The notes beneath the pieces were generated by a model. It was not told where the DNA came from. It saw nothing but the letters and a program-made list of their open reading frames with translations, and searched no databases. 64,000 bases of DNA from Verrucomicrobiota bacterium. GTDB lineage: Bacteria > Verrucomicrobiota > Verrucomicrobiia > Limisphaerales > J093. Below are positions 1 to 64,000 of this stretch, in pieces; within the stretch, counting starts at the first letter, position 1, and each line of letters begins with the position of its first letter. Position numbers and translations under genes: made by a program. The stretch covers positions 3,682 to 67,681 of the forward strand of contig JBEKGJ010000024.1 of assembly GCA_050012855.1 (NCBI GenBank), in the 5' to 3' direction.

Positions 1-641
1 AGCTCCAGCTCTGCTGGCAGATCTATGTGGACGACAACCACGGCCTGGTGCCGCCCAACCGCTCCATCTGGAACGGCGTGTGGCGCAGTTCGCCGGATTC
101 CTGGATTGGCTCCAGCAGCGCCCCGTACGACACCGACTTTGCGCCCATTCAGCAGGGCCTGCTGTTCAAATACGACTACAACCGCTCCGTGGCCCTCTAC
201 CATTGTCCCGCCGATCACTCGACGGTCGTAGGCCATCCGACCCTGCAACGGACGCGGAGCTACTCGATGAACGGCAACTTGGGCGGGCGGACCAACGAGG
301 TGCAGAACACGGTGGACCGGGCCGAGACCATCCCGAGCCCGGCGAAGCTGTTTGTGTTTGTGGACGAGGCGGACGATTCGATTGACGACGCGCATTTCCT
401 GGTCTGGCCCTACCCGGACACCCGCTGGGTGAACCTGCCGGCCGGCCGGCACGGGCAGTTGGGGGTGTTGTCCCTTGCCGACGGGCACGCCGAGAAGTGG
501 GCCTGGCAGTGGCCCAAGAAGTTCAGCCCCAAGACGGACTACTGGAAACTCGCCGAGAACGTCAAGGACCTGAACGACCTGCGCCGGCTCCAGACCGCGA
601 TCTTGACGGTGAATGACTTTGTGCCTCAAGGATTGCCGTGA
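1..641 (+). CDS. DUF1559 / prepilin-type H-X9-DG domain protein, 5'-truncated by the window edge
   Basis: YHCPAD, RSYSMN, FVFVDE..DSIDD and AGRHGQLGVLSLADGHAE (H-X9-DG); the reading frame is open from the window start; TGA at 639-641. Confidence 0.85.
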   Translation, partial: LQLCWQIYVDDNHGLVPPNRSIWNGVWRSSPDSWIGSSSAPYDTDFAPIQQGLLFKYDYNRSVALYHCPADHSTVVGHPTLQRTRSYSMNGNLGGRTNEVQNTVDRAETIPSPAKLFVFVDEADDSIDDAHFLVWPYPDTRWVNLPAGRHGQLGVLSLADGHAEKWAWQWPKKFSPKTDYWKLAENVKDLNDLRRLQTAILTVNDFVPQGLP

Positions 642-975
642 TGACAGAACCAAACCGATGAAACCGACAACCAAACCGCCCCAGAATGGGGCCAAGCGTG
701 CCGATGCCACAACAACACTCTCGCCGCGCCAGCAGCAGATGGTCGAGTTGGTCGCCCAAGGGGTTTCCAACGCCAAGATTGCGGCGAAGCTGGGAATCGC
801 TCCGGCGACGGTGCGTCGGCACTTGGCGGACATCCACCGACGCACCGGTCACGCTTTGCGCAGCGTAACGCTTGCGGTTGGGGTGGTGGCGGTGGCCGGC
901 GGTGTGTCCGACCCGCAAGTGGTGGCTACGACCATTGACGCAGACAAGGCTCAGGGTTTGGAGCCGGAAACTTCA
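270..975 (+). repeat. Direct repeat copy 1 (about 700 bp; 3' half of the H-X9-DG gene plus 5' half of the LuxR gene)
   Basis: Aligns colinearly with 1337-2041 at an offset of about 1067; e.g. cccaagacggactactggaaactcgccgagaa occurs in both copies. Confidence 0.9.
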
Positions 976-1254
976 TGCACGGGGGGTGCATACGTGGGCC
1001 AACGCGGGAGCGTCGCTCAGAGCGCAGCGAGGAGCGGTTCGGCCAGAAATATTCAAACAGCACAAACGCCGGCGAAGCCCTTGAGCCTGCGCGAAGATCA
1101 AGTGCGTAAGTTGGCTGCCCAAGGCAAGTTGGACAAACAAATCGCCATGGAACTTGGCATTAGCTACAATACAGTTAAGAACCACGAGCGGCGGATTCGC
1201 TTAAAACTTGGCGTTCCCAATATGAAAGCCGCAATCCACCAGTTGAAGCCATGA
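658..1254 (+). CDS. Regulator with two LuxR/GerE-type HTH domains and no receiver domain
   Basis: LSPRQQQMVELVAQGVSNAKIAAKLGIAPATVRRH and LSLREDQVRKLAAQGKLDKQIAMELGISYNTVKNH; ATG at 658. Confidence 0.8.
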   Translation: MKPTTKPPQNGAKRADATTTLSPRQQQMVELVAQGVSNAKIAAKLGIAPATVRRHLADIHRRTGHALRSVTLAVGVVAVAGGVSDPQVVATTIDADKAQGLEPETSCTGGAYVGQRGSVAQSAARSGSARNIQTAQTPAKPLSLREDQVRKLAAQGKLDKQIAMELGISYNTVKNHERRIRLKLGVPNMKAAIHQLKP

Positions 1255-1277
1255 ACACATAGTACGAAATGACCATA

Positions 1278-1305
1278 TTGACGCCCTCATAACCAAAGCT
1301 ACACT
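1278..1305 (+). promoter_or_regulatory. Candidate sigma70 promoter
   Basis: TTGACG-16 nt-TACACT in an AT-rich gap upstream of repeat copy 2 and the island genes. Confidence 0.4.
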
Positions 1306-1321
1306 TTGAACCCATAACGCT

Positions 1322-1708
1322 ATGACAATCGAGTCGAACGGCGACCTGAGCGAGCGGAACAACGAGCTACAAAACACCGTGGACCGGGCCGACGCCACCC
1401 CCAACCGGGCCAAGTTCTTTGTCTTTGTGGAGGAGGCGGAGGATTCGATTGACAACGCGCGTTTCCTGGTCTGGCCCAATCCGGACATTCGCTGGGTGAA
1501 CCTGCCGGCCGGCCGGCGCGGGCAGTTGGGGGCGTTGTCCTTTGCCGCCAGTCATGCTGGGAAATGGGCCTGGCAATGCCCCAAAACGTTCAGGCCCAAG
1601 ACGGACTACTGGAAACTCGCCGAGAATGTCAAGGACCTGAACTACCTGCGCCAGCGTCAGACTCTGATCCTAACGGTGAACGATTCTGTGCCGCAGGGGC
1701 TGCCGTGA
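1322..1708 (+). pseudogene. Degenerate partial duplicate of the H-X9-DG gene
   Basis: C-terminal part only; the motif has changed to AGRRGQLGALSFAASHAG (His and DG lost). Confidence 0.75.
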
Positions 1709-2041
1709 TATGAAACAACACGAATGAAACCAACACCCAAACCGTCCCCGGATGCAGCCCTGCTTGCTAACGGCGCACCAACGCTCACCCCTTGCCTGCA
1801 GCATATGGTCGGACTGGTCGCCCAAGGGGTTTCCAACGCTAACATTGCCGTGTGGCCGGGAATCGCTCCGCCGACGCTGCATCGGCACTTCGCAGACATC
1901 CACCGACGCACAGATTACACTTTGCGCAGCGCAACGCTAGCGCTTGGCCTGGTCACGGTGGCCAGCGATGTGTCCGAGCCGCGCGTGGCGGCTGCCGCGC
2001 TTAACGCGGGTAAAACCCCGAGTTCGGAGCAGGAGATCACG
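1337..2041 (+). repeat. Direct repeat copy 2 (diverged)
   Basis: Colinear with 270-975, with many substitutions. Confidence 0.9.
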
Positions 2042-2044
2042 TAA
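1724..2044 (+). pseudogene. Degenerate duplicate of the first LuxR HTH
   Basis: LTPCLQHMVGLVAQGVSNANIAVWPGIAPPTLHRH has helix-breaking substitutions; the ORF stops at the repeat end. Confidence 0.65.
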
Positions 2045-2066
2045 TCGGCTGCACTTACAACGTGTT

Positions 2067-2576
2067 ATGTTGTTTGACTTTCAAAACCGTCGCCGCTCTG
2101 GCGAATCCAACGTAGTACGGCTCTTCCTTAGCAGTGCGGCCATTATACTGCTCCTGTCAAGTGCGGCAAAGCTTTATAGTCTCACAACGGAAACGCGACT
2201 GCTCCAACTCCACGATCCGGTGTTCGATCTCCCATTCAGAACATTGTTCGCGCTGGTTGGAGGCTGGGAGATCGTCTGCAGTATGCACTGCATTTGTTCG
2301 TCCAACCATCTACGCAGTGTGGGAGTTGTAGCCTGGACCTCGAGCGCCTTCCTACTCTATAGAATAGGCCTTTGGGTTCTCGACTGGAGGCATCCTTGTG
2401 GTTGCCTCGGTTCGTTTGCTCAAACGACACTTATCTCGGATACAGCATTAGACCTGATTGCTCGCTGCCTGCTGCTTTATCTGCTAGTTGGCAGTTTGGG
2501 CACCCTTGTCGGTGTTCTGTACAGTCGCCATCAACTCACCTCGCTGCGCCGAACGTCCGACCATCTCACGACATGA
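2067..2576 (+). CDS. MauE/DoxX-family redox-associated membrane protein
   Basis: About four TM segments, LSSAAKL start motif, WE in TM2 and PCGCLG (the CGCxG of MauE); ATG at 2067. Confidence 0.75.
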   Translation: MLFDFQNRRRSGESNVVRLFLSSAAIILLLSSAAKLYSLTTETRLLQLHDPVFDLPFRTLFALVGGWEIVCSMHCICSSNHLRSVGVVAWTSSAFLLYRIGLWVLDWRHPCGCLGSFAQTTLISDTALDLIARCLLLYLLVGSLGTLVGVLYSRHQLTSLRRTSDHLTT

Positions 2577-3730
2577 CAGCAATATCATTTCTCCGTTTGA
2601 CATGCGGCCGAAGCGGCCCTTGGGCCGCTCTTCTATGCCTCCTTTTATCTGAACCTGGGTTCGGAGGCGACTTGCTCCTAGCAGGACTGCTCCGCCGCCA
2701 AGTTCATGAACAAAACGGCGCGTTGCTCGTTGATACGTCCTCGTCGTGCCAGATGTTCATTCAGGCCAAACGGCTTGTGGTGTGCTGGCAGGCGTCGCCC
2801 GATCGATGGGAGCGTTACTGGCTCTCAACGACGGGTCAAGTGGGCCAGATTGTGGTTCCGGGCATATTGCTACCAGAATCGCCACCGCGCCGCAACGTCG
2901 TTACAAATTACGTCATTGCCAGCGACATCCAGCCTCGTAACGCTACTCCCGAGGTTCGCCTTCTAGCAATCGCGATGATGAGCAGGGAACTTTGGGATCT
3001 TTCTCTTGCGCAGGGCTTCCTGCCCCCATGGGGCGATGATCAGTATGCAGACGCACTATGCACCACGCCACAAGCCGAGTTCGAGGAGTCCGCTTTGCCT
3101 ACTCTTTCCAGCCTCGAATTCAGATTTAATGAACCAGCCTGGAGGCTCGCGGCTGAGCGATGGGGTGGATCAAGGCGGTCTGCAAGGCAGACCCAAACAC
3201 CCTGGCCTAATGAGTTTGTTGAGGCGCGGCTTACAATCTCGGACTACGCAGTGTACGGGAGTCAACGTGTGGCCAAGACCTGGCTTTTCCAACATTACGC
3301 CGCCGTTGTCGACACTAATGCCCCGACAAAACACACAACCGACTTAAGCGCGAACGTTACCAACAACACGTTCGTAACAGAAACAGTGACGTTTCACCTA
3401 GTCTCAAGCACGAACATCGGTGTTCTGTCGGAGGTGCCCGACCTCAGTAATGAGGTGGTTGCGGATTTTCGCACCTGCAACGAGAAGAATCGAGGAGCCT
3501 ATAGTGTAGTGATCGGTGTGCCTGATTTGCAAACTGCGTATGGGAAGGCACTGAGCGCACGTCGATTGCACGAGAATGACGGCAGAATGCGCAGTGTATT
3601 TGGAGGTCACTCAGGTGCACCGCAAGTGAAGCATATACTACTGCTCGCTTGCTTTGTAATTTTGTCGCTTTTTCTTCCGCTTATGTTTCGCTGGAAGGGA
3701 AAACAAGAAATACAACATACAACAACCTAA
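2573..3730 (+). CDS. Hypothetical exported protein with a C-terminal membrane anchor
   Basis: ATGA overlap with the MauE-like gene; N-terminal hydrophobic stretch; C-terminal TM ILLLACFVILSLFLPLMF followed by RWKGK. Confidence 0.65.
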   Translation: MTAISFLRLTCGRSGPWAALLCLLLSEPGFGGDLLLAGLLRRQVHEQNGALLVDTSSSCQMFIQAKRLVVCWQASPDRWERYWLSTTGQVGQIVVPGILLPESPPRRNVVTNYVIASDIQPRNATPEVRLLAIAMMSRELWDLSLAQGFLPPWGDDQYADALCTTPQAEFEESALPTLSSLEFRFNEPAWRLAAERWGGSRRSARQTQTPWPNEFVEARLTISDYAVYGSQRVAKTWLFQHYAAVVDTNAPTKHTTDLSANVTNNTFVTETVTFHLVSSTNIGVLSEVPDLSNEVVADFRTCNEKNRGAYSVVIGVPDLQTAYGKALSARRLHENDGRMRSVFGGHSGAPQVKHILLLACFVILSLFLPLMFRWKGKQEIQHTTT

Positions 3731-3740
3731 ACATGTCACA

Positions 3741-4187
3741 ATGAAGACAAACCTTGCACAGCTAAAGCAAATCACGGCCTCGGCGGTGTGCGGAGTGTTG
3801 GCACTTGCAACGCTAGCGGTCGCTGTGGGTAACAATTCTAAGTGTCTTATGTCAGCAACAATTCAACTGCCGGATGACAAGGGTGCATGTACTCTCAGCC
3901 CGGGCCCTTACGGCTGGTCGAGCTGCGGCGGGTCTTGCTTCAGGTGGTCCGCGTTCAGTTCGAACTGGTGTGCGACGTGTTCGATCAAAAGCGACGATTG
4001 CAATTGCATTACTACGAACGCGTCTGTAATTATTAATGAATACAAGGGCACATGCGGCGGTACTACCTTGAGGGGCAATGTTGGGTGTTTGTGTTTATCC
4101 GTTAACGGGGCGGTCGTTATTACTAACGCGGCCGTAAGCACTCGGTTAGTGGGTGTCTCAAATCGAGACTGTTATGATAGCTTCTGA
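3741..4187 (+). CDS. Small secreted cysteine-rich protein (12 Cys in the mature part)
   Basis: Sec-type signal MKTNLAQLKQITASAVCGVLALATLAVAVG, then CxxxC, CxxC and two CxC motifs; starts 10 nt after the previous stop. Confidence 0.75.
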   Translation: MKTNLAQLKQITASAVCGVLALATLAVAVGNNSKCLMSATIQLPDDKGACTLSPGPYGWSSCGGSCFRWSAFSSNWCATCSIKSDDCNCITTNASVIINEYKGTCGGTTLRGNVGCLCLSVNGAVVITNAAVSTRLVGVSNRDCYDSF

Positions 4188-4985
4188 TTGTCAGGTGGTT
4201 AGGCAAGTCGGACGAACGTACGAGTAGGTGGCCAACGTGTAACGGGACTAGGGTAATCACGGGCCTCGTGTTGTTCGCGGGTACCAGTGTGTCTTATGTG
4301 AGCGGAGTGCAGTTCTTGCCTGGCTTGCCCACAGCGCAACCATAGCATGGGTAATTGATTGGGACAGGTTCGGGCAGTGTGAACAAGTCATTCGTCGTCG
4401 GGGGGCGAATATCGGCGTCGCACCGTGTGTGCGAAGGCAAGTGTGGCTCGCTCGAAGTAATGAGTAAATTCACAATCACACGTTTTGTGGCGATATTCTC
4501 CACCGCAAAAAGTGGTGCGGTACGCGACGATTGTGGTTCGTGGGCGCGTAGAAGGGACGTAGGTGGCGTCCGGCGTAAGCGCCGTGTGCTTCAGGACGCG
4601 AGGCAATGTACGTTTGTGCAGGGGTAGAACCGCGGTCGTTTTTTCTGACTGCTTGCTGAAAGGTGGTCGCGTCGGTAGTGGTGTACGTGACCGTGCCAAG
4701 GTTGCAAGGGCATGGGCCCCGGTGTAGAAGATACCTGCTGCCTTCATCGTATGGTGCGGGCTAGTGAGTGGCAGCAAGCGTGACGTTGGAGACTACTGCT
4801 GTGTGCCGCGAAACGAAGAGGGGTGCGTCGCCAACTTGCGGGGCGCGCTTGAGACTGTGCACATGAAGCGAACGCTGCTTCGATGGTGTGGCGTTGCCAG
4901 TGAACGGGGACGTGTACCCTGTAAGCGGAGGCCAGGTGGCAGCATTGGAGGCGAAGACGGCTTCTTTCGCAATGCCCCAGTGGCT

Positions 4986-6437
4986 ATGGCAGTTATCATG
5001 CTCGTCTTGTCAGGCTGGGGGAAACAGAGTTGGTTGGGAGGGGGGCCAACACCATTGTCTCGAATTGCGCTGATGCGAACATCTGTGCTCAACGGTGCGA
5101 TTGTCCTCGACGCCTACCACGAGTTGACACCGGACACGGCACTTGTTCGCGGGCATTATTACAGTGACAAGGCGCCGGGGACTGTGGCGCTCGCGATGCC
5201 GGCGTTCGCGGCATGCGCCAGCCTGGCTCGCGTCGCGGGAGTTGATCTGGATTCCAAGGTGGGCTGGCTGGTGACGGACTGGGCGGCCTGTGCCTTCTCG
5301 CAAGCCTTGCCCGCCGCGCTGGGCGCGGTGGCGTTGTTCGTCTGGCTGGGTCGGTTTGTTCGTCAGCGCGTGGCCTTGGTAACGGTGCTGGCGCTGTTTT
5401 TAGGCGGGATGCCGCTGCCCTATTGTGCGATGCTCTTCAGTCATGCCCAGGTGGTGGGGCTGATCGGAATTGCCATCTGGGCGCTTAAGCTGTTTCAAGG
5501 CGACGGAGGGCAGACGACAGAAGACGGGATCAGTCCGCGGCGGATGGCGTTGGCGGGATTCTGTCTGGGTCTGGCCCTGGCCAGCGAATACACGGCGGGC
5601 ATTGTGGTAGCGGCGCTCGTGGGTTACGTCGTCGTCCGGCATTGGTCGGTTTGGTGGCCAAGAGGGGTTAGTAACGGCTCGGCGAAGCCTCGCCTTGCCA
5701 CAAACGCCCTCGCGTCTCGCCCTTCGCCCCTCGGCCTTCCCCCCTTGCTCTGGTTTTTCGTGGCTGCCATTCCGCCGTTACTGCTGATCCCGGCCTACAG
5801 TTGGGCCACGATCGGGAACCCGTTCATCCTCCCTTACAGCCTGAATGAATCGTTCCCGGAGATGAAGCGGGGACTTTATGCTATCCAATGGCCCGACGCG
5901 GAGACGGCGTTCAAGCTGCTGTTCGGCCCCACCCACGGGCTCTTCTTCTGGTCGCCGTTCCTTTTGCTGGCCGGCTTCGGTTATGCCGCGCTGTTCCGCC
6001 GTTCGGTGGGCGCCTTCTGGCTGATGTATGCGGTGCCGCTACTGCAGGTCACGGTGATCTCCGGTCGGGTGTGGGACTGGCAGGCGGGCTTCTGCTTTGG
6101 GCCGCGGTATCTGGCCCCCATGCTGCCTTTGCTGGCCTTGCCGTGCGCCTTGGGCGTCCAGCGCTGGCCCAAGCTCGGAATCACACTGGGCATCTATTCC
6201 ATCGCCGTCGTCACGCTGGCCACCCTCACGGACGCCTGCGCGGATTACAGCGTCTATAACCCGCTCACGGAACAGAACATTCCAAAGTTCCTGAAGGGAG
6301 AATTCTCGCACACCTTGGGCACGGCGGTATTGGGTTTGCCGCCGTTCGTGAGCGTGGCGTTGTTCTACTCGATACTCATTGGGGGGATCGCCTGGCTGTG
6401 GCGTTTGACGGGCGAGCCGGACAAGGTTGAGGGCTGA
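4986..6437 (+). CDS. Polytopic membrane protein, probable GT-C-fold glycosyltransferase (start uncertain, 4863 possible)
   Basis: More than 10 TM segments; SR...DAYHE..D....GHYYSDKAPG loop, GLFFWSPF and WQAGFCFGPRYL motifs; clustered with GtrA and GT2. Confidence 0.7.
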   Translation: MAVIMLVLSGWGKQSWLGGGPTPLSRIALMRTSVLNGAIVLDAYHELTPDTALVRGHYYSDKAPGTVALAMPAFAACASLARVAGVDLDSKVGWLVTDWAACAFSQALPAALGAVALFVWLGRFVRQRVALVTVLALFLGGMPLPYCAMLFSHAQVVGLIGIAIWALKLFQGDGGQTTEDGISPRRMALAGFCLGLALASEYTAGIVVAALVGYVVVRHWSVWWPRGVSNGSAKPRLATNALASRPSPLGLPPLLWFFVAAIPPLLLIPAYSWATIGNPFILPYSLNESFPEMKRGLYAIQWPDAETAFKLLFGPTHGLFFWSPFLLLAGFGYAALFRRSVGAFWLMYAVPLLQVTVISGRVWDWQAGFCFGPRYLAPMLPLLALPCALGVQRWPKLGITLGIYSIAVVTLATLTDACADYSVYNPLTEQNIPKFLKGEFSHTLGTAVLGLPPFVSVALFYSILIGGIAWLWRLTGEPDKVEG

Positions 6438-6453
6438 GGGTGATGGTTGATGG
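6424..6453 (-). repeat. Heptamer tandem repeat of the (a/c)tcaacc family, reverse orientation
   Basis: aggttgag ggctgag ggtgat ggttgat gg. Confidence 0.55.
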
Positions 6454-6481
6454 ACTCAAACCCAGGCCGGGATGGCAGGCA

Positions 6482-6880
6482 ATGAACCGGTTTCTGCAAT
6501 TCTGCTTGGTGGGCGCCAGCGGCGTGTTGGTGGACATGGGACTGCTGGCACTATTGGTCCAACTTTCCGGGATGCCACTGGTGTTGGCTAAAGCCATCGC
6601 GTGCGAGATTGCCATCGTGAACAACTTTCTGTGGAACGATCACTGGACTTTTCGCGGCGTGGAACCGGCGCAGGGGCGCGGCGCGCGCTTCCTGTGGTTT
6701 AACGGCGTGTCGCTGGCCGGTCTGGCACTAAACGTGGCCCTGTTCGCAGCGCAGGTCCGGTGGCTGGGGATGAACTTGTATCTGGCCAATGCTGTCGCCA
6801 TCATCGTGGTGGCCGGCTTCAACTACACCCTGAGCCAGCAATGGGCCTGGCGGACGGCATCGCCCAGGGAGGCGGAGTGA
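6482..6880 (+). CDS. GtrA-family flippase
   Basis: RFLQFCLVGASGVLVDMG, NNFLWNDHWTF, FNYTLSQQWAW; four TM segments. Confidence 0.9.
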   Translation: MNRFLQFCLVGASGVLVDMGLLALLVQLSGMPLVLAKAIACEIAIVNNFLWNDHWTFRGVEPAQGRGARFLWFNGVSLAGLALNVALFAAQVRWLGMNLYLANAVAIIVVAGFNYTLSQQWAWRTASPREAE

Positions 6881-8103
6881 CCCGGTGGAAGGCTATGCCG
6901 GAAAGCGTCGGGATGGCGCTGGCGCTGGCCGGGTCGCTGGCCTTGCGGCTGTCGTTCTTCCCGTTTGTCAGCGGGGACATGCGCGGCGACATGATTCCGT
7001 GGTCGGAGATCATCGAGAAGCAGGGAGCCTGGAATTCGTTGGGGCAGGAGTTCAGCAACTATCCGCCGCTCTATCTTTACCTGCTGACGGTGGCGACCTG
7101 GCTGCCGCTGCCGCGGTTGTTCGCGATCAAGCTGGTTTATGTGGGGTTCGATTACGTGCTGGCGTGGTTTGTCGCCGGCATCGCCGTGGAAAGCGGGGCG
7201 GTGCGAAAACGCTGGCCGGTGATGCTGGCGACGCTGTGCGTGCCCACGGTGCTGATGAACAGCGCGCTTTGGGGCCAGTGTGACGCGATGTATGCCAGCG
7301 GGTTGGCCGCTTGCGTGTATTACCTGCTGCGGGGGCGTTCGGTCGTGGCAATGGTGGCGTTGGGACTGGCCTTTGCGTTGAAGCCGCAGGCTGTGTTTCT
7401 GGCGCCGCTGATCGTGGTGCTCGTCTGGAAGCGCCGATTCTCACCGCTGCTGCTCTATGTGGTGCCGGCGGTCTATGTGGTGCTGGCGGTGCCAGCCTGG
7501 CTGGCCGGGCGGCCAGTGGAGGACCTGCTGCTGCTCTACGCCCACCAACGCATCCTGCCCTTCCCGGCGCTGACGCTGGGGGCGACCAACCTGTATCAAT
7601 GGCTCGGGGGCGCGCCCTTCGTCCCTTTCTTCCAAATCGGGCTGGGGTCGGCTGGCGTCAGCGCTCTGGCTCTGGTGATTGCGGTTTGCCGACGGCATCG
7701 GGCTGGATTGTCCAACGAAAGGGTGCTTCAACTCGCTTTGGTTTCGTTGGTGCTCATGCCGTTTGTGCTGCCAGCCATGCACGAGCGGTATTTCTTCGCT
7801 GCGGACGCGCTGGCGGTGGCCTATGCCTTCTGGTTCCGCCGCGGCTGGATCGTGGCGGTGTTGATCCAGGTTGCCTCGGCGTTTACCTACCTGCCCTATC
7901 TGTTTGACTGTGAGCCCATTCCGCGACCGCTGCTGGCGGTAGCAATGGGCGAGGCCCTGGTGCTGCTGGTGCGGGACCTGTGGCGGGCCACGGAGGCAAG
8001 TGCGGAGCGTCATGACGCCACCGGGCAGGCGGTGGACGCGGCCAAGCCGACCAACCACTTGTCTCCCAATGCTGAACTGCCAGCCCGCTCAACTCCGCCA
8101 TGA
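6877..8103 (+). CDS. GT-C membrane glycosyltransferase (Gpi18/GT87-like)
   Basis: SGD, SNYPPLYLY, NSALWGQCDAMY, FALKPQ, PAMHERYFF; GTGA overlap with the GtrA gene. Confidence 0.85.
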   Translation: MTRWKAMPESVGMALALAGSLALRLSFFPFVSGDMRGDMIPWSEIIEKQGAWNSLGQEFSNYPPLYLYLLTVATWLPLPRLFAIKLVYVGFDYVLAWFVAGIAVESGAVRKRWPVMLATLCVPTVLMNSALWGQCDAMYASGLAACVYYLLRGRSVVAMVALGLAFALKPQAVFLAPLIVVLVWKRRFSPLLLYVVPAVYVVLAVPAWLAGRPVEDLLLLYAHQRILPFPALTLGATNLYQWLGGAPFVPFFQIGLGSAGVSALALVIAVCRRHRAGLSNERVLQLALVSLVLMPFVLPAMHERYFFAADALAVAYAFWFRRGWIVAVLIQVASAFTYLPYLFDCEPIPRPLLAVAMGEALVLLVRDLWRATEASAERHDATGQAVDAAKPTNHLSPNAELPARSTPP

Positions 8104-8831
8104 CGCCGCCGCTCATCAACGTCACCCTGCCGGCGTTCAACGAGGAAGCGCAGTTGGCGGAGAACACGCGCAAGGTGGTTGCCTTTCTGGCTGGGCAACC
8201 GTCGTCGCGATGGGAAATCCTCATCGCCGACAACGGCTCGACGGACCGGACCTGGGCCATTGCCCAGGAGTTGGCGGCCAACGGAGCCAGTGAGGCTTCA
8301 ACCGCAGTGAGCGTGCGGGCACGACACCTCGATGCGGCCGGGCGCGGCGGGGCGATCAAGGCGGCCTGGTTGGCCAGCAATGCGGACATCTTGAGTTACA
8401 TGGACGTGGACCTGAGCACGGATTTGAGCTGCTTGCCGGCGTTGCTGGCTGCGATCACCGAAGGCGGGGCGGATTTGGCGGTGGGGTCGCGATTGCTGCC
8501 AGCCTCGCGGACGACGCGGGGTTGGAAGCGGGAGGTGTTGAGCCGGGGTTACAGCCGGCTGATCCGCAGGGCGCTGGGACTGCGGGTTCGGGATGCCCAA
8601 TGCGGGTTCAAGGCGATCCGGCGGGAAGCGGCGCGGGTGTTGTTGCCACAGGTGCAGGATAGCGGCTGGTTCTTCGACACGGAGTTGCTGGTGCGGGCAC
8701 AGCGGGCGGGGTATCGGGTGGCCGAGGTGCCGGTGCGCTGGGTGGACGACCCCGGCAGCACCGTCAAACTCCTGCCCACCATCGGGCGCGACCTGAAAGG
8801 CGTCTGGCGGCTGCGGCGGGAGGCCGGTTGA
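8100..8831 (+). CDS. GT2 polyprenyl-phosphate glycosyltransferase (DPM/DPG synthase-like)
   Basis: PAFNEE, DNGSTDRT, YMDVDLS, DAQCGFKA, WFFDTELL. Confidence 0.92.
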   Translation: MTPPLINVTLPAFNEEAQLAENTRKVVAFLAGQPSSRWEILIADNGSTDRTWAIAQELAANGASEASTAVSVRARHLDAAGRGGAIKAAWLASNADILSYMDVDLSTDLSCLPALLAAITEGGADLAVGSRLLPASRTTRGWKREVLSRGYSRLIRRALGLRVRDAQCGFKAIRREAARVLLPQVQDSGWFFDTELLVRAQRAGYRVAEVPVRWVDDPGSTVKLLPTIGRDLKGVWRLRREAG

Positions 8832-9099
8832 TCGGACCGCGGGCAGGAAATCGGCGGTGCCCGATCACCGGCAAATCGCCTCGTCCTGTCCGGCAAATCA
8901 GTTTGGGGTTGCGCCAGTTCGGCCGCCGCTTGCCGAAAAAGAGGCCGCGGTTGGGACGCCTTGGCGATTAGCCGCGTTGTCAAATCCGCTTGACGTGGCG
9001 CAGATTTTCCCATAGTTGCGTGCAGGATTGAGCCGGTTTTTGTGAACCGGAGGATTTGTTGCGTCCCTTCCGGGGCGTGGCCAACTGAAACTGAACACT

Positions 9100-11577
<2,478 letters not shown>

Positions 11578-11600
11578 GCCCGCTGGACACGGTTTACGCT

Positions 11601-11633
11601 GCGAGTCCCGCGCGCGCGGGACTCGCTTCTTTA
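11601..11633 (+). terminator. Probable intrinsic terminator of hppA
   Basis: Palindrome gcgagtcccgcgcgcgcgggactcgc followed by ttcttta. Confidence 0.6.
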
Positions 11634-11654
11634 TCGCCACCCAGCGCCCGTGAG

Positions 11655-11764
11655 CGGCGCGCGGGTCTGTGACCCGCAGCAGGTTCGCCATGCAGGACAC
11701 GCTCAGAGTGAGCTGCGGCACGGGACAAATCCGGACGTGCTGCGGCTCGCGGAGCCGCGCGCCG
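11655..11764. repeat. REPIN-like element, family A
   Basis: Inverted 27-nt arms cggcgcgcgggtctgtgacccgcagca / tgctgcggctcgcggagccgcgcgccg; sibling at 31567. Confidence 0.75.
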
Positions 11765-11894
11765 TTTGTATCCCCAAAGGCCGCCAAAATCGTGCGCCGG
11801 GGAAACCCGTGTAGTGACGAAGATTTTGACTGCGACACGGGGACGACGCGGGTAGGATGCCGCTGTTGGAACAACCGGGACACCGAAGCCGGAA

Positions 11895-14800
11895 ATGACT
11901 TGCACCGAAATCCTCGAGGCCTTGCGGGCGCTCACGGAGCGCGACCGCGTGGATTTCCTGCCGCTGGCGCCCGCATCCCAACCGCTTTCCCCTTACGCGC
12001 CGATCGCGAAATACCTCCTCGACTTGAAAAACGGCGCGAAACCCGAATCCGCCGCCGAAGATCTGTTTACCGAGCTGTGCAAAGACGTGCTTGGGTTCCA
12101 GCCGACGCGACAGGTTGGCGTCATGGAAGGTTTCGTGGATTTCATGCTGCCGGAGCGGATGGGCGACCCGCTGCCGCTGGAACTGAAGCCCCTTTTCCAG
12201 CGCGACGGCCCGGATGCCCTCTGGCGGGCCGATGCCAATCCGAAGAATCACGTGGCACAGGTCAAAAAGTACCTCCGCGACCACGAATACCTGATCCTCA
12301 CCGACCTCCGCACCGCCTGGTTTTTTGCCGCGCGCGATTTTTCCTTCGAAAACAAACCGTTTGGCGAACTGCCCTTCGTTGATTTTCTGAGCCGTTGCCG
12401 GGAAACCCGCAGCATGCTCGACACCTTGCGGCGCCTCGAAGACACCGCGGAGAAGCCCGAACTCGAGCGGCAGTTCTTCGAAGACCTCCAAATCTGGTTC
12501 AACGAATTCGACAAGGTCAAATGGACGCCGGCCGGGCAGGCCGCCGAATCCATCATCCTGCTGATCAACAAGCTGATTTTCGCCCGCACCATTGAGGACT
12601 TCGGCCTGGTGCCCTATCGCTACACCCAGGACGAATACGCCCGCCACACACGGCACTGGGAGGCCAAAGGCCCGCATCGTATCGTGCCCAAGTTCCTCGC
12701 CGAGTTTGAGGATTTCTTCGACGAATACTACGACACCGAGATTTTCTCCGCCCGCATCTGGGACCGGCTCGACAAGGACCCGGCCAACCTCAAGCGCTTC
12801 TGCGAGAAACTGAACTTCGTCCTCGGCGTCCACACCTGGGACCAGGCCTTCAGCCGCGGCATTGTTCACTACAACTACCGCCGCATTGACGAGGACATCT
12901 TTGGCAAAAGCTACGAAATGTTCCTGGCGTCCAACCGCAAGGACGAGGGCATCTACTACACACCCGCCGGCATCACCGGTCCAATGGCGGATTCGCTGGT
13001 CAACTCGCTCGCCGGGAAACTCGTGGATGAAATCTGCGCCGCCGTGGGCAGCCAGCAATGCGATTTCCAGCGCGCCGACCGGCTCATGGCCCGGCTCGCC
13101 GAAATCCGCGTGGCCGATACCGCCTGCGGTTCCGGCGGTTTCCTCATCAAGGCCCTGCGCGCCTTCTGGCAGCAATACCAGCGCATTGACCAGGCCAGCT
13201 CCTGGATCATCAAGCTGCTGAAGCCCGACAACGGCGAACTCTACCTCGCCGAGATGCCGCCCAACGTCGAGGCCGCCCTCGCTTTCCGCCGCCGCCACCA
13301 GTTCGAGAACCGCCGCATCCTCATCGCGCAGATCCTCCTCCGCCACATCTTCGGCGTGGACAAGGATTCCGGCGCCATCGAGGTCGCCAAAACCAATATC
13401 TGGAAGGAAGCCGTCAAACTCTCACCCGAAGACTACAACTACCGCCTGCTCAAGACCGACATCGTCCGCATCCTGCCCAACCTCGAACTCAACTTTCTTG
13501 CCGCCGATTCGCTCGTGGACGTGGAACTGGAAAAGCAAACCGCGTGGCTGGCGGAATACCATCAGGCCGAGTTGAAGAGACTCGCCGAACTCCGCGCCCG
13601 TTACATCGCCAACCCGATGGTCCACGAGCCGCTGTCGGAGGCGCTCGCCTTGCGCGAACGGCTCCGCGCGGATTTCGTCGAGCATTTCCAGGGCGAGAAT
13701 CTTCCCTGCGAGCCCGGCGGTTTTGCGCTCCATTTCTGGCCCTGCTGGTTCGATGCGGAGGGAACATTGAAGGGGAGCACACGCGCCTTGTGTGCTGCGT
13801 CCGGCGCCCCGCCGGACGCATCGGTCGCGCCCGGAAAGCAAGAGGCGGTCGGCGAGATGCCGACCGCAGCAGCCGGGGCGGCTGCGGTCCCCAAAAATGC
13901 CGCCGGCTTCGACGGCATCATCGGCAACCCGCCCTGGGAGGGCTTCAAACCCATCCGCAAGGAATTCGCCGCCGGCTTTTATCGCGACAAGCCGCAGTTC
14001 AGCAAAATGGGCATGGACGGCCCGACGTTCGAGAAGTGGTTTGACGAGGAATTGAAGGCCAACCCGGAATTCGCCGCCCGCTGGCATGGGCACGAGGCGT
14101 TTTACGAACGCCACAAGGAATATTTCGGGCAAACTTTCAAGAAGCAGGGCACCGGTGACTGGAATTTGTTCAAACTGTTCATCGAGCGCGACCTCTCGCT
14201 CGTCCGGGAGGGCGGACAATTCTCGCTGCTCGTCCCGTCCGGGTTCCAGACGGATGAAGGCTGCGCGGATCTCCGCCGCTGGTTCATCACCGAACACCGC
14301 TTGGATGAATTGACCTCGTTCGAGAACAAGGGCTGGCGAGAGGTTGACGAAGAAGGCAAGGAAAAGCGGAAACAGATTTTCCCGGATGTTCATCCGCAGT
14401 TCAAATTCGGGTTCTTCAAAGTCGTCAAAGGTGAAACGCCAGCCGTGGATCACGCATTTGACGCGCGCTTTTACCTTCACGACCCGAAAGACGTCTTCGC
14501 ACCGCCCATTTCATTTGCAGTTGGAATGATCGCCCAATTCTCACCGATGAATTTTGCCTTCATGGAGTTTCGTTCTTCGGAAGACTATCAACTCTGTAGT
14601 ACAATCCGCGACCGACATGACCTGCTTTACGAACTCGGATTCCGGTTCCGTCGAGAATTTCACATGACTGGCGATGCTGGCCTTTTTCGAAAGGCTAGAG
14701 GGAATAAACCAACAAAAGAGGAATTGGTGCTTTTTGAAGGGAAGATGATCCATCAGTTTGATTCGTCCTTCGCATCCGCTGCCAATTATGTTGGCGAGGA

Positions 14801-15482
14801 AGAGGGCCGCTCCGAGTTGTTACGTAAAGAGCTCTTTCGACTTGCTCAGCTCGTTCGAGATAGCAATATTTCGAAACTCGAGGAACGACCTGTACCAGCC
14901 ACAAGGGCCGAGCTTGAAGCGCTTTTGCTTAGCGTATTCAAATCGAAGCACTTCAAACTTCACTATGAGTGTCCACGATTGGCATACAGATCAGTTGGTA
15001 GAACAACTGACGAAAGAACGCTTATCGCGTCACTCGTTCCAACGAAGGTATTCATGGCCCATTCGCTATATTACCTCGTGCCGCTCTGCTACGGCCTGAG
15101 TGAAACAGGTGAGTTGAAACAGAGTCTGCAAGACCCAGAAGACATCATGGCTGTTCTGTCGCTTCTGAATTCTCTGACTTTGAATTTCTATATTCGCAGC
15201 AAGGTTTCAGCGAATTTGAATATTTCGGCCGTCGAAGAATTACCGATCCCCAAGCTGACCGCCACACAGAAAAGGAAGCTGACCGATTCCGCCGAGAAGC
15301 TGTTGAAAAACCCGGGCTACGTGCCGGAGCGCGCCGCGCTGGAGGTCTTCATCGCCCGCGAGCTTTACGGCCTGTCGCGGGACGACTGGCAACACCTTAC
15401 CGGCACATTCACCTTCGGCAGCGGCGCCACCAAGGAGGAATTGGACGAAATCATCCGCCAGTCCCTCGCGCTCTGGGCATAG
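11895..15482 (+). CDS. Type IIG (Eco57I-like) fused restriction endonuclease / N6-adenine methyltransferase
   Basis: N-terminal VDF..LELK (PD-(D/E)xK), GIYYTP, DTACGSGGF (motif I), FDGIIGNPPW (motif IV), C-terminal TRD-like region. Confidence 0.92.
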   Translation: MTCTEILEALRALTERDRVDFLPLAPASQPLSPYAPIAKYLLDLKNGAKPESAAEDLFTELCKDVLGFQPTRQVGVMEGFVDFMLPERMGDPLPLELKPLFQRDGPDALWRADANPKNHVAQVKKYLRDHEYLILTDLRTAWFFAARDFSFENKPFGELPFVDFLSRCRETRSMLDTLRRLEDTAEKPELERQFFEDLQIWFNEFDKVKWTPAGQAAESIILLINKLIFARTIEDFGLVPYRYTQDEYARHTRHWEAKGPHRIVPKFLAEFEDFFDEYYDTEIFSARIWDRLDKDPANLKRFCEKLNFVLGVHTWDQAFSRGIVHYNYRRIDEDIFGKSYEMFLASNRKDEGIYYTPAGITGPMADSLVNSLAGKLVDEICAAVGSQQCDFQRADRLMARLAEIRVADTACGSGGFLIKALRAFWQQYQRIDQASSWIIKLLKPDNGELYLAEMPPNVEAALAFRRRHQFENRRILIAQILLRHIFGVDKDSGAIEVAKTNIWKEAVKLSPEDYNYRLLKTDIVRILPNLELNFLAADSLVDVELEKQTAWLAEYHQAELKRLAELRARYIANPMVHEPLSEALALRERLRADFVEHFQGENLPCEPGGFALHFWPCWFDAEGTLKGSTRALCAASGAPPDASVAPGKQEAVGEMPTAAAGAAAVPKNAAGFDGIIGNPPWEGFKPIRKEFAAGFYRDKPQFSKMGMDGPTFEKWFDEELKANPEFAARWHGHEAFYERHKEYFGQTFKKQGTGDWNLFKLFIERDLSLVREGGQFSLLVPSGFQTDEGCADLRRWFITEHRLDELTSFENKGWREVDEEGKEKRKQIFPDVHPQFKFGFFKVVKGETPAVDHAFDARFYLHDPKDVFAPPISFAVGMIAQFSPMNFAFMEFRSSEDYQLCSTIRDRHDLLYELGFRFRREFHMTGDAGLFRKARGNKPTKEELVLFEGKMIHQFDSSFASAANYVGEEEGRSELLRKELFRLAQLVRDSNISKLEERPVPATRAELEALLLSVFKSKHFKLHYECPRLAYRSVGRTTDERTLIASLVPTKVFMAHSLYYLVPLCYGLSETGELKQSLQDPEDIMAVLSLLNSLTLNFYIRSKVSANLNISAVEELPIPKLTATQKRKLTDSAEKLLKNPGYVPERAALEVFIARELYGLSRDDWQHLTGTFTFGSGATKEELDEIIRQSLALWA
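13773..13892. repeat. Palindromic REPIN-like element inserted in-frame in the Type IIG gene
   Basis: 120 bp with four hairpins (agcacac/gtgtgct, tgcgtccggcg/cgccggacgca, gcggtcggc/gccgaccgc, gcagccg/cggctgc) and GGGA...TCCCC ends. Confidence 0.75.
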
Positions 15483-15497
15483 CGGCCCGTCCCAGAG

Positions 15498-15575
15498 GTG
15501 GCAGTTGACATGAGTCGGCTCCAATTCTGATGCAGTTTCCCGAGGAGATTTGAGCCGGCTGACGCCAGTTGCTAC
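15498..15575. repeat. Degenerate GTAG-type REP doublet between convergent genes
   Basis: gtggcagttgacatgagtcggctc ... gagccggctgacgccagttgctac. Confidence 0.55.
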
Positions 15576-15625
15576 GAAAGGATGGGTTTCCGAACGGGCT
15601 GACAGGCCCCGCCTGGCAGTGCCCA

Positions 15626-16192
15626 TCACCGCTTGTTTTTTCGGCGCGGCGGGAGGGGTTTCGCCCTTTTCGGCGCGTCCGCCTGCCGGGCCAGCAGCCA
15701 GAGCACATCGGCAAGCCGGTTGAGAAAGACGATGATCTCGTCGTTGCCAAGCTCGCCCAGCTCGTGCAACGCACAGACGCGGCGCTCGGCGCGCCGGCAG
15801 ACGGTGCGGGCCAGGTCGAGCGCGGCGCCAGCGCGTGTCTCGCCCGGCATCACCCAGCCGCTGAACGTGTGACGCGCCTCCAGGTCGGCGGCGAGTCGGT
15901 CGAGTTTCGCCGCCAATTCCGGCGTGACGAGGCGGAACCCGTCCTTCACGTAACGCGACCGGTCGGCCGCCTCCGTGGCCAGTTCACCCATGACGGTGAC
16001 CAGGTCCTGCTGGATGTCGAGCAACTGCCGGCGCAGCGTGCGTCCCCTCGCGACAGCACGGGCCAGGCCGAGGGCGGCATTCAATTCGTCCACGCTCCCA
16101 TAGGCCTCGACGCGCGGGTGGTGCTTCGAGACGCGCCGGTTGTACATGAGGCCGGTGGTGCCGCGGTCGCCGGTTCGGGTGACAATGCTCAT
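15626..16192 (-). CDS. ATP:cob(I)alamin adenosyltransferase, PduO type
   Basis: SIVTRTGDRGTT, EAYGSVDELNA, ARTVCRRAER, FLNRLADVLW. Confidence 0.95.
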   Translation of the reverse strand: MSIVTRTGDRGTTGLMYNRRVSKHHPRVEAYGSVDELNAALGLARAVARGRTLRRQLLDIQQDLVTVMGELATEAADRSRYVKDGFRLVTPELAAKLDRLAADLEARHTFSGWVMPGETRAGAALDLARTVCRRAERRVCALHELGELGNDEIIVFLNRLADVLWLLARQADAPKRAKPLPPRRKNKR

Positions 16193-16353
16193 GGCAGATG
16201 TGTTCGGCTCAAGCCGTGGGCGCAGACTAGCCGAGCCTCCCCGCCCGCGCAAAATTCTTCTGACAACCGGCCGCCCGGCGATGGCCGCCGCGCGCGGCTG
16301 CCGCCCGTGGAAAACAGGCTTGCTTCCGCCGGGAGCGCCTTGAATCTTGGCGC

Positions 16354-16734
16354 ATGGCAGAACCAGACCAATTGCGGGAGTTGTTCCGGATGCAGCGCGC
16401 CTTGAACGAGCGCATCGGCGTCCACACGGAGGGCATGAGCGAGGCGGACCAGGCCAAATGGGTCCTCAATTACTGCCGCGCCATGAGCCAGGAAATCGCC
16501 GAACTCACCGACAGCGTGCCCTGGAAATGGTGGGCGAAATACCAGAAATTCGACGAACAAAACGCGCGCGTCGAGGTGGTGGACCTGCTCCACTTCCTGA
16601 TCAGCCTGGCGCAAGTGCTGGGCATGAGCGCCGATGACATTTTCCAGGCCTATGTGAAGAAGAACGCGGTGAACTTCCAGCGCCAGGAAACCGGCTACGC
16701 CCGCAAGGACGAGGACGATTCGCGCCACATCTGA
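16354..16734 (+). CDS. Dimeric (all-alpha) dUTPase
   Basis: EIAEL..SVPWKWW, EVVDLLHF, KNAVNFQRQETGY. Confidence 0.85.
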   Translation: MAEPDQLRELFRMQRALNERIGVHTEGMSEADQAKWVLNYCRAMSQEIAELTDSVPWKWWAKYQKFDEQNARVEVVDLLHFLISLAQVLGMSADDIFQAYVKKNAVNFQRQETGYARKDEDDSRHI

Positions 16735-16741
16735 CCGCCCC

Positions 16742-17401
16742 ATGACCCGCCCCGCCCTGTCGCCGCCGGCGCCACCACCCCGGATTGCCGGCCGGCCGTT
16801 GGCGTCGCACGCGGTCCGCGTCCCGGCCCGCTGGCGTGCGGAGTTGCGCGCGGTGCTCATCACCGAGGCGCAGATCAAACGCCGGGTCGCCACGCTGGCC
16901 CGGACCCTCACCCGCGATTATGCCGGGCGCGAGCTGACCGTCGTCGCCCTTCTGACCGGCACGGTCGTTTTTCTCGCCGACCTTCTCCGCCGGCTGGAAA
17001 TCCCGTTGCAGCTCGATTTCATGGGCGTTTCCAGCTACCGCAGCGGCACCGAATCCGGCCGGCTGGTTTACACGAAGAAACTGCGACTCGGCATCCAGGA
17101 CCGCGACGTGTTGCTGGTGGACGACATCCTCGACACCGGGCGCACGCTGGCGGGCGTGACCGTGCTCCTGCGCCGGTTGCAGCCGCGTTCGCTCCGCACC
17201 TGCGTGCTGCTCGACAAGCCGTCGCGCCGCACCGCCCCGATCATCGCGGATTACACCGGCTTCGTGATTCCCGATCTGTTCGTGGTCGGCTACGGACTGG
17301 ATTTCGCGGAGCGCTACCGGAACCTGCCGTTCATCGGCGTCCTCCGGCAACCACGGGCAAAAGTTCGCGGCAGGTCGCACGATTCGGCATCGCCCGCCTG
17401 A
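16742..17401 (+). CDS. hpt: Hypoxanthine phosphoribosyltransferase
   Basis: DFMGVSSY, VLLVDDILDTGRTL, LLDK, FVVGYGLDFAERYRNLP. Confidence 0.95.
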   Translation: MTRPALSPPAPPPRIAGRPLASHAVRVPARWRAELRAVLITEAQIKRRVATLARTLTRDYAGRELTVVALLTGTVVFLADLLRRLEIPLQLDFMGVSSYRSGTESGRLVYTKKLRLGIQDRDVLLVDDILDTGRTLAGVTVLLRRLQPRSLRTCVLLDKPSRRTAPIIADYTGFVIPDLFVVGYGLDFAERYRNLPFIGVLRQPRAKVRGRSHDSASPA

Positions 17402-17402
17402 G

Positions 17403-17816
17403 TTAGGGCGCGTCGTCCAAACCCGGCGGCACCGGCAACACCGGTTTCTCCGGCCGCGTCGCGCCGCCGTCAATCCACGACAGCCAGCGGGCAATCAGTC
17501 GTTCGGCCGCGAGGCGATCGAACCCGCGATGAACCACCGGGTATTTCGCCAGGTGGCCACGGGCGAGGCGCAACAGCGCGGCCGCCGGACCGGGCCGCCC
17601 CTTCTCCAGGTGGACAAACGCCGCTCCGAGCTGGATCAGCCCCTTGTAGAAATCGCCGTCCGGAACGCGCCGCCGCGGCAGCCAGTCGGCTTCGAGGACC
17701 TCGTGCGACTCGAAAAAACGTCCCGCGTTGAAATGCGCGAAAAAAGCGCGATAACCCGGCGGCGCGTCGGCGCCAGGATCATCACAGTGTACTGCCGCGG
17801 TGGTCTTCTCCATCAC
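17403..17816 (-). CDS. DUF309 family protein
   Basis: FNAGRFFESHEVLE..W and YKGLIQLGAAFVH. Confidence 0.85.
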   Translation of the reverse strand: MMEKTTAAVHCDDPGADAPPGYRAFFAHFNAGRFFESHEVLEADWLPRRRVPDGDFYKGLIQLGAAFVHLEKGRPGPAAALLRLARGHLAKYPVVHRGFDRLAAERLIARWLSWIDGGATRPEKPVLPVPPGLDDAP

Positions 17817-17916
17817 GCCTCCAAGAAACCGCGCCTCGCCCGCAAGTCAAGCGGGCGCCAGTGCTGCGCCCCAATTCGTGTTGCCGGACGGACGGATTTT
17901 CCGCCATGCTCCGCGC

Positions 17917-19212
17917 ATGAACTCGATCACCCGCCGCCAGTTTCTCGGTTCCACCGCGGCCGGCACGGCTGCGCTCAGCCAGTTCGGCCAGCTCGCCACC
18001 GCCGCCGACACCGCACCCGATCACAAGCTGAAGCTCGGGCTGATCGGCTGCGGTTGGTATGGACTGGTGGATGTCGAAGCGGCCTTCAAGGTCGGCGGCG
18101 TCGAAGTCGTCGCCCTGTGCGACGTGGACAGCGCGCACCTGGGCGCGGCGGCGGACAAGGTCGAGAAACTCCAGGGCAAAAGGCCGCAGACTTTCAAGCT
18201 CCACGAGGAATTGCTCCAGGCGCCGGGCCTCGAGGCCTTGATTATCGCCACGCCTCCGCACTGGCACGCGCTTCCGTTCATTGCGGCGATGGCGCGCGGG
18301 CTGGACGTGTATTGCGAGAAACCGCTGGCTTACGACATCCGCGAGGGGCGCGCGATGGTCGAAGCCGCGAAGAAAAGCGGTCGCGTGGTGCAGATTGGAT
18401 TCCAGCGCCGGCAAAGTCTGGCATTCCAGGCGGTGCGGCAGCACATCCTTGACGGCCAGGCGGGCCGGATCGTGAGCGCCGAACCGCAGATCCATTACAC
18501 CGCCGGCACCGCCGATCCCACGCCGCAGGCTCCGCCCGCCACGCTCGACTGGGACCGGTGGTGCGGACCGGCGCCGAAAATCCCCTACAGCCCGCAGGTG
18601 GGTCACATGAACTGGCGTCTCGAGAAGACCACCGGCCACGGCCATTTCGTGGACTGGGGCATCCATCTCATCGACGCCACCCGCTTCATCCTGGGTCTGG
18701 GCACGCCGCGCACGGTCAGCGCCAGCGGCGGCCTTTACGCGCTCAAGGACAAAATCACGACGCCGGATGTGTTCAGCGCCCATTTGGAGTTCGACGCCTG
18801 CCCCGTCACGTGGCGTCACCACATCTGGGGCGCGGAGGAATTCGATCCGGATGTTTCCAACGGCATCTTCTTCTACGGCGAGAAGGAAACCATCTTCGCC
18901 ACCGACGACCACTGGACCGTCATTCCCCGCGGGAAAAACAAGGAGCGCCAGGAACACACGACCCCGGCCGACACCGGCACGTTGCACATGGCCGACTTCC
19001 TCGCCGCGGTGCATGCCCGCCGTCAGCCAGTCTGCCTGATCGAAGACGCCTTCCGCTCGACCGCCACGGTGAAGCTGGCGATGATCGCCTATGACACCGG
19101 CACGAAAATCACCTGGGACGAGAAGGCGGAGGACATCGTTGGCAACCCGGCCGCTTCGGCGTTGCTGAAGCGCGAGTACCGTGCGCCGTGGAAACATCCT
19201 TCACACGCTTGA
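17917..19212 (+). CDS. Tat-exported Gfo/Idh/MocA oxidoreductase
   Basis: TRRQFLG, GLIGCGWYG, IATPPHWH, VYCEKP, DWGIHLID. Confidence 0.93.
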   Translation: MNSITRRQFLGSTAAGTAALSQFGQLATAADTAPDHKLKLGLIGCGWYGLVDVEAAFKVGGVEVVALCDVDSAHLGAAADKVEKLQGKRPQTFKLHEELLQAPGLEALIIATPPHWHALPFIAAMARGLDVYCEKPLAYDIREGRAMVEAAKKSGRVVQIGFQRRQSLAFQAVRQHILDGQAGRIVSAEPQIHYTAGTADPTPQAPPATLDWDRWCGPAPKIPYSPQVGHMNWRLEKTTGHGHFVDWGIHLIDATRFILGLGTPRTVSASGGLYALKDKITTPDVFSAHLEFDACPVTWRHHIWGAEEFDPDVSNGIFFYGEKETIFATDDHWTVIPRGKNKERQEHTTPADTGTLHMADFLAAVHARRQPVCLIEDAFRSTATVKLAMIAYDTGTKITWDEKAEDIVGNPAASALLKREYRAPWKHPSHA

Positions 19213-19237
19213 CCGGCGGCAGGCAGCATCCTGACTT

Positions 19238-19514
19238 GGTGGGGCGAGGCTCTGACGAACCGGCGGGGACGCCCCACCGACACGCCCAATTGGGTGGGTC
19301 GCGGACCGCTGGGCCTGCCTGTGCGGATCGACACGCAGACAGGCCGCGACATCTCCCGGCCGCCCGGCGGTCGGCCGGCCACCACGCATGGCAGCGGCGA
19401 ATTACGAGGTTGGAGCGTCGAAGTGCGGAGTTTGCCCCGACCCTCCTCCGGTCGCTCAACTCTCAACCATCACCCATCAACCTGATTGCGGCTCGCGGGG
19501 ACGCTTGCCCCACC
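19238..19514. repeat. REPIN-like element, family E, containing a heptamer repeat tract (19455-19482)
   Basis: Arms ggtggggcgaggctctgacgaacc / ggctcgcggggacgcttgccccacc; a sibling arm lies at 38922. Confidence 0.6.
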
Positions 19515-19582
19515 CACAAGTCAATTTGGACATTGCCCGGCTGCGCCTTGTCCCACCGCCGCCGGCGTTATTCGGTTTCGGC

Positions 19583-20734
19583 ATGAAATCGTCAGCCGAT
19601 TTTCGCTTCCTGCGTCTGGCGCTGCGCCTGGCGCAACGCGGCCGCGGACAAACTTCGCCGAACCCGATGGTCGGCGCGGTCCTGGTCCGGGCAGGCAAGG
19701 TCATCGGCCGGGGCTGGCATCATCGCGCCGGCAATCCGCATGCCGAAATCGAAGCGTTGCGCGATGCCGCGCACCGCGGCGAGCGCGTTCGCGGGGCCAC
19801 GCTCTATGTGACCCTGGAACCGTGTTCGAGCCACGGTCGCACGCCGGCGTGCACGGACGCCGTCATCGCCGCCGGTCTGCGGCGGGTCGTCGTGGCCGCC
19901 ACCGATCCCAACCCGCAGCATGTCGGCCGCGCCTTCGGCCTCCTCCGGCGCGCCGGCATCAAGGTGGATCATGGCTTGCTGGTGGCGGAGGCAACGCGTT
20001 TGAATGAGGCATTCAATCACTGGATCGTCCACCGCACGCCGTGCGTCATCGTCAAGGCAGCCATGTCGCTCGACGGGCGGATCGCCACCGCCAGCGGCGA
20101 ATCGAAATGGATCACCGGGGAAGCGGCCCGCGCTCATGGCATGAAGCTGCGGTTGGATGCGGACGCTGTGCTCGTGGGCATCAACACCGTGCTGGCCGAC
20201 GATCCCAGCCTCACGTTGCGGCTCCCGTTGTCCGGGCAGCCGCCGCCCAAACCGCTCCGGCGAATCATCCTGGATTCCCTGGCCCGCACGCCGCCTTCCG
20301 CGCGGGTCGTCACGGATGACGCCGCCGCCCTGACGACCATCGTGGTGACCCGGGCCGCGCCCGCGCGACGCGTGGCGGCATTGGCCCGCCGCGTCCGCAT
20401 GCTCGTGGCGCCCCGCGCCCGCGAGCGGGCACATGCCGCCGGCGCCGGCCCGCCGCGGATTGATCTGCGGTGGTTGATGAAAAAGCTCGGCGCTGAAGGT
20501 GTGACCAACCTGCTGGTCGAAGGCGGCGGCGAAGTGAACGCGGCGTTTCTGGAACAGCGCCTGGCCCATCGCGTCGCGTTTTTTTACGCGCCGATGATCA
20601 TCGGCGGTCGTTCGGCGCCGCGCGGCGTGGCGGGAACGGGCGCGACCGGATGGAGCGATATTCTCCGATTGCGCGACGTCAAACAGCGCCGGCTCGGTGC
20701 CGACCTGTTCTTCACCGCCGGCGTTGGTCAATGA
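19583..20734 (+). CDS. ribD: Bifunctional riboflavin deaminase/reductase
   Basis: PNPMVG, HAE, TLEPC..GRTPAC, SLDGRIA, SKWIT, LLVEGG. Confidence 0.96.
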   Translation: MKSSADFRFLRLALRLAQRGRGQTSPNPMVGAVLVRAGKVIGRGWHHRAGNPHAEIEALRDAAHRGERVRGATLYVTLEPCSSHGRTPACTDAVIAAGLRRVVVAATDPNPQHVGRAFGLLRRAGIKVDHGLLVAEATRLNEAFNHWIVHRTPCVIVKAAMSLDGRIATASGESKWITGEAARAHGMKLRLDADAVLVGINTVLADDPSLTLRLPLSGQPPPKPLRRIILDSLARTPPSARVVTDDAAALTTIVVTRAAPARRVAALARRVRMLVAPRARERAHAAGAGPPRIDLRWLMKKLGAEGVTNLLVEGGGEVNAAFLEQRLAHRVAFFYAPMIIGGRSAPRGVAGTGATGWSDILRLRDVKQRRLGADLFFTAGVGQ

Positions 20735-20763
20735 GAAGCGGACAGACAGCCTGGAAATAGTTA

Positions 20764-20792
20764 TTGACCCATTCGTCCGATCACTTTAGTTT
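20764..20792 (+). promoter_or_regulatory. Candidate sigma70 promoter
   Basis: TTGACC-17 nt-TAGTTT in an AT-rich gap. Confidence 0.45.
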
Positions 20793-20853
20793 TTTGAGTA
20801 ATTAAGAAACACAAGTTTGTGCGCCCAAAACCGAAAAGCAAACCGACGAATCC

Positions 20854-21531
20854 ATGAAAACAGAACTTGATCGGGTTAAGAATGACCTCGAGACGATGCA
20901 GAAGGCCCTCGGACTGGCCCCGTCCATGAAGCGCGAGTGGATTGGGTGGATGAAACGCGACCAGTGGTTCAGCCTCTGGTGGTGCCTTCCCGGGGTGATC
21001 CTGATCGCGGCGTCACTGTTGCCGCTCGACCCGGCCAGGCGGTTTGCCGGGCTCGCCCCCGGCCAGTGGGTCGGACTCCTGGTGGCGACCGTCATGCTCG
21101 CGATCGCGACCGTCCAGACCCGAAAAGTGACGGCCCAGGATGGCCGTCCAGCGGGGTTGATCCGGGAATCGAAACGGATCAACGGAATGAGTGCCGAGGG
21201 CTTGTGGTTCGGCCTGGCGAGTGGCGTGCAACTTTTACTTTATTTCATCTGGGGCAGACAATACCAAATCGGCCTCGAACCATTCTGGGCGGGTCTGTTT
21301 CTGCTCATGGGATCCTCGTATCTGGTGGCAGCCGTGGCGGCGAAAGCGTGGACGTTGCTGGGGTGGGCCATTCCATTTCTGGGCTACAGTCTCTGTCTGC
21401 CGCTCGTGCAGGGCCATGGCAAAGTAAACGGCGTTCTGTTGGGAATGATGTTTATCGCGGTTGCCTTGTCGTTTTCCGTCATCGCGGTCGTGCAAATTCG
21501 GCTGCTGGAGCGCCAACATGACGCCGATTGA
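20854..21531 (+). CDS. Hypothetical membrane protein (about six TM)
   Basis: Hydrophobic segments; overlaps the downstream wHTH gene. Confidence 0.75.
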   Translation: MKTELDRVKNDLETMQKALGLAPSMKREWIGWMKRDQWFSLWWCLPGVILIAASLLPLDPARRFAGLAPGQWVGLLVATVMLAIATVQTRKVTAQDGRPAGLIRESKRINGMSAEGLWFGLASGVQLLLYFIWGRQYQIGLEPFWAGLFLLMGSSYLVAAVAAKAWTLLGWAIPFLGYSLCLPLVQGHGKVNGVLLGMMFIAVALSFSVIAVVQIRLLERQHDAD

Positions 21532-21844
21532 TTTTAACGGTCTGGACACTCATGTTCATGGGCCGATTCGCCTGGGCATCCTGACGGCGCTGCAACTCGA
21601 CGGCGCGCTGGACTTCACGACACTCAAGCGGCGCTTGGACACGGCGGATGGGAGTCTGAATCTGCATTTGAAACGCCTGGAGGAAAACGGCTACATCACC
21701 AGCAAGAAGGCGTTTGTCGGGCTTCGCCCGAAAACCACCTATCGCATGGCGGCGGCGGGACGCACGGCACTCACTGGATACCTCAAGACCATGCGCCAAC
21801 TGTTGGATGCCATGGAATCCGGCGATCGGACCAAAGAGACGTAG
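21518..21844 (+). CDS. Winged-helix transcriptional regulator (HTH_34, MarR/ArsR-like)
   Basis: LDTHVHGPIRLGIL, DFTTLK, DGSLNLHLKRLEENGYI, RPKTTY. Confidence 0.88.
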   Translation: MTPIDFNGLDTHVHGPIRLGILTALQLDGALDFTTLKRRLDTADGSLNLHLKRLEENGYITSKKAFVGLRPKTTYRMAAAGRTALTGYLKTMRQLLDAMESGDRTKET

Positions 21845-21976
21845 GATGGTAACGATGGGCGGGCATCACGAGATTGCTTAAGAGTCGGGGAAAATGCGCC
21901 GGCCTCCGCGAAGCGGTTGAGTTCAACCCGCGGTTTGAGGTTTCAAAGCCACCGCCGTTCAGGTATCCAAGAGCCC

Positions 21977-22594
21977 ATGTTTACCGGTCTGGTGGAAGAA
22001 ACGGGCGTCGTCGAGCGGGTGCAACCGACGGATCGGGCCATCGAACTCACCATCCGGTCGCGGCTTTGCGTGCCGGGTCTGAAGGTCGGTGACAGCCTGG
22101 CCGTCAACGGCTGCTGCCTCACGGTGGTGAAGACCGTGGGCCGCGCCGGCCGCAAGCTGGCCCAGTTCGACCTCCTGCGCGAGACGTGGGAACGCACCAA
22201 TCTGCAGTTCGTGCAGCCCGGTTCGCTCGTCAACCTCGAACGGCCGCTCGCCGCCGACGCGCGCCTGGGCGGCCACTTTGTCACCGGCCACATAGATGGC
22301 CTCGGGCGAATCACGAAATGGGAACGGTCCGGCGCCGACTGGGTGCTCGAGGTGGCCGCACCCGCCGAACTGCGCCGCTACCTCGTGTTCAAGGGCTCGA
22401 TCGCCGTGGACGGCATCAGCCTCACGATCGCGGCCGTGACGCGGGCCGGCTTTCGCATCTGGATCATCCCGCACACGTGGGAGGTCACGGTGTTGCGCGA
22501 GCGCCAGGTGGGCGACGCGGTCAACCTCGAAACCGACCTGGTGGGCAAATACGTCGAGCAGATGCTCCGACAGATAAGACTGCCCCGACGATGA
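21977..22594 (+). CDS. ribE: Riboflavin synthase (alpha chain)
   Basis: MFTGLVEE, SLAVNGCCLTV, VNLER, GGHFVTGHIDG, KGSIAVDGISLT. Confidence 0.96.
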   Translation: MFTGLVEETGVVERVQPTDRAIELTIRSRLCVPGLKVGDSLAVNGCCLTVVKTVGRAGRKLAQFDLLRETWERTNLQFVQPGSLVNLERPLAADARLGGHFVTGHIDGLGRITKWERSGADWVLEVAAPAELRRYLVFKGSIAVDGISLTIAAVTRAGFRIWIIPHTWEVTVLRERQVGDAVNLETDLVGKYVEQMLRQIRLPRR

Positions 22595-23289
22595 AGCGCA
22601 CCCTTCCCGGCGGTTTTTTGCTCGCCATCGAAGGCATTGACGGCGCGGGCAAGAGCGTTCAGGCCCAGGCGGTTGGCGCCGCCCTGATGGCGCGCGGTCT
22701 GGACGTCGTGCTGACCCGTGAACCCACCAACGGACCTTGGGGCCGCCGGCTCCGCGAGTCGGCCGCCAAAGGCCGGCTGTCCCCGCAGGAGGAGCTCCAC
22801 GCCTTCCTCGAAGACCGCAAGCAGCACGTGGCCGAGCTGATCCGCCCCAGCCTCGACGCCGGCAAGGTCGTGATCACCGACCGCTACTATTTTTCGACCG
22901 TCGCCTACCAGGGCGCGCGCGGGTTCGATCCGGCCGAACTTCTGCGGATGAACGAGGCCGTCGCCATCGAACCACACCTGCTCGTGCTGGTGGACCTCGA
23001 CCCGCAGACAAGCCTCGCCCGCATCGGCCACCGCGACGGCGCCGCCAATGAATTCGAAACCGTCGCCCAACTCGCCCGCTCGCGGGAGATCTTTCTGTCC
23101 ATCCAGAAACCCTGCCCGCTGCGCCTCGACGGCCGGCGCACACCGGCCGAGTTGCGCAACGAAATCCTGTTTGCCTTCGGCCGCTCGGCACTGGAACGCA
23201 TCGCCGGCAACCCGGCGTTGTCGGCGGCAGAGAAGCTCACCGCCAGCCTGGCCGTGTTTGGGGCCGAAGCGCCGGCTGTCCAGCCTTAA
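22591..23289 (+). CDS. tmk: Thymidylate kinase
   Basis: IEGIDGAGKS, TREP, DRYYFSTVAYQG; ATGA overlap with ribE. Confidence 0.93.
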   Translation: MKRTLPGGFLLAIEGIDGAGKSVQAQAVGAALMARGLDVVLTREPTNGPWGRRLRESAAKGRLSPQEELHAFLEDRKQHVAELIRPSLDAGKVVITDRYYFSTVAYQGARGFDPAELLRMNEAVAIEPHLLVLVDLDPQTSLARIGHRDGAANEFETVAQLARSREIFLSIQKPCPLRLDGRRTPAELRNEILFAFGRSALERIAGNPALSAAEKLTASLAVFGAEAPAVQP

Positions 23290-23376
23290 CCGGGGACGCG
23301 GCCATTTTCCTGCTGGCAGCGCCGCTCACGGGCGGCTACGGTTCGCCGCGTTTGGCAATCCGCCAACGCGCAACGA

Positions 23377-24027
23377 ATGCCGGAACGCATCCAACCAGTG
23401 CCGCCCGAGGCCACCTCTTTGCTGGGCGACCCCCACCTACTCGTCGCGCGCCTTGGCTCACCTGCGGGTCTGGCTGGTCTGTCCCCGGTGCCCGGCACGA
23501 TGCCCGTTACCGACGTGGTGTCGCTGCGCCGCTTCGTCGCCTCCTATCGCGACGAGATTTTGGTGCCCGTCGAGTTGCCGGCGATCCATCGCGCGCACGG
23601 CCACGCGACGCGGCAGGAGGTCCGCGAGTTGATCGCGTTTGACGGTCAGTTGGCTGCCGAACCTCGGTTGCAGAGTTTTGCCGCCGCGAGCAGGGCGGTC
23701 GGCCGCTCCCAACTCCACCGCCTGCTGCCCATGCGCGATGTGCGGCTGGTACGGCGCTACTGGCGGGCCGCCGAAGCCGGCGAGGCGCAGGCCTGGCATG
23801 TGCTTGTGTATGGCGTCGTACTCGCGGTGTTTGCGCTGCCGCTGCGGCAGGGGCTGGCCAACTACGCCCGCCAGACACTCGGTGGTTTCGTCGAATCCGC
23901 CGCCGGCCCGCTGCGATTGCCGGAGAACGAACGCTGCCAGTTGACCGAAGAACTTCTGGCCGCCGTGCCTGCGGCGGTGGAGGCCACCCTGGCCGCGGCG
24001 GGCCCGCCGCGCCTGCTCGCCGTCTGA
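23377..24027 (+). CDS. UreF-like helical protein (orphan)
   Basis: ELPA..RA, ASRAVGRSQL, H.LVYG pattern resembling the UreF fold. Confidence 0.55.
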   Translation: MPERIQPVPPEATSLLGDPHLLVARLGSPAGLAGLSPVPGTMPVTDVVSLRRFVASYRDEILVPVELPAIHRAHGHATRQEVRELIAFDGQLAAEPRLQSFAAASRAVGRSQLHRLLPMRDVRLVRRYWRAAEAGEAQAWHVLVYGVVLAVFALPLRQGLANYARQTLGGFVESAAGPLRLPENERCQLTEELLAAVPAAVEATLAAAGPPRLLAV

Positions 24028-24051
24028 TCTTCCGGCCGACGGCGTTGTCCC

Positions 24052-25578
24052 ATGTCCACCGCCAGTTACCTGAATGCCGCCGACTGGTCGGTGATCGGAC
24101 TCTACCTGGCGGGCGTGATCCTGCTCGGGGTTTGGTTCGGCCGCGACCAAAAGACCACGCGCGACTATTTCCTGGGCAGCCGCAACATCCCATGGTGGGG
24201 CATTGGCTTTTCCATCGTCGCGGCGGAAACCAGCGCGCTCACGATCATCGGCGTGCCGGCCATGGCGTACGGCGGCAACCTTGGCTTCATCCAGATGGTC
24301 GCCGGTTACGTGATCGCCCGGATTCTGCTCGCGGTCGTGATGGTGCCCCATTACTTCAAGGGCGAGATTTACTCACCCTACCAGCTCTTCGCGAACGCGT
24401 TTGGCCCGGCGGCGCGGCAGATGGCGGGCGGATTGTTTCTGCTCAGCGAAACGCTGGCCGCCGGCGTGCGCGTCTATGTTGCCTGCATCCCGATCCAACT
24501 CATGCTGGGCATCGACGTCCTGCCGGCGATCCTGCTGTTCGTCGGACTTTCGCTGGCCTACACCTACGTGGGGGGCGTGAAGGCGGTGATCTGGACCGAC
24601 GCGCTGCAGTTCGGGCTGTTCCTGCTCGGCGGTGTTTTCGCGCTGGCGTACATCCCGGCGCTGGTGGAAGGCGGCCTGCCGGCGGTGCTGCGCGAAGCCG
24701 CGGCGGGCGGCAAGCTGACCTGGCTCAACCCGCACTTCTCGCTCGCCGCGCCTTACAACCTGTGGATGGGCCTGATCGGCGGCTCATTCGTCACGCTTTC
24801 GTCACACGGCGCCGAACAGCTCATCGTGCAGCGCGTGCTCGCCTGCCGAAACGTCCGCGATGGCCGGCGCGCCCTCATCCTCAGCGCGGTCCTGATCCTG
24901 CCGCTGTTCCTGATCTTCCTGCTCGCCGGGGCCATGCTCTGGGTCTATTACCGCCACGCGCCGCTGGCGATCCCGCTGCCCGAAGTGCGCCCCGGCATCA
25001 AGGCCAACGATTTCATCTTCCCGATCTTCATGCTCACCGCGGTGCCGCACTGGCTGAAGGGGTTTCTCATCGTCGCCATCCTCTCGGCGGCCATGTCGTC
25101 GGTCAGTTCGGCCCTCACCTCGCTGGCCTCGGTTTCTACGATGGATTTTATGAAACACCTGCTGCTCGGGCGGAGCGAGGCGTTTTATCTCCGGTTCAGC
25201 AAAACCTCGACGATCCTCTGGGCGGCGGCGCTGGTGGGGGTTGCCTACGCGAGCCGGGAAGTCACGTTCGTGCTGAACGCGGCGTTTTCGTTGCGCGGCC
25301 TGACCAGCGGGGCACTGCTGGGCGGCCTGCTGCTGGCTCTGTTCTGGCGCCGCGGCGGCGCACGATCGGTCGTGCTCGGCATGGCGGTGGCCGTGGCCAC
25401 CATGACCGCGATCCAGGTGCTGCCACAATTGCCAGCCACGCAGGCGTGGTGGAAGCGGGTTATCGGACCGGAAATCTTCTGGCCGTGGTTCACGTTGATC
25501 GGCACGGTCGTCACCATGGGCACCGCGTGGACCATCCAGCGCCTGAATCGAGCCACGACTCCGCTGCGGGCGCCGTAG
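24052..25578 (+). CDS. Sodium:solute symporter family transporter
   Basis: DYFLGSRNIPWW, SIVAAETSALT, YTYVGGVKAVIWTD, QLIVQR, SAAMSS. Confidence 0.93.
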   Translation: MSTASYLNAADWSVIGLYLAGVILLGVWFGRDQKTTRDYFLGSRNIPWWGIGFSIVAAETSALTIIGVPAMAYGGNLGFIQMVAGYVIARILLAVVMVPHYFKGEIYSPYQLFANAFGPAARQMAGGLFLLSETLAAGVRVYVACIPIQLMLGIDVLPAILLFVGLSLAYTYVGGVKAVIWTDALQFGLFLLGGVFALAYIPALVEGGLPAVLREAAAGGKLTWLNPHFSLAAPYNLWMGLIGGSFVTLSSHGAEQLIVQRVLACRNVRDGRRALILSAVLILPLFLIFLLAGAMLWVYYRHAPLAIPLPEVRPGIKANDFIFPIFMLTAVPHWLKGFLIVAILSAAMSSVSSALTSLASVSTMDFMKHLLLGRSEAFYLRFSKTSTILWAAALVGVAYASREVTFVLNAAFSLRGLTSGALLGGLLLALFWRRGGARSVVLGMAVAVATMTAIQVLPQLPATQAWWKRVIGPEIFWPWFTLIGTVVTMGTAWTIQRLNRATTPLRAP

Positions 25579-25589
25579 CTGCTGCGTGC

Positions 25590-26384
25590 TCAGCGCAGGA
25601 GGAAGATCAGCATAAGCGCGGCGAGGATGATGCGGTACCAGCCGAACCCCTTGAAGGTATGCGTCTGCACGAAACCCAGCAGCCATTTCACCGCGATGAA
25701 CGAGACGATCGCGGAAACCACTGTGCACAGCGCCAGCGCACCCCAGTTCTCCGGCCCGGCGTCGAGCGGCGGATGATGCAGCGCCTTGAAAATCTTCAGC
25801 CCGCCCGCCGCCAGCATCGTCGGAATGCCCACCAGGAAGGAAAACTCGGTCGCCGCCACACGACCCATTCCCAGGATCAGCATGAGCAGGATGGTCGCGC
25901 CCGACCGGGACGTACCGGGGAAGATCGCGGCCAGCAACTGACCGAGGCCCACCGCGACCACGACCGTCCAGGCCACGTCGTTGCGAGTGGGTTTGCCGGC
26001 CAGCCAGGTTTCCACGGCGACGAACAGCACGCCGCCAATGAGGAGCGCGAGGGCCACGGGCAGGACCGTTTCCGGCAGTTTGAAGTGCAGTTTGTCGAGG
26101 ATCAGCCCGCCAACACCGGTGATCCCGAAAGCCACCAGCACCTTGAGGATGAAATCGCGGGCCTGCGGATCCTCGCGCCAGCGGAGCAACTGCCGCAGGC
26201 GCTCGGGAAAGAGCGGGATGACCGCGACCACGGCGCCGCACTGAATGACCACGTTGAACAGGTCGCTTTGCTTGATACCAAAGAGATGCTCGGTCAGGAG
26301 CAGGTGGCCGGTGGAGGAGACGGGCAGAAACTCCGTGATTCCCTCCACAACACCCAGCAGGATTGCGATGAGCCAGACAGACAT
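25590..26384 (-). CDS. uppP: Undecaprenyl-diphosphatase (BacA)
   Basis: GVVEGITEFLPVSSTGH, PGTSRSGATI, EFSF, FGWYRI. Confidence 0.96.
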   Translation of the reverse strand: MSVWLIAILLGVVEGITEFLPVSSTGHLLLTEHLFGIKQSDLFNVVIQCGAVVAVIPLFPERLRQLLRWREDPQARDFILKVLVAFGITGVGGLILDKLHFKLPETVLPVALALLIGGVLFVAVETWLAGKPTRNDVAWTVVVAVGLGQLLAAIFPGTSRSGATILLMLILGMGRVAATEFSFLVGIPTMLAAGGLKIFKALHHPPLDAGPENWGALALCTVVSAIVSFIAVKWLLGFVQTHTFKGFGWYRIILAALMLIFLLR

Positions 26385-26574
26385 GGCGCGTTTAGACGCG
26401 AAAAGCGCGCCGGAGGCAAGTCGCAAATCCCGGTTGCAATTCCCGGTGGCAGTATCCCGATTTGGTGAGGTTATGACGAGCCGGCTCGCGGGAACCCGTC
26501 TGCCGCAGTACAGGCAGGCGCCCCACCGACAAGCCAAATTGGGACATTACCACCCAGGTCCCGGCCTCTCCTGC

Positions 26575-27978
26575 TCAGGGTTTGCCGGCCGGCGCCGCCA
26601 GGTGGGGCGCCTCCCAGGCGGAAGAATCGGGCGTGGTGGTGGTGGCTTCCTGCACCGAGCCGTCCACCAGGGCATAATGCCGGACCCAATTACCGTTCGG
26701 CGCCTGCCGCGGCGTGCGCTCGCGGAAGAGGATGACTTCGGGCTCAGTTTCGGCGATTGGCCGCGACTGGGGCATGAACTCGAATAGGTCCAGGGTTACG
26801 CCCCCGCCGAACTGCGGCGGCAGTTCCGCCTTCATCTGGTCAAACGTCGTCGGCAGAACATCGTTGTGATCCAGCGCAAAGAGCTTTGCGGCCAGACCCA
26901 TCTGTTTCATGGCATTGGCGATGTCAATGGACTGCTGTTTGAACTGATCTGGCGGAACGGCCAGCGCCGGGTCGGCGGCCGTCGCCAAGGCGGGCGGGGC
27001 GCTGGAGGCGAGCCTTGCGCCAGCCGCGATCTGTCGCCTCAGCCCTGCCACCTCCCCCCGCAACCGGATCAACTCGGCGTGCTCGCTGCGCAGACGCGCC
27101 AGTTCGCCAGGGTCCACCTGCAAGTTGGCCAGCCGTTCGTTCTCGGTCTTCAACCCGGCGACCTGCGACGCCGTCTGCTTGAGTGACAGGTTCTCCTCGC
27201 GGAGATGGCCGAGGCTTGTTTGTTGAATGGCGATCGGTGTGGCCACGGCGGCCACTGCGATCGTAGCGAGCATGAGTTTGGTCTTCATAAGCATGATGGT
27301 TTGAGCAATTCCGACAGTGCCCGCCGCACTCGCGGCGGCCAGGGAAGCGGTTGAGACGACGGCGGCCAGTCCGGCCGGCGCCGCCTCGGCACTGGCGACC
27401 GCCAGCGCCAGGGTGAGCCCCACCGCGCTGGTGGCGACACCGCGCCGTCCAACCTGCGCGCGCAGTTTCTCAACGGCGCGGCTGATCCGCCGCTGGGCCG
27501 CGGCTTCGGTGCTGCCCAGCGCCGCGCCGACTTCGGCAAAACTCTTGCCCGAAAGGTAGCGGAGCACCACGGCGTCGCGGTCGGCCTGGTCGAGGGTGTT
27601 GAGGGCCGCGTCCAACAGCGGTTGCAGTGCTTCCGCCGCGCGGGCGTCAGCCGGATCAGCGGCTTGCAGCGGGTTAAGTTCCATGACCTGCCTTTCACGA
27701 GCGGCGCGCCGGGCGTTGCCGCGCACGAGGTTGGCGGCGGCCAGGCACGCGGCCCGGTGCAACCAGCCGGCCAGAACGGTGCCGCGGGGCAGACGGTCCG
27801 CCTTGCGCGCCAGATCCGCGAACACGGTCTGGGCCACGTCGCGGGCCTGGTCACCGTCCCCGGTGATGCGCCGGGCCGCACTCCAGACGAGGTTCAGGTA
27901 CCGGCGCACCAATTCCGTGAACGCGTCCTCCGCCCGCTGGCGGGCGTAGCGCTGAAGCAGTTCGGCATCGTCGCTCAT
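26575..27978 (-). CDS. ECF sigma-70 factor with a TM segment and a C-terminal DUF1559/H-X9-DG-like extension
   Basis: DAELL, AFTELVRRY, DVAQTVF, LAGWL, region 4 HTH; then a hydrophobic segment, a coiled coil, NAMKQMGLA..FA.DH and YALVDGSVQ. Confidence 0.88.
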   Translation of the reverse strand: MSDDAELLQRYARQRAEDAFTELVRRYLNLVWSAARRITGDGDQARDVAQTVFADLARKADRLPRGTVLAGWLHRAACLAAANLVRGNARRAARERQVMELNPLQAADPADARAAEALQPLLDAALNTLDQADRDAVVLRYLSGKSFAEVGAALGSTEAAAQRRISRAVEKLRAQVGRRGVATSAVGLTLALAVASAEAAPAGLAAVVSTASLAAASAAGTVGIAQTIMLMKTKLMLATIAVAAVATPIAIQQTSLGHLREENLSLKQTASQVAGLKTENERLANLQVDPGELARLRSEHAELIRLRGEVAGLRRQIAAGARLASSAPPALATAADPALAVPPDQFKQQSIDIANAMKQMGLAAKLFALDHNDVLPTTFDQMKAELPPQFGGGVTLDLFEFMPQSRPIAETEPEVILFRERTPRQAPNGNWVRHYALVDGSVQEATTTTPDSSAWEAPHLAAPAGKP

Positions 27979-28084
27979 CGTCGTCACCATTTAACACCCG
28001 CCGCGGATCATTTCAGACAATTAATCGCACCGTGCGCATCAAACCGCGCTTCCCAAGCCGGAATGGATATGCTAAAGGGCGGGC

Positions 28085-28963
28085 ATGAAACTTACCTCGT
28101 TTCCCGTTGCGTTCGCCCTTTCGGCCCTGGCCGTGGGCTTGGCCATGATCAGTCTGACGGCGGCTGATGCCGGCATCGGCCCGAGCTTCACCGGTCCCGT
28201 CGGCCTTCAACTCTACAGCCTCCGCGATTCGTTCAAGACGAACGTGACCGGCTCGTTGGACAAGGTCCAGAAACTCGGCTTCAAATACGCCGAGCTGGCC
28301 GGCACCTACGGGCTCGACGCCGCCAGGTTCAAGGCCTTGCTCGCCGAGCGCGGCATCACGCCCATCGCCACCCACATTGGTTTCGAGCAGTGGCGCGACA
28401 ACCCCGAGGCCGCGGCCGCCGAGGCCGAGGCGCTGGGCCTCAAGTTCGTCGGCTGCGCCTGGATCCCACACCAGGGCGATTTCGATGAGAAGACGTGCCG
28501 CGAGGCGATCGCCGTGTTCAACCGCGCCGGCGAAACGCTCGCCAAACGGGGGATGAAATTCTTCTACCACGTGCATGGCTATGAATTCCAACCCTTCGGC
28601 CAGGGCACGCTGTTCGATGTGCTGATGACCGGCACCAACCCGAAGTTCGTGAGTTTCGAAATGGACATTTTCTGGATCGTGTTCCCGGGCCAGGACCCGG
28701 TCAAGTTGCTCAAGAAATACGGGCACCGCTGGGAGCTGATGCATTTGAAAGACATGCGGAAGGGCCTGAAGACCGGCTCGCTGTCCGGCGGCACCGACGT
28801 GACCAACGACGTCGCCTGCGGCGAGGGGCAGATGGATCTTCCCGCCATCCTGAAAGCCGCCAAGCAGGTCGGCGTGAAGTGGTACTTCATCGAGGACGAA
28901 TCGCCGAGTGTCGAGCAGCAGCTACCCGTCAGCCTGCGTTATCTCGAAGGAGTCAAATTCTGA
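28085..28963 (+). CDS. Exported sugar-phosphate isomerase/epimerase (TIM barrel)
   Basis: Signal peptide; GLQLYSLRD, YHVHGYEF, EMDIFW, HLKD, IEDE. Confidence 0.9.
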   Translation: MKLTSFPVAFALSALAVGLAMISLTAADAGIGPSFTGPVGLQLYSLRDSFKTNVTGSLDKVQKLGFKYAELAGTYGLDAARFKALLAERGITPIATHIGFEQWRDNPEAAAAEAEALGLKFVGCAWIPHQGDFDEKTCREAIAVFNRAGETLAKRGMKFFYHVHGYEFQPFGQGTLFDVLMTGTNPKFVSFEMDIFWIVFPGQDPVKLLKKYGHRWELMHLKDMRKGLKTGSLSGGTDVTNDVACGEGQMDLPAILKAAKQVGVKWYFIEDESPSVEQQLPVSLRYLEGVKF

Positions 28964-29002
28964 AGCCCCTCCGGGCGTGGATCGCAAGCCGGGCGAAAGC
29001 TG

Positions 29003-29659
29003 ATGAACTGTCTCGTCACGGCTGGTCCAACGGTTGAACCGCTTGACCAGGTGCGCCGGCTCACGAACTTCTCGACGGGCCGGCTCGGCGGGGAACTCGC
29101 GGACCACCTTGTCGCCCGCGGCCACCACGTCACGCTGCTCCTGGCCGAATCCGCCACCTGGCCCGGATCGTCCCGCGCCCACACGGTCGAGCGCTTTTCG
29201 ACGACGGCGGACCTGCGCGCCCGGATGTTCCGGCTCGCCGGCGGCGTGGACGCGGTGTTTCACGCCGCGGCGGTGAGCGATTTCGCCTTTGGCCAGGTTT
29301 GGCGACGGCTCCCGGCCGGCGAACTCGAACTGGTCAAGGCCGGCAAGTTGACCACGCGCGCCGGGACGCTCCTCACGGAACTGACGCCCACGCCCAAGAT
29401 CATCGGCGAACTTCGTGACGCGTTTCCCGGGGCGCTGCTCGTCGGCTGGAAGTTCGAGGTGGACGGCGGCCGGTTGGGCGCGTTGGCCGCCTCCGCCCGC
29501 CAGTTGCGCGAGTGCCGCACGAACGCCTGCGTGCTGAACGGCCCGGCGTATGGACCGGGCTTCGCGTTGTGCGTCGCCAGCGGAATCGCCGCGGACCTGC
29601 CGGACCGGCTGGCGTTGTTCGCCGCCCTGGAGGTTCTGCTCGACACCCGCAAGGCCTGA
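29003..29659 (+). CDS. Stand-alone CoaB-like (phosphopantothenate-cysteine ligase domain) protein
   Basis: VTAGPTVEPLDQVRRLTNFSTG, HAAAVSDF, PTPKII, VGWKFE. Confidence 0.85.
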   Translation: MNCLVTAGPTVEPLDQVRRLTNFSTGRLGGELADHLVARGHHVTLLLAESATWPGSSRAHTVERFSTTADLRARMFRLAGGVDAVFHAAAVSDFAFGQVWRRLPAGELELVKAGKLTTRAGTLLTELTPTPKIIGELRDAFPGALLVGWKFEVDGGRLGALAASARQLRECRTNACVLNGPAYGPGFALCVASGIAADLPDRLALFAALEVLLDTRKA

Positions 29660-29670
29660 GCCACGGCGCT

Positions 29671-30561
29671 TCAACCGGCCGCCCGCGGGGTGATGTCCTT
29701 GACGAGTTGCTCCAACCGGCGTCCGTATTCCACGTAGTTGGCGTACTGCGCCGCCGCGGGGGCGGTTTTCTGCGCGTCGTGGAACACCACCGCCATGTGG
29801 GGTTCGATCGAAATGCCACCGTTGTAACCGCGGCGCAGCGCGTCCCGCAAAATGTCCCGCACACGACCGTCACCTTCGCCGGGCCAGCGGTAATCGGCGT
29901 CGTTGGCGGCCGGATTCCACACGGCGTCCTTCACGTGGATGTGAACGGTCAGATCGCGCACCGCCTCCCAAAACTCCCACGGATCCTGCCGCGGCCAGGG
30001 TTTTGGCCGGGAGCGGTCGGGGTTGAAGATCGGGTTGGCGGTGTCGAAGACCCATTTCAGGCCCGGCACCTCGGCCAGTAACTGCAGCGCATGGCGCGGG
30101 CTCATCCCGCCATGGTTCATGCAGTTCTCGTGGACCGGTTGGAGCCCGGCGTCGCGGAACATCCGCGTCACTTCGCGAACGCGGGCAATGACCACCAGCG
30201 GAATTTCGTCGGCGTCGTCCGCCGGCTTGAAGCTCATGATGCGAATGAGCCGTGTGCCCAGCCGTTGCAGGCGCGGAATGGCCCGGCGCACCTCCGCCAG
30301 TGTCACCGCAAACGGTGTGTCCACCGTCTTACCCCAGTTCATAATGGCCGAGCCGAAACAGCAGACGCCGACACCCGCCGCCGCCAGCCGTTCGACCACA
30401 ACTTCAAAAGCCGCGTCGGGCAGATCATGGTAATTCGCCCGGGCAAAGCCTGGCACTTCGACGGCCCGGGCCTCGAGGCTGGTCCACCCGAGTTCGCGCG
30501 TGGCCCGGATTTGCGTGTCGAGGTCGGCGCCCGCTTCGTCGGCAATGCCAGTAAGGAACAT
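29671..30561 (-). CDS. Sugar-phosphate isomerase/epimerase (TIM barrel)
   Basis: GIADEA, IRIMS, VHEN, FDTAN, HIHVKD, SIEPH. Confidence 0.88.
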   Translation of the reverse strand: MFLTGIADEAGADLDTQIRATRELGWTSLEARAVEVPGFARANYHDLPDAAFEVVVERLAAAGVGVCCFGSAIMNWGKTVDTPFAVTLAEVRRAIPRLQRLGTRLIRIMSFKPADDADEIPLVVIARVREVTRMFRDAGLQPVHENCMNHGGMSPRHALQLLAEVPGLKWVFDTANPIFNPDRSRPKPWPRQDPWEFWEAVRDLTVHIHVKDAVWNPAANDADYRWPGEGDGRVRDILRDALRRGYNGGISIEPHMAVVFHDAQKTAPAAAQYANYVEYGRRLEQLVKDITPRAAG

Positions 30562-30584
30562 AATTGGAGTTGGGTTCGCGTTGC

Positions 30585-31481
30585 TCACGCCGGCGCCAGG
30601 CCGAGGTTCTGCAGGATTCGCGTGGTCGAATGGACCCTGTTTAGCGTGTAGAAGTGCAGCCCGGGCACGCCCTGACGCAACAGGTCCGCGCACTGCTGCG
30701 TGGCATACTCGATGCCGAACTCGGTCGCCGCGGCCTCGTCGTCGCCGAACTTCGCCAGGTCGGCCTGCAGCGTCGTCGGCAGCGTCGCGCCGCACAGCGC
30801 CACGAACCGCCGGATTTGCCCGGCGTTCAGGATCGGGATGACGCCCGGGACGATCGGCACGGTCACCCCGAGCCTGGCCGTGAGGAAATCGCGAAATTCG
30901 TAGAACCAGCGGTTGTCGAAGAAAAGCTGCGTGATGACAAAGTGGGCGCCGCAGTCAATCTTCGCCTTCAGCCGCTGCCAGTCCACCTGCCGGCCGGCCT
31001 GGCACTCCGGGTGCCCCTCGGGAAAGCCTGCCACGCCGATCGAGAACCCGCCCTGCTCGCGGGTCACGGTGACCAGTTCATGCGCGAACTCGAAGCCGCC
31101 TTCCGGCCGTACGAAGGCGTTCGTGCCCGCCAGCGGATCGCCCCGCAACGCCAGGATGTTCCGGATGCCGCGGGTCCGCGCCTCCGCCAGCAGCGCCACA
31201 ATCTCCTGGCGGGTTGCGCCCACGCAGGTGAGATGCGCCATCCCGGGCGTGCTGAAATCCCGCTGGATTCGCTCCACCATCCCCAGCGTCTTGTCCCGCG
31301 TGCTGCCGCCGGCGCCGTAGGTAACGGAACAAAACGCGGGCTTCAACCGCAACAGCGCCGGCAGGGTTTTCGCCAACCACACGCGGTCGCCCTCTTCCGT
31401 CTTCGGCGTGAAAAACTCGAAGGACACCAGGGCCCGACCGGCGGCCCGACCCGCCGCGTAGAGTTCAGGAATCGCCTGCAT
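30585..31481 (-). CDS. metF: 5,10-methylenetetrahydrofolate reductase
   Basis: SFEFFTPK, SVTYGAGG, AHLTC, LALRGD, ITQLFFD, LHFYTLN. Confidence 0.96.
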   Translation of the reverse strand: MQAIPELYAAGRAAGRALVSFEFFTPKTEEGDRVWLAKTLPALLRLKPAFCSVTYGAGGSTRDKTLGMVERIQRDFSTPGMAHLTCVGATRQEIVALLAEARTRGIRNILALRGDPLAGTNAFVRPEGGFEFAHELVTVTREQGGFSIGVAGFPEGHPECQAGRQVDWQRLKAKIDCGAHFVITQLFFDNRWFYEFRDFLTARLGVTVPIVPGVIPILNAGQIRRFVALCGATLPTTLQADLAKFGDDEAAATEFGIEYATQQCADLLRQGVPGLHFYTLNRVHSTTRILQNLGLAPA

Positions 31482-31566
31482 GATGGGGTGATCATGAACC
31501 TCTTATCCGCCGCGCGCAAGCCGCCATGGCGGCGTCACCCCGCAGGGGTGCATCCCCGCTCGCCCT

Positions 31567-31674
31567 CGCGCGCAGGTCTGTGACCCGCAGCACGACCGCA
31601 GGCAAGGCTGCGTTGGAGTCTTCCGGGCGTTTTCATGCTGGCGAGGTTGCTGCGACTCGCAAAGTCGCGCGCCG
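31567..31674. repeat. REPIN-like element, family A
   Basis: cgcgcgcaggtctgtgacccgcagca ... tgctgcgactcgcaaagtcgcgcgccg. Confidence 0.75.
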
Positions 31675-31748
31675 CTCGTCCCGCCAGAGGCACAAAGTTC
31701 TGTCGCGATGCCGGATGCGCTTTCCGTTGGCCAGCGGGAGTTCGCTCC

Positions 31749-34700
31749 TCAATCCATCGGGGCCGCGGAAATGACCTCGGTCCCGGACAAACCGAACCGT
31801 TCCGGGTGGTACATTTCCTCGACCTTGGCCGGCGGCGCCGTCACGGTTCCCGCGGCCCGGACGCGCGTCAGATACCGGATGGTGTAACGGCCCGGCGCAA
31901 GGTCGTTGCTGAAAAACAGGGCGCGATCGGTCCGCAACTCGCGATGGTCGCTCACCCAATCCTCCGCCAGGTCCGCACCCGCGGTCGCCTGCGACTTGAA
32001 CTCCGGGTTGATCGCCTCAAACAACGCCGGCAGGGCATCGTCAACCGCCACATAATGCGCGGTCTGACGCACCACGAGTGTCAACGTGACCAGCACGCGA
32101 TCGCCGACGCGCAACCCCGTCACCGGTTGCGGCTGGTTCTTCTCATCGAGCCGCGCGTAGGCCCGTTGAATCGAATAACCCCGGTCCTGCCGGGGAGGGC
32201 GAGCCACGCTGGTCTGCGCCTCGAGGCTCGCCTGCGCGAAAAGCGGTCCCGACGCGGCGCTGCGCAATGTCAATGGTTGGTTGGCCCGCTCCGGCGCGAC
32301 GGCAAAGGCCCGTTCGTGGGCCGCCGGCGTTGACGGGAACGCGAACTCGGATTTTTCCTCGCCCCACTCCACCTTCGCGGCGCCTTCCGCGCGTCGGGCC
32401 TCGACGCGCTGGGCGTACTCCGCGAGGGCAAGCAGCGCCCAGGCATTGCCCTGCGTGGTGGGCCAGCGGCCGTTTTCATTGGCCGCGAACAGCTCGCTGA
32501 CAAGCACGTCCACCGCCGGATCCTGCGGCCGGAACCGCACCCAGGCCAGCAACCGGGCGCCCAGTTCGCTGGCCGCGTTGCCGAAACGCCCGCCCCGTTC
32601 GGCCGAGCCCGGTTCGGAACGCGGCGCCAGGAGTCCCGCGACCATCTCCGTCGGTCCGTTTGCCTCCAGGACCGCCAGCGCGAGCCACGAGGCGGCTTCG
32701 CCCGAAAGTTCGGCGCGACGGGCAAACAACGCTTCGTGATAGGCGGGCTCGGGTTTGCCCAACAACCCCAGGGCGCAGAGCGCGAGACAGTGGTCGCTCA
32801 GGACCAGACCGTCCCGGACATCGGCCGTGCCGGCGAGTTCCTTCCGCAGGTAGGCCGCGAGCGCGTCCGGGCTGGGCGAAGGAACCGGCACACACTGGCG
32901 TCGGGCCATAGCCAACGCGATCCCGCCATACGCGCTGCCCCAGAGCGTCGGCTCCGAACCGTGCGGCCAGTAAGCCAGGCCGCCGGCGGGAGTCTGCATC
33001 GCCAGCAGTTGGAAGACGCCTTCCCGCACCTGCCGTTCGATGAGCTCGACATTCGTGGCTCCCGGCAGGAACGCGGGCTGCGATCGCAGGACCAGCAACG
33101 GCAGCAGCTTCGAGCCCGTTTGTTCCACGCACCCGTAGGGATAGGCCAGCAGATAACCCGCCGCCTCGTTCAAATTGCCCAGGCGCGTGTTGGCCACCCG
33201 CACCGTCGCCGTTCCATGCCCTTCGAGCAATTGCGGGTTCGCGTGGGCGAGCAGGTTGGTCTCGCCGCCGGCCACGCGGGCGAGCAGCACCTCGCGCAAC
33301 CTCGGCGCGGCATAACCCACTTCGAGCGTGGACTGGACCGAGTCCATGAACGAGGCTGTGTCGGGGTCCGCCGCCGCGGCACCGCCGACAAACCGCGCCC
33401 GCCAAACCCACTTCGCGGAACCGGCGGCAACGCACTCGACCGGCACATCGAGCCAGCCCACCCCCTGCGCCGGCACCGTCACCCGACCGACCAACGCGGC
33501 GGCCGGCGCGCCGTTCGTGTCCAGCTTCGCCTGCGCGTCCAACGTCAGGCTCACTTCCACTTCGCCCGCGGCGTCCGTGCGGTTCAACACCACCGCGCGG
33601 GCCAGCAACCGGTCACCAACATTGGCGAAACGCGGGAGGGCGGGCTCGATCATCAACGGCTTGTTGATCCGCACCGCGGCCTCGGCGTTGCCGAACTGGC
33701 TGCGCGCCGTGTGGACCACCGCCACCAAACGGTACCGGGTCAGGTTGTCCGGCGCGGTGAACTCGAAGTTCACGCGACCCGCGGCGCCGGTCATCAGGCC
33801 GGCATTCCAAAACGCCAGGGCCACAAAGTTCTGCCGCATCCGCGCGAGGCCGCCGCCGCCCACCAGAAACCCCTTGTTCTGGAACCGCAGTTCCGCCGGG
33901 TCTTCCGGCATCAACTGCGTCAGCGTGATGCCGCTGGTGACGGCCAGCGGCCGCGGGGCGAAGAAGAACCCATACGGATCCGGCGCGGCAAAGCCGGTGA
34001 GACTCAGCACCCCCTCGTCCACGGCGAAAACTGTCACTTCGGCCGCCGGCACCGGCCGGCCGGTGGCGTCGGCGACCACCGCCGCCACGCGGACCGTTTC
34101 GCCGGGCCGGTGATCCGCCACATCGGGATGCAGTTCAACCAGAAGGCGGGCGTCCGGTCGAGCGACGTTGAGCTGGCAGTAACCGACCCGGTACTCCGGC
34201 ATCTTGCTTTCCCGCGTGCTGTCCGCCGCCCCGCGGACCAGGACCACCGAGACGAAGACGTTCGGCGCGTCGCCCGGCAGGATGGGCACCGACAGGGCCG
34301 GAGCGTTGCCCACGAGATTCGTCACAAACGCCCGCCGGACGCCATCGCGCTCGACGGTGACCAGCGCCGCGCCACTGATCGGCGTCTTCACCACAAGGGT
34401 GGCCGTGTCACCCACAACATAATTCGTCCGGTCCGGCACCAGTTCCGCCTGGACCTCGTTGCGGTAGTTCCAGCCCAGTGCTTCCGTGCCGGGAACGTAA
34501 AACTCAGTCGCGGTGATGACATCGCGTCCGCCCCCGTCCTTCGCGGTCGCTTCGAGCAAATAATACCCGGCTTGCGGAGGCGTAAACGACACGGGGGGCG
34601 CGGGCGCAACCGCCTCCCACCGGCCGTCGCGTTTCACCACTGCGGCGGTCTCGATCTCAGCCTGCGCCACCTCGTGCTGCTCGAGCTCGTTCCGATAACT

Positions 34701-37457
34701 CACCGCTCCCCCCGCCGAGGCGACCCGGACGCTGCGCCATTCCAGGCGGCGCAAGCGGGCCACGGCGCGCACCGGTTGCGGCCAGGGCTGGCCGGTGGCA
34801 CTCACCGCCACCGCTATGACCGGCATCGCCGCGCCCGCCCGCAAACCGACTGGCGGAGGGGTCAGTCCCAAGTAAAGTGCTGAACTGTGGACCAGGAAGC
34901 CCGCCGGACTGCTGACCGTTTGCTGATTGACGTCAGTCACTTCCGCCAGCAACTCGCACCGCCGCGGATGCGGCGCGCGGGCGTTCATGGTCACCTCCGG
35001 TTTCAGCACCAAACCCGCGGTGTAGTCAACCTGTCCTTCCAGTGTGAGCGAACCGGGACTGCGATCCAATTCCGGCGACCAGAGATCGCCACAGAAAACA
35101 AAACGGTCAAACCCGGCGGGCGCGAAATCCTCATCCATCGCGCGCAAGGACCACTCGACCCGCGCCTTCGTCAACGGTTGCCCCAGCAGGTAACGTGCAT
35201 TGACCGTCACCGCCGGTGTCTCCCCCGCCGGCACTTCCGGTGGGGCCTTGAGCGTCACCTCGAATGCGTTCGGTCGGTATTCCTCGACGCGAAAATCATG
35301 CTGCCCGACCACCACTTCGGAGCGATCGGCGCGCCGCAATTCCACGCGGTAATCTCCCAGCGAAACCGGCGGCAGGACCAGTCGAAACTCCAGCGAACCC
35401 AGCGGGCCGAACACGAGGTTCGTCTCCAGGAAGGTCTGCCCCTGGGCGTTGATGGCGCGCAGCGTCACCGTCTCTCCGCCCGGCACCGCGAACTCGCCGT
35501 CGCGCCACTCGCGGGCGATCGCCTTGAGGTGCGCCGTTTCGCCACGCCGGTAAACCGGCCGGTCGCTGAACAGCAGCACCTGGAGCGTGTTGGTATCGCG
35601 TTGCCACGCCATGGGAAGACCGAAGCCGTAGCTCGGGATGCCCCCTTCGTCGAGGGCGGCGGCGCGCAAGTCGTCGGCGGTTTCGGCCATCACAAACGCC
35701 GCCTCCCCCGTCGGGTGCAGCCGCGCCAGCCCGGCCGCATCCGTCACCGCCTCCGCCACCATTTCGTTCTCCCGCGTCAGCAAGCGCACCGTCACCCCCG
35801 GAAGCGGCTGCCCGCTCGCGTAGGAAAACACCTCCACCAGCACAGCGCCCGGCGCCTGTTTCCACACCAAACCCAGGTCGGTGACCTGGACCAGCGCCTC
35901 CGTGCCCGTCCGCTTCGAAAGCCCCGCCGCATTCCAGGTCGTCGTGGCCTCGAGGAAGACCGCTCCGTGCCCGCCCGCCCCCAGGATCTCGTCCCAGCCC
36001 AGCGTGATTTCCCCGCCTTCGTCCACGGCGTTGGTCAGCGGGTAATCCGCCTCGAAGATCGTTCGTCCGGGCACGAGGTTGAACGCGATCTCCTGATATG
36101 CCTCGTCCGGGTCGTCGCGTTCCTCCCACGAGCGGTAATAGCTGCGATAGCCACGCAAGGCGTGCACCAAGGTATGGCGGTCGAACGCCTTCGCCCGCAC
36201 CTTCACCGTGCCGGTGTTCATGAATGCCAGCGGGAACTCGCGCCGGCCGCCGGCGAGTTGCTCGGTCGAAAACTCCGGGAAGTAGAGCCTGGGCGGCATC
36301 GGCGCGAACCGCACGACGGCCGTGTGATCGGCCGCCAGCGTGAAGGGTTCGCGCGCAGTCAGCCCGCGCCGCATCGTCACCGTGTAATTCGTCGCCAATG
36401 CAAAATCGCCCGAGGCAATCAACCGGTTGCCGTTGGGCACGAACGTAAGGTTTGTTGGTGCCGGTGACACCGCGATCCAGTCGGCGAGATTGGTCGGGTT
36501 CCACTCCGGCGCGAGCGGCTTCGTGAACGTGATTGCCAGCCAACGCCCGATGGACCGCGTGTTCTGGGCCTCGACCGCGGCGACGGCGAAGGGCTGCACA
36601 TCACCCAGCGGCAGCCGGAACTCCCCCGCCAATCGCACGCCGCGTTCGGTGGACGGCAGCCCGCGCGCCACCACCAGCTCCCAGCCGTGCCCGGCGGGCA
36701 GTGGCCGAGCCGCCGTGATGAGCAAAGCGTTCAGTATTTCAGGGTTGACGCCCGGTCCTCGCGGCAGCGGACGTTCCGCCCGCACGCTGACGTGCTGACC
36801 TGCGGTGGGAAACGCCTCGGACCACGCCGGCGCGGGCGGCGGCCACCAAAGAGCCTCCGCTTCCCAGGCAAACCGGCTCGCCTGCGCCACGCGCGCGGGC
36901 ACGATGCCCGCGTCACGGCTGCGGAAAGCCATCCAGCGTCCCGCCCCGGTCGCCTTCACGCCCGCATTGAAATCCAGACGAATCCACGGCGTCGCCGATT
37001 GGTTGGTCCCCGCCTGCTCCCGCATCGGGTGATCCACCACCAACAGCGACGGCGTGCGCAAAACCCGATCCAGCCGCGCCGCCGAACGTCGTCCATCGGC
37101 TTCCGTCAAACCGTGCCGCAGGCGGAAGCGGTAAGCGGTGTCGAGGGCCAGGGGCGCGGTCGGCGTGAACACCCCGCTGCGCTCGCTCAGCCAGACAAAC
37201 CGGCCTCGCAGTGCCGGCGTGATCACCAGCGGCGACGGCTCGGCCGGATGCCCCACCTGCTCCGCCGCAACGACCGCCCGCTCGAAGCGCAGTTCGAAGG
37301 TGGTCGTGGGTTCGAGCACCTCGGGGTTGAGCACAAGTTGCACGCCCTCGGCGGTTGGCGGCCCCATGGAACAACCGGGCAAAAGGAGCAGAATCAGGAC
37401 AACGACCGCCAGGATGGCGGTCGCCAGACTGGGCAGGCGAGTCAGGTGCAGGGACAT
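31749..37457 (-). CDS. Bacterial alpha-2-macroglobulin (lipoprotein)
   Basis: Lipobox LLPGC; DRPVYRRGE, AVDEGVL, PDNLT, thioester YPYGCVEQ, EEMYHPE. Confidence 0.95.
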   Translation of the reverse strand: MSLHLTRLPSLATAILAVVVLILLLLPGCSMGPPTAEGVQLVLNPEVLEPTTTFELRFERAVVAAEQVGHPAEPSPLVITPALRGRFVWLSERSGVFTPTAPLALDTAYRFRLRHGLTEADGRRSAARLDRVLRTPSLLVVDHPMREQAGTNQSATPWIRLDFNAGVKATGAGRWMAFRSRDAGIVPARVAQASRFAWEAEALWWPPPAPAWSEAFPTAGQHVSVRAERPLPRGPGVNPEILNALLITAARPLPAGHGWELVVARGLPSTERGVRLAGEFRLPLGDVQPFAVAAVEAQNTRSIGRWLAITFTKPLAPEWNPTNLADWIAVSPAPTNLTFVPNGNRLIASGDFALATNYTVTMRRGLTAREPFTLAADHTAVVRFAPMPPRLYFPEFSTEQLAGGRREFPLAFMNTGTVKVRAKAFDRHTLVHALRGYRSYYRSWEERDDPDEAYQEIAFNLVPGRTIFEADYPLTNAVDEGGEITLGWDEILGAGGHGAVFLEATTTWNAAGLSKRTGTEALVQVTDLGLVWKQAPGAVLVEVFSYASGQPLPGVTVRLLTRENEMVAEAVTDAAGLARLHPTGEAAFVMAETADDLRAAALDEGGIPSYGFGLPMAWQRDTNTLQVLLFSDRPVYRRGETAHLKAIAREWRDGEFAVPGGETVTLRAINAQGQTFLETNLVFGPLGSLEFRLVLPPVSLGDYRVELRRADRSEVVVGQHDFRVEEYRPNAFEVTLKAPPEVPAGETPAVTVNARYLLGQPLTKARVEWSLRAMDEDFAPAGFDRFVFCGDLWSPELDRSPGSLTLEGQVDYTAGLVLKPEVTMNARAPHPRRCELLAEVTDVNQQTVSSPAGFLVHSSALYLGLTPPPVGLRAGAAMPVIAVAVSATGQPWPQPVRAVARLRRLEWRSVRVASAGGAVSYRNELEQHEVAQAEIETAAVVKRDGRWEAVAPAPPVSFTPPQAGYYLLEATAKDGGGRDVITATEFYVPGTEALGWNYRNEVQAELVPDRTNYVVGDTATLVVKTPISGAALVTVERDGVRRAFVTNLVGNAPALSVPILPGDAPNVFVSVVLVRGAADSTRESKMPEYRVGYCQLNVARPDARLLVELHPDVADHRPGETVRVAAVVADATGRPVPAAEVTVFAVDEGVLSLTGFAAPDPYGFFFAPRPLAVTSGITLTQLMPEDPAELRFQNKGFLVGGGGLARMRQNFVALAFWNAGLMTGAAGRVNFEFTAPDNLTRYRLVAVVHTARSQFGNAEAAVRINKPLMIEPALPRFANVGDRLLARAVVLNRTDAAGEVEVSLTLDAQAKLDTNGAPAAALVGRVTVPAQGVGWLDVPVECVAAGSAKWVWRARFVGGAAAADPDTASFMDSVQSTLEVGYAAPRLREVLLARVAGGETNLLAHANPQLLEGHGTATVRVANTRLGNLNEAAGYLLAYPYGCVEQTGSKLLPLLVLRSQPAFLPGATNVELIERQVREGVFQLLAMQTPAGGLAYWPHGSEPTLWGSAYGGIALAMARRQCVPVPSPSPDALAAYLRKELAGTADVRDGLVLSDHCLALCALGLLGKPEPAYHEALFARRAELSGEAASWLALAVLEANGPTEMVAGLLAPRSEPGSAERGGRFGNAASELGARLLAWVRFRPQDPAVDVLVSELFAANENGRWPTTQGNAWALLALAEYAQRVEARRAEGAAKVEWGEEKSEFAFPSTPAAHERAFAVAPERANQPLTLRSAASGPLFAQASLEAQTSVARPPRQDRGYSIQRAYARLDEKNQPQPVTGLRVGDRVLVTLTLVVRQTAHYVAVDDALPALFEAINPEFKSQATAGADLAEDWVSDHRELRTDRALFFSNDLAPGRYTIRYLTRVRAAGTVTAPPAKVEEMYHPERFGLSGTEVISAAPMD

Positions 37458-37705
37458 GATCGGTCCTGGCGGGCACACTGAACGACGCCGTCTCCCTGTC
37501 AAGGGACGGTTGTTCACAAGACGCCTGTCTGGCGGGCGGCCCAACCGCCCGGCGGGCAGGTTTCATGGCCGTTGATGTGAAGTCGGCCAGGTCAGAGGGG
37601 CTTGCACCCGGCCGTCCAAGTGCGCTCTCCGGCGCAGCCAGTTCCGATGCGTCTGCCCGGGGGGGCAGAAATCTCGTCTTTTGCTTGATTTGGCTGGGGA
37701 AAAAA

Positions 37706-37784
37706 TGGGGTGGCTGACGGGATTTGAACCCGCGACAGCCAGATCCACAATCTGGAGCTCTAACCAGGCTGAGCTACAGCCACC
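37706..37784 (-). tRNA. tRNA-His(GUG) with G-1 and encoded CCA
   Basis: GGTGGCTGTAGCTCAGCCTGGTTAGAGCTCCAGATTGTGGATCTGGCTGTCGCGGGTTCAAATCCCGTCAGCCACCCCA folds as a cloverleaf. Confidence 0.97.
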
Positions 37785-37794
37785 ATCCGGCGTC

Positions 37795-37823
37795 ACGCTA
37801 ATTTTCCTGCCGGAAAGCGTCAA
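37795..37823 (-). promoter_or_regulatory. sigma70 promoter of tRNA-His
   Basis: TTGACG-17 nt-TAGCGT on the minus strand, 10 nt upstream of the tRNA. Confidence 0.6.
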
Positions 37824-37830
37824 CCTGATT

Positions 37831-38790
37831 TCAAGCGATCGGCGGCACGGCCGCGGACGGTGGCGCCGCAAACGGCGGCGGCAGGGGCGGCTGAATCGGT
37901 TCGCTGAAGCACCGCCAGCCCGGCCCGAACTGTCCCAGGAAACAGAGCGAGTAGCTCCGACGAAACACCAGCAGCGGGAGGAGAATCACCGAGCCGACGT
38001 AGGGCAACGCCGCCAGGCAGCAGGTCAGACAGGTGACCACGAGCGCAATAAAGCCCACCCCCACCGCAAGCACCAGTTTCATCAGGAAATACAGGATAAT
38101 CGTGCCGACCTGACCGGCCAGCACCTCGCGCCGCACGATACTCCAGGCTTCGAGGACGCGTTGGCGGCGCAGGTACATCGCCGGCACCACGAAGTCCTCG
38201 AGCAACACGTGGACAACCCCACAGGCCAGCAGTTCCGCGAACAACAACGGCAGGCCGGCCAACAAAGCCACGAGCGCGCCGGAACCAAACCGTTCCGCCC
38301 GGATGTCCGGCCAGGCCAGCGCCAATCCCGCCCCCACCGTGATGACCGCCACGACGCACGCGACCAGCCCAAAGCAAACCGAGAACAAAAAAAGGCTGTT
38401 GCCCTGGCGGGCGAACTCATTCCACGGCTCCACGACGGCGGCCCGATTGCGCACCACCCCGTCGAGAAACATGAACCTGCCCCGGCTGCGAATCCAGGTC
38501 AGGACCAGGCCCAGGGCCAGGAACACCAGGAAAAACAACCCCGCCACCGCAATGACCAGCGCAAAATGAGCGCGGATCCACTCCATCACCGGATCGAAGA
38601 ACGACCGGAAATTCCCATTGGCGCCGTTGAATTGGTTGCCGCCGCCGGAATAGACGCCCCCTTCGCCGAGGTAAGCCAGGAAGGCGCAGAAACCCAGGAT
38701 GAACCATTTGTCCCAGGCGAACGGACGAAACAGGATCAGTTTGACGCGTTCCACCGCTTGTTCGATTGGCTCAACAACGGAAACATGCAT
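37831..38790 (-). CDS. Conserved hypothetical membrane protein
   Basis: LFRPF..KWF.LGFCAFLA start, about five TM segments, Pro-rich tail, host-like codon usage. Confidence 0.8.
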   Translation of the reverse strand: MHVSVVEPIEQAVERVKLILFRPFAWDKWFILGFCAFLAYLGEGGVYSGGGNQFNGANGNFRSFFDPVMEWIRAHFALVIAVAGLFFLVFLALGLVLTWIRSRGRFMFLDGVVRNRAAVVEPWNEFARQGNSLFLFSVCFGLVACVVAVITVGAGLALAWPDIRAERFGSGALVALLAGLPLLFAELLACGVVHVLLEDFVVPAMYLRRQRVLEAWSIVRREVLAGQVGTIILYFLMKLVLAVGVGFIALVVTCLTCCLAALPYVGSVILLPLLVFRRSYSLCFLGQFGPGWRCFSEPIQPPLPPPFAAPPSAAVPPIA

Positions 38791-38921
38791 TTTGCGGGAG
38801 TGGGGTTGGAGTTTTCGATGCGCTCGCAGTTAATTCGCCAGGAATCGTTGGCAACTTACACCCCCGGGCAGGCGATGTCCAACCTTGTGTTCGGCCGGTC
38901 GTGTCCTGATTTGACTGTGCC

Positions 38922-39020
38922 GGCGGGGCGAGCGTCCCCGCGAGCCGGCGTGTCGGAGCCTCGCGGAGCGAGGGGGTGACGGGTCGTCGCCCTGCGACGA
39001 CTTCCCGGAGCCTCACCGCC
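38922..39020. repeat. REP family E arm with a degenerate partner
   Basis: ggcggggcgagcgtccccgcgagcc is the reverse complement of 19490-19514 with 2 mismatches. Confidence 0.6.
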
Positions 39021-39231
39021 AGATTCAGCCAGATTCAGCGTTGCCAAGCGCAGCGAAACGCGGAACGCTCTCTGCCGCGCCGGCCAGTGGCGGTGGACCA
39101 TTGCGACCGGATGTCTGCCGGTTTATGCCGGGCACGGGAACAAATCGCTCCGCCCCAATGGGTCAGCATGATCGGGATTGAATCCGGATGGCTTTTCCGC
39201 CACCTTAACCAGCGTACAACGAAATAGAACT

Positions 39232-39483
39232 ATGCTCGCTCAATACATGGACATGGCTTTGGAGCTGGCCCGCTACGAGATCATCGAAGACGACAACTCC
39301 TACTGGGGCGAGATCCCGGGATTCCAAGGCGTGTGGGCCAAACACGGCACGCTGGCCGGATGCCAGCGCGAACTGCGGGAAGTCTTGAGCGACTGGCTGG
39401 CGTTGCGACTGCGGCTGGATTTGGAGATCCCGACCCTGGGCAACCTGAATCTCAACCGGATTGGCGCTCTCGCCCATGCCTAA
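39232..39483 (+). CDS. hicB: HicB-family antitoxin
   Basis: ARYEIIEDD.SYWGEIPGFQGVWA..TL..C..EL.EVL..W. Confidence 0.88.
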   Translation: MLAQYMDMALELARYEIIEDDNSYWGEIPGFQGVWAKHGTLAGCQRELREVLSDWLALRLRLDLEIPTLGNLNLNRIGALAHA

Positions 39484-39700
39484 ACTCCCGCCAGTCTCCC
39501 GGCAGAAGTTCATCCAACGGCTCCGGGAATTGGGCTTCGAAGGTCCCTACGCCGGCGGCAAACACCCTCAGATGAAGCGCCACAATCTCACGCTCATCAT
39601 CCCCAACGAGCACGAGAGCGACATCGGACCTGGCTTTCTGCAGCGCCTCTTGAGACAAGCCGGGATTTCACGTGAAGAGTGGTTGGGAAAAGGATGTTGA
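39476..39700 (+). CDS. hicA: HicA-family toxin
   Basis: LRELGFEGPYAGGKHPQM, IPNEH..DI...L.R.LRQAGISREEW. Confidence 0.9.
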   Translation: MPKLPPVSRQKFIQRLRELGFEGPYAGGKHPQMKRHNLTLIIPNEHESDIGPGFLQRLLRQAGISREEWLGKGC

Positions 39701-39731
39701 TTCGAGGTCTCCGCCCGTTACGCAACTTCGC

Positions 39732-40655
39732 ATGAATCTTTCCGTCCACCTCGGCAAACTGACCCTGCCCAACCCGGTGACCGTCGCTTCCGGCACCTTC
39801 GGCTACGGGGTGGAATACGCCCAACTGCTCGACCTGAACCAGCTCGGCGCCGTGACCGTCAAGGGCATCCGGCTCCACCCGGTCCGCGGCAACCCGACGC
39901 CGCGCACCGCCGAAGTCACCAGCGGCATGTTGAACGCCATCGGCCTGCAAGGACCCGGCGTGGACGGTTTCATCGCGAAATACTGGCCCTTCCTCAGCAC
40001 TCTCAAGGTGCCCACGATCATCAACATCTGGGGCACCACCGTGGAGGAATACGCCGAGGTGGCGCGGCGATTCGACGCCCTCGGCGGCGTCGGCGCCCTC
40101 GAATTGAATGTCTCGTGTCCGAACATCAAGGCCGGCGGCGCGCAGTTCGGCACCGATTGCCGGCTGCTCAGCCAGGTGGTCACCGCCTGCCGGCAGGCAA
40201 CGACGCTGCCGCTCATCACCAAGCTGAGCCCCAATGTTCCCAGCATCGCGCCCTACGCCCGGGCCGCCGCGGAGGCCGGCAGCGACGCGCTCGCCATCAC
40301 CAACAGCGTGCCCGCGATGGCCATTGACATCCACACGCGCAGGCCGAAGCTGGCGAACATCACCGGCGGCCTGACCGGCCCCTGCATCAAACCGATCGCC
40401 ATCAAACTCGTCTGGGAAGCCGCACAGGCGGTGAGGATTCCCATCATCGGCATGGGCGGCATTCAGAACGCCGACGACGCCATCGAGTTCCTCATCGCGG
40501 GTGCCTCGGCCGTGGCGGTCGGCACGGCAAATTTCTACGAGCCGCAAACGGCGTTGCAGGTGCTCGCCGGACTGCGCGAGTTCATGGCGCAAAACCGGAT
40601 CGCGGAGGTGCGTGAACTCGTGGGCAGTGTCCAGACGGGCCAACCCGCGGCGTGA
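39732..40655 (+). CDS. pyrD: Dihydroorotate dehydrogenase, family 1B catalytic subunit
   Basis: NPVTVASGTFG, GNPTPR, NAIGLQGPG, ELNVSCPN, KLSPN, GGLTGP. Confidence 0.95.
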   Translation: MNLSVHLGKLTLPNPVTVASGTFGYGVEYAQLLDLNQLGAVTVKGIRLHPVRGNPTPRTAEVTSGMLNAIGLQGPGVDGFIAKYWPFLSTLKVPTIINIWGTTVEEYAEVARRFDALGGVGALELNVSCPNIKAGGAQFGTDCRLLSQVVTACRQATTLPLITKLSPNVPSIAPYARAAAEAGSDALAITNSVPAMAIDIHTRRPKLANITGGLTGPCIKPIAIKLVWEAAQAVRIPIIGMGGIQNADDAIEFLIAGASAVAVGTANFYEPQTALQVLAGLREFMAQNRIAEVRELVGSVQTGQPAA

Positions 40656-40725
40656 ACGTTCGCCGGTCCGGGACCAACTCCCCGCGAAACCGGACGCCCC
40701 TCGATCCTTCTCCGGTCGTTCTGCT

Positions 40726-40753
40726 CTCAACCATCAACCATCAACCATCAACC
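40726..40753 (+). repeat. Heptamer tandem repeat, (a/c)tcaacc x4
   Basis: ctcaacc atcaacc atcaacc atcaacc. Confidence 0.75.
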
Positions 40754-40754
40754 T

Positions 40755-43580
40755 ATGGGAGCCATGATCAACGGTGTCCACCCGGTGGGCGGGGAGGTCC
40801 CGTCGCACGGTCCGTCGCCGCTGCCGCCTCAGCCTGCGCCAGGCTGGATCGCGGCCATGGTGCTCCTCGCCGGAATGCTGGCCGGACTGGCCAGGGCCTT
40901 CGCCGCACCGGGGCAGGTCTATCTCGTTTTGGGATCGGACACGGCGGTATGGAACGCCCCCGGCGGCGTGCAGGTGGCCAGGTACCGCGAACATTTTGCC
41001 CAGGACCTTTACACTCAACCCGATCAAAATGGCTTCCGGGTCATGGATCCGGCCTTTCGCGCTCAATTCGCCGATTCTTTCGGCCAGTCGCTCAAACTGA
41101 CCTGGTGGATGCTGGTCGGCAGCGTCTATGGACAGACCGACAACCAGAATGTCCCGCTGTCCAATCTCATGCCGCTGTATCTCATGCAGAAATACCACCG
41201 GGACGCCCTGCGGCAGTTTGGCGACGAGGTGTCGCTCCACTATCACACCTTCCTCTGGAGCGACTATAACGGGGATGGCGTCTATTATTGGAATCAGGCC
41301 CGGACCTTTCATGAATGTCGGGCCGACTTCGATCTCGCCCTGGCCCAAAGCCTGATCGAGGAGGAAGTCTTTCCCGTTTCCTTCCGGAGCGGCTGGCACT
41401 ACATGGACAATGAGTGGCAGAACTACCTCAATGAGCTGCTGCTCTACAACATGGATGACGACTCCCCGTTGGTGCAGCCGTGGACCGGCCTCGAACCCAC
41501 CTTTAACGTCCTCGACTGGTCCCAGGCTCCGACCAACTTCGTGCCGTTCCATCCGGCGACCACCAATTACCAGGTGCCCGGTGACGGGCTTGGCTGGAAT
41601 GTGCGGTCGGTTAAGTTTCCGAACGTCACGCCGGCCATGTTCGACGACCTCTTCACCCAGGCAGCCGGGGGCGCCGACCAGGTGGCTTCCTTTTGGGGCC
41701 ACCTGCCGGAGACGGATTTCCTCACGAATCTGGTCCGCATGGATGCCTTCGCCCACGCCGCCGCAAACAACCACCCGGAGGTCAAGTTTCGCTATTGCAC
41801 AGCCGTCGAGGCGATGCAGCGCTGGCGCGGGGTCACGGATCATACGCCGCCCCAACTGGAAGTCGGCGAGGCGGTCAACCAGGACGTCGTGACCCTGACA
41901 CTGCACACGGATGAACCCATCTTTCAGCCCCAGCCGTTTGTGGCCGCCAAGAGCATCTATCGGCAGTACCAAATCGTTCCCTGCGTGGCCACCGGCTCGA
42001 ACACCTGGACCGCCACACTTCCTTTCGTTCGCACCGAACTCGCCAAGGTCGGCCTGGCCGTCACCGACCCGGCGGGCAACCTTGCCACCCGGCTCATCCG
42101 CTACCGGCCGGACGACCTTTATCTCGACAACCTCGACCCGGAATATGAGGAAATCGCCGGCAACTGGCGAACCAGTGCGGAGCCCGCCTGGAGCACCGAT
42201 GCCCGTGAAGCGCCGCTGGCCCCGAACGAAACGGCCCGCGTGCGCTGGACTCTCCCGCTGACGCAACCCGGACCCTACAGCCTGTTTGTCCAGGTTCCGC
42301 CGGTCAGCGATCCCGCCGATCATACCGCGTTCCGGATCGTCTCGGGCGACACCGAGGTTGAATCGGTTTCGTTTGACACGCCGCTTCCTGGCAACCAATG
42401 GGTCTATCTGGGGACGCCAACTCTCGATCCGGCGGCCACTAATTACGTGGACATGGAGATATTTGCGAGTGACCGCACCAACGCCGTTGCCCGCGCCGAT
42501 GTCTTATGGGTGTCCCCGCTGGCCTTGCCCCTGCCGGGGTTCATCCAGAACCTCACGATCTCGCCCGGAGACTCGACCGCCTGCATCGCCTGGACCACCC
42601 CCCGGCCGGCGACCAGCCTGATTGAGTACGGACCGGACGCCAGCTTGGGGAGCTTTTCGACCACCAACACCCAGTCCGCCCAACAGGACGTGGTCACGCT
42701 GACCGGGCTTCAACCCGGACAGACTTACTCCTTCCAGGTCGTCTCGACGGCCGCCGCGCTGACTTATACTGAGGAAGGCACCTTCACAACCGCAACGGCC
42801 ACGCCCACGCCCGCGGACGAGTTCACGCCGATCTTCGGAGTGACCCACGTTTGGAAGTACACCACAGCGAATCTCGACGGCGAACCGGGTTGGAAATCTG
42901 CCGGGTTCGACGATTCGCTCTGGCCGGAGGGCCCCGGACTTCTCTGGGTGGACACTCGCCCGACCGGGGGCGATCCGGCGGTCCAGCCAAAAAACACGGC
43001 GATGCCAGCCAACCCGGCCACGCACTTCCCGTTCCTCACTTATTACTTTCGCACCCACTTCGTGCTGCCGGCCCTTCCCGCGGGCGCCTTTCTCTCCTTC
43101 TCCAATTACATTAACGATGGCGCCGGGTTCTATCTCAATGGCGTCGAAGTCCAGCGGAACAATCTGCCGCCCGCCCCGGCCGTGCTCACCAATGGCACGC
43201 TGGCCACGGCCTGCAACTGCCTGGGTGACGCGACCTGCCCGATTAGCTTCCACGTCAGCGGTGAAGCGTTGTCGGGCCTGGTAGCCGGAGACAACGTGCT
43301 GGCCGTCGAGGTTCACAACGACAGCGCCGACAGCCCGGACCTCACTTTCGGCGCCATCCTTGCCCTCGGTCAGAGCGTGCCAGCCAGGCCGCAACTCTCG
43401 TTCCTGCGGACGCCGGATGGCCTGATTCTCTACTGGAACGGACCCGGGTTTGCGTTGCAGCATAGCGACGGCCTGGATGCGGGCGAAGCCGGCTGGAGCG
43501 ATGTTCCGGGGACGGCCAATGTCAGTCCCTATTCCGTGTCGGGCGCGCAGCCTGGCTTCTTCCGCCTCCGTTCGCCCTGA
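40755..43580 (+). CDS. Secreted multidomain protein: deacetylase/GH57-like barrel, golvesin-like, FN3, lectin-like and C-terminal domains (start uncertain)
   Basis: Signal-like MVLLAGMLAGLARAFA; GSDT, LHYH and FRSGW motifs; WVYLG and LTGLQPGQTY (FN3); TYYFRTHF..NDGAGFYLNG; ends GFFRLRSP. Confidence 0.75.
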   Translation: MGAMINGVHPVGGEVPSHGPSPLPPQPAPGWIAAMVLLAGMLAGLARAFAAPGQVYLVLGSDTAVWNAPGGVQVARYREHFAQDLYTQPDQNGFRVMDPAFRAQFADSFGQSLKLTWWMLVGSVYGQTDNQNVPLSNLMPLYLMQKYHRDALRQFGDEVSLHYHTFLWSDYNGDGVYYWNQARTFHECRADFDLALAQSLIEEEVFPVSFRSGWHYMDNEWQNYLNELLLYNMDDDSPLVQPWTGLEPTFNVLDWSQAPTNFVPFHPATTNYQVPGDGLGWNVRSVKFPNVTPAMFDDLFTQAAGGADQVASFWGHLPETDFLTNLVRMDAFAHAAANNHPEVKFRYCTAVEAMQRWRGVTDHTPPQLEVGEAVNQDVVTLTLHTDEPIFQPQPFVAAKSIYRQYQIVPCVATGSNTWTATLPFVRTELAKVGLAVTDPAGNLATRLIRYRPDDLYLDNLDPEYEEIAGNWRTSAEPAWSTDAREAPLAPNETARVRWTLPLTQPGPYSLFVQVPPVSDPADHTAFRIVSGDTEVESVSFDTPLPGNQWVYLGTPTLDPAATNYVDMEIFASDRTNAVARADVLWVSPLALPLPGFIQNLTISPGDSTACIAWTTPRPATSLIEYGPDASLGSFSTTNTQSAQQDVVTLTGLQPGQTYSFQVVSTAAALTYTEEGTFTTATATPTPADEFTPIFGVTHVWKYTTANLDGEPGWKSAGFDDSLWPEGPGLLWVDTRPTGGDPAVQPKNTAMPANPATHFPFLTYYFRTHFVLPALPAGAFLSFSNYINDGAGFYLNGVEVQRNNLPPAPAVLTNGTLATACNCLGDATCPISFHVSGEALSGLVAGDNVLAVEVHNDSADSPDLTFGAILALGQSVPARPQLSFLRTPDGLILYWNGPGFALQHSDGLDAGEAGWSDVPGTANVSPYSVSGAQPGFFRLRSP

Positions 43581-43678
43581 ATGGCCTCCGCCTCCTTGGC
43601 CTGGGAGCATTTCACCGCTTGATTCCCGGCCTTCCACGACCGGACGGGCCATGAGCAGAGACGCAAGAACGAATGCAT

Positions 43679-43891
43679 CTACTTGTTGATCTCAAACCAC
43701 TCTTCGTAAGCGTCCTGCCACGCTTCCCAAAGTTGAGGCTCGGAATCCATGCCGAACGGATTCGGTGTTTCCTCAAAGCACGACGGATCACCGCGATATC
43801 GGGCTGCAGCCGCAGTGCCTGCTTGTTCACCGGTCGTTTTTGCCATGAGCGGTGTTGTCTTAGTATCTACTCTTGCGAATACGTTCTTCAT
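43679..43891 (-). CDS. Small hypothetical protein (70 aa) coupled to the nuclease gene
   Basis: ATGA overlap; NPF....LWEAWQDAYEEW motif. Confidence 0.6.
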   Translation of the reverse strand: MKNVFARVDTKTTPLMAKTTGEQAGTAAAARYRGDPSCFEETPNPFGMDSEPQLWEAWQDAYEEWFEINK

Positions 43892-45294
43892 AATTCAAGG
43901 CTCTTCAACCGCATGGCATGCGAGGCCTCCCGGTTGAACACATCAACGATTGCCGCCGGATTCTTTTCAATGGTGGCAAGGTCACCACCATTTACGAGGA
44001 CGAGACACAGGTTGGTGTCCCCCATGACTTTGTTGGCGTAACCGCGAGCACTCGCACCGATTTCACCTGTGGTGATCACGACAATCACGTTGCTTTTGAG
44101 CAGATGCGTGAGGCCGACTTCCTTTGCGACATCCTCCAGATTGACGTGCGACGTGTTCTTACACTGAACCTGCCAGCGCGAAAACACCAGCCGAGCGGAC
44201 TGAAAAACCAAATCCACTTCAGCGCCTCCGGTCGCTGAACCGCGCAGGCGCGTCGCCACGTAGTCCATGTCCAGAAGGCGCATGAGTTTGAAGGCGAGAG
44301 CTTCCAATGCCAGACCGCGTGCGTGAGTGTCTTGAGCTTTGAGGTCGTCAAGAATGCCGCGCATGGACTTGCGCAACAGCGGCCGCAAATCAGAAGAGGT
44401 CTGCTTTTCCAGTTGTTCAAGCAGTGGCGTGAGGATTTCCTTTTGCAGCTTTTCAGTTGACTGGACTGAAAACGGCTTCGCGCCTCGTCCCGCTTCTTTC
44501 GTGCCACGAAGGAGCGTCACGAATCCGGCTTTTTCCAAAGGATAAAGCACCTGTTTTGGCAGCCCCTTCTCATTGAAGTGCATGCCGTAAGTGGCGGTGG
44601 CGAGCTTCTCGATTTCGTTTGATTGGAACGGCCCTGCGCCAGCCATGTTGGCGAGCGTTTTGAGGAAGGCACGCTGCTCCGCCGACAAACCGGCGAGTCC
44701 TTCTATTTCCTCGCTGCTTGCCCCGACCAATTCTTTGAGCTTTGCCGGACACACGTTCCATCCGCTTGTGAACACGCCAGCCTTTTCGAGCCAGAGCCTC
44801 ATCATGCTGGGATGTTTCCCGCCGCGAGGAAAGTGGATGCCGCGATCTTCAAGCCACTCGCGGAGCTTCACCAAATCAACCGTCTCGCCCGCGGACTGAA
44901 TATCCTGCAAGCATTGCAGGAGCGTCATGCCGTGGAGGTTCAGCAGAATGTGCCGGGCAAGCTCCGCGTGGAGTTTGTCAGGTTGGCCGCGCAGCGCGTA
45001 AAGCTTTTCGCCGAACTCCGTGAGCCGGGCGTCTCGGTCAACCAGACCGTAAGCGATCATGCCCAGCTTCGTATTGTTTGCCAGTTTGCCACGGTTGTAA
45101 TCGCTGGTCGCGTTCTGACTGAAGTATGTGCTTTTGACCGCCGCCTCGAACGCTTTCCAGTCACCGCCATGTTCCTTTGCTAATTCGAGCACTACCGGCA
45201 GTTGGATTTGGGATGGAGAAAACTCGCTGCCGAATGGAAGGTCGCTCGCCTGCTTCTTGGGCGAACCTGATGGATTGTTCGTTTGATTTGTCAT
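43888..45294 (-). CDS. Restriction endonuclease with a C-terminal Mrr-like PD-(D/E)xK domain
   Basis: RGLALEAL, GGAEVDL, WQVQCKN; N-terminal winged-helix-like regions; lies downstream of the methyltransferase. Confidence 0.8.
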   Translation of the reverse strand: MTNQTNNPSGSPKKQASDLPFGSEFSPSQIQLPVVLELAKEHGGDWKAFEAAVKSTYFSQNATSDYNRGKLANNTKLGMIAYGLVDRDARLTEFGEKLYALRGQPDKLHAELARHILLNLHGMTLLQCLQDIQSAGETVDLVKLREWLEDRGIHFPRGGKHPSMMRLWLEKAGVFTSGWNVCPAKLKELVGASSEEIEGLAGLSAEQRAFLKTLANMAGAGPFQSNEIEKLATATYGMHFNEKGLPKQVLYPLEKAGFVTLLRGTKEAGRGAKPFSVQSTEKLQKEILTPLLEQLEKQTSSDLRPLLRKSMRGILDDLKAQDTHARGLALEALAFKLMRLLDMDYVATRLRGSATGGAEVDLVFQSARLVFSRWQVQCKNTSHVNLEDVAKEVGLTHLLKSNVIVVITTGEIGASARGYANKVMGDTNLCLVLVNGGDLATIEKNPAAIVDVFNREASHAMRLKSLEL

Positions 45295-45308
45295 TAAGCC
45301 TCACTTGG

Positions 45309-46493
45309 TCAACCGCGGCGTTTGCCTGGCGATGCTTTCCGCTTTGATGACTGCGCTTTTTCCAATAGCGTCATCTGTGGAGTTGCCGGCTTCGGCTGAT
45401 ATGAAACCGACTTCTCCGCCCTCTGATGTTTGATTGATGTTGTACGCTTTGCGCCACCGTCTGCCGCGAGCGGCGCGTCATCATCCACACCATTCCATAA
45501 GAGTCCCGGCTTGAAGGCGCGATAGGCGTCATCGCCATTCTGTTTTCCAGGTTTGGTAATTGGATACTTTTCCGCCTTGCCAAACTGAAAGCGACCGAGC
45601 GCACCTTTCAGATAATCTTCAACCAAATCACAGCAAATCCACTCACGCCGCGTGCTCTCGGCAGCTTCGCCCGTCGCGCAACTGCCACAGAACGGGTCAA
45701 CCACCAAGTCACCAGCATCGGTCAACATCCGAATAAAAAACTCCGGGATTTCGGTTGGGAATCGTGCCGGGTGTGGAACAATGCCCTGTTCGCGGCAATA
45801 CCGGATGTAGGCCGAGTTGCTTTCCGTGTGTGCCAGGGAAATTAAATTTGGGGGAATCGCCGCGCCGTTGTCCGTGCCAAACCGTTCAGAAATGTCGTGT
45901 CCCGACGGACGCAGCATCGGCTTGTAGCCCTTTTCCAGCAGCACCTTCATGCTCTCGGAGTATGGCTGGAGAACACGACGATTGCTCGCTTTTGGCCACG
46001 GCGATGGTGAAAGCCACCAAATGCAATTGACGGCATCCTTGACTCGGATTCGCCGAACGGTCACCCATTCGGCTGGCGTTGGCAGGCGCGCCGGATTCCA
46101 CCAAAAGAACTCCTGCGCCAAGTGAAATCCGAACTCCTTGCACAGCATGATGAGCAGTTCGTAGTGGTAAAGGCTTCGTGTTGGTTGCCCTGAAACCCAC
46201 GACCCGCCAATGTCAATGACAAACGACCCCTGCGGCTTCAGAGCTTTGTGGAATGCGGCGGCAAACGGTCGAAACCATTCCAAGTAATCATCCGCATCGG
46301 CGTTGCCGTAATCCTTCTTGCGAACCAGACCGAACGGCGGGCTGGTCATTATCAGGTCAACCGCGCCCGGCTCGATCTCCTCGCGGAACATGCCGAGCGA
46401 ATCACCGAGCAGAATCCGTCCGTGCGCCGTTTCGTGGAACAGTTTCACAGAGGTCGGCTGCATTTTCTTCGACTCGCTTTGCATGGCTGTCAC
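45309..46493 (-). CDS. Site-specific DNA methyltransferase (N4-C/N6-A, beta class)
   Basis: GDSL, DLIMTSPPF, HPARFP, VVDPFCGS. Confidence 0.93.
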   Translation of the reverse strand: MTAMQSESKKMQPTSVKLFHETAHGRILLGDSLGMFREEIEPGAVDLIMTSPPFGLVRKKDYGNADADDYLEWFRPFAAAFHKALKPQGSFVIDIGGSWVSGQPTRSLYHYELLIMLCKEFGFHLAQEFFWWNPARLPTPAEWVTVRRIRVKDAVNCIWWLSPSPWPKASNRRVLQPYSESMKVLLEKGYKPMLRPSGHDISERFGTDNGAAIPPNLISLAHTESNSAYIRYCREQGIVPHPARFPTEIPEFFIRMLTDAGDLVVDPFCGSCATGEAAESTRREWICCDLVEDYLKGALGRFQFGKAEKYPITKPGKQNGDDAYRAFKPGLLWNGVDDDAPLAADGGAKRTTSIKHQRAEKSVSYQPKPATPQMTLLEKAQSSKRKASPGKRRG

Positions 46494-46852
46494 GTTACCA
46501 CCGCCTTTGAATCGTCGCGTAAATACTTTCTACGTCTGTCGTTCCATTCCTGCAACTGGTGGTCGAAGGTTCTGTTGGCGTCGGCTTTGAAGGCGGAATC
46601 GTCCACCAACGCGGCGTTGTACGGCGTGAACCCATCCCGCGTGCCGGGCATCTTCACTTCCCCGGCGAGAATCAGCCTGGCGGCGTCGCCGTAAAAGCGG
46701 AGGTCGGAACGTTTGCGCTTGATGGCTTTCGACTGCTCAATCTCCGCACGACGGAAGGGCCATTCCGGGTGCTCGGCGAAAAGAGCGTTCGCCCAGCCCG
46801 CCACGCGGCTGCAAAACGTGACTTCGTATGTCCGCAGGTCCGTACTGGCCAT
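46490..46852 (-). pseudogene. Truncated N-terminal nuclease fragment of a Type IIG/HsdR_N-like gene fused to an unrelated tail
   Basis: KRSDLRFY..ILAGEVKMPG..G..PY; ends after about 120 aa with a GTGA overlap to the methyltransferase. Confidence 0.6.
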
Positions 46853-46955
46853 GCCGGTAGTAAAAGGACGCGCGGCCGATTTGACCAATCAAAAACGGCG
46901 GCTTGGCGCGACTCCCCGCTGGCTTTGCCGGCAACGCCTGCGCTACAGTCGCGCC

Positions 46956-47222
46956 ATGCAAATCCAAGTTCATCAACCGCCCGACGCCGAATTGCGCGCG
47001 CTCGGCGTGTTCGCCTGGCCCATCTGGACCTGCGACGCCTCCACCTTCGACTGGACCTACGACCAGAAGGAAACCTGTTACTTGCTCGCCGGCCGCGTCA
47101 CGGTGAAGGCCGGCGGCCAGTCGGTCTCGTTCGGCAAAGGGGACCTGGTCGTGTTCCCGTCCGGCCTGTCCTGCGTGTGGCAGGTGATCGAACCTGTCCG
47201 AAAACACTATCGCTTCGGCTGA
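46956..47222 (+). CDS. Cupin_3 (DUF861) protein
   Basis: WPIW, FDWTY..ETCYLL.G, GDLVVFP.G..W, RKHY. Confidence 0.9.
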   Translation: MQIQVHQPPDAELRALGVFAWPIWTCDASTFDWTYDQKETCYLLAGRVTVKAGGQSVSFGKGDLVVFPSGLSCVWQVIEPVRKHYRFG

Positions 47223-47339
47223 AATCCACCCGGCCACGAGAACACATCGTGGAAACGTCAACATTGCTTCGTTGTAGCGTCCTCGCCACATGCATCGGCT
47301 GCCATGCAGAACCGGTGAACACGGCCGGAACGCCCCGCC

Positions 47340-48578
47340 ATGAACGAAAGTGAATCGAGCACGCGCGAGCGTTGGCTGGTGCTGGCCGCCGCGTTCCTCG
47401 GCTGGCTGTTCGACGGGCTCGAGATGGGCATTTTTCCGCTCGTTGCCCGCCCGGCGCTGCAGAACCTGCTGGGGGTCGAGGCGGACGAGGTCGTGGGCGT
47501 GTGGATGGGGCGGATCACGGCGTTGTTCCTCGTCGGCGCCGCGCTGGGCGGTTTCCTGTTCGGCTGGCTCGGTGATCGGATTGGCCGGGTGCGGGCACTA
47601 ACGCTGAGCATTCTGGCCTACTCCTTGTTCACGGGATGCTGTTTTTTTGCGATGGCCCCCTGGCATCTGGGCGCACTGCGGTTTCTGGCGGCGCTGGGCA
47701 TGGGCGGCGAGTGGTCGCTGGGCGTGGCGCTGGTGATGGAATGCTGGCCGGACCGCCACCGGCCGCTGCTGGCCGGAGCCATCGGGGCAGCCTCGAATCT
47801 TGGTTTCGGCCTGATCGCCCTGCTGGGCGCTGTCTTCTCGGTCACGCGCGAATCCTGGCGCTGGGTCATGCTCGCCGGCATTGCCCCCGCCGCGCTGAGC
47901 CTGTTCATCATCCGCTATGTGCCGGAATCGGCCCGCTGGCGGCAATCCGTGCGCGCGGTGAAGGCGCACCCCTTGCACGATCTGGCGGCGCCCGGACTGC
48001 GACGCACCACGCTGCTGGCCATCGCGTTCGCCGCAATCGCGCTCATCGGCACCTGGGGCTCGGTGCAATGGCTGCCGCTGTGGGCGGACCAATTGACCGG
48101 CGGCCACGCGCAGCGCGCCAAGGCGGTCACGCAGATGCTGACCGCTTCGGGCGCGGTTGTCGGGTGCTTCGTCGGCCCTTGGATCGGCGGACGCATGGGC
48201 CGGCGGCCCGCGTATTTTCTGCTCTGCCTGGCTTCGCTGGCGGCCTGCGCGGTGTTGTTCCGCGGCATCCGTGATTATGGGGCCGCGTTCATGACCATGG
48301 TGTTTCTCGTGGGCGGCACCACGGCGGCTTTCTATGGCTGGCTGCCATTGTATCTGCCTGAGCTTTTCCCCACCCGCGTCCGCGCCCTCGGTCAGGGACT
48401 GAGCTACAACGCCGGCCGCATCCTGGCCGCAGTCGGTGCCCTGGAAATGGGCCGACTGATGCAGGCGTCCGGCGGGAGTTATGCGCGCGCCGGTGCCACC
48501 GTCACCCTGGTGTACGCCGTGGGATTGGGTTTGATCTGGCTGGCGCCGGAAACCAAGGATCGCCCCCTGCCGGAATGA
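47340..48578 (+). CDS. MFS transporter
   Basis: GWLFDG, GDRIGR, GMGGEW, PES, PELFPT, PET. Confidence 0.93.
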   Translation: MNESESSTRERWLVLAAAFLGWLFDGLEMGIFPLVARPALQNLLGVEADEVVGVWMGRITALFLVGAALGGFLFGWLGDRIGRVRALTLSILAYSLFTGCCFFAMAPWHLGALRFLAALGMGGEWSLGVALVMECWPDRHRPLLAGAIGAASNLGFGLIALLGAVFSVTRESWRWVMLAGIAPAALSLFIIRYVPESARWRQSVRAVKAHPLHDLAAPGLRRTTLLAIAFAAIALIGTWGSVQWLPLWADQLTGGHAQRAKAVTQMLTASGAVVGCFVGPWIGGRMGRRPAYFLLCLASLAACAVLFRGIRDYGAAFMTMVFLVGGTTAAFYGWLPLYLPELFPTRVRALGQGLSYNAGRILAAVGALEMGRLMQASGGSYARAGATVTLVYAVGLGLIWLAPETKDRPLPE

Positions 48579-48591
48579 AACGCTACTTGTC

Positions 48592-49998
48592 ATGAGCCAA
48601 CCTCCCGCCATCCGTGTCGTCGGGGCTGCCCTTTACCTCCTGCCGGTGGAAACCCGCGTCCCGCTCAAGTTCGGTCCCGAGACGCTCACTTCGGTCACGT
48701 GCGCCCGGGTGCAGATGACGGTGAGCGACGACCGCGGCCGACGGTTCGAGGGCTGGGGTGAAACGCCGCTCAGCGTGCAGTGGGCCTGGCCCGGCGAACT
48801 GTCCTGCGCCCGGAGGTTGGAGGCCATGATCTCCTTCTGCCGCCAACTCACCCATGCGTGGACGACGAGCGGGCTTGCCGGGCACCCGTTGGAAGTCGGC
48901 CACGAATTCCAGCAATCCTTTCTCCTCCCGCGCTGGACCGCGTTCAACCAGCCGCGCGCCGCCGGCGAAGCGATGCCGTGGCTGGCGGCCCTGGTCGGCT
49001 GCTCCGCGTTCGACCTCGCACTGCACGATGCTTACGGGCAGGCGTGTCAACGGCCGATCTACGAGCTTTACGGACCGGATTTTCTCCGGCGCGACCTCGC
49101 GGCGTTTCTTGAACCCGCCGCGGATGTGCCGGTGTCGTTCACCGGCCGTTATCCAAAAGATTACCTGCTCCGCGAACGCCGGGAAACGCTCCGCGCCTGG
49201 CACCTGGTCGGCGGGCTGGATCCGCTGACACCCGCCGACCTAACCGGAAGCGAACCCGCCGACGGTCATCCTGTGTTGCTCGCCGACTGGATCCGGCGCG
49301 ACGGGCTGCGGTGTCTCAAGATCAAACTCCGCGGCAACGACGACGCCTGGGACTTCGACCGGCTGGTCCGCGTCGGCGAAATTGCGCTGGCCCACGACGT
49401 CGAGGCACTCTCGGCAGATTTCAACTGCACCGTGCAGACGACGGATTATGTGAACGACATCCTCGACCGGTTGCACGCCGATCATCCGCGCATTTACGAG
49501 CGCATCCTCTATGTCGAACAACCGTTCCCTTACGAACTCGAACAACACCGGCTGGATGTCCGAAGCGTGGCCGCGCGCAAGCCGCTGTTTCTCGACGAGA
49601 GCGCCCATGACTGGCGGTTGGTGCGGTTGGGGCGCGAACTGGGCTGGACGGGGGTTGCTTTGAAGACGTGCAAGACCCAGACCGGGGCCATCCTCAGCGC
49701 CTGCTGGGCCCGCGCGCACGGCCTGGCCCTGATGGTGCAGGACCTGACCAACCCCATGCTGGCGCAAATCCCGCACCTGCTGCTGGCCGCGCACACGCCG
49801 ACGATCATGGGCGTCGAAACCAACGCCATGCAGTTTTACCCGGACGCGTCCGCGCCGGAAGCCACCGTGCATCCGGGCTTGTACCGTCGCCGCGCAGGGC
49901 TGGTGAATCTTGCCACCGTCCGCGGACCCGGCTTCGGTTATCGCGTGAATGAAATCCCGCGCCAACTCCCCGCGCCAGTCGAGGAAGCTGGGACCTGA
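48592..49998 (+). CDS. Enolase-superfamily (mandelate racemase-like) protein
   Basis: GWGE, FDLALHDAYG, LKIK, ADFN, EQP, LDES, GPGFG. Confidence 0.85.
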   Translation: MSQPPAIRVVGAALYLLPVETRVPLKFGPETLTSVTCARVQMTVSDDRGRRFEGWGETPLSVQWAWPGELSCARRLEAMISFCRQLTHAWTTSGLAGHPLEVGHEFQQSFLLPRWTAFNQPRAAGEAMPWLAALVGCSAFDLALHDAYGQACQRPIYELYGPDFLRRDLAAFLEPAADVPVSFTGRYPKDYLLRERRETLRAWHLVGGLDPLTPADLTGSEPADGHPVLLADWIRRDGLRCLKIKLRGNDDAWDFDRLVRVGEIALAHDVEALSADFNCTVQTTDYVNDILDRLHADHPRIYERILYVEQPFPYELEQHRLDVRSVAARKPLFLDESAHDWRLVRLGRELGWTGVALKTCKTQTGAILSACWARAHGLALMVQDLTNPMLAQIPHLLLAAHTPTIMGVETNAMQFYPDASAPEATVHPGLYRRRAGLVNLATVRGPGFGYRVNEIPRQLPAPVEEAGT

Positions 49999-50027
49999 GG
50001 AACCCTGCCTCCGACCGCAGCCGGATT

Positions 50028-50149
50028 GGACCGCGGCTGTGTGCCAGGCACCAGCCGCAGCGCCACCGCTCGATTGGCGTGCTGGAATACGCGTCACGTC
50101 GTTGGGTTGTTCATGCCGCTGCGACTGGCCTCCGGCACAGCCGCGGTCC
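50028..50149. repeat. REPIN-like element, family B
   Basis: ggaccgcggctgtgtgccaggcaccagccgcagcg ... cgctgcgactggcctccggcacagccgcggtcc. Confidence 0.8.
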
Positions 50150-50242
50150 GGGAGAACTGCCCGAATGCGTCCGGACCTCATCCGGCCCAACTTCCAGGCT
50201 TGAATGCGTCTCCCAACCGCGCATCATCCCGCTCATCAAACC

Positions 50243-51046
50243 ATGAAATCTCAACGCTTCCTCCTTCGGATTGTTCTGGTCGCCCTCGCCACCAGTCTTG
50301 CCACCTTCGCGTTCGCCCGCGCCGCGGACCTCGTCCATGCCAAGGACGGCTCGGGCGTTTATGGTTACAAGGACACGCCGAAGCTGCCGTGGTGCGAGTG
50401 GTTGGTTCATGATCCCGACCGGCCGGCGCCCAAGCGCGTTGATCCCGGCCCGGCCGGCCCGCCCGCGCCCATGCCGGCGGACGCCGTGGTGCTCTTCGAC
50501 GGCAAAGACCTGTCCGCGTGGCAAGCCTCGGAGGACAAGGTCGAGGACGGCTGCATCGTCACCGGCCATGGCAATCTCACGAGCAAACAGAGCTTCGGCG
50601 ACTGCCAGATTCATGTGGAGTGGATGGCGCCGGCGCATTTCCAGGGGCCGTGGTACAACCAGGGGAACAACGGCGTGTTCCTGATGGGGCTTTACGAGAT
50701 TCAGATCTTTGATTCGTTCAATGAGAAGATCTATCCCGACGGCCAGGCCGCCGCGATCTACGGCCAGACCCCGCCGCTGGTCAACGCCACCCGCCCGCCC
50801 GGGCAATGGCAGACCTACGACATCGTCTTCAAAGCCCCGGTGTTCGACGGCGGGAAGCTGGTGAAGCCGGCGCGCGTGACCATTTTCCACAACGGCCTGC
50901 TGGCGCAATTGGACGAGGAAATCCATGGCGAAACCGGCCATCGGATCATCCCCGAGTACAAGCAGAAGCTCAGCCGTGGACCGCTGGCGTTCGGCGGCCA
51001 CGACTGCCCCGTGCGCTTCCGCAACGTGTGGGTACGGCCGCTCTGA
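50243..51046 (+). CDS. DUF1080 (3-keto-glycoside hydrolase-like) exported protein
   Basis: Signal peptide; LFDGKDLSAW, FGDCQIHVEW, GNNGV, YEIQI, WQTYDI, FRNVW. Confidence 0.92.
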   Translation: MKSQRFLLRIVLVALATSLATFAFARAADLVHAKDGSGVYGYKDTPKLPWCEWLVHDPDRPAPKRVDPGPAGPPAPMPADAVVLFDGKDLSAWQASEDKVEDGCIVTGHGNLTSKQSFGDCQIHVEWMAPAHFQGPWYNQGNNGVFLMGLYEIQIFDSFNEKIYPDGQAAAIYGQTPPLVNATRPPGQWQTYDIVFKAPVFDGGKLVKPARVTIFHNGLLAQLDEEIHGETGHRIIPEYKQKLSRGPLAFGGHDCPVRFRNVWVRPL

Positions 51047-51063
51047 GGCGCCCTAGCGGGTTG

Positions 51064-53349
51064 CTATCGTCGCTTGACCAGAATCCACGTGTCGGCCTGC
51101 TCGCCGGTGACGGGGTCGCGCAGGTGCAAGATGTGCCGGCCCTCGACCATCCGCGCCCGCGGCACGCCCGCTACGCGACGGATTTCCAGCGTCTCGCTCG
51201 ACCACACCGCGTTGCTGGCGCCTTCGCCCTTCAGCGCCAGCCAGCGACCTTCATCCGGCAGGTCCGGGTCGAGGAAAAACGTGGTGCCCGGCAACGGCGC
51301 GACGAGCCGCAGATGCACGGGCGTCACGGCGTCCAGCACCACACGGTCGCCGAACGGATTGTCGCCGGAGGCCAGCCAGTCGCGGTATTCCACCGGCAAT
51401 CGCACGCGGCCTTGTTCGTCGTAATCTCCGGCCGTCTCCGCCGGTGGCAGTGCGTTGGCGCGGAACCGCTCCACCACCGCGTCCGGGCGGGTTGCCGCCA
51501 CGCGGTGGCCGCTGATTGGGTGAATTGGCGCCTCGACGATGTCCGCCGGTCGCGGAAACCACGACGTGCCGTGGCGCGCATGGAGCAACTCGAACACCTC
51601 GTGCAGGACCGGCGCGGCGCCGCTCACGCCCGACACGCGCGCCATCGGCGTGCCGTCGAAATTGCCGACCCAGACCCCAACGGTGAACTCGGGCGTGTAG
51701 CCGATGGCCCAGTTGTCGCGGAAATCCGAGCTGGTCCCCGTCTTACACGCGACCGGAAAATCAAACCGCAGAAACGATTCGCTGCCGAAGGCGGACGCCC
51801 TCGCCGCGTTGTCGCTCAGGATGTCGGCAACCAGCCAGGCGTCGGCAACTGTGGTGACCCGACGTGCTGGCGGAGCGGCCGGTTCGTCAGCCAGCAAACG
51901 ATACGGCTGGAATTCACCCAGGCGCGCGAGCACAGCGTAGGCGCTCACGAGTTCGAGCAGGCGCGTCTCGGCATTGCCGATCGTGAGGCCCAGCCCGTAA
52001 AACTCGGGCGGTCGATCGAGCGTGGTCAGGCCGCACTCGCGGAGCAACCGCTGCAGCGGCGCCGGTCCGCCCACGGAGGCGAGCACCTTCACCGCCGCGA
52101 TGTTGAGCGAGTTGGCCAGGGCCAGCCGATAACGAACCGGTCCGTGATTCCGGCGATCATAGTTCACCGGGTGGAACAAGCCGGTGGCCGTCGGAAAATC
52201 GGTGGGCACGTCGGCGACGAGGCTGGCTGGCGTCGCCCCTTGCCCCAAAGCGAGCAGGTAGGTGAAGGGCTTCAAGGTCGAACCGGCTGATCGCGGTGCC
52301 CAGGCGCCATTCACCTGCCCGGCCGCCGGGGCGAAATAGTCTTCCGAACCCACGAACGCGAGCACGCCGCCGGTTCCGTTGGCAATGACGACGACGGCAC
52401 CGTTCTCCGCGTGTTCGGAGCGCAGCCGCGCCAACTGGCCGCGCAAGGCGGTTTCCGCGGCGCGGTTCAATTCGAGATCGAGCGTGGTCGCGACGCGGCC
52501 CGGCGGGAACGGACCGCGCTGTTGCAGGAGGAGGTCCACGAAATGCGGCGCTTGAAAGGCCCGGCGCGCGGACGAAAGCCGCAGGGGTTCCACCACCGCC
52601 CGCCCGTATTCCGCCTCGCTTAACCGGCCGGTCGCCCGCATTCGCCCCAGGATCCATTGCTGCCGCTTCTGCGCGCGCTCGAAGTGACGGCGCGGATTGA
52701 ATCGCGACGGCGCCTGCGGCAGCCCGGCCAGGAAGGCGGCTTCGGCGGCGCTCAGATCGGCCGGGGGCTTCGCAAAATAGAACTGCGCCCCCTCGGCGCA
52801 ACCCACGCCGAGGTTGCCGTAATCCACGCGGTTCAAGTACTCCGTCAAGATGCGCTGTTTGTCCCAGACCTGTTCCAGGCGCAGCGCCTGGGCGGCTTCG
52901 ATAAGCTTGGTCCGCACGGTGCGCGGTCGCGGGTGAGCCAGCTTGATGAGTTGTTGCGTAATCGTGGACCCGCCCGAGATAACGCGGCCATGGCGGATCC
53001 ATCCGGCGGCGGCGCGCGCGGTCGCCAGCCAGTCCACGCCGGGATGCTGCCAGAACCGATGGTCCTCGGCGGCCAGCGTGGCATCCACCAACGCGGTCGG
53101 TATTTCATGGAACGCCAGCCGCCGAGTGAACTGGCCGTCCTGCGGCCGGGTCCGCAACGGCGCGCCGTGGTAGTCCACAAATTCAACCGCGGCGGCCGGG
53201 GGTGCGAACAAGGCGGCCGGCAGTGGAACCAGTGGAAGCGCCAGCCAACTCAGCAGGAACAGGGCGACTGGCGCCAGCAGCAGACCGAGCCACCAGCGCC
53301 GGCACCGGCGGAAGCGATCAACGGACGGCTGCACTGCGGAGGACGACAT
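51064..53349 (-). CDS. pbpC: Penicillin-binding protein 1C
   Basis: AEDHRF..HPGVD, GGSTITQQ, GSTLKPF, SLN, KTGTS, C-terminal BiPBP-like domain. Confidence 0.93.
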   Translation of the reverse strand: MSSSAVQPSVDRFRRCRRWWLGLLLAPVALFLLSWLALPLVPLPAALFAPPAAAVEFVDYHGAPLRTRPQDGQFTRRLAFHEIPTALVDATLAAEDHRFWQHPGVDWLATARAAAGWIRHGRVISGGSTITQQLIKLAHPRPRTVRTKLIEAAQALRLEQVWDKQRILTEYLNRVDYGNLGVGCAEGAQFYFAKPPADLSAAEAAFLAGLPQAPSRFNPRRHFERAQKRQQWILGRMRATGRLSEAEYGRAVVEPLRLSSARRAFQAPHFVDLLLQQRGPFPPGRVATTLDLELNRAAETALRGQLARLRSEHAENGAVVVIANGTGGVLAFVGSEDYFAPAAGQVNGAWAPRSAGSTLKPFTYLLALGQGATPASLVADVPTDFPTATGLFHPVNYDRRNHGPVRYRLALANSLNIAAVKVLASVGGPAPLQRLLRECGLTTLDRPPEFYGLGLTIGNAETRLLELVSAYAVLARLGEFQPYRLLADEPAAPPARRVTTVADAWLVADILSDNAARASAFGSESFLRFDFPVACKTGTSSDFRDNWAIGYTPEFTVGVWVGNFDGTPMARVSGVSGAAPVLHEVFELLHARHGTSWFPRPADIVEAPIHPISGHRVAATRPDAVVERFRANALPPAETAGDYDEQGRVRLPVEYRDWLASGDNPFGDRVVLDAVTPVHLRLVAPLPGTTFFLDPDLPDEGRWLALKGEGASNAVWSSETLEIRRVAGVPRARMVEGRHILHLRDPVTGEQADTWILVKRR

Positions 53350-53426
53350 GCGGGACGGTGATCAACATTTGCGAAACGGACGCGGAAAGCTGGTCCGGCT
53401 GCGGCGTGGTGTCAATCGTCCACACC

Positions 53427-53548
53427 GGACCGCGGCTGTGCCGGAGGCCAGCCGCAGCGCCAACGTCCGCGTAACGCGCAGGGATACGCCGGAGACCGCG
53501 GACCATTTCAACGGGCTGCGGCTGGGCCAGACCCCACAGCCGCGGTCC
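53427..53548. repeat. REPIN-like element, family B
   Basis: The left arm matches the reverse complement of 50117-50149 at 32 of 33 nt. Confidence 0.8.
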
Positions 53549-53625
53549 ATTCCTCCCACGGAAAGACTCGACGCCGTGGCAGGCGGCAGGCAACTTCGCG
53601 GCACGGGAGCCCGCTCCCGCACACC

Positions 53626-54477
53626 ATGAATCTCGCTGAACAGGAACGCGCGTTGCGCGTGGCCGTCGCCGCCGGCCGGGCGGCCGGCCAGCTCATGCGG
53701 CGGAATCTCCGCGCACCTAAAATCGTCAATGCGACGACTACGCACGACATCAAGCTCGAACTGGACGTGCGTTGCCAGAAGCTGATCGAGCGCCGGCTCC
53801 TGGCCGCGTTTCCCGCGACGGCGTTGTTGGGCGAAGAAGGCGTGGCGGGTGACGCGGACTCGCTGCTGCGCTGGGTGGTGGACCCGATTGACGGGACCGT
53901 GAACTTCACCTACGGCATCCCGCACGCCTGCGTGTCCATCGCGCTGCAACTACGGCAGGCACCGACGAACGACGACGCGTCGTTCACGACGGTGGTCGGC
54001 GTGGTCTATGATCCGTTCTGCGATGAAATGTGGACGGCGATTCGCGACCGCCCGGCGCGCCTGAACGGCCGGCCCATCCGGGTCAGCACCCGCAGCCGGC
54101 TGGCCGAAGCGGTCATCTCGGTGGGCTTCGGCAAGAAACCGGCAGTGCTGCGGCAAATGCTGCCGTTGGCCGGCGCCCTCGCGCTGCGCGTCCGTAAAGT
54201 GCGCATCATGGGGGCGGCAGCGCTGGGGCTGGCCTACGTGGCCAGCGGGCGGTTCGACGCCTACCTCGAGGGCGGTCTGCGGTTGTGGGACATCGCGGCG
54301 GGCGGATTGCTCATCGAATGCGCCGGCGGCGAGTTTTGGAATCGCCCGGTGGCCGGCGAGCACGCGTTCGAGATCCGGGCGAACAACGGCCGGCTGCGGT
54401 CGAAACTGGAACGTTACCTGCCGGATCGCGATTCCGCTTCAAAGCAACGGGCCGGTTCGTCATCCTCGGTCACGTGA
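53626..54477 (+). CDS. suhB: Inositol monophosphatase family protein
   Basis: GEE, WVVDPIDGTVNF, GAAALGLAYVA.GRFD, WDIAAG. Confidence 0.93.
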   Translation: MNLAEQERALRVAVAAGRAAGQLMRRNLRAPKIVNATTTHDIKLELDVRCQKLIERRLLAAFPATALLGEEGVAGDADSLLRWVVDPIDGTVNFTYGIPHACVSIALQLRQAPTNDDASFTTVVGVVYDPFCDEMWTAIRDRPARLNGRPIRVSTRSRLAEAVISVGFGKKPAVLRQMLPLAGALALRVRKVRIMGAAALGLAYVASGRFDAYLEGGLRLWDIAAGGLLIECAGGEFWNRPVAGEHAFEIRANNGRLRSKLERYLPDRDSASKQRAGSSSSVT

Positions 54478-55337
54478 AACGGTTGATCTTGCTCATCGTC
54501 GCCTTGTTGGCGTGCGTCGGCCGGCTGGCGCTGCACGCGGACAGTCTTGCCCAAATCCACACACCCTTGGGCGACCTCCTGCTCCAGCTCTACGACGCCG
54601 ACAAACCGGCGACGGTGGGCAATTTTCAGCGTTACATCACCAACGGACTGTATCGCGACAGCATTGTCCAGCGATGGGAACCAGGCTTTGTCATCCAGGG
54701 CGGAGGCTATTGGATCACCAACCGCAACACGACGAACGCGTTTTTCAGCACGGTGGTTTCCTTCGGGAACATCACCAACGAATTCAACGTCGGCCGGACG
54801 TTCAGCAATACCTACGGCACCATCGCCATGGCGCGCGTCAGCGGGGAGACCAATTCGGCGAATTCGCAGTGGTTCATCAACCTGACGAACAACGCGTTCC
54901 TCGACAGCGTGGACGGCGGGTTCACCGTCTTTGGCACGACGCTGCTGGGAACGAATGTGTTGAACCAGTTCAATGACGTCTCAACCAACGGCATCATCTG
55001 GTACGTGGACCTGAGCACAATTGGGTACCCCGACCTGGCGACCTTGCCGGTGCTCACGAACCAGCTTGCGACTTGGGCCGATATCTTTCCCAATTTCGTT
55101 TACACCGACTTCTCCCTGCCGGCCTGGCCGCGCGTGACGGCACAAGTCAACGCGGACGGGACGCGGCTGCTCTCCTGGAACAGCCTGAGCAATTTCGTCA
55201 ATCACGTGGACTTCACCACCAACCTGGCCGTGCCCTGGCAAACGCTCGTCAGCACCAACGGCGTCGGCGGGACCATGCAGTTCCTGGACACGAACGCGCC
55301 GGCGGCGGGACAGTTTTACCGGGTGCGCGTGCAGTGA
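54474..55337 (+). CDS. Exported cyclophilin-type peptidyl-prolyl isomerase with a C-terminal domain
   Basis: Signal peptide; PATVGNF..Y, FVIQGGG, NEF, GTIAMAR, SQWFIN, FTVFG; ends QFYRVRVQ. Confidence 0.9.
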   Translation: MKRLILLIVALLACVGRLALHADSLAQIHTPLGDLLLQLYDADKPATVGNFQRYITNGLYRDSIVQRWEPGFVIQGGGYWITNRNTTNAFFSTVVSFGNITNEFNVGRTFSNTYGTIAMARVSGETNSANSQWFINLTNNAFLDSVDGGFTVFGTTLLGTNVLNQFNDVSTNGIIWYVDLSTIGYPDLATLPVLTNQLATWADIFPNFVYTDFSLPAWPRVTAQVNADGTRLLSWNSLSNFVNHVDFTTNLAVPWQTLVSTNGVGGTMQFLDTNAPAAGQFYRVRVQ

Positions 55338-55347
55338 GCCGCCGAAC

Positions 55348-56232
55348 TCAGTCCGTGCCCCGCCAGCGCTCCAGCCGTTGTTGCAGCCGCTCCCGGTGAT
55401 TCGCGGCGACGGACAATCCCGGCAGGTCGCGCTCCAACTGATCCAGGGTCGGCACTTCGCCCCAGGCGGTGACGGTGAACAAATCGAACGCGTGCGGCTG
55501 GTCCAGCCCCACTTCGCGGTTCTTCCGCGCGAACCGCCGGCGCAGCGTGACCCGCCAGTCGGCCAGGTTGCGTGGCACGTCCATCCGGTGCCGGCCCACC
55601 CACGGCAGCCACTCGGTAATCTGGGATTGATGACACCAGCTCATCTCGGTGATCAGGTCGAACGCCGGCTCCACGTCCACCGCGAGGTCATAGGCATTCT
55701 CACCGAACATGTAGCCATCATGCACCGCCAGGATCACCGGCGTCTTGCGGGGGGTGGAACGCGTTTCGTCGGCCGGATATTCCGGCGTGAAAGCGTGGGG
55801 GACGTTGATGAGGTAGGCGACCTCGCGCACCGCCTGGGCCACCGTGAGATGGTCGGTGTGAACCCCGGCCAGCGGATCGCCCGGGAGCGGCGGACAAAAC
55901 AGATAGTCGGGCTCGAAATCGCGGATCGCCTTCCAGAGCGCCGCCAGAAAATCCGGCGTCACGCGCAGGCCGACTTCGCGCGACACCTGGCCATCCGGCA
56001 GCGACAGGAGGGCGAACTCATAGCCGCCAAGCTGGACCGACTTGAGTTGCTCCGTCAGCCGCAGCCTCGCCGTTTCCTCGCGGGTGCGGAAATGGTGGCC
56101 GGCCGCGCCATCGGTGCAGACGATCACCTTGCCGCGAAAATCCCGGCCAAGCTGCCGGCGCCACAACTCGAACGTGCCGGCCGCGGTGAACTCGTAGTCG
56201 TCATAGTGCGCGTGAACGAACAGCGCCTTCAT
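55348..56232 (-). CDS. PIG-L/LmbE family deacetylase
   Basis: HAHYDD, TDG, R..EQ, HTDH, HQSQ. Confidence 0.85.
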   Translation of the reverse strand: MKALFVHAHYDDYEFTAAGTFELWRRQLGRDFRGKVIVCTDGAAGHHFRTREETARLRLTEQLKSVQLGGYEFALLSLPDGQVSREVGLRVTPDFLAALWKAIRDFEPDYLFCPPLPGDPLAGVHTDHLTVAQAVREVAYLINVPHAFTPEYPADETRSTPRKTPVILAVHDGYMFGENAYDLAVDVEPAFDLITEMSWCHQSQITEWLPWVGRHRMDVPRNLADWRVTLRRRFARKNREVGLDQPHAFDLFTVTAWGEVPTLDQLERDLPGLSVAANHRERLQQRLERWRGTD

Positions 56233-56248
56233 CCCGTGGTCCTCCCGG

Positions 56249-57628
56249 TCAAGGCCGCGGCTCAGCCGCCAGCCGCACCCCGTTCAGCGCCACATAGAGC
56301 GGAGCGGCGCCCGCGCTGACCGTCAGGCGCCCCGACTCGTAGCGGATCCGGGCCTGCTCGCTTCCGCCCGCCGACGCGGTGAGCGCCGCCCCGCCGTCGG
56401 TCGCGAGGTCCAGACCAAATCGCTCCCCCTGCCCGGTCACGGCCTGGATGCGGGCTCGACGCTGCAGCCGCGCCCCGAGGCTGACCTCATGCGCCTCGCC
56501 GGTCGTCCAGACGGCCAGCTTTTCCTCGCCTCGCGCGCTGGCAAACAGCAGCACGAAATCGGCGTCATGGCCCGCTGGCAGTCGTTTGACCAGGTGGAAG
56601 CCGCCCAGTTCCCCGGTCAGGGTCTTGACCGCGGTATAGGCGGGCTTGGGTGTCAGATCAGGCAGGACGGTGCCGAAATTGTGTTCGCGTTCGCCGGCGT
56701 CGTTGCCGTCGTTCTTCCAGTCGTACCAGATCGAGAGCGGCACCCCAATGTAGAGATTCGCGAGCTGTTGGCGGACGATGAAGGCCGCCTGGGTTTCAAG
56801 CGAAACACCCTTCGTGTGGGTCGCGTAGCCCCACTCGCCGCTGATGATCGGCAGGTTCTTTTTGCCGGCCGGAGCGTAACGCTGGATCAGGGCGCGCAGT
56901 TTCGCGTAATCCTCGGCCGCCGTTTCCGGCGGTTTCCGATAGTCCCGGTAGGGATGCACACTCACGGCGTCGAGTTGCGCCAGTCCGCCGGCGGCGAAGA
57001 AATCCTCGAGAAACTTGAGCGGCACCTCGGAGGTGGCCGGAGCAATGATCGTCGCGTGCGGATCGGCCGCGCGCACCGCCCGGCACGTCGCCAGCGCCAG
57101 GGCGGTGTATTGTGCGGCGTCCGGCTTCGGTTTCCAGAAGAAGATGTTAGGCTCGTTCCAGATTTCCCAGATGACCCGCCGGCCCTTGAAATGGCTGGCC
57201 GCGGCGGCGGCCCAGCGCGCGAAGGCGGCAATGCTCTCCGGGTGCTGTGGCGAGGCCGTGTCTTTCTGTCCGCCGCCGAAGACCGGGTTTCGTGTGGCCA
57301 CCGTCCCCTCATAAAGCGGATTCGAGTAGTCGAGAATCAGGATGGCCCGCAGCCCGCGCCGGTCGAGGTTGCCGACGAGTTCGTCGGGCGCCGACCAGTC
57401 ATACTGGCCGCGCGTGCGCTCGATGGCCTCCCAGCCAAGGTCCATGCGGACGAATCTGAAGCCCGCGGCGGCAATGCGGTCGAGGTCCGCGGTGTGCCCC
57501 CGGTTGAAATGGATGTTCACGCCCACGCCGGCGGGCAGGGTGAGAGGCGGGAGATCCGCGGCCAACACCGCACTCCCTCCGCCGGCGAGCAGCAGGAGCA
57601 ATCGGGCTTTCGCGTGCAGGCAGTTCAT
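56249..57628 (-). CDS. Exported clan GH-A glycoside hydrolase (GH39/GH5-like)
   Basis: GVNIH, WEIWNEPN (acid/base), SVHPY, SGEWGY (nucleophile). Confidence 0.85.
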   Translation of the reverse strand: MNCLHAKARLLLLLAGGGSAVLAADLPPLTLPAGVGVNIHFNRGHTADLDRIAAAGFRFVRMDLGWEAIERTRGQYDWSAPDELVGNLDRRGLRAILILDYSNPLYEGTVATRNPVFGGGQKDTASPQHPESIAAFARWAAAAASHFKGRRVIWEIWNEPNIFFWKPKPDAAQYTALALATCRAVRAADPHATIIAPATSEVPLKFLEDFFAAGGLAQLDAVSVHPYRDYRKPPETAAEDYAKLRALIQRYAPAGKKNLPIISGEWGYATHTKGVSLETQAAFIVRQQLANLYIGVPLSIWYDWKNDGNDAGEREHNFGTVLPDLTPKPAYTAVKTLTGELGGFHLVKRLPAGHDADFVLLFASARGEEKLAVWTTGEAHEVSLGARLQRRARIQAVTGQGERFGLDLATDGGAALTASAGGSEQARIRYESGRLTVSAGAAPLYVALNGVRLAAEPRP

Positions 57629-57780
57629 CGGCGCAGGTGTAAACCCAGGCGGCCCCCCGCGCAAGCCCGGCAATTCTTGGTGCAGGTCCGGCCCGGAACC
57701 TGCTACCGTTGGACGGACGGCGCGGCTGATTGTGAGGATTAGTCTTCATGGCGGCCCGTCGAGATGTAACCGATGACACA

Positions 57781-60489
57781 ATGAATCTGTCTTCACGCGC
57801 AATGATCTTTCGCTGCCTGATGGGATGGCTGGCGCTGACCGGTATGGCCGCGGGTGCCCGCGGTGCCGACGCCACACGATTTGAATTCCGCGAGCCACGG
57901 ACGACGGCCTATCGCCTGGAACTGCCAACGACCGCCGAGACTTCGACCGCCAAACCCGCCTGGGTCCGCGCCCGACCGGAGCGCGGACCGACGAACTTGG
58001 TCCAGTTTGGCAGCCGCGTCGTGCTGCGCCTCGCGGCGCCGGAGAAACTGCCGGCCCTGATTGCCGGCAGCCCGCTCAAACTCGAAAGCACGATCCGGTC
58101 GAATCTGTTCGTCCTCACCGCGCCGGACGCGCTCACCGCCGTGCGCGAGGCCGCGCGACTGGCGCAGTTGCCGGGGGTCGAGGTGAGCCACCCGATCCGC
58201 CGCCGCGCCCTGCGATTGCAAGGACCGTATGCCCCCATGCCGAACGATCCATTTTTCCCCGACCAGTGGCATCTCGAGGATCGGGACCCGAACACGGCCG
58301 CCCCGGTGGGCTTCGACCTCAACGTGCGCGCCGCCTGGCCGGTGACCCGGGGCGAAGGCATCGTCGTCGGCGTCGCGGATGACGGCATCGAACTGGCCCA
58401 TCCCGACCTGCAGGCGAACACGGCGAACACCAACCACTGGAACTTCGTGACCGGCCAGCCTGATGGCAGTGAGGCCTCTTCCGTGCTCATGCACGGCACC
58501 GCCGTGGCCGGGCTCATCGCCGCCACCGGCAACAACAGCATTGGCGTTTCCGGCGTGGCGCCGGGGGCGCAGATGGCGAGCCTGGTGATCTGGGACTCCA
58601 CCGGCAACATCGTCGATGAACTGGGGTTGATGGAGATGTATTCCTACCATTCCAACGTCATCCAGGTGGAGAATCACAGTTGGGGCAGCGTCGGTGGCTA
58701 CCAAAGCCCGGTGCCCGACCTCGAGGACGCGGGAATCCAGAACGCCGTGCAGAACGGCCGCGGCGGCAAGGGGGTGGTGCTTGCCCGTGCCGCCGGCAAT
58801 TACCGGCTCGACGATGGTCAAGGCAACGCCTGCATCGGCAACGGCAACGACGACGGCTACCCGCAAGACCCGCGGGAAATCGCCGTCGCCGGCGTGCGGC
58901 CTAACGGACGCGCCGTCAGCTACACCACTCCGGGCGCGAACGTGCTCATCGCCGCGTTTACCGGCGACTACTATGTGGACACGCCGGATGGCGGAACCAC
59001 CAACTATCCGAACCTCTTCACGACCGACCGTCTCGGCACCGAAGGCTATAACACCGACCTCAGCAACAACCCGGACTATTGCTTCGGCGACACCGGTTTC
59101 AACGGCACCTCCGGCTCCACGCCGCAAATTGCCGGCCTCTGCGCCTTGATCCTGGCAGCCAACCCGCAGCTCACTTATCGCGACGTCCAGCAGTTGCTCA
59201 TTCTCTCCGCGCGCCACCTCGACCTGGCCGATCCCGACATCCAGACCAACGGCGCCGGTTTCCGCGTCAGCCACAACGTTGGTTTCGGTGTACCCGACGC
59301 CGCCCAGGCGATGTTCCTGGCAAAAGCGTGGTCCAACCGCCCGCCCGCGACCGACATCACCGTCACCAATGACATCACCGCCGCCAATCCCGGCGGGATG
59401 ACCATTCCGGATGACGGCCTCCGCGTGCTCATCACCGGGACTGGCGTGCCGGCCAGCCTGCAGTCCATCCCATCGTTCCCGTGCGACGGCCTCCATCCGG
59501 ACCAGCCGACGGCCGTGTTGCCCATCGTGGACGTGGGCCAGGCCTTGCAGCCCCTCACCCAGGACCTCACCGGCAAGGCGGCGTTGATCCAGCGCGGCGT
59601 GAATTATTTCGCGCAGAAGATCGGCTACGCCGTCGCCGCCGGTGCCCGCTTCGTCATCATTTACGACAACAAGAACGGCAACGAACGCATCTTCATGGAT
59701 GGCGTGGACATTCAGTTCTACCCGGTGCCGACGGTTTTCATTGACCAGAACTCCGGCAACGCCCTGCACCGCTATCTCCTGTCCGCCACCAATGCGCAGG
59801 CGCAGTTGAAGCTGAACTCCGTCCGTTTCCCGCTCGTGGTCACCAACACACTCCTCTGCGAACACGTCAAGCTCAACGCGAACATCGTCCATCCGGCCCG
59901 CTCGGACGTGCGGATCACCCTGATCTCGCCCGCGGGCACCCGCAGTGTCCTGGCGCATTGGAACTACGACACCACCGATGCGCTCGGCGACTGGGACTAT
60001 TATTCCACGCTGCACCATTTCGAGAGCAGCTATGGCACCTGGTACGTCGAAGTCAGTGACGAGCAACCCGGCAACGTAGGACAAGTGCTTGGCCTGGGCC
60101 TGACGATCACCGGCGTGCCGATCAAGGACACCGATCATGACGGCCTCGATGACGATTGGGAAATGGCCCGTTTTAACACGCTTGCCTACGGCCCGGCGGA
60201 CAATCCCGCTCTCGACGGCTACAACAACATGGTCAAACAAATCCTCGGCTGGGATCCGCTCCGATCCGCGGTTCCGTTCCAGCTCGACCTCTCGGCCTGG
60301 AACCCAAGCCTGCAACGCTTGAGCTGGCCCACCAGCACCAACTTCCAGTACCAGGTCTTCGGCAGTTCCGACCTTGGCCAGCCGCTGACACTCCTGACGA
60401 ACCTGCCCGGCCAGTTCCCGACCACCGAGTATATCCTGCCGTCGGCGGCCACCGGCCAGCGGTTTTACAACGTGCGGCAAACCCAGTAA
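57781..60489 (+). CDS. Secreted kexin/furin-like S8 protease with PA and P domains
   Basis: DDG, HGTAVAG, AAGN, NGTSGS, LTYRDVQ, GFGVPD; PA domain ALIQRG; P domain EHV..H..D..L.SP.GT; DxDxDG motif. Confidence 0.92.
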   Translation: MNLSSRAMIFRCLMGWLALTGMAAGARGADATRFEFREPRTTAYRLELPTTAETSTAKPAWVRARPERGPTNLVQFGSRVVLRLAAPEKLPALIAGSPLKLESTIRSNLFVLTAPDALTAVREAARLAQLPGVEVSHPIRRRALRLQGPYAPMPNDPFFPDQWHLEDRDPNTAAPVGFDLNVRAAWPVTRGEGIVVGVADDGIELAHPDLQANTANTNHWNFVTGQPDGSEASSVLMHGTAVAGLIAATGNNSIGVSGVAPGAQMASLVIWDSTGNIVDELGLMEMYSYHSNVIQVENHSWGSVGGYQSPVPDLEDAGIQNAVQNGRGGKGVVLARAAGNYRLDDGQGNACIGNGNDDGYPQDPREIAVAGVRPNGRAVSYTTPGANVLIAAFTGDYYVDTPDGGTTNYPNLFTTDRLGTEGYNTDLSNNPDYCFGDTGFNGTSGSTPQIAGLCALILAANPQLTYRDVQQLLILSARHLDLADPDIQTNGAGFRVSHNVGFGVPDAAQAMFLAKAWSNRPPATDITVTNDITAANPGGMTIPDDGLRVLITGTGVPASLQSIPSFPCDGLHPDQPTAVLPIVDVGQALQPLTQDLTGKAALIQRGVNYFAQKIGYAVAAGARFVIIYDNKNGNERIFMDGVDIQFYPVPTVFIDQNSGNALHRYLLSATNAQAQLKLNSVRFPLVVTNTLLCEHVKLNANIVHPARSDVRITLISPAGTRSVLAHWNYDTTDALGDWDYYSTLHHFESSYGTWYVEVSDEQPGNVGQVLGLGLTITGVPIKDTDHDGLDDDWEMARFNTLAYGPADNPALDGYNNMVKQILGWDPLRSAVPFQLDLSAWNPSLQRLSWPTSTNFQYQVFGSSDLGQPLTLLTNLPGQFPTTEYILPSAATGQRFYNVRQTQ

Positions 60490-60530
60490 GCCGGAGGCGC
60501 CTCCGGGCGCGGCGCCACCGTACCATGATT

Positions 60531-60715
60531 GGACCGCGGCTGTGTCGGAGATCAGCCGCAGCATCTTGAACAATTCCGCAGCGTCAGACGGGTCCCGGCG
60601 CCTCGCTTGGGGGATGGCGCTGCTGCCTCGGAGCCCCGCCGTAGCGGCGGCTCGGTAGAGCGCCGCCATCCGAGTGAAAACGGGAAAGTGCGGCGGTCTG
60701 CCGACGCGCCGCTAC
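60531..60715. repeat. Composite repeat: family B arm followed by a GTAG-type REP doublet (60641-60715)
   Basis: ggaccgcggctgtgtcggagatcagccgcagca; gtagcggcggctcggtagagcgccgc ... gcggtctgccgacgcgccgctac. Confidence 0.7.
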
Positions 60716-60773
60716 GGCGCCACCCGCGGTTTCGACGTTGACGCAGCGCCGCCCTTCGGGTGGATTAGTTGCC

Positions 60774-62369
60774 ATGTCAACACGCTCTGGTTTTTCCCCA
60801 CGCGAAGCCCGCTTTGCCGTTCGACTCGCCCGTGGAGCCGCACTGGCCACCCTGCTTCTCGCCGGCCTGAATCCCGCCGCCCGCGCCGATGTGCGCCTGG
60901 CGGCCCTGTTCTCCGACAACGCCGTCCTGCAACAAGGCCTGCCCATCAAGATTTGGGGCTGGGCCGACACCAACGAACCGGTCACCGTCACCTTCCGCCA
61001 GCAGAAGGTCACCGTGCCCGGCAGCCTCACCGGCAAGTGGACCGTGACGCTGGCGCCCGAGAAAGCCGGCGGTCCCGACACGCTGGTGGTCACCGGCAAG
61101 AACCGTCGCGAAGTGAAAAACGTCTTGGTGGGCGAGGTCTGGATCTGCAGCGGCCAGTCGAACATGGAGTTTCCGCTAACCGGCTGGGGAGTGCCGCCGC
61201 CCAACTCGGCCAGCGATATCGCCAACGCCGCCAACCCGAACATCCGCCTGTTCACCGTGCCCAAATTCAAGGCCGCCGAGCCCGTGGACGACTTCAAGGC
61301 CGCGTGGCAGCCCTGCACGCCGCAAACCGTGCCGACATTCTCGGCGGTGGGCTATTATTTCGGCCGCGCCCTCCAAGCGGCGCGCCATGTGCCCGTCGGT
61401 CTCATTCACACCTCCTGGGGCGGGTCGCCGGTCGAAGTCTGGATCAGCGAAGACGTGTTCAAATCCAGCCCGGAGTACCGTCGCGACATCCTCGAACCCT
61501 ATGCAGGCCAGGTGAGCGACTTTCAAAAATCGCTCGCCCAGTGGGAACAGGCCAAGGCCGCAGCGGAGAAGGAAGGCAAGAAATATGATCAGGGCCGGCC
61601 GTGGGATCCGTGGAAACCATCCGAACTCTACAACGGCATGATCGCCCCGCTGATTCCGTATGCGGTGCGCGGCGCCATCTGGTATCAGGGTGAATCGAAC
61701 GCCGGCCGTGCCTGGCAGTATCGCCACCTTTTCCCGGACATGATCAGCAACTGGCGCCGCGATTGGGGCCAGCGCGAGTTCACCTTCCTTGCCGTGCAGC
61801 TCGCGCCGTGGGACAAGGGCCGTCAGCGCCTCCCGGCGCGCATCAATGTCCACCCGGTCGAAAGCGACTGGGCCGAACTCCGCGAAGCCCAAGTCGTCAC
61901 CACCAAGGTCATCCCGCAAGTAGGGCTCGCCGTCATCACCGACGTCGGCGACAAGGACGACATCCATCCCGTCCGCAAGGCGCCCGTCGGCGACCGGCTG
62001 GCGCAGGCGGCGCGGGTGATCGCCTACCGGGAGCCGATCTACGGCCTCAGCCCCATGTTCGCCTCGGTCCGCTTCGACGACCGCAAGGCCACGGTCACTT
62101 TCGACAACGCGGGTCGCGGCCTGGTCGCACAGCGCGGCGAACTCACCGGCTTTGCGATTGCCGGCGCGGACCGCAAGTTCCAGTGGGCCAACGCCGAAAT
62201 CCGCGGCAAGAACCGCGTGGTCGTCAGCAGCCCGCTCGTGCCGCATCCGGTGGCGGTCCGCTATGGCTGGGACGACTTTCCGATCGTCAATCTCTTCAGC
62301 CGCGACGGCCTGCCCGCGTCGCCGTTCCGCACGGACGATTTCCCGATGGTGACCGCTCCGAAGCGCTGA
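60774..62369 (+). CDS. Sialate O-acetylesterase (SASA) family protein
   Basis: FSDNAVLQ, GEVWICSGQSNM, WYQGESN, DIHP, PASPFRTD. Confidence 0.93.
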   Translation: MSTRSGFSPREARFAVRLARGAALATLLLAGLNPAARADVRLAALFSDNAVLQQGLPIKIWGWADTNEPVTVTFRQQKVTVPGSLTGKWTVTLAPEKAGGPDTLVVTGKNRREVKNVLVGEVWICSGQSNMEFPLTGWGVPPPNSASDIANAANPNIRLFTVPKFKAAEPVDDFKAAWQPCTPQTVPTFSAVGYYFGRALQAARHVPVGLIHTSWGGSPVEVWISEDVFKSSPEYRRDILEPYAGQVSDFQKSLAQWEQAKAAAEKEGKKYDQGRPWDPWKPSELYNGMIAPLIPYAVRGAIWYQGESNAGRAWQYRHLFPDMISNWRRDWGQREFTFLAVQLAPWDKGRQRLPARINVHPVESDWAELREAQVVTTKVIPQVGLAVITDVGDKDDIHPVRKAPVGDRLAQAARVIAYREPIYGLSPMFASVRFDDRKATVTFDNAGRGLVAQRGELTGFAIAGADRKFQWANAEIRGKNRVVVSSPLVPHPVAVRYGWDDFPIVNLFSRDGLPASPFRTDDFPMVTAPKR

Positions 62370-62455
62370 GCGCCGGCGTAACGAGGCTTGAACTGCGGAC
62401 GGAGCGGCGCTATGAATCAGCCGACGCCCGCCGTTGGGCGCCGTGATCAAAAACC

Positions 62456-63523
62456 ATGAATGCTCGATTCGCCCGCTTTCCTCTCGCCCTCGTGATCCTG
62501 ACCGCACTGACCGCGAATGTCGCCACCGCGCGCGCGGCGGAGGCTGACCCGGCCGTCGTCGCCACCGAGTTCCTCACCGACAACCCGCCCACGGCGACCA
62601 GCCACGCCTCGACGATTGTCGAGACGCCCGATGGTCTGCTGGCCGCCTGGTTTGGCGGCACGCGCGAGGCCGCCACCGACGTCAGCATCTGGCTTTCGCG
62701 CAACCCGGGCACGGGCTGGGCCGCTCCCGTCGAAATCGCCAACGGCGCCGATGTCAAACGCCAGGTCCGCTACCCGTGCTGGAACCCAGTCCTCTTCCGG
62801 CGCAACAACGGCAATCTCCTCCTGTTTTACAAGGTCGGTTCCAGCCCCGCGAGTTGGTGGGGCATGGTGCGGCTCTCGAAAGACGACGGCAAAAGCTGGT
62901 CCGAAGTGAGACGCCTGCCCTCCGGCATCGTCGGCCCGGTGCGCAACAAACCGATCGAACTGGGCGACGGGCTCCTGCTGTGCGGAGCGAGCCTCGAGAA
63001 CAAGGGCTGGCGCGTCCATGTCGAGACCTGCCACGATCCCTTTGGCAGTTGGGAGCGCTCGCCGGACTTGAATGCCGCCTCCACCTTGGCTGCCATCCAG
63101 CCCACCATCCTGCGACACAGCGAAACCAGCATCCAGCTCCTCTGCCGCACCCGGCAGGGCTGGATCACCGAATGCTGGACGCAGAACGGGGGCGCCAGTT
63201 GGGGACCAATGACCCGCACCGCCCTGCCCAACCCGAACAGCGCGATTGACAGCGTCGCGCTCCGCGACGGCCGGTTTCTCCTGGTTTACAATCCCTCGCG
63301 CGAGGACCGCCACACGCTCGACATTGCGCTCTCGCTCGATGGCCGGACGTGGCAAACGGCGGCACAACTCGAAAACGAGCCCGACGGCGAGTTCTCCTAT
63401 CCCGCCATGATCCAGACCGACGACGGCCAGGTGCATGTCACCTACACGTGGAAGCGGCAGCGGATCAAACACGTTGTCCTCGACGTGACGAAGTTCAACC
63501 TGCGGCCGCTGCCGGGCAACTGA
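62456..63523 (+). CDS. BNR-repeat exo-alpha-sialidase-like protein
   Basis: HASTI, WFGGTRE, WNPVL, SKDDGKSW, GPVRNKP, PNPNS, SLDGRTW, SYP. Confidence 0.88.
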   Translation: MNARFARFPLALVILTALTANVATARAAEADPAVVATEFLTDNPPTATSHASTIVETPDGLLAAWFGGTREAATDVSIWLSRNPGTGWAAPVEIANGADVKRQVRYPCWNPVLFRRNNGNLLLFYKVGSSPASWWGMVRLSKDDGKSWSEVRRLPSGIVGPVRNKPIELGDGLLLCGASLENKGWRVHVETCHDPFGSWERSPDLNAASTLAAIQPTILRHSETSIQLLCRTRQGWITECWTQNGGASWGPMTRTALPNPNSAIDSVALRDGRFLLVYNPSREDRHTLDIALSLDGRTWQTAAQLENEPDGEFSYPAMIQTDDGQVHVTYTWKRQRIKHVVLDVTKFNLRPLPGN

Positions 63524-63526
63524 TTC

Positions 63527-63619
63527 GTAGCGGCAACTCGGGAGAGTGCCGCTGTTACCGGTCTTCGGGACGGGCGGCGTTTCCCTGGAAGAGAGCGGCG
63601 GATTGCCATCCGCCGCTAC
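63527..63619. repeat. GTAG-type REP doublet
   Basis: gtagcggcaactcgggagagtgccgc ... gcggcggattgccatccgccgctac. Confidence 0.75.
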
Positions 63620-63682
63620 GTGGATTTTGGAGGGCAGTGCGTTGAAACACCGCCAGAAATCCTCCTGCGTCTTGGAAATCAC
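63620..63682 (-). pseudogene. 5' remnant of a RelE/ParE/HigB-like toxin
   Basis: GTG start overlaps the antitoxin stop; MISKTQEDFWRCFNALPSKIH runs directly into the REP. Confidence 0.65.
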
Positions 63683-63882
63683 GGAAGGTCGCGCAGCTTC
63701 CCGGCGTCAGTGTCGGCATCCACCTTCGTCAGCAAGCCGTCCAATTTGCCCGTGGCCATGTCGTGCTGCATTTGACGGTCCCAGGCGTCGTCCTCCCACT
63801 CGTGCAGGCAGCGGGCAACCTCGGCGCGCTCTTCCCGGCTGAGGCGCGAGATGGCGGCCTTGATCTCGGCAACCGTGCTCAT
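63679..63882 (-). CDS. Putative antitoxin (addiction-module-like)
   Basis: MSTVAEIKAAISRLSREE...WDRQ...D..TGKLD pattern, usually found upstream of RelE/ParE-like toxins. Confidence 0.7.
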   Translation of the reverse strand: MSTVAEIKAAISRLSREERAEVARCLHEWEDDAWDRQMQHDMATGKLDGLLTKVDADTDAGKLRDLP

Positions 63883-64000
63883 GTCCGGTAAGCTACCCGC
63901 CCATGACGCGCCGTTCGGTGTGCAGCGAGTAATGGTGCAGGCGCATCACCTGCCGCACCTGATCCAAAAGCATCGCCGGTTTTTCTTGACTGTCCATCCG

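Follow-up and report, generated by a model that had tools for sequence, protein, structure and literature searches.

A recurrent gene cassette for a MauE-like membrane protein, an anchored exported protein and a cysteine-rich secreted protein in a peat verrucomicrobial genome and its relatives

Gene content of the locus

The window, a 64,000-nucleotide stretch of DNA from a peat bacterium, contains a cassette of three co-oriented genes at 2067..4187, referred to here as M, A and C (Table 1). A first-pass annotation of this DNA had described a tightly packed run of low GC content, in which a MauE-like gene overlaps the gene for a 385-residue exported protein that is in turn followed by the gene for a signal-peptide protein with 12 mature cysteines. 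Every sequence feature that it listed is present: GC content is 0.49–0.57 across 2000..4500 as compared to 0.62–0.68 in the flanks, M and A overlap by an ATGA at 2573..2576, and C begins 10 nt past A.

While the trio is real, the boundaries originally drawn around it overlooked a tandem segmental duplication, a prepilin-type, DUF1559-like gene and a glycosylation cluster. The duplication has left truncated copies of a pseudopilin-like gene and a LuxR-type gene between the intact LuxR-type gene and M; the pseudopilin-like copy is 75% identical to its parent protein (tblastn), and the stretches 530–1624 and 1597–5000 are bridged by contigs of four metagenome runs. The LuxR-type gene does lie upstream of M and does encode two HTH domains (Pfam GerE stretches ~34–72 and 156–209), but because the duplicated segment intervenes, it is about 810 nt away and not adjacent.

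Table 1. Genes and gene remnants at the cassette locus, with window coordinates
Feature	Coordinates	Strand	Evidence
Prepilin-type (N-terminal methylation motif), DUF1559-like pseudopilin-like gene, 3' part; starts upstream of the window	3..641	+	Full ORF in a related locus (L032)
LuxR/GerE-type regulator, two HTH domains; alternative start 658	613..1254	+	Pfam GerE E 3.2e-27
Pseudopilin-like gene, truncated duplicate (tandem segmental duplication)	1322..1708	+	Direct repeat, 269..568 to 1336..1635, 86% identity
LuxR gene, truncated degenerate duplicate, first HTH only	1724..2044	+	Direct repeat, 648..947 to 1714..2013, 77% identity; GerE E 0.063
M: 169-aa membrane protein of the MauE type with four helices; probably a quinone-linked disulfide oxidase	2067..2576	+	Pfam MauE 18.9 bits; CGC
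A: exported 385-aa protein, signal peptide and C-terminal TM anchor; putative non-redox partner of M	2573..3730	+	ATGA overlap; remote homologues
C: 148-aa signal-peptide protein, 12 mature Cys; probable client of M	3741..4187	+	ORF and Cys count
Polytopic GT-C-like membrane protein (putative glycosyltransferase); actual start probably lies downstream within the ORF	4764..6437	+	NCBIfam E 2.1e-4
GtrA-family small membrane protein	6440..6880	+	Pfam GtrA_DPMS_TM E 3.8e-30
Second GT-C-type glycosyltransferase, GT87-like; start overlaps GtrA, so true start probably later	6760..8103	+	Pfam GT87 E 1.9e-6
GT2 glycosyltransferase, polyprenyl-phosphate sugar synthase type	8100..8831	+	Pfam Glycos_transf_2 E 2.3e-25

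Properties of the M, A and C families

MauE has been presented, with experimental backing, as a disulfide-forming enzyme and generalist DsbB-like oxidase; its CXC active site, located in the TM3–TM4 loop, is required if it is to replace DsbB in E. coli, and TM1 carries a conserved Lys and TM2 a conserved Glu (Gonzalez et al., bioRxiv 10.64898/2026.03.05.709764). The match of M to Pfam MauE (PF07291; E 0.0019) falls below the gathering cut-off of 27 bits. Across the MauE-like family, scores range from 17 to 31.9 bits, and only one fused form, in a congeneric genome (G001:C72), exceeds the cut-off, others reaching 20.8–24.7. The CGC codons of M (2397..2405) encode C111-G-C113 between hydrophobic segments ~85–105 and ~126–152, that is, in the TM3–TM4 loop. 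In an alignment of 75 M-family ORFs, with denominators of 71–73 depending on the column, C111 and C113 are kept in 70 of 72, K35 in 68 of 71, E68 in 71 of 72 and G115, which follows the CXC, in 69 of 73; the Lys and Glu were matched to the preprint's residues by helix position only, without alignment to its two proteins. The reported Phe-Gly after the CXC was not found, since the residue preceding the glycine is Leu in 57 of 73 ORFs, as in the window's M, and Phe in 2 of the motifs listed. Having kept the CXC, Lys and Glu of the DsbB-like MauE oxidases, M is probably a quinone-linked disulfide oxidase.

A begins with a hydrophobic signal and has a TM segment near its C terminus, followed by a basic tail, a build common to all five of its remote homologues, and it aligns with the family of the protein that occupies the syntenic position in the congeneric genome (hhalign: 97.8%, E 8.9e-13, 315 columns). 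Including M::A fusions, the family comprises 53 ORFs across the loci; it evolves fast (15–25% identity) and has no conserved Cys, some members being free of Cys altogether. Lacking a CXXC or any conserved Cys, A would be unable to relay disulfides. No Pfam family was common to the 48 class A/W members and no PDB match to A was found by sequence; a DUF2092 match (Pfam, E 2.8e-4) belongs to a class-B anchored family separate from that of A. A LolA/RseB/TP_0789-like open beta-barrel is a candidate fold, the Atlas feature scores (0.80–0.81) and that DUF2092 match serving as leads only. In at least 12 loci, fused ORFs of ~480–710 aa are recognized by the M profile as well as the A profile, which points more towards A being a working partner of the oxidase than towards its being an immunity factor, a receptor or a scaffold. 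A soluble orphan homologue of A exists without M or C.

C contains 13 cysteines, one of them within an ordinary Sec-type signal peptide. Sequence searches returned no homologue of the window's C, and its predicted structure had no confident fold (Atlas pLDDT 0.39). For homologous C proteins found elsewhere (13 pairs, <90% identity), 135 of 154 Cys columns are kept as compared to 457 of 1198 other positions, and clustering by sequence splits the 55 C ORFs into 42 groups. C is hypervariable except at its cysteines.

Recurrence, exchange and neighbors of the cassette

We conducted a census of 72 MauE-like ORFs at 62 loci in 28 genomes of the same order, in which the order of C was scored over 64 locus-strands; as these genomes are kin, the counts overstate independence. 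A same-strand ORF for a secreted, signal-peptide, Cys-rich protein lies within 3.5 kb of the MauE-like gene in 49 of 72 cases and on the opposite strand in two of 72, the genome-wide chance expectation being ~0.027 (36 such ORFs in the window's genome). The anchored partner is present or fused for 47 of the 72, and 34 have the Cys-rich ORF as well. Of the 23 M genes for which our heuristic found no Cys-rich ORF, many lie in loci truncated by the end of a contig, and some genuine cases escape the heuristic, so the true number is uncertain. C follows A or an M::A fusion at less than 150 nt in 30 of the 64 locus-strands, while M may stand before (M-A-C) or after (A-C-M). This arrangement is far beyond chance, and M-A-C is a recurrent module. 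In this order, MauE-like genes are strongly associated with C-anchored proteins and with small Cys-rich ORFs that carry a signal peptide, the association that the first-pass annotation had offered as a check. The layout that it proposed was incomplete, as the cassette is also multi-copy, hypervariable and exchanged, and LuxR-type HTH genes, which it had included, occur in only 10 of the 62 loci.

Up to 11 cassette copies occur per genome, with at least five in 16 kb at one locus (L057), and the window's M finds no match in 33 of 60 relatives. The congeneric genome shows the same architecture at the syntenic position, including a LuxR gene of the same build; the flanking DNA is 71–84% identical and M 25%, and a quick tree placed the M copies of the two genomes in separate clades. 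The congener holds another cassette lineage at the same site, and cassettes are exchanged between genomes. GC content is lower at 42 of 56 loci, and integrase and transposase remnants are found at some.

The glycosylation cluster also recurs. The first GT-C protein has ~10 hydrophobic segments and matches the NCBIfam LA_3751/LA_3752 putative glycosyltransferase; members of its family are found next to M at 13 loci, and a homologous GT2 occurs in 12 loci. In ~23 of the 64 locus-strands, the gene immediately after M or C is GT-C-like. Both GT-C genes adjoining the window's cassette are unique in its genome. Three-component periplasmic glycosylation employs a GT2 polyprenyl-phosphate sugar synthase, GtrA and a GT-C transferase, as in PMT-type protein O-mannosylation. 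All three types are encoded together here, and the GT-C genes adjoining the cassettes are GT87-like, PMT_2-like or PIG-V-like. Our literature searches found no such trio coupled to a MauE cassette.

The pseudopilin-like family, of which the full-length ORF (L032) has an FTLIELLVV-type prepilin N-terminus and relatives elsewhere match Pfam N_methyl and DUF1559, is present in 26 of the 62 loci, as compared to ~46 paralog loci per 4.9 Mb, or ~1 per 107 kb, in the window's genome. While the association and the M::A fusions favor the earlier reading of MauE as a folding partner, that reading accounts for only part of the picture, as GT-C and pseudopilin-like genes recur too.

Possible function of the cassette

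The closest known counterparts are the mau clusters, in which a MauE-type protein helps to mature a small exported protein with ~12 cysteines, or six disulfides (10.64898/2026.03.05.709764; PMC7794033). Although the gene pairing is similar, the window locus lacks a MauD-type thioredoxin partner, MauA/MauB/MauG domains and TTQ chemistry, its partner is Cys-free and anchored, its client is hypervariable and the module is multi-copy. As previously noted for the locus itself, no mauA-, mauD- or mauG-like domain was seen; Pfam and NCBIfam models detected no MauA, MauB, MauD or MauG domain in nine ORFs of window 3..6880 or in 84 ORFs of eight related loci. Candidate RiPP families of Streptomyces (decRiPPter) likewise have a mauE homologue beside a precursor with at least eight cysteines in the absence of other mau genes, but they belong to another phylum, their products are small precursor peptides rather than proteins of ~120–150 aa, and their description mentions neither an anchored A-type partner nor GT-C genes (PMC7794033). 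M shares with generalist MauE the four helices, the loop CXC, the Lys and Glu of the first two helices and the Gly; it differs in having Leu for Phe and a Pfam score below cut-off, and its family in a cassette-bound, multi-copy occurrence and a non-thioredoxin fusion partner (10.64898/2026.03.05.709764). VKOR-thioredoxin and DsbB-DsbA pairs, which similarly combine a membrane oxidase with a dedicated, sometimes fused periplasmic partner (the VKOR frames in relatives are ~450–500 aa), differ from M-A in the cysteines that A lacks.

We consider it likely that the window carries one copy of a modular cassette devoted to the oxidative folding, and perhaps also the glycosylation, of a variable secreted protein. 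C would be exported by Sec as ~118 mature residues whose 12 cysteines could form about six disulfides. A, predicted to be periplasmic and tethered to the inner membrane by its C-terminal helix, may, from its place beside M, to which it is covalently linked in some genomes, bind and capture or present its cognate C. M would then contact and oxidize C locally, without or alongside a DsbA/MauD-type thioredoxin-fold carrier, passing electrons presumably to quinone. MauE is argued to work normally via a thioredoxin-fold intermediary, and 8.2% of MauE entries are fused to thioredoxin-superfamily members (10.64898/2026.03.05.709764); since the module includes no gene for such an intermediary, direct oxidation of C by M is an assumption. 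The adjacent GT2, GtrA and GT-C proteins may next glycosylate C or A in the periplasm, and the product would be a secreted or surface protein that is knotted by disulfides and possibly glycosylated. The rapid turnover of C sequences and the exchange of cassettes suggest that it acts in encounters with other organisms, for instance in antagonism, adhesion or evasion; C may be a toxin, a signal or an adhesin, as the first-pass annotation had proposed.

Antagonism in its narrowest form would be a toxin-immunity cassette, in which C is a disulfide-stabilized, bacteriocin-like antibacterial, A an anchored immunity protein that keeps C sequestered on the surface of the producing cell, and M only matures C. 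Anchored lantibiotic immunity proteins provide a precedent, and a hypervariable C, a fast-evolving A, strict A-C adjacency, multi-copy arrays, lowered GC content, replacement at a syntenic site and integrase and transposase remnants would all be in keeping with it. However, in eight fully scanned loci we found no dedicated exporter, C39 peptidase or double-glycine leader, nor, as would typify class II bacteriocins or RiPPs, an exporter, peptidase or radical-SAM domain adjoining the module; moreover, an immunity protein fused to an oxidase is hard to rationalize, and a soluble A homologue occurs without M or C. We therefore regard this explanation as unlikely.

Less likely still is that M is a general DsbB substitute, with A and C as ordinary neighbors or clients. 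The generalist role proposed for MauE (10.64898/2026.03.05.709764) would fit the window's genome, which has no DsbB above cut-off (best 18.4 bits, an MFS-like ORF), no VKOR, and as its only other PF07291 match a DoxX-type protein without CXC; as neither DsbB nor VKOR is detectable, its single M may have a general role, although at 94% completeness a VKOR gene may simply be unassembled. Such a housekeeping function does not readily explain why more than half of the relatives examined have no match to the window's M while others carry as many as 11 copies, every one accompanied by an A and a C of its own, why VKOR and the cassette occur together in eight genomes, why M is fused to A in several, or why a congener carries a replacement lineage. 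Similarly improbable is a glycosylated pseudopilus or surface structure, with the pseudopilin-like protein, C and A as appendage parts and M and GT-C as maturation enzymes: despite the frequency of pseudopilin-like genes at these loci, the recurrence of GT-C, GtrA and GT2 beside M-A-C and the uniqueness of the adjacent GT-C genes, the pseudopilin-like family is so abundant that co-occurrence is partly chance, its position relative to M-A-C varies, eight scanned loci contain no secretin, ATPase or platform genes, and C is much too variable for a conserved structural subunit.

Within the preferred reading of M-A-C as a dedicated folding line, we advance, tentatively and as less likely than not, the more specific proposal that it is a new, DsbA-independent folding device, in which the anchored, non-thioredoxin adaptor A brings its one cognate, hypervariable C directly to a private MauE, and that this GT-C-coupled, exchangeable and diversifying cassette provides Verrucomicrobiota and other PVC bacteria with a polymorphic system of secreted effectors or of surface variation.

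MauE has lately been proposed to be the second commonest disulfide-forming enzyme of bacteria. With C as a recurrent candidate client and A as a putative partner that is not a thioredoxin, the module is a defined set of three genes in which the way MauE works can be tested. The GT-C link hints at protein glycosylation in Verrucomicrobiota, and the hypervariable, cassette-swapped, cysteine-knotted proteins may represent an untapped family of stable secreted proteins in the abundant and mostly uncultured Verrucomicrobiota of peat and soil.

The cassette and its surroundings in the window

The first-pass annotation had proposed a disulfide-rich secreted effector system comprising a LuxR-type regulator, a MauE-like protein (M), an anchored exported protein (A) and a Cys-rich protein (C), and upon re-checking the sequence we found its coordinates and features for these genes to be correct (see the table). 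Absent from that account were (i) the gene preceding the regulator, which encodes a prepilin-type, DUF1559-like protein; (ii) truncated pseudopilin-like and LuxR copies, which sit between the regulator and M and stem from a tandem segmental duplication upstream of M; and (iii) the glycosyltransferase-type genes downstream of C. The GC content is 0.49–0.57 over 2000..4500, as compared with 0.62–0.68 in the flanks.

Features of the window and, where a contig or locus is named, of other sequences (G000, the genome holding the window; L057 and L070, loci around M matches in relatives)
Feature	Position	Description
LuxR/GerE regulator	613/658..1254	two HTH domains; GerE E 3.2e-27, two stretches
M	2067..2576	169-aa membrane protein; Cys-Gly-Cys at 2397..2405
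A	2573..3730	385-aa ORF; N-terminal signal; C-terminal TM helix, then basic tail; ATGA overlap with M
C	3741..4187	148-aa ORF; signal peptide; 12 mature Cys; starts 10 nt after A
Gap, C to GT-C gene	4188..4763	~570 nt; strong positive GC skew
GT-C-like protein, GtrA, GT87-like GT-C enzyme, GT2 enzyme	4764..8831	GT-C-like protein is a 557-aa membrane protein
Tandem duplication	269..2015	period ~1067 nt; 269..568 to 1336..1635 at 86%; 648..947 to 1714..2013 at 77%
Restriction-modification locus	11895..15482	1195-aa Eco57I/MmeI-like fused methylase-endonuclease type protein
Alpha-2-macroglobulin, bacterial	31749..37544 (-)	1931 aa
tRNA	37709..37783	
Restriction-modification locus	43888..46493	Mrr-like nuclease adjoining N6/N4 DNA methylase
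Class A penicillin-binding protein	51064..53349	
Pseudopilin-like paralogue	G000:C74:1673-2440	outside window; 92% identical to the pseudopilin-like gene preceding the cassette
Second anchored-family member	G000:C25:55698-56669 (-)	outside window; 323 aa; signal peptide; no C-terminal anchor
Array of MauE-like genes	L057 (G026:C13:50500-66286)	at least five in 16 kb, accompanied by anchored and Cys-rich partners; some are fused
Frame with regulator and A profiles	L070:1839-3944 (+)	701 aa; LuxR-type HTH (E 1.4e-9) and anchored-protein profile

That the cassette is an assembly artefact was rejected, as contigs from four peat or wetland metagenome runs match 530..1624 and span 1597..5000 without any difference; since the source samples could be among these very runs, this agreement rules out a one-off misassembly only. 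The tandem duplication is likewise consistent with the contigs of the four runs. No RNA run was present among the 24 sequencing runs found. A promoter and terminator scan of 500..5000 gave no signals above those of shuffled sequences, the gap following C contains no ORF with a family match and no Rfam match, and Rfam detected a single tRNA, and nothing else, over the whole window.

M, A and C in related genomes

By ordinary searches, M, A and C look like orphans, M having one relative at 38% identity, and searches with the single proteins revealed no paralogues of any of them in G000. When M was searched in six frames against 60 relatives of the same order, 27 of them had matches, commonly more than one per genome (maximum 11), some of them embedded in frames of 500–700 aa. 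We fetched 60 further loci around M matches and took a scripted census of 72 MauE-like ORFs with a length of 100 aa or more. Requiring, within 3.5 kb, a same-strand ORF of 80–230 aa whose N-terminus is signal-like and whose mature part has six or more Cys, we found a Cys-rich neighbour for 49 of the 72, as compared with 2 of 72 when the opposite strand was examined over the same stretches. Applied to G000 as a whole, this filter returned 36 ORFs, mostly obviously spurious, which corresponds to a chance expectation of about 0.027 per neighbourhood. An anchored protein was nearby or fused in 47 of the 72 cases, and both partners were present in 34; these counts are lower bounds, because many loci are cut off by the ends of contigs and truncated ORFs escape the filter, and they are not independent, as the genomes are related. 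Two main gene orders occur, M-A-C (or a single frame fusing M to A, M::A, followed by C) and A-C-M, and in 30 of 64 locus-strands fewer than 150 nt separate A, or the fusion, from a C that follows it. In one genome (G042), five closely related M copies lie on short contigs, which suggests expansion within the genome.

According to a 2026 preprint (10.64898/2026.03.05.709764), MauE of two phyla can replace DsbB in E. coli; its CXC motif, located between helices 3 and 4 and directly followed by Phe-Gly, is essential; and close to the predicted quinone site it has a conserved Lys in TM1 and a conserved Glu in TM2. Scores with the Pfam MauE model are marginal, at 18.9 bits for M of the window and up to 31.9 in the family (cut-off 27). 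Across 75 aligned ORFs of the M family, K35 (68/71), E68 (71/72), C111 and C113 (70/72), G115 (69/73) and also Y98 are kept. In M of the window, Leu is found where the MauE of the preprint has Phe after the CXC. M is predicted to be of the MauE type and carries active-site features published for MauE.

For A of the window, a word-indexed search and jackhmmer returned only the protein itself, and a single-sequence six-frame search of the 60 relatives' genomes gave no matches; its relatives surfaced only in an exhaustive phmmer search (1.84 billion representatives), which identified five proteins of the same build at 25–28% identity. Iterated searches starting from a 390-aa member collected 53 ORFs, among them the C-terminal portions of long frames that contain M and the anchored protein at the syntenic site of a congeneric genome (G001), and did not reach A of the window itself. 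Profile–profile comparison of the two sets aligned 315 columns (97.8% probability, E 8.9e-13), and on this similarity the anchored proteins of the window and of the loci are assigned to one family. Class B proteins, which occupy the same position in four loci (L041/45/47/49) and align to this main family (class A/W) over 86 N-terminal columns only, were treated as a separate family. The anchored family has no conserved Cys, and certain members are Cys-free, so that A is not expected to be a disulfide carrier of the DsbA/MauD type.

Neither Pfam nor NCBIfam gave a consistent match for the A and C proteins, and a PDB sequence search returned no match for the anchored-family alignment (A3) and only chance hits (E>1) for class B. 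The Atlas lists 30 clusters of hypothetical proteins of 363–397 aa with a feature score of 0.96, mostly labelled Verrucomicrobiota, and these taxon labels are the basis for the phylum given here; the nearest named clusters (TP_0789-like, DUF4412, MucB_RseB, at 0.80–0.81) offer a lead only. When A3 was searched across the phylum, a match was obtained in 1 of 400 other genomes, which says little, as scoring covered only four candidates in each genome and the sample included no more than two members of the order. The second anchored-family member in G000 adjoins a 767-aa secreted protein and has no MauE-like or Cys-rich neighbour. The 701-aa frame of L070 may be a regulator–partner fusion, or two genes joined by the longest-ORF rule.

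Searches with C gave no match among 79 word-sharing candidates, and the Atlas offers no usable feature match and a model with a pLDDT of 0.39. That C is a spurious ORF was rejected, since its position after A is kept in 30 locus-strands and its exact sequence is present in the Atlas. The 55 Cys-rich ORFs, two of which are M proteins that passed the filter, fall into 42 clusters (phmmer E 1e-3). In 13 homologous C pairs with less than 90% identity, Cys columns are kept at 135 of 154 positions, as opposed to 457 of 1198 other aligned positions, a comparison in which the scoring matrix somewhat favours Cys–Cys alignment. On the basis of estimated cleavage sites, 39 ORFs have an even number of mature Cys and 16 an odd number. 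C appears to behave as a disulfide-held, fast-evolving client.

Cassette exchange and recurrent neighbours

At the syntenic site of G001, flanking DNA is 71–84% identical to that of the window, and the architecture is kept: a two-HTH LuxR, a MauE-like protein (178 aa, with CPC), an anchored protein (386 aa, with signal peptide and C-terminal anchor), a Cys-rich protein (126 aa, with signal peptide and 10 Cys) and then a GT-C gene. The two M proteins share only 25% identity, and A and C are without recognisable pairwise similarity. A quickly built maximum-likelihood tree of 67 M domains, for which SH-aLRT is the only support measure, places M of the window in a supported clade (98) with copies of other genera and families, while that of G001 pairs elsewhere with a copy of another genus (96); these different positions indicate that the site was refilled rather than merely having diverged. 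The GC content of the M and A genes is below that of the rest of the locus in 42 of 56 loci (on average 4.3 points lower), and integrase and transposase remnants lie beside some loci. By phylogeny and synteny, M-A-C is a putative exchangeable cassette, and the site shared by the window and G001 was apparently refilled by another lineage.

GT-C enzymes (PMT_2-like, PIG-V-like, GT87-like and the 557-aa type of the window), GtrA and GT2 recur beside the module, often with a start only a few nucleotides away from the end of M; in G000, neither of the two GT-C genes has a second copy, and both adjoin the sole cassette. Pseudopilin-like genes are present in 26 of 62 loci, as compared with one for roughly every 107 kb of G000, and are thus enriched beside the module, though they belong to a common family. 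HTH genes of the LuxR type are found in 10 of the 62 loci.

Known systems and the likely role of the module

Among known systems, the module comes nearest to mauE/mauD/mauA, to the generalist MauE described in the preprint and to VKOR–thioredoxin fusions. In the preprint, MauE is expected to use a thioredoxin-fold intermediary, to which 8.2% of MauE entries are reported to be fused (10.64898/2026.03.05.709764), whereas the fused or adjacent partner in the present module is the Cys-free A. A further likeness is offered by candidate Streptomyces RiPP families, in which mauE lies beside precursors with at least eight Cys (PMC7794033). Literature searches returned no account of a module combining MauE, a Cys-free anchored partner and a hypervariable Cys-rich protein, nor of one linked to GT-C enzymes. 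The features newly described here are a multi-copy family within one order, M::A fusions, an invariant A–C adjacency, the replacement of one cassette by another at a syntenic position and the coupling to GT-C.

The main rival to a dedicated folding role is a toxin–immunity cassette, with which the hypervariable sequences, the arrays and the exchange of cassettes would agree; however, M::A fusions do not fit it, and no dedicated exporter was found in the eight loci scanned. A general, housekeeping role in disulfide formation is possible for M in G000, as this genome (94% complete) has no DsbB above the cut-off (the best match being an MFS-like ORF) and no VKOR was found, its only other PF07291 match being a DoxX-type protein without CXC; yet four findings weigh against such a role: 33 of the 60 relatives have no match to M, others carry multiple copies that are each accompanied by an A and a C of their own, VKOR is present in 19 of the 60, eight of which also carry the cassette, and M occurs fused to A.

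The best-supported explanation for these sequence patterns is that M-A-C may constitute a private oxidative-folding line. M would oxidise C, while A, tethered to the membrane and without a redox function, would bind M and probably C as their partner, and the adjacent GT2/GtrA/GT-C trio may modify the product.
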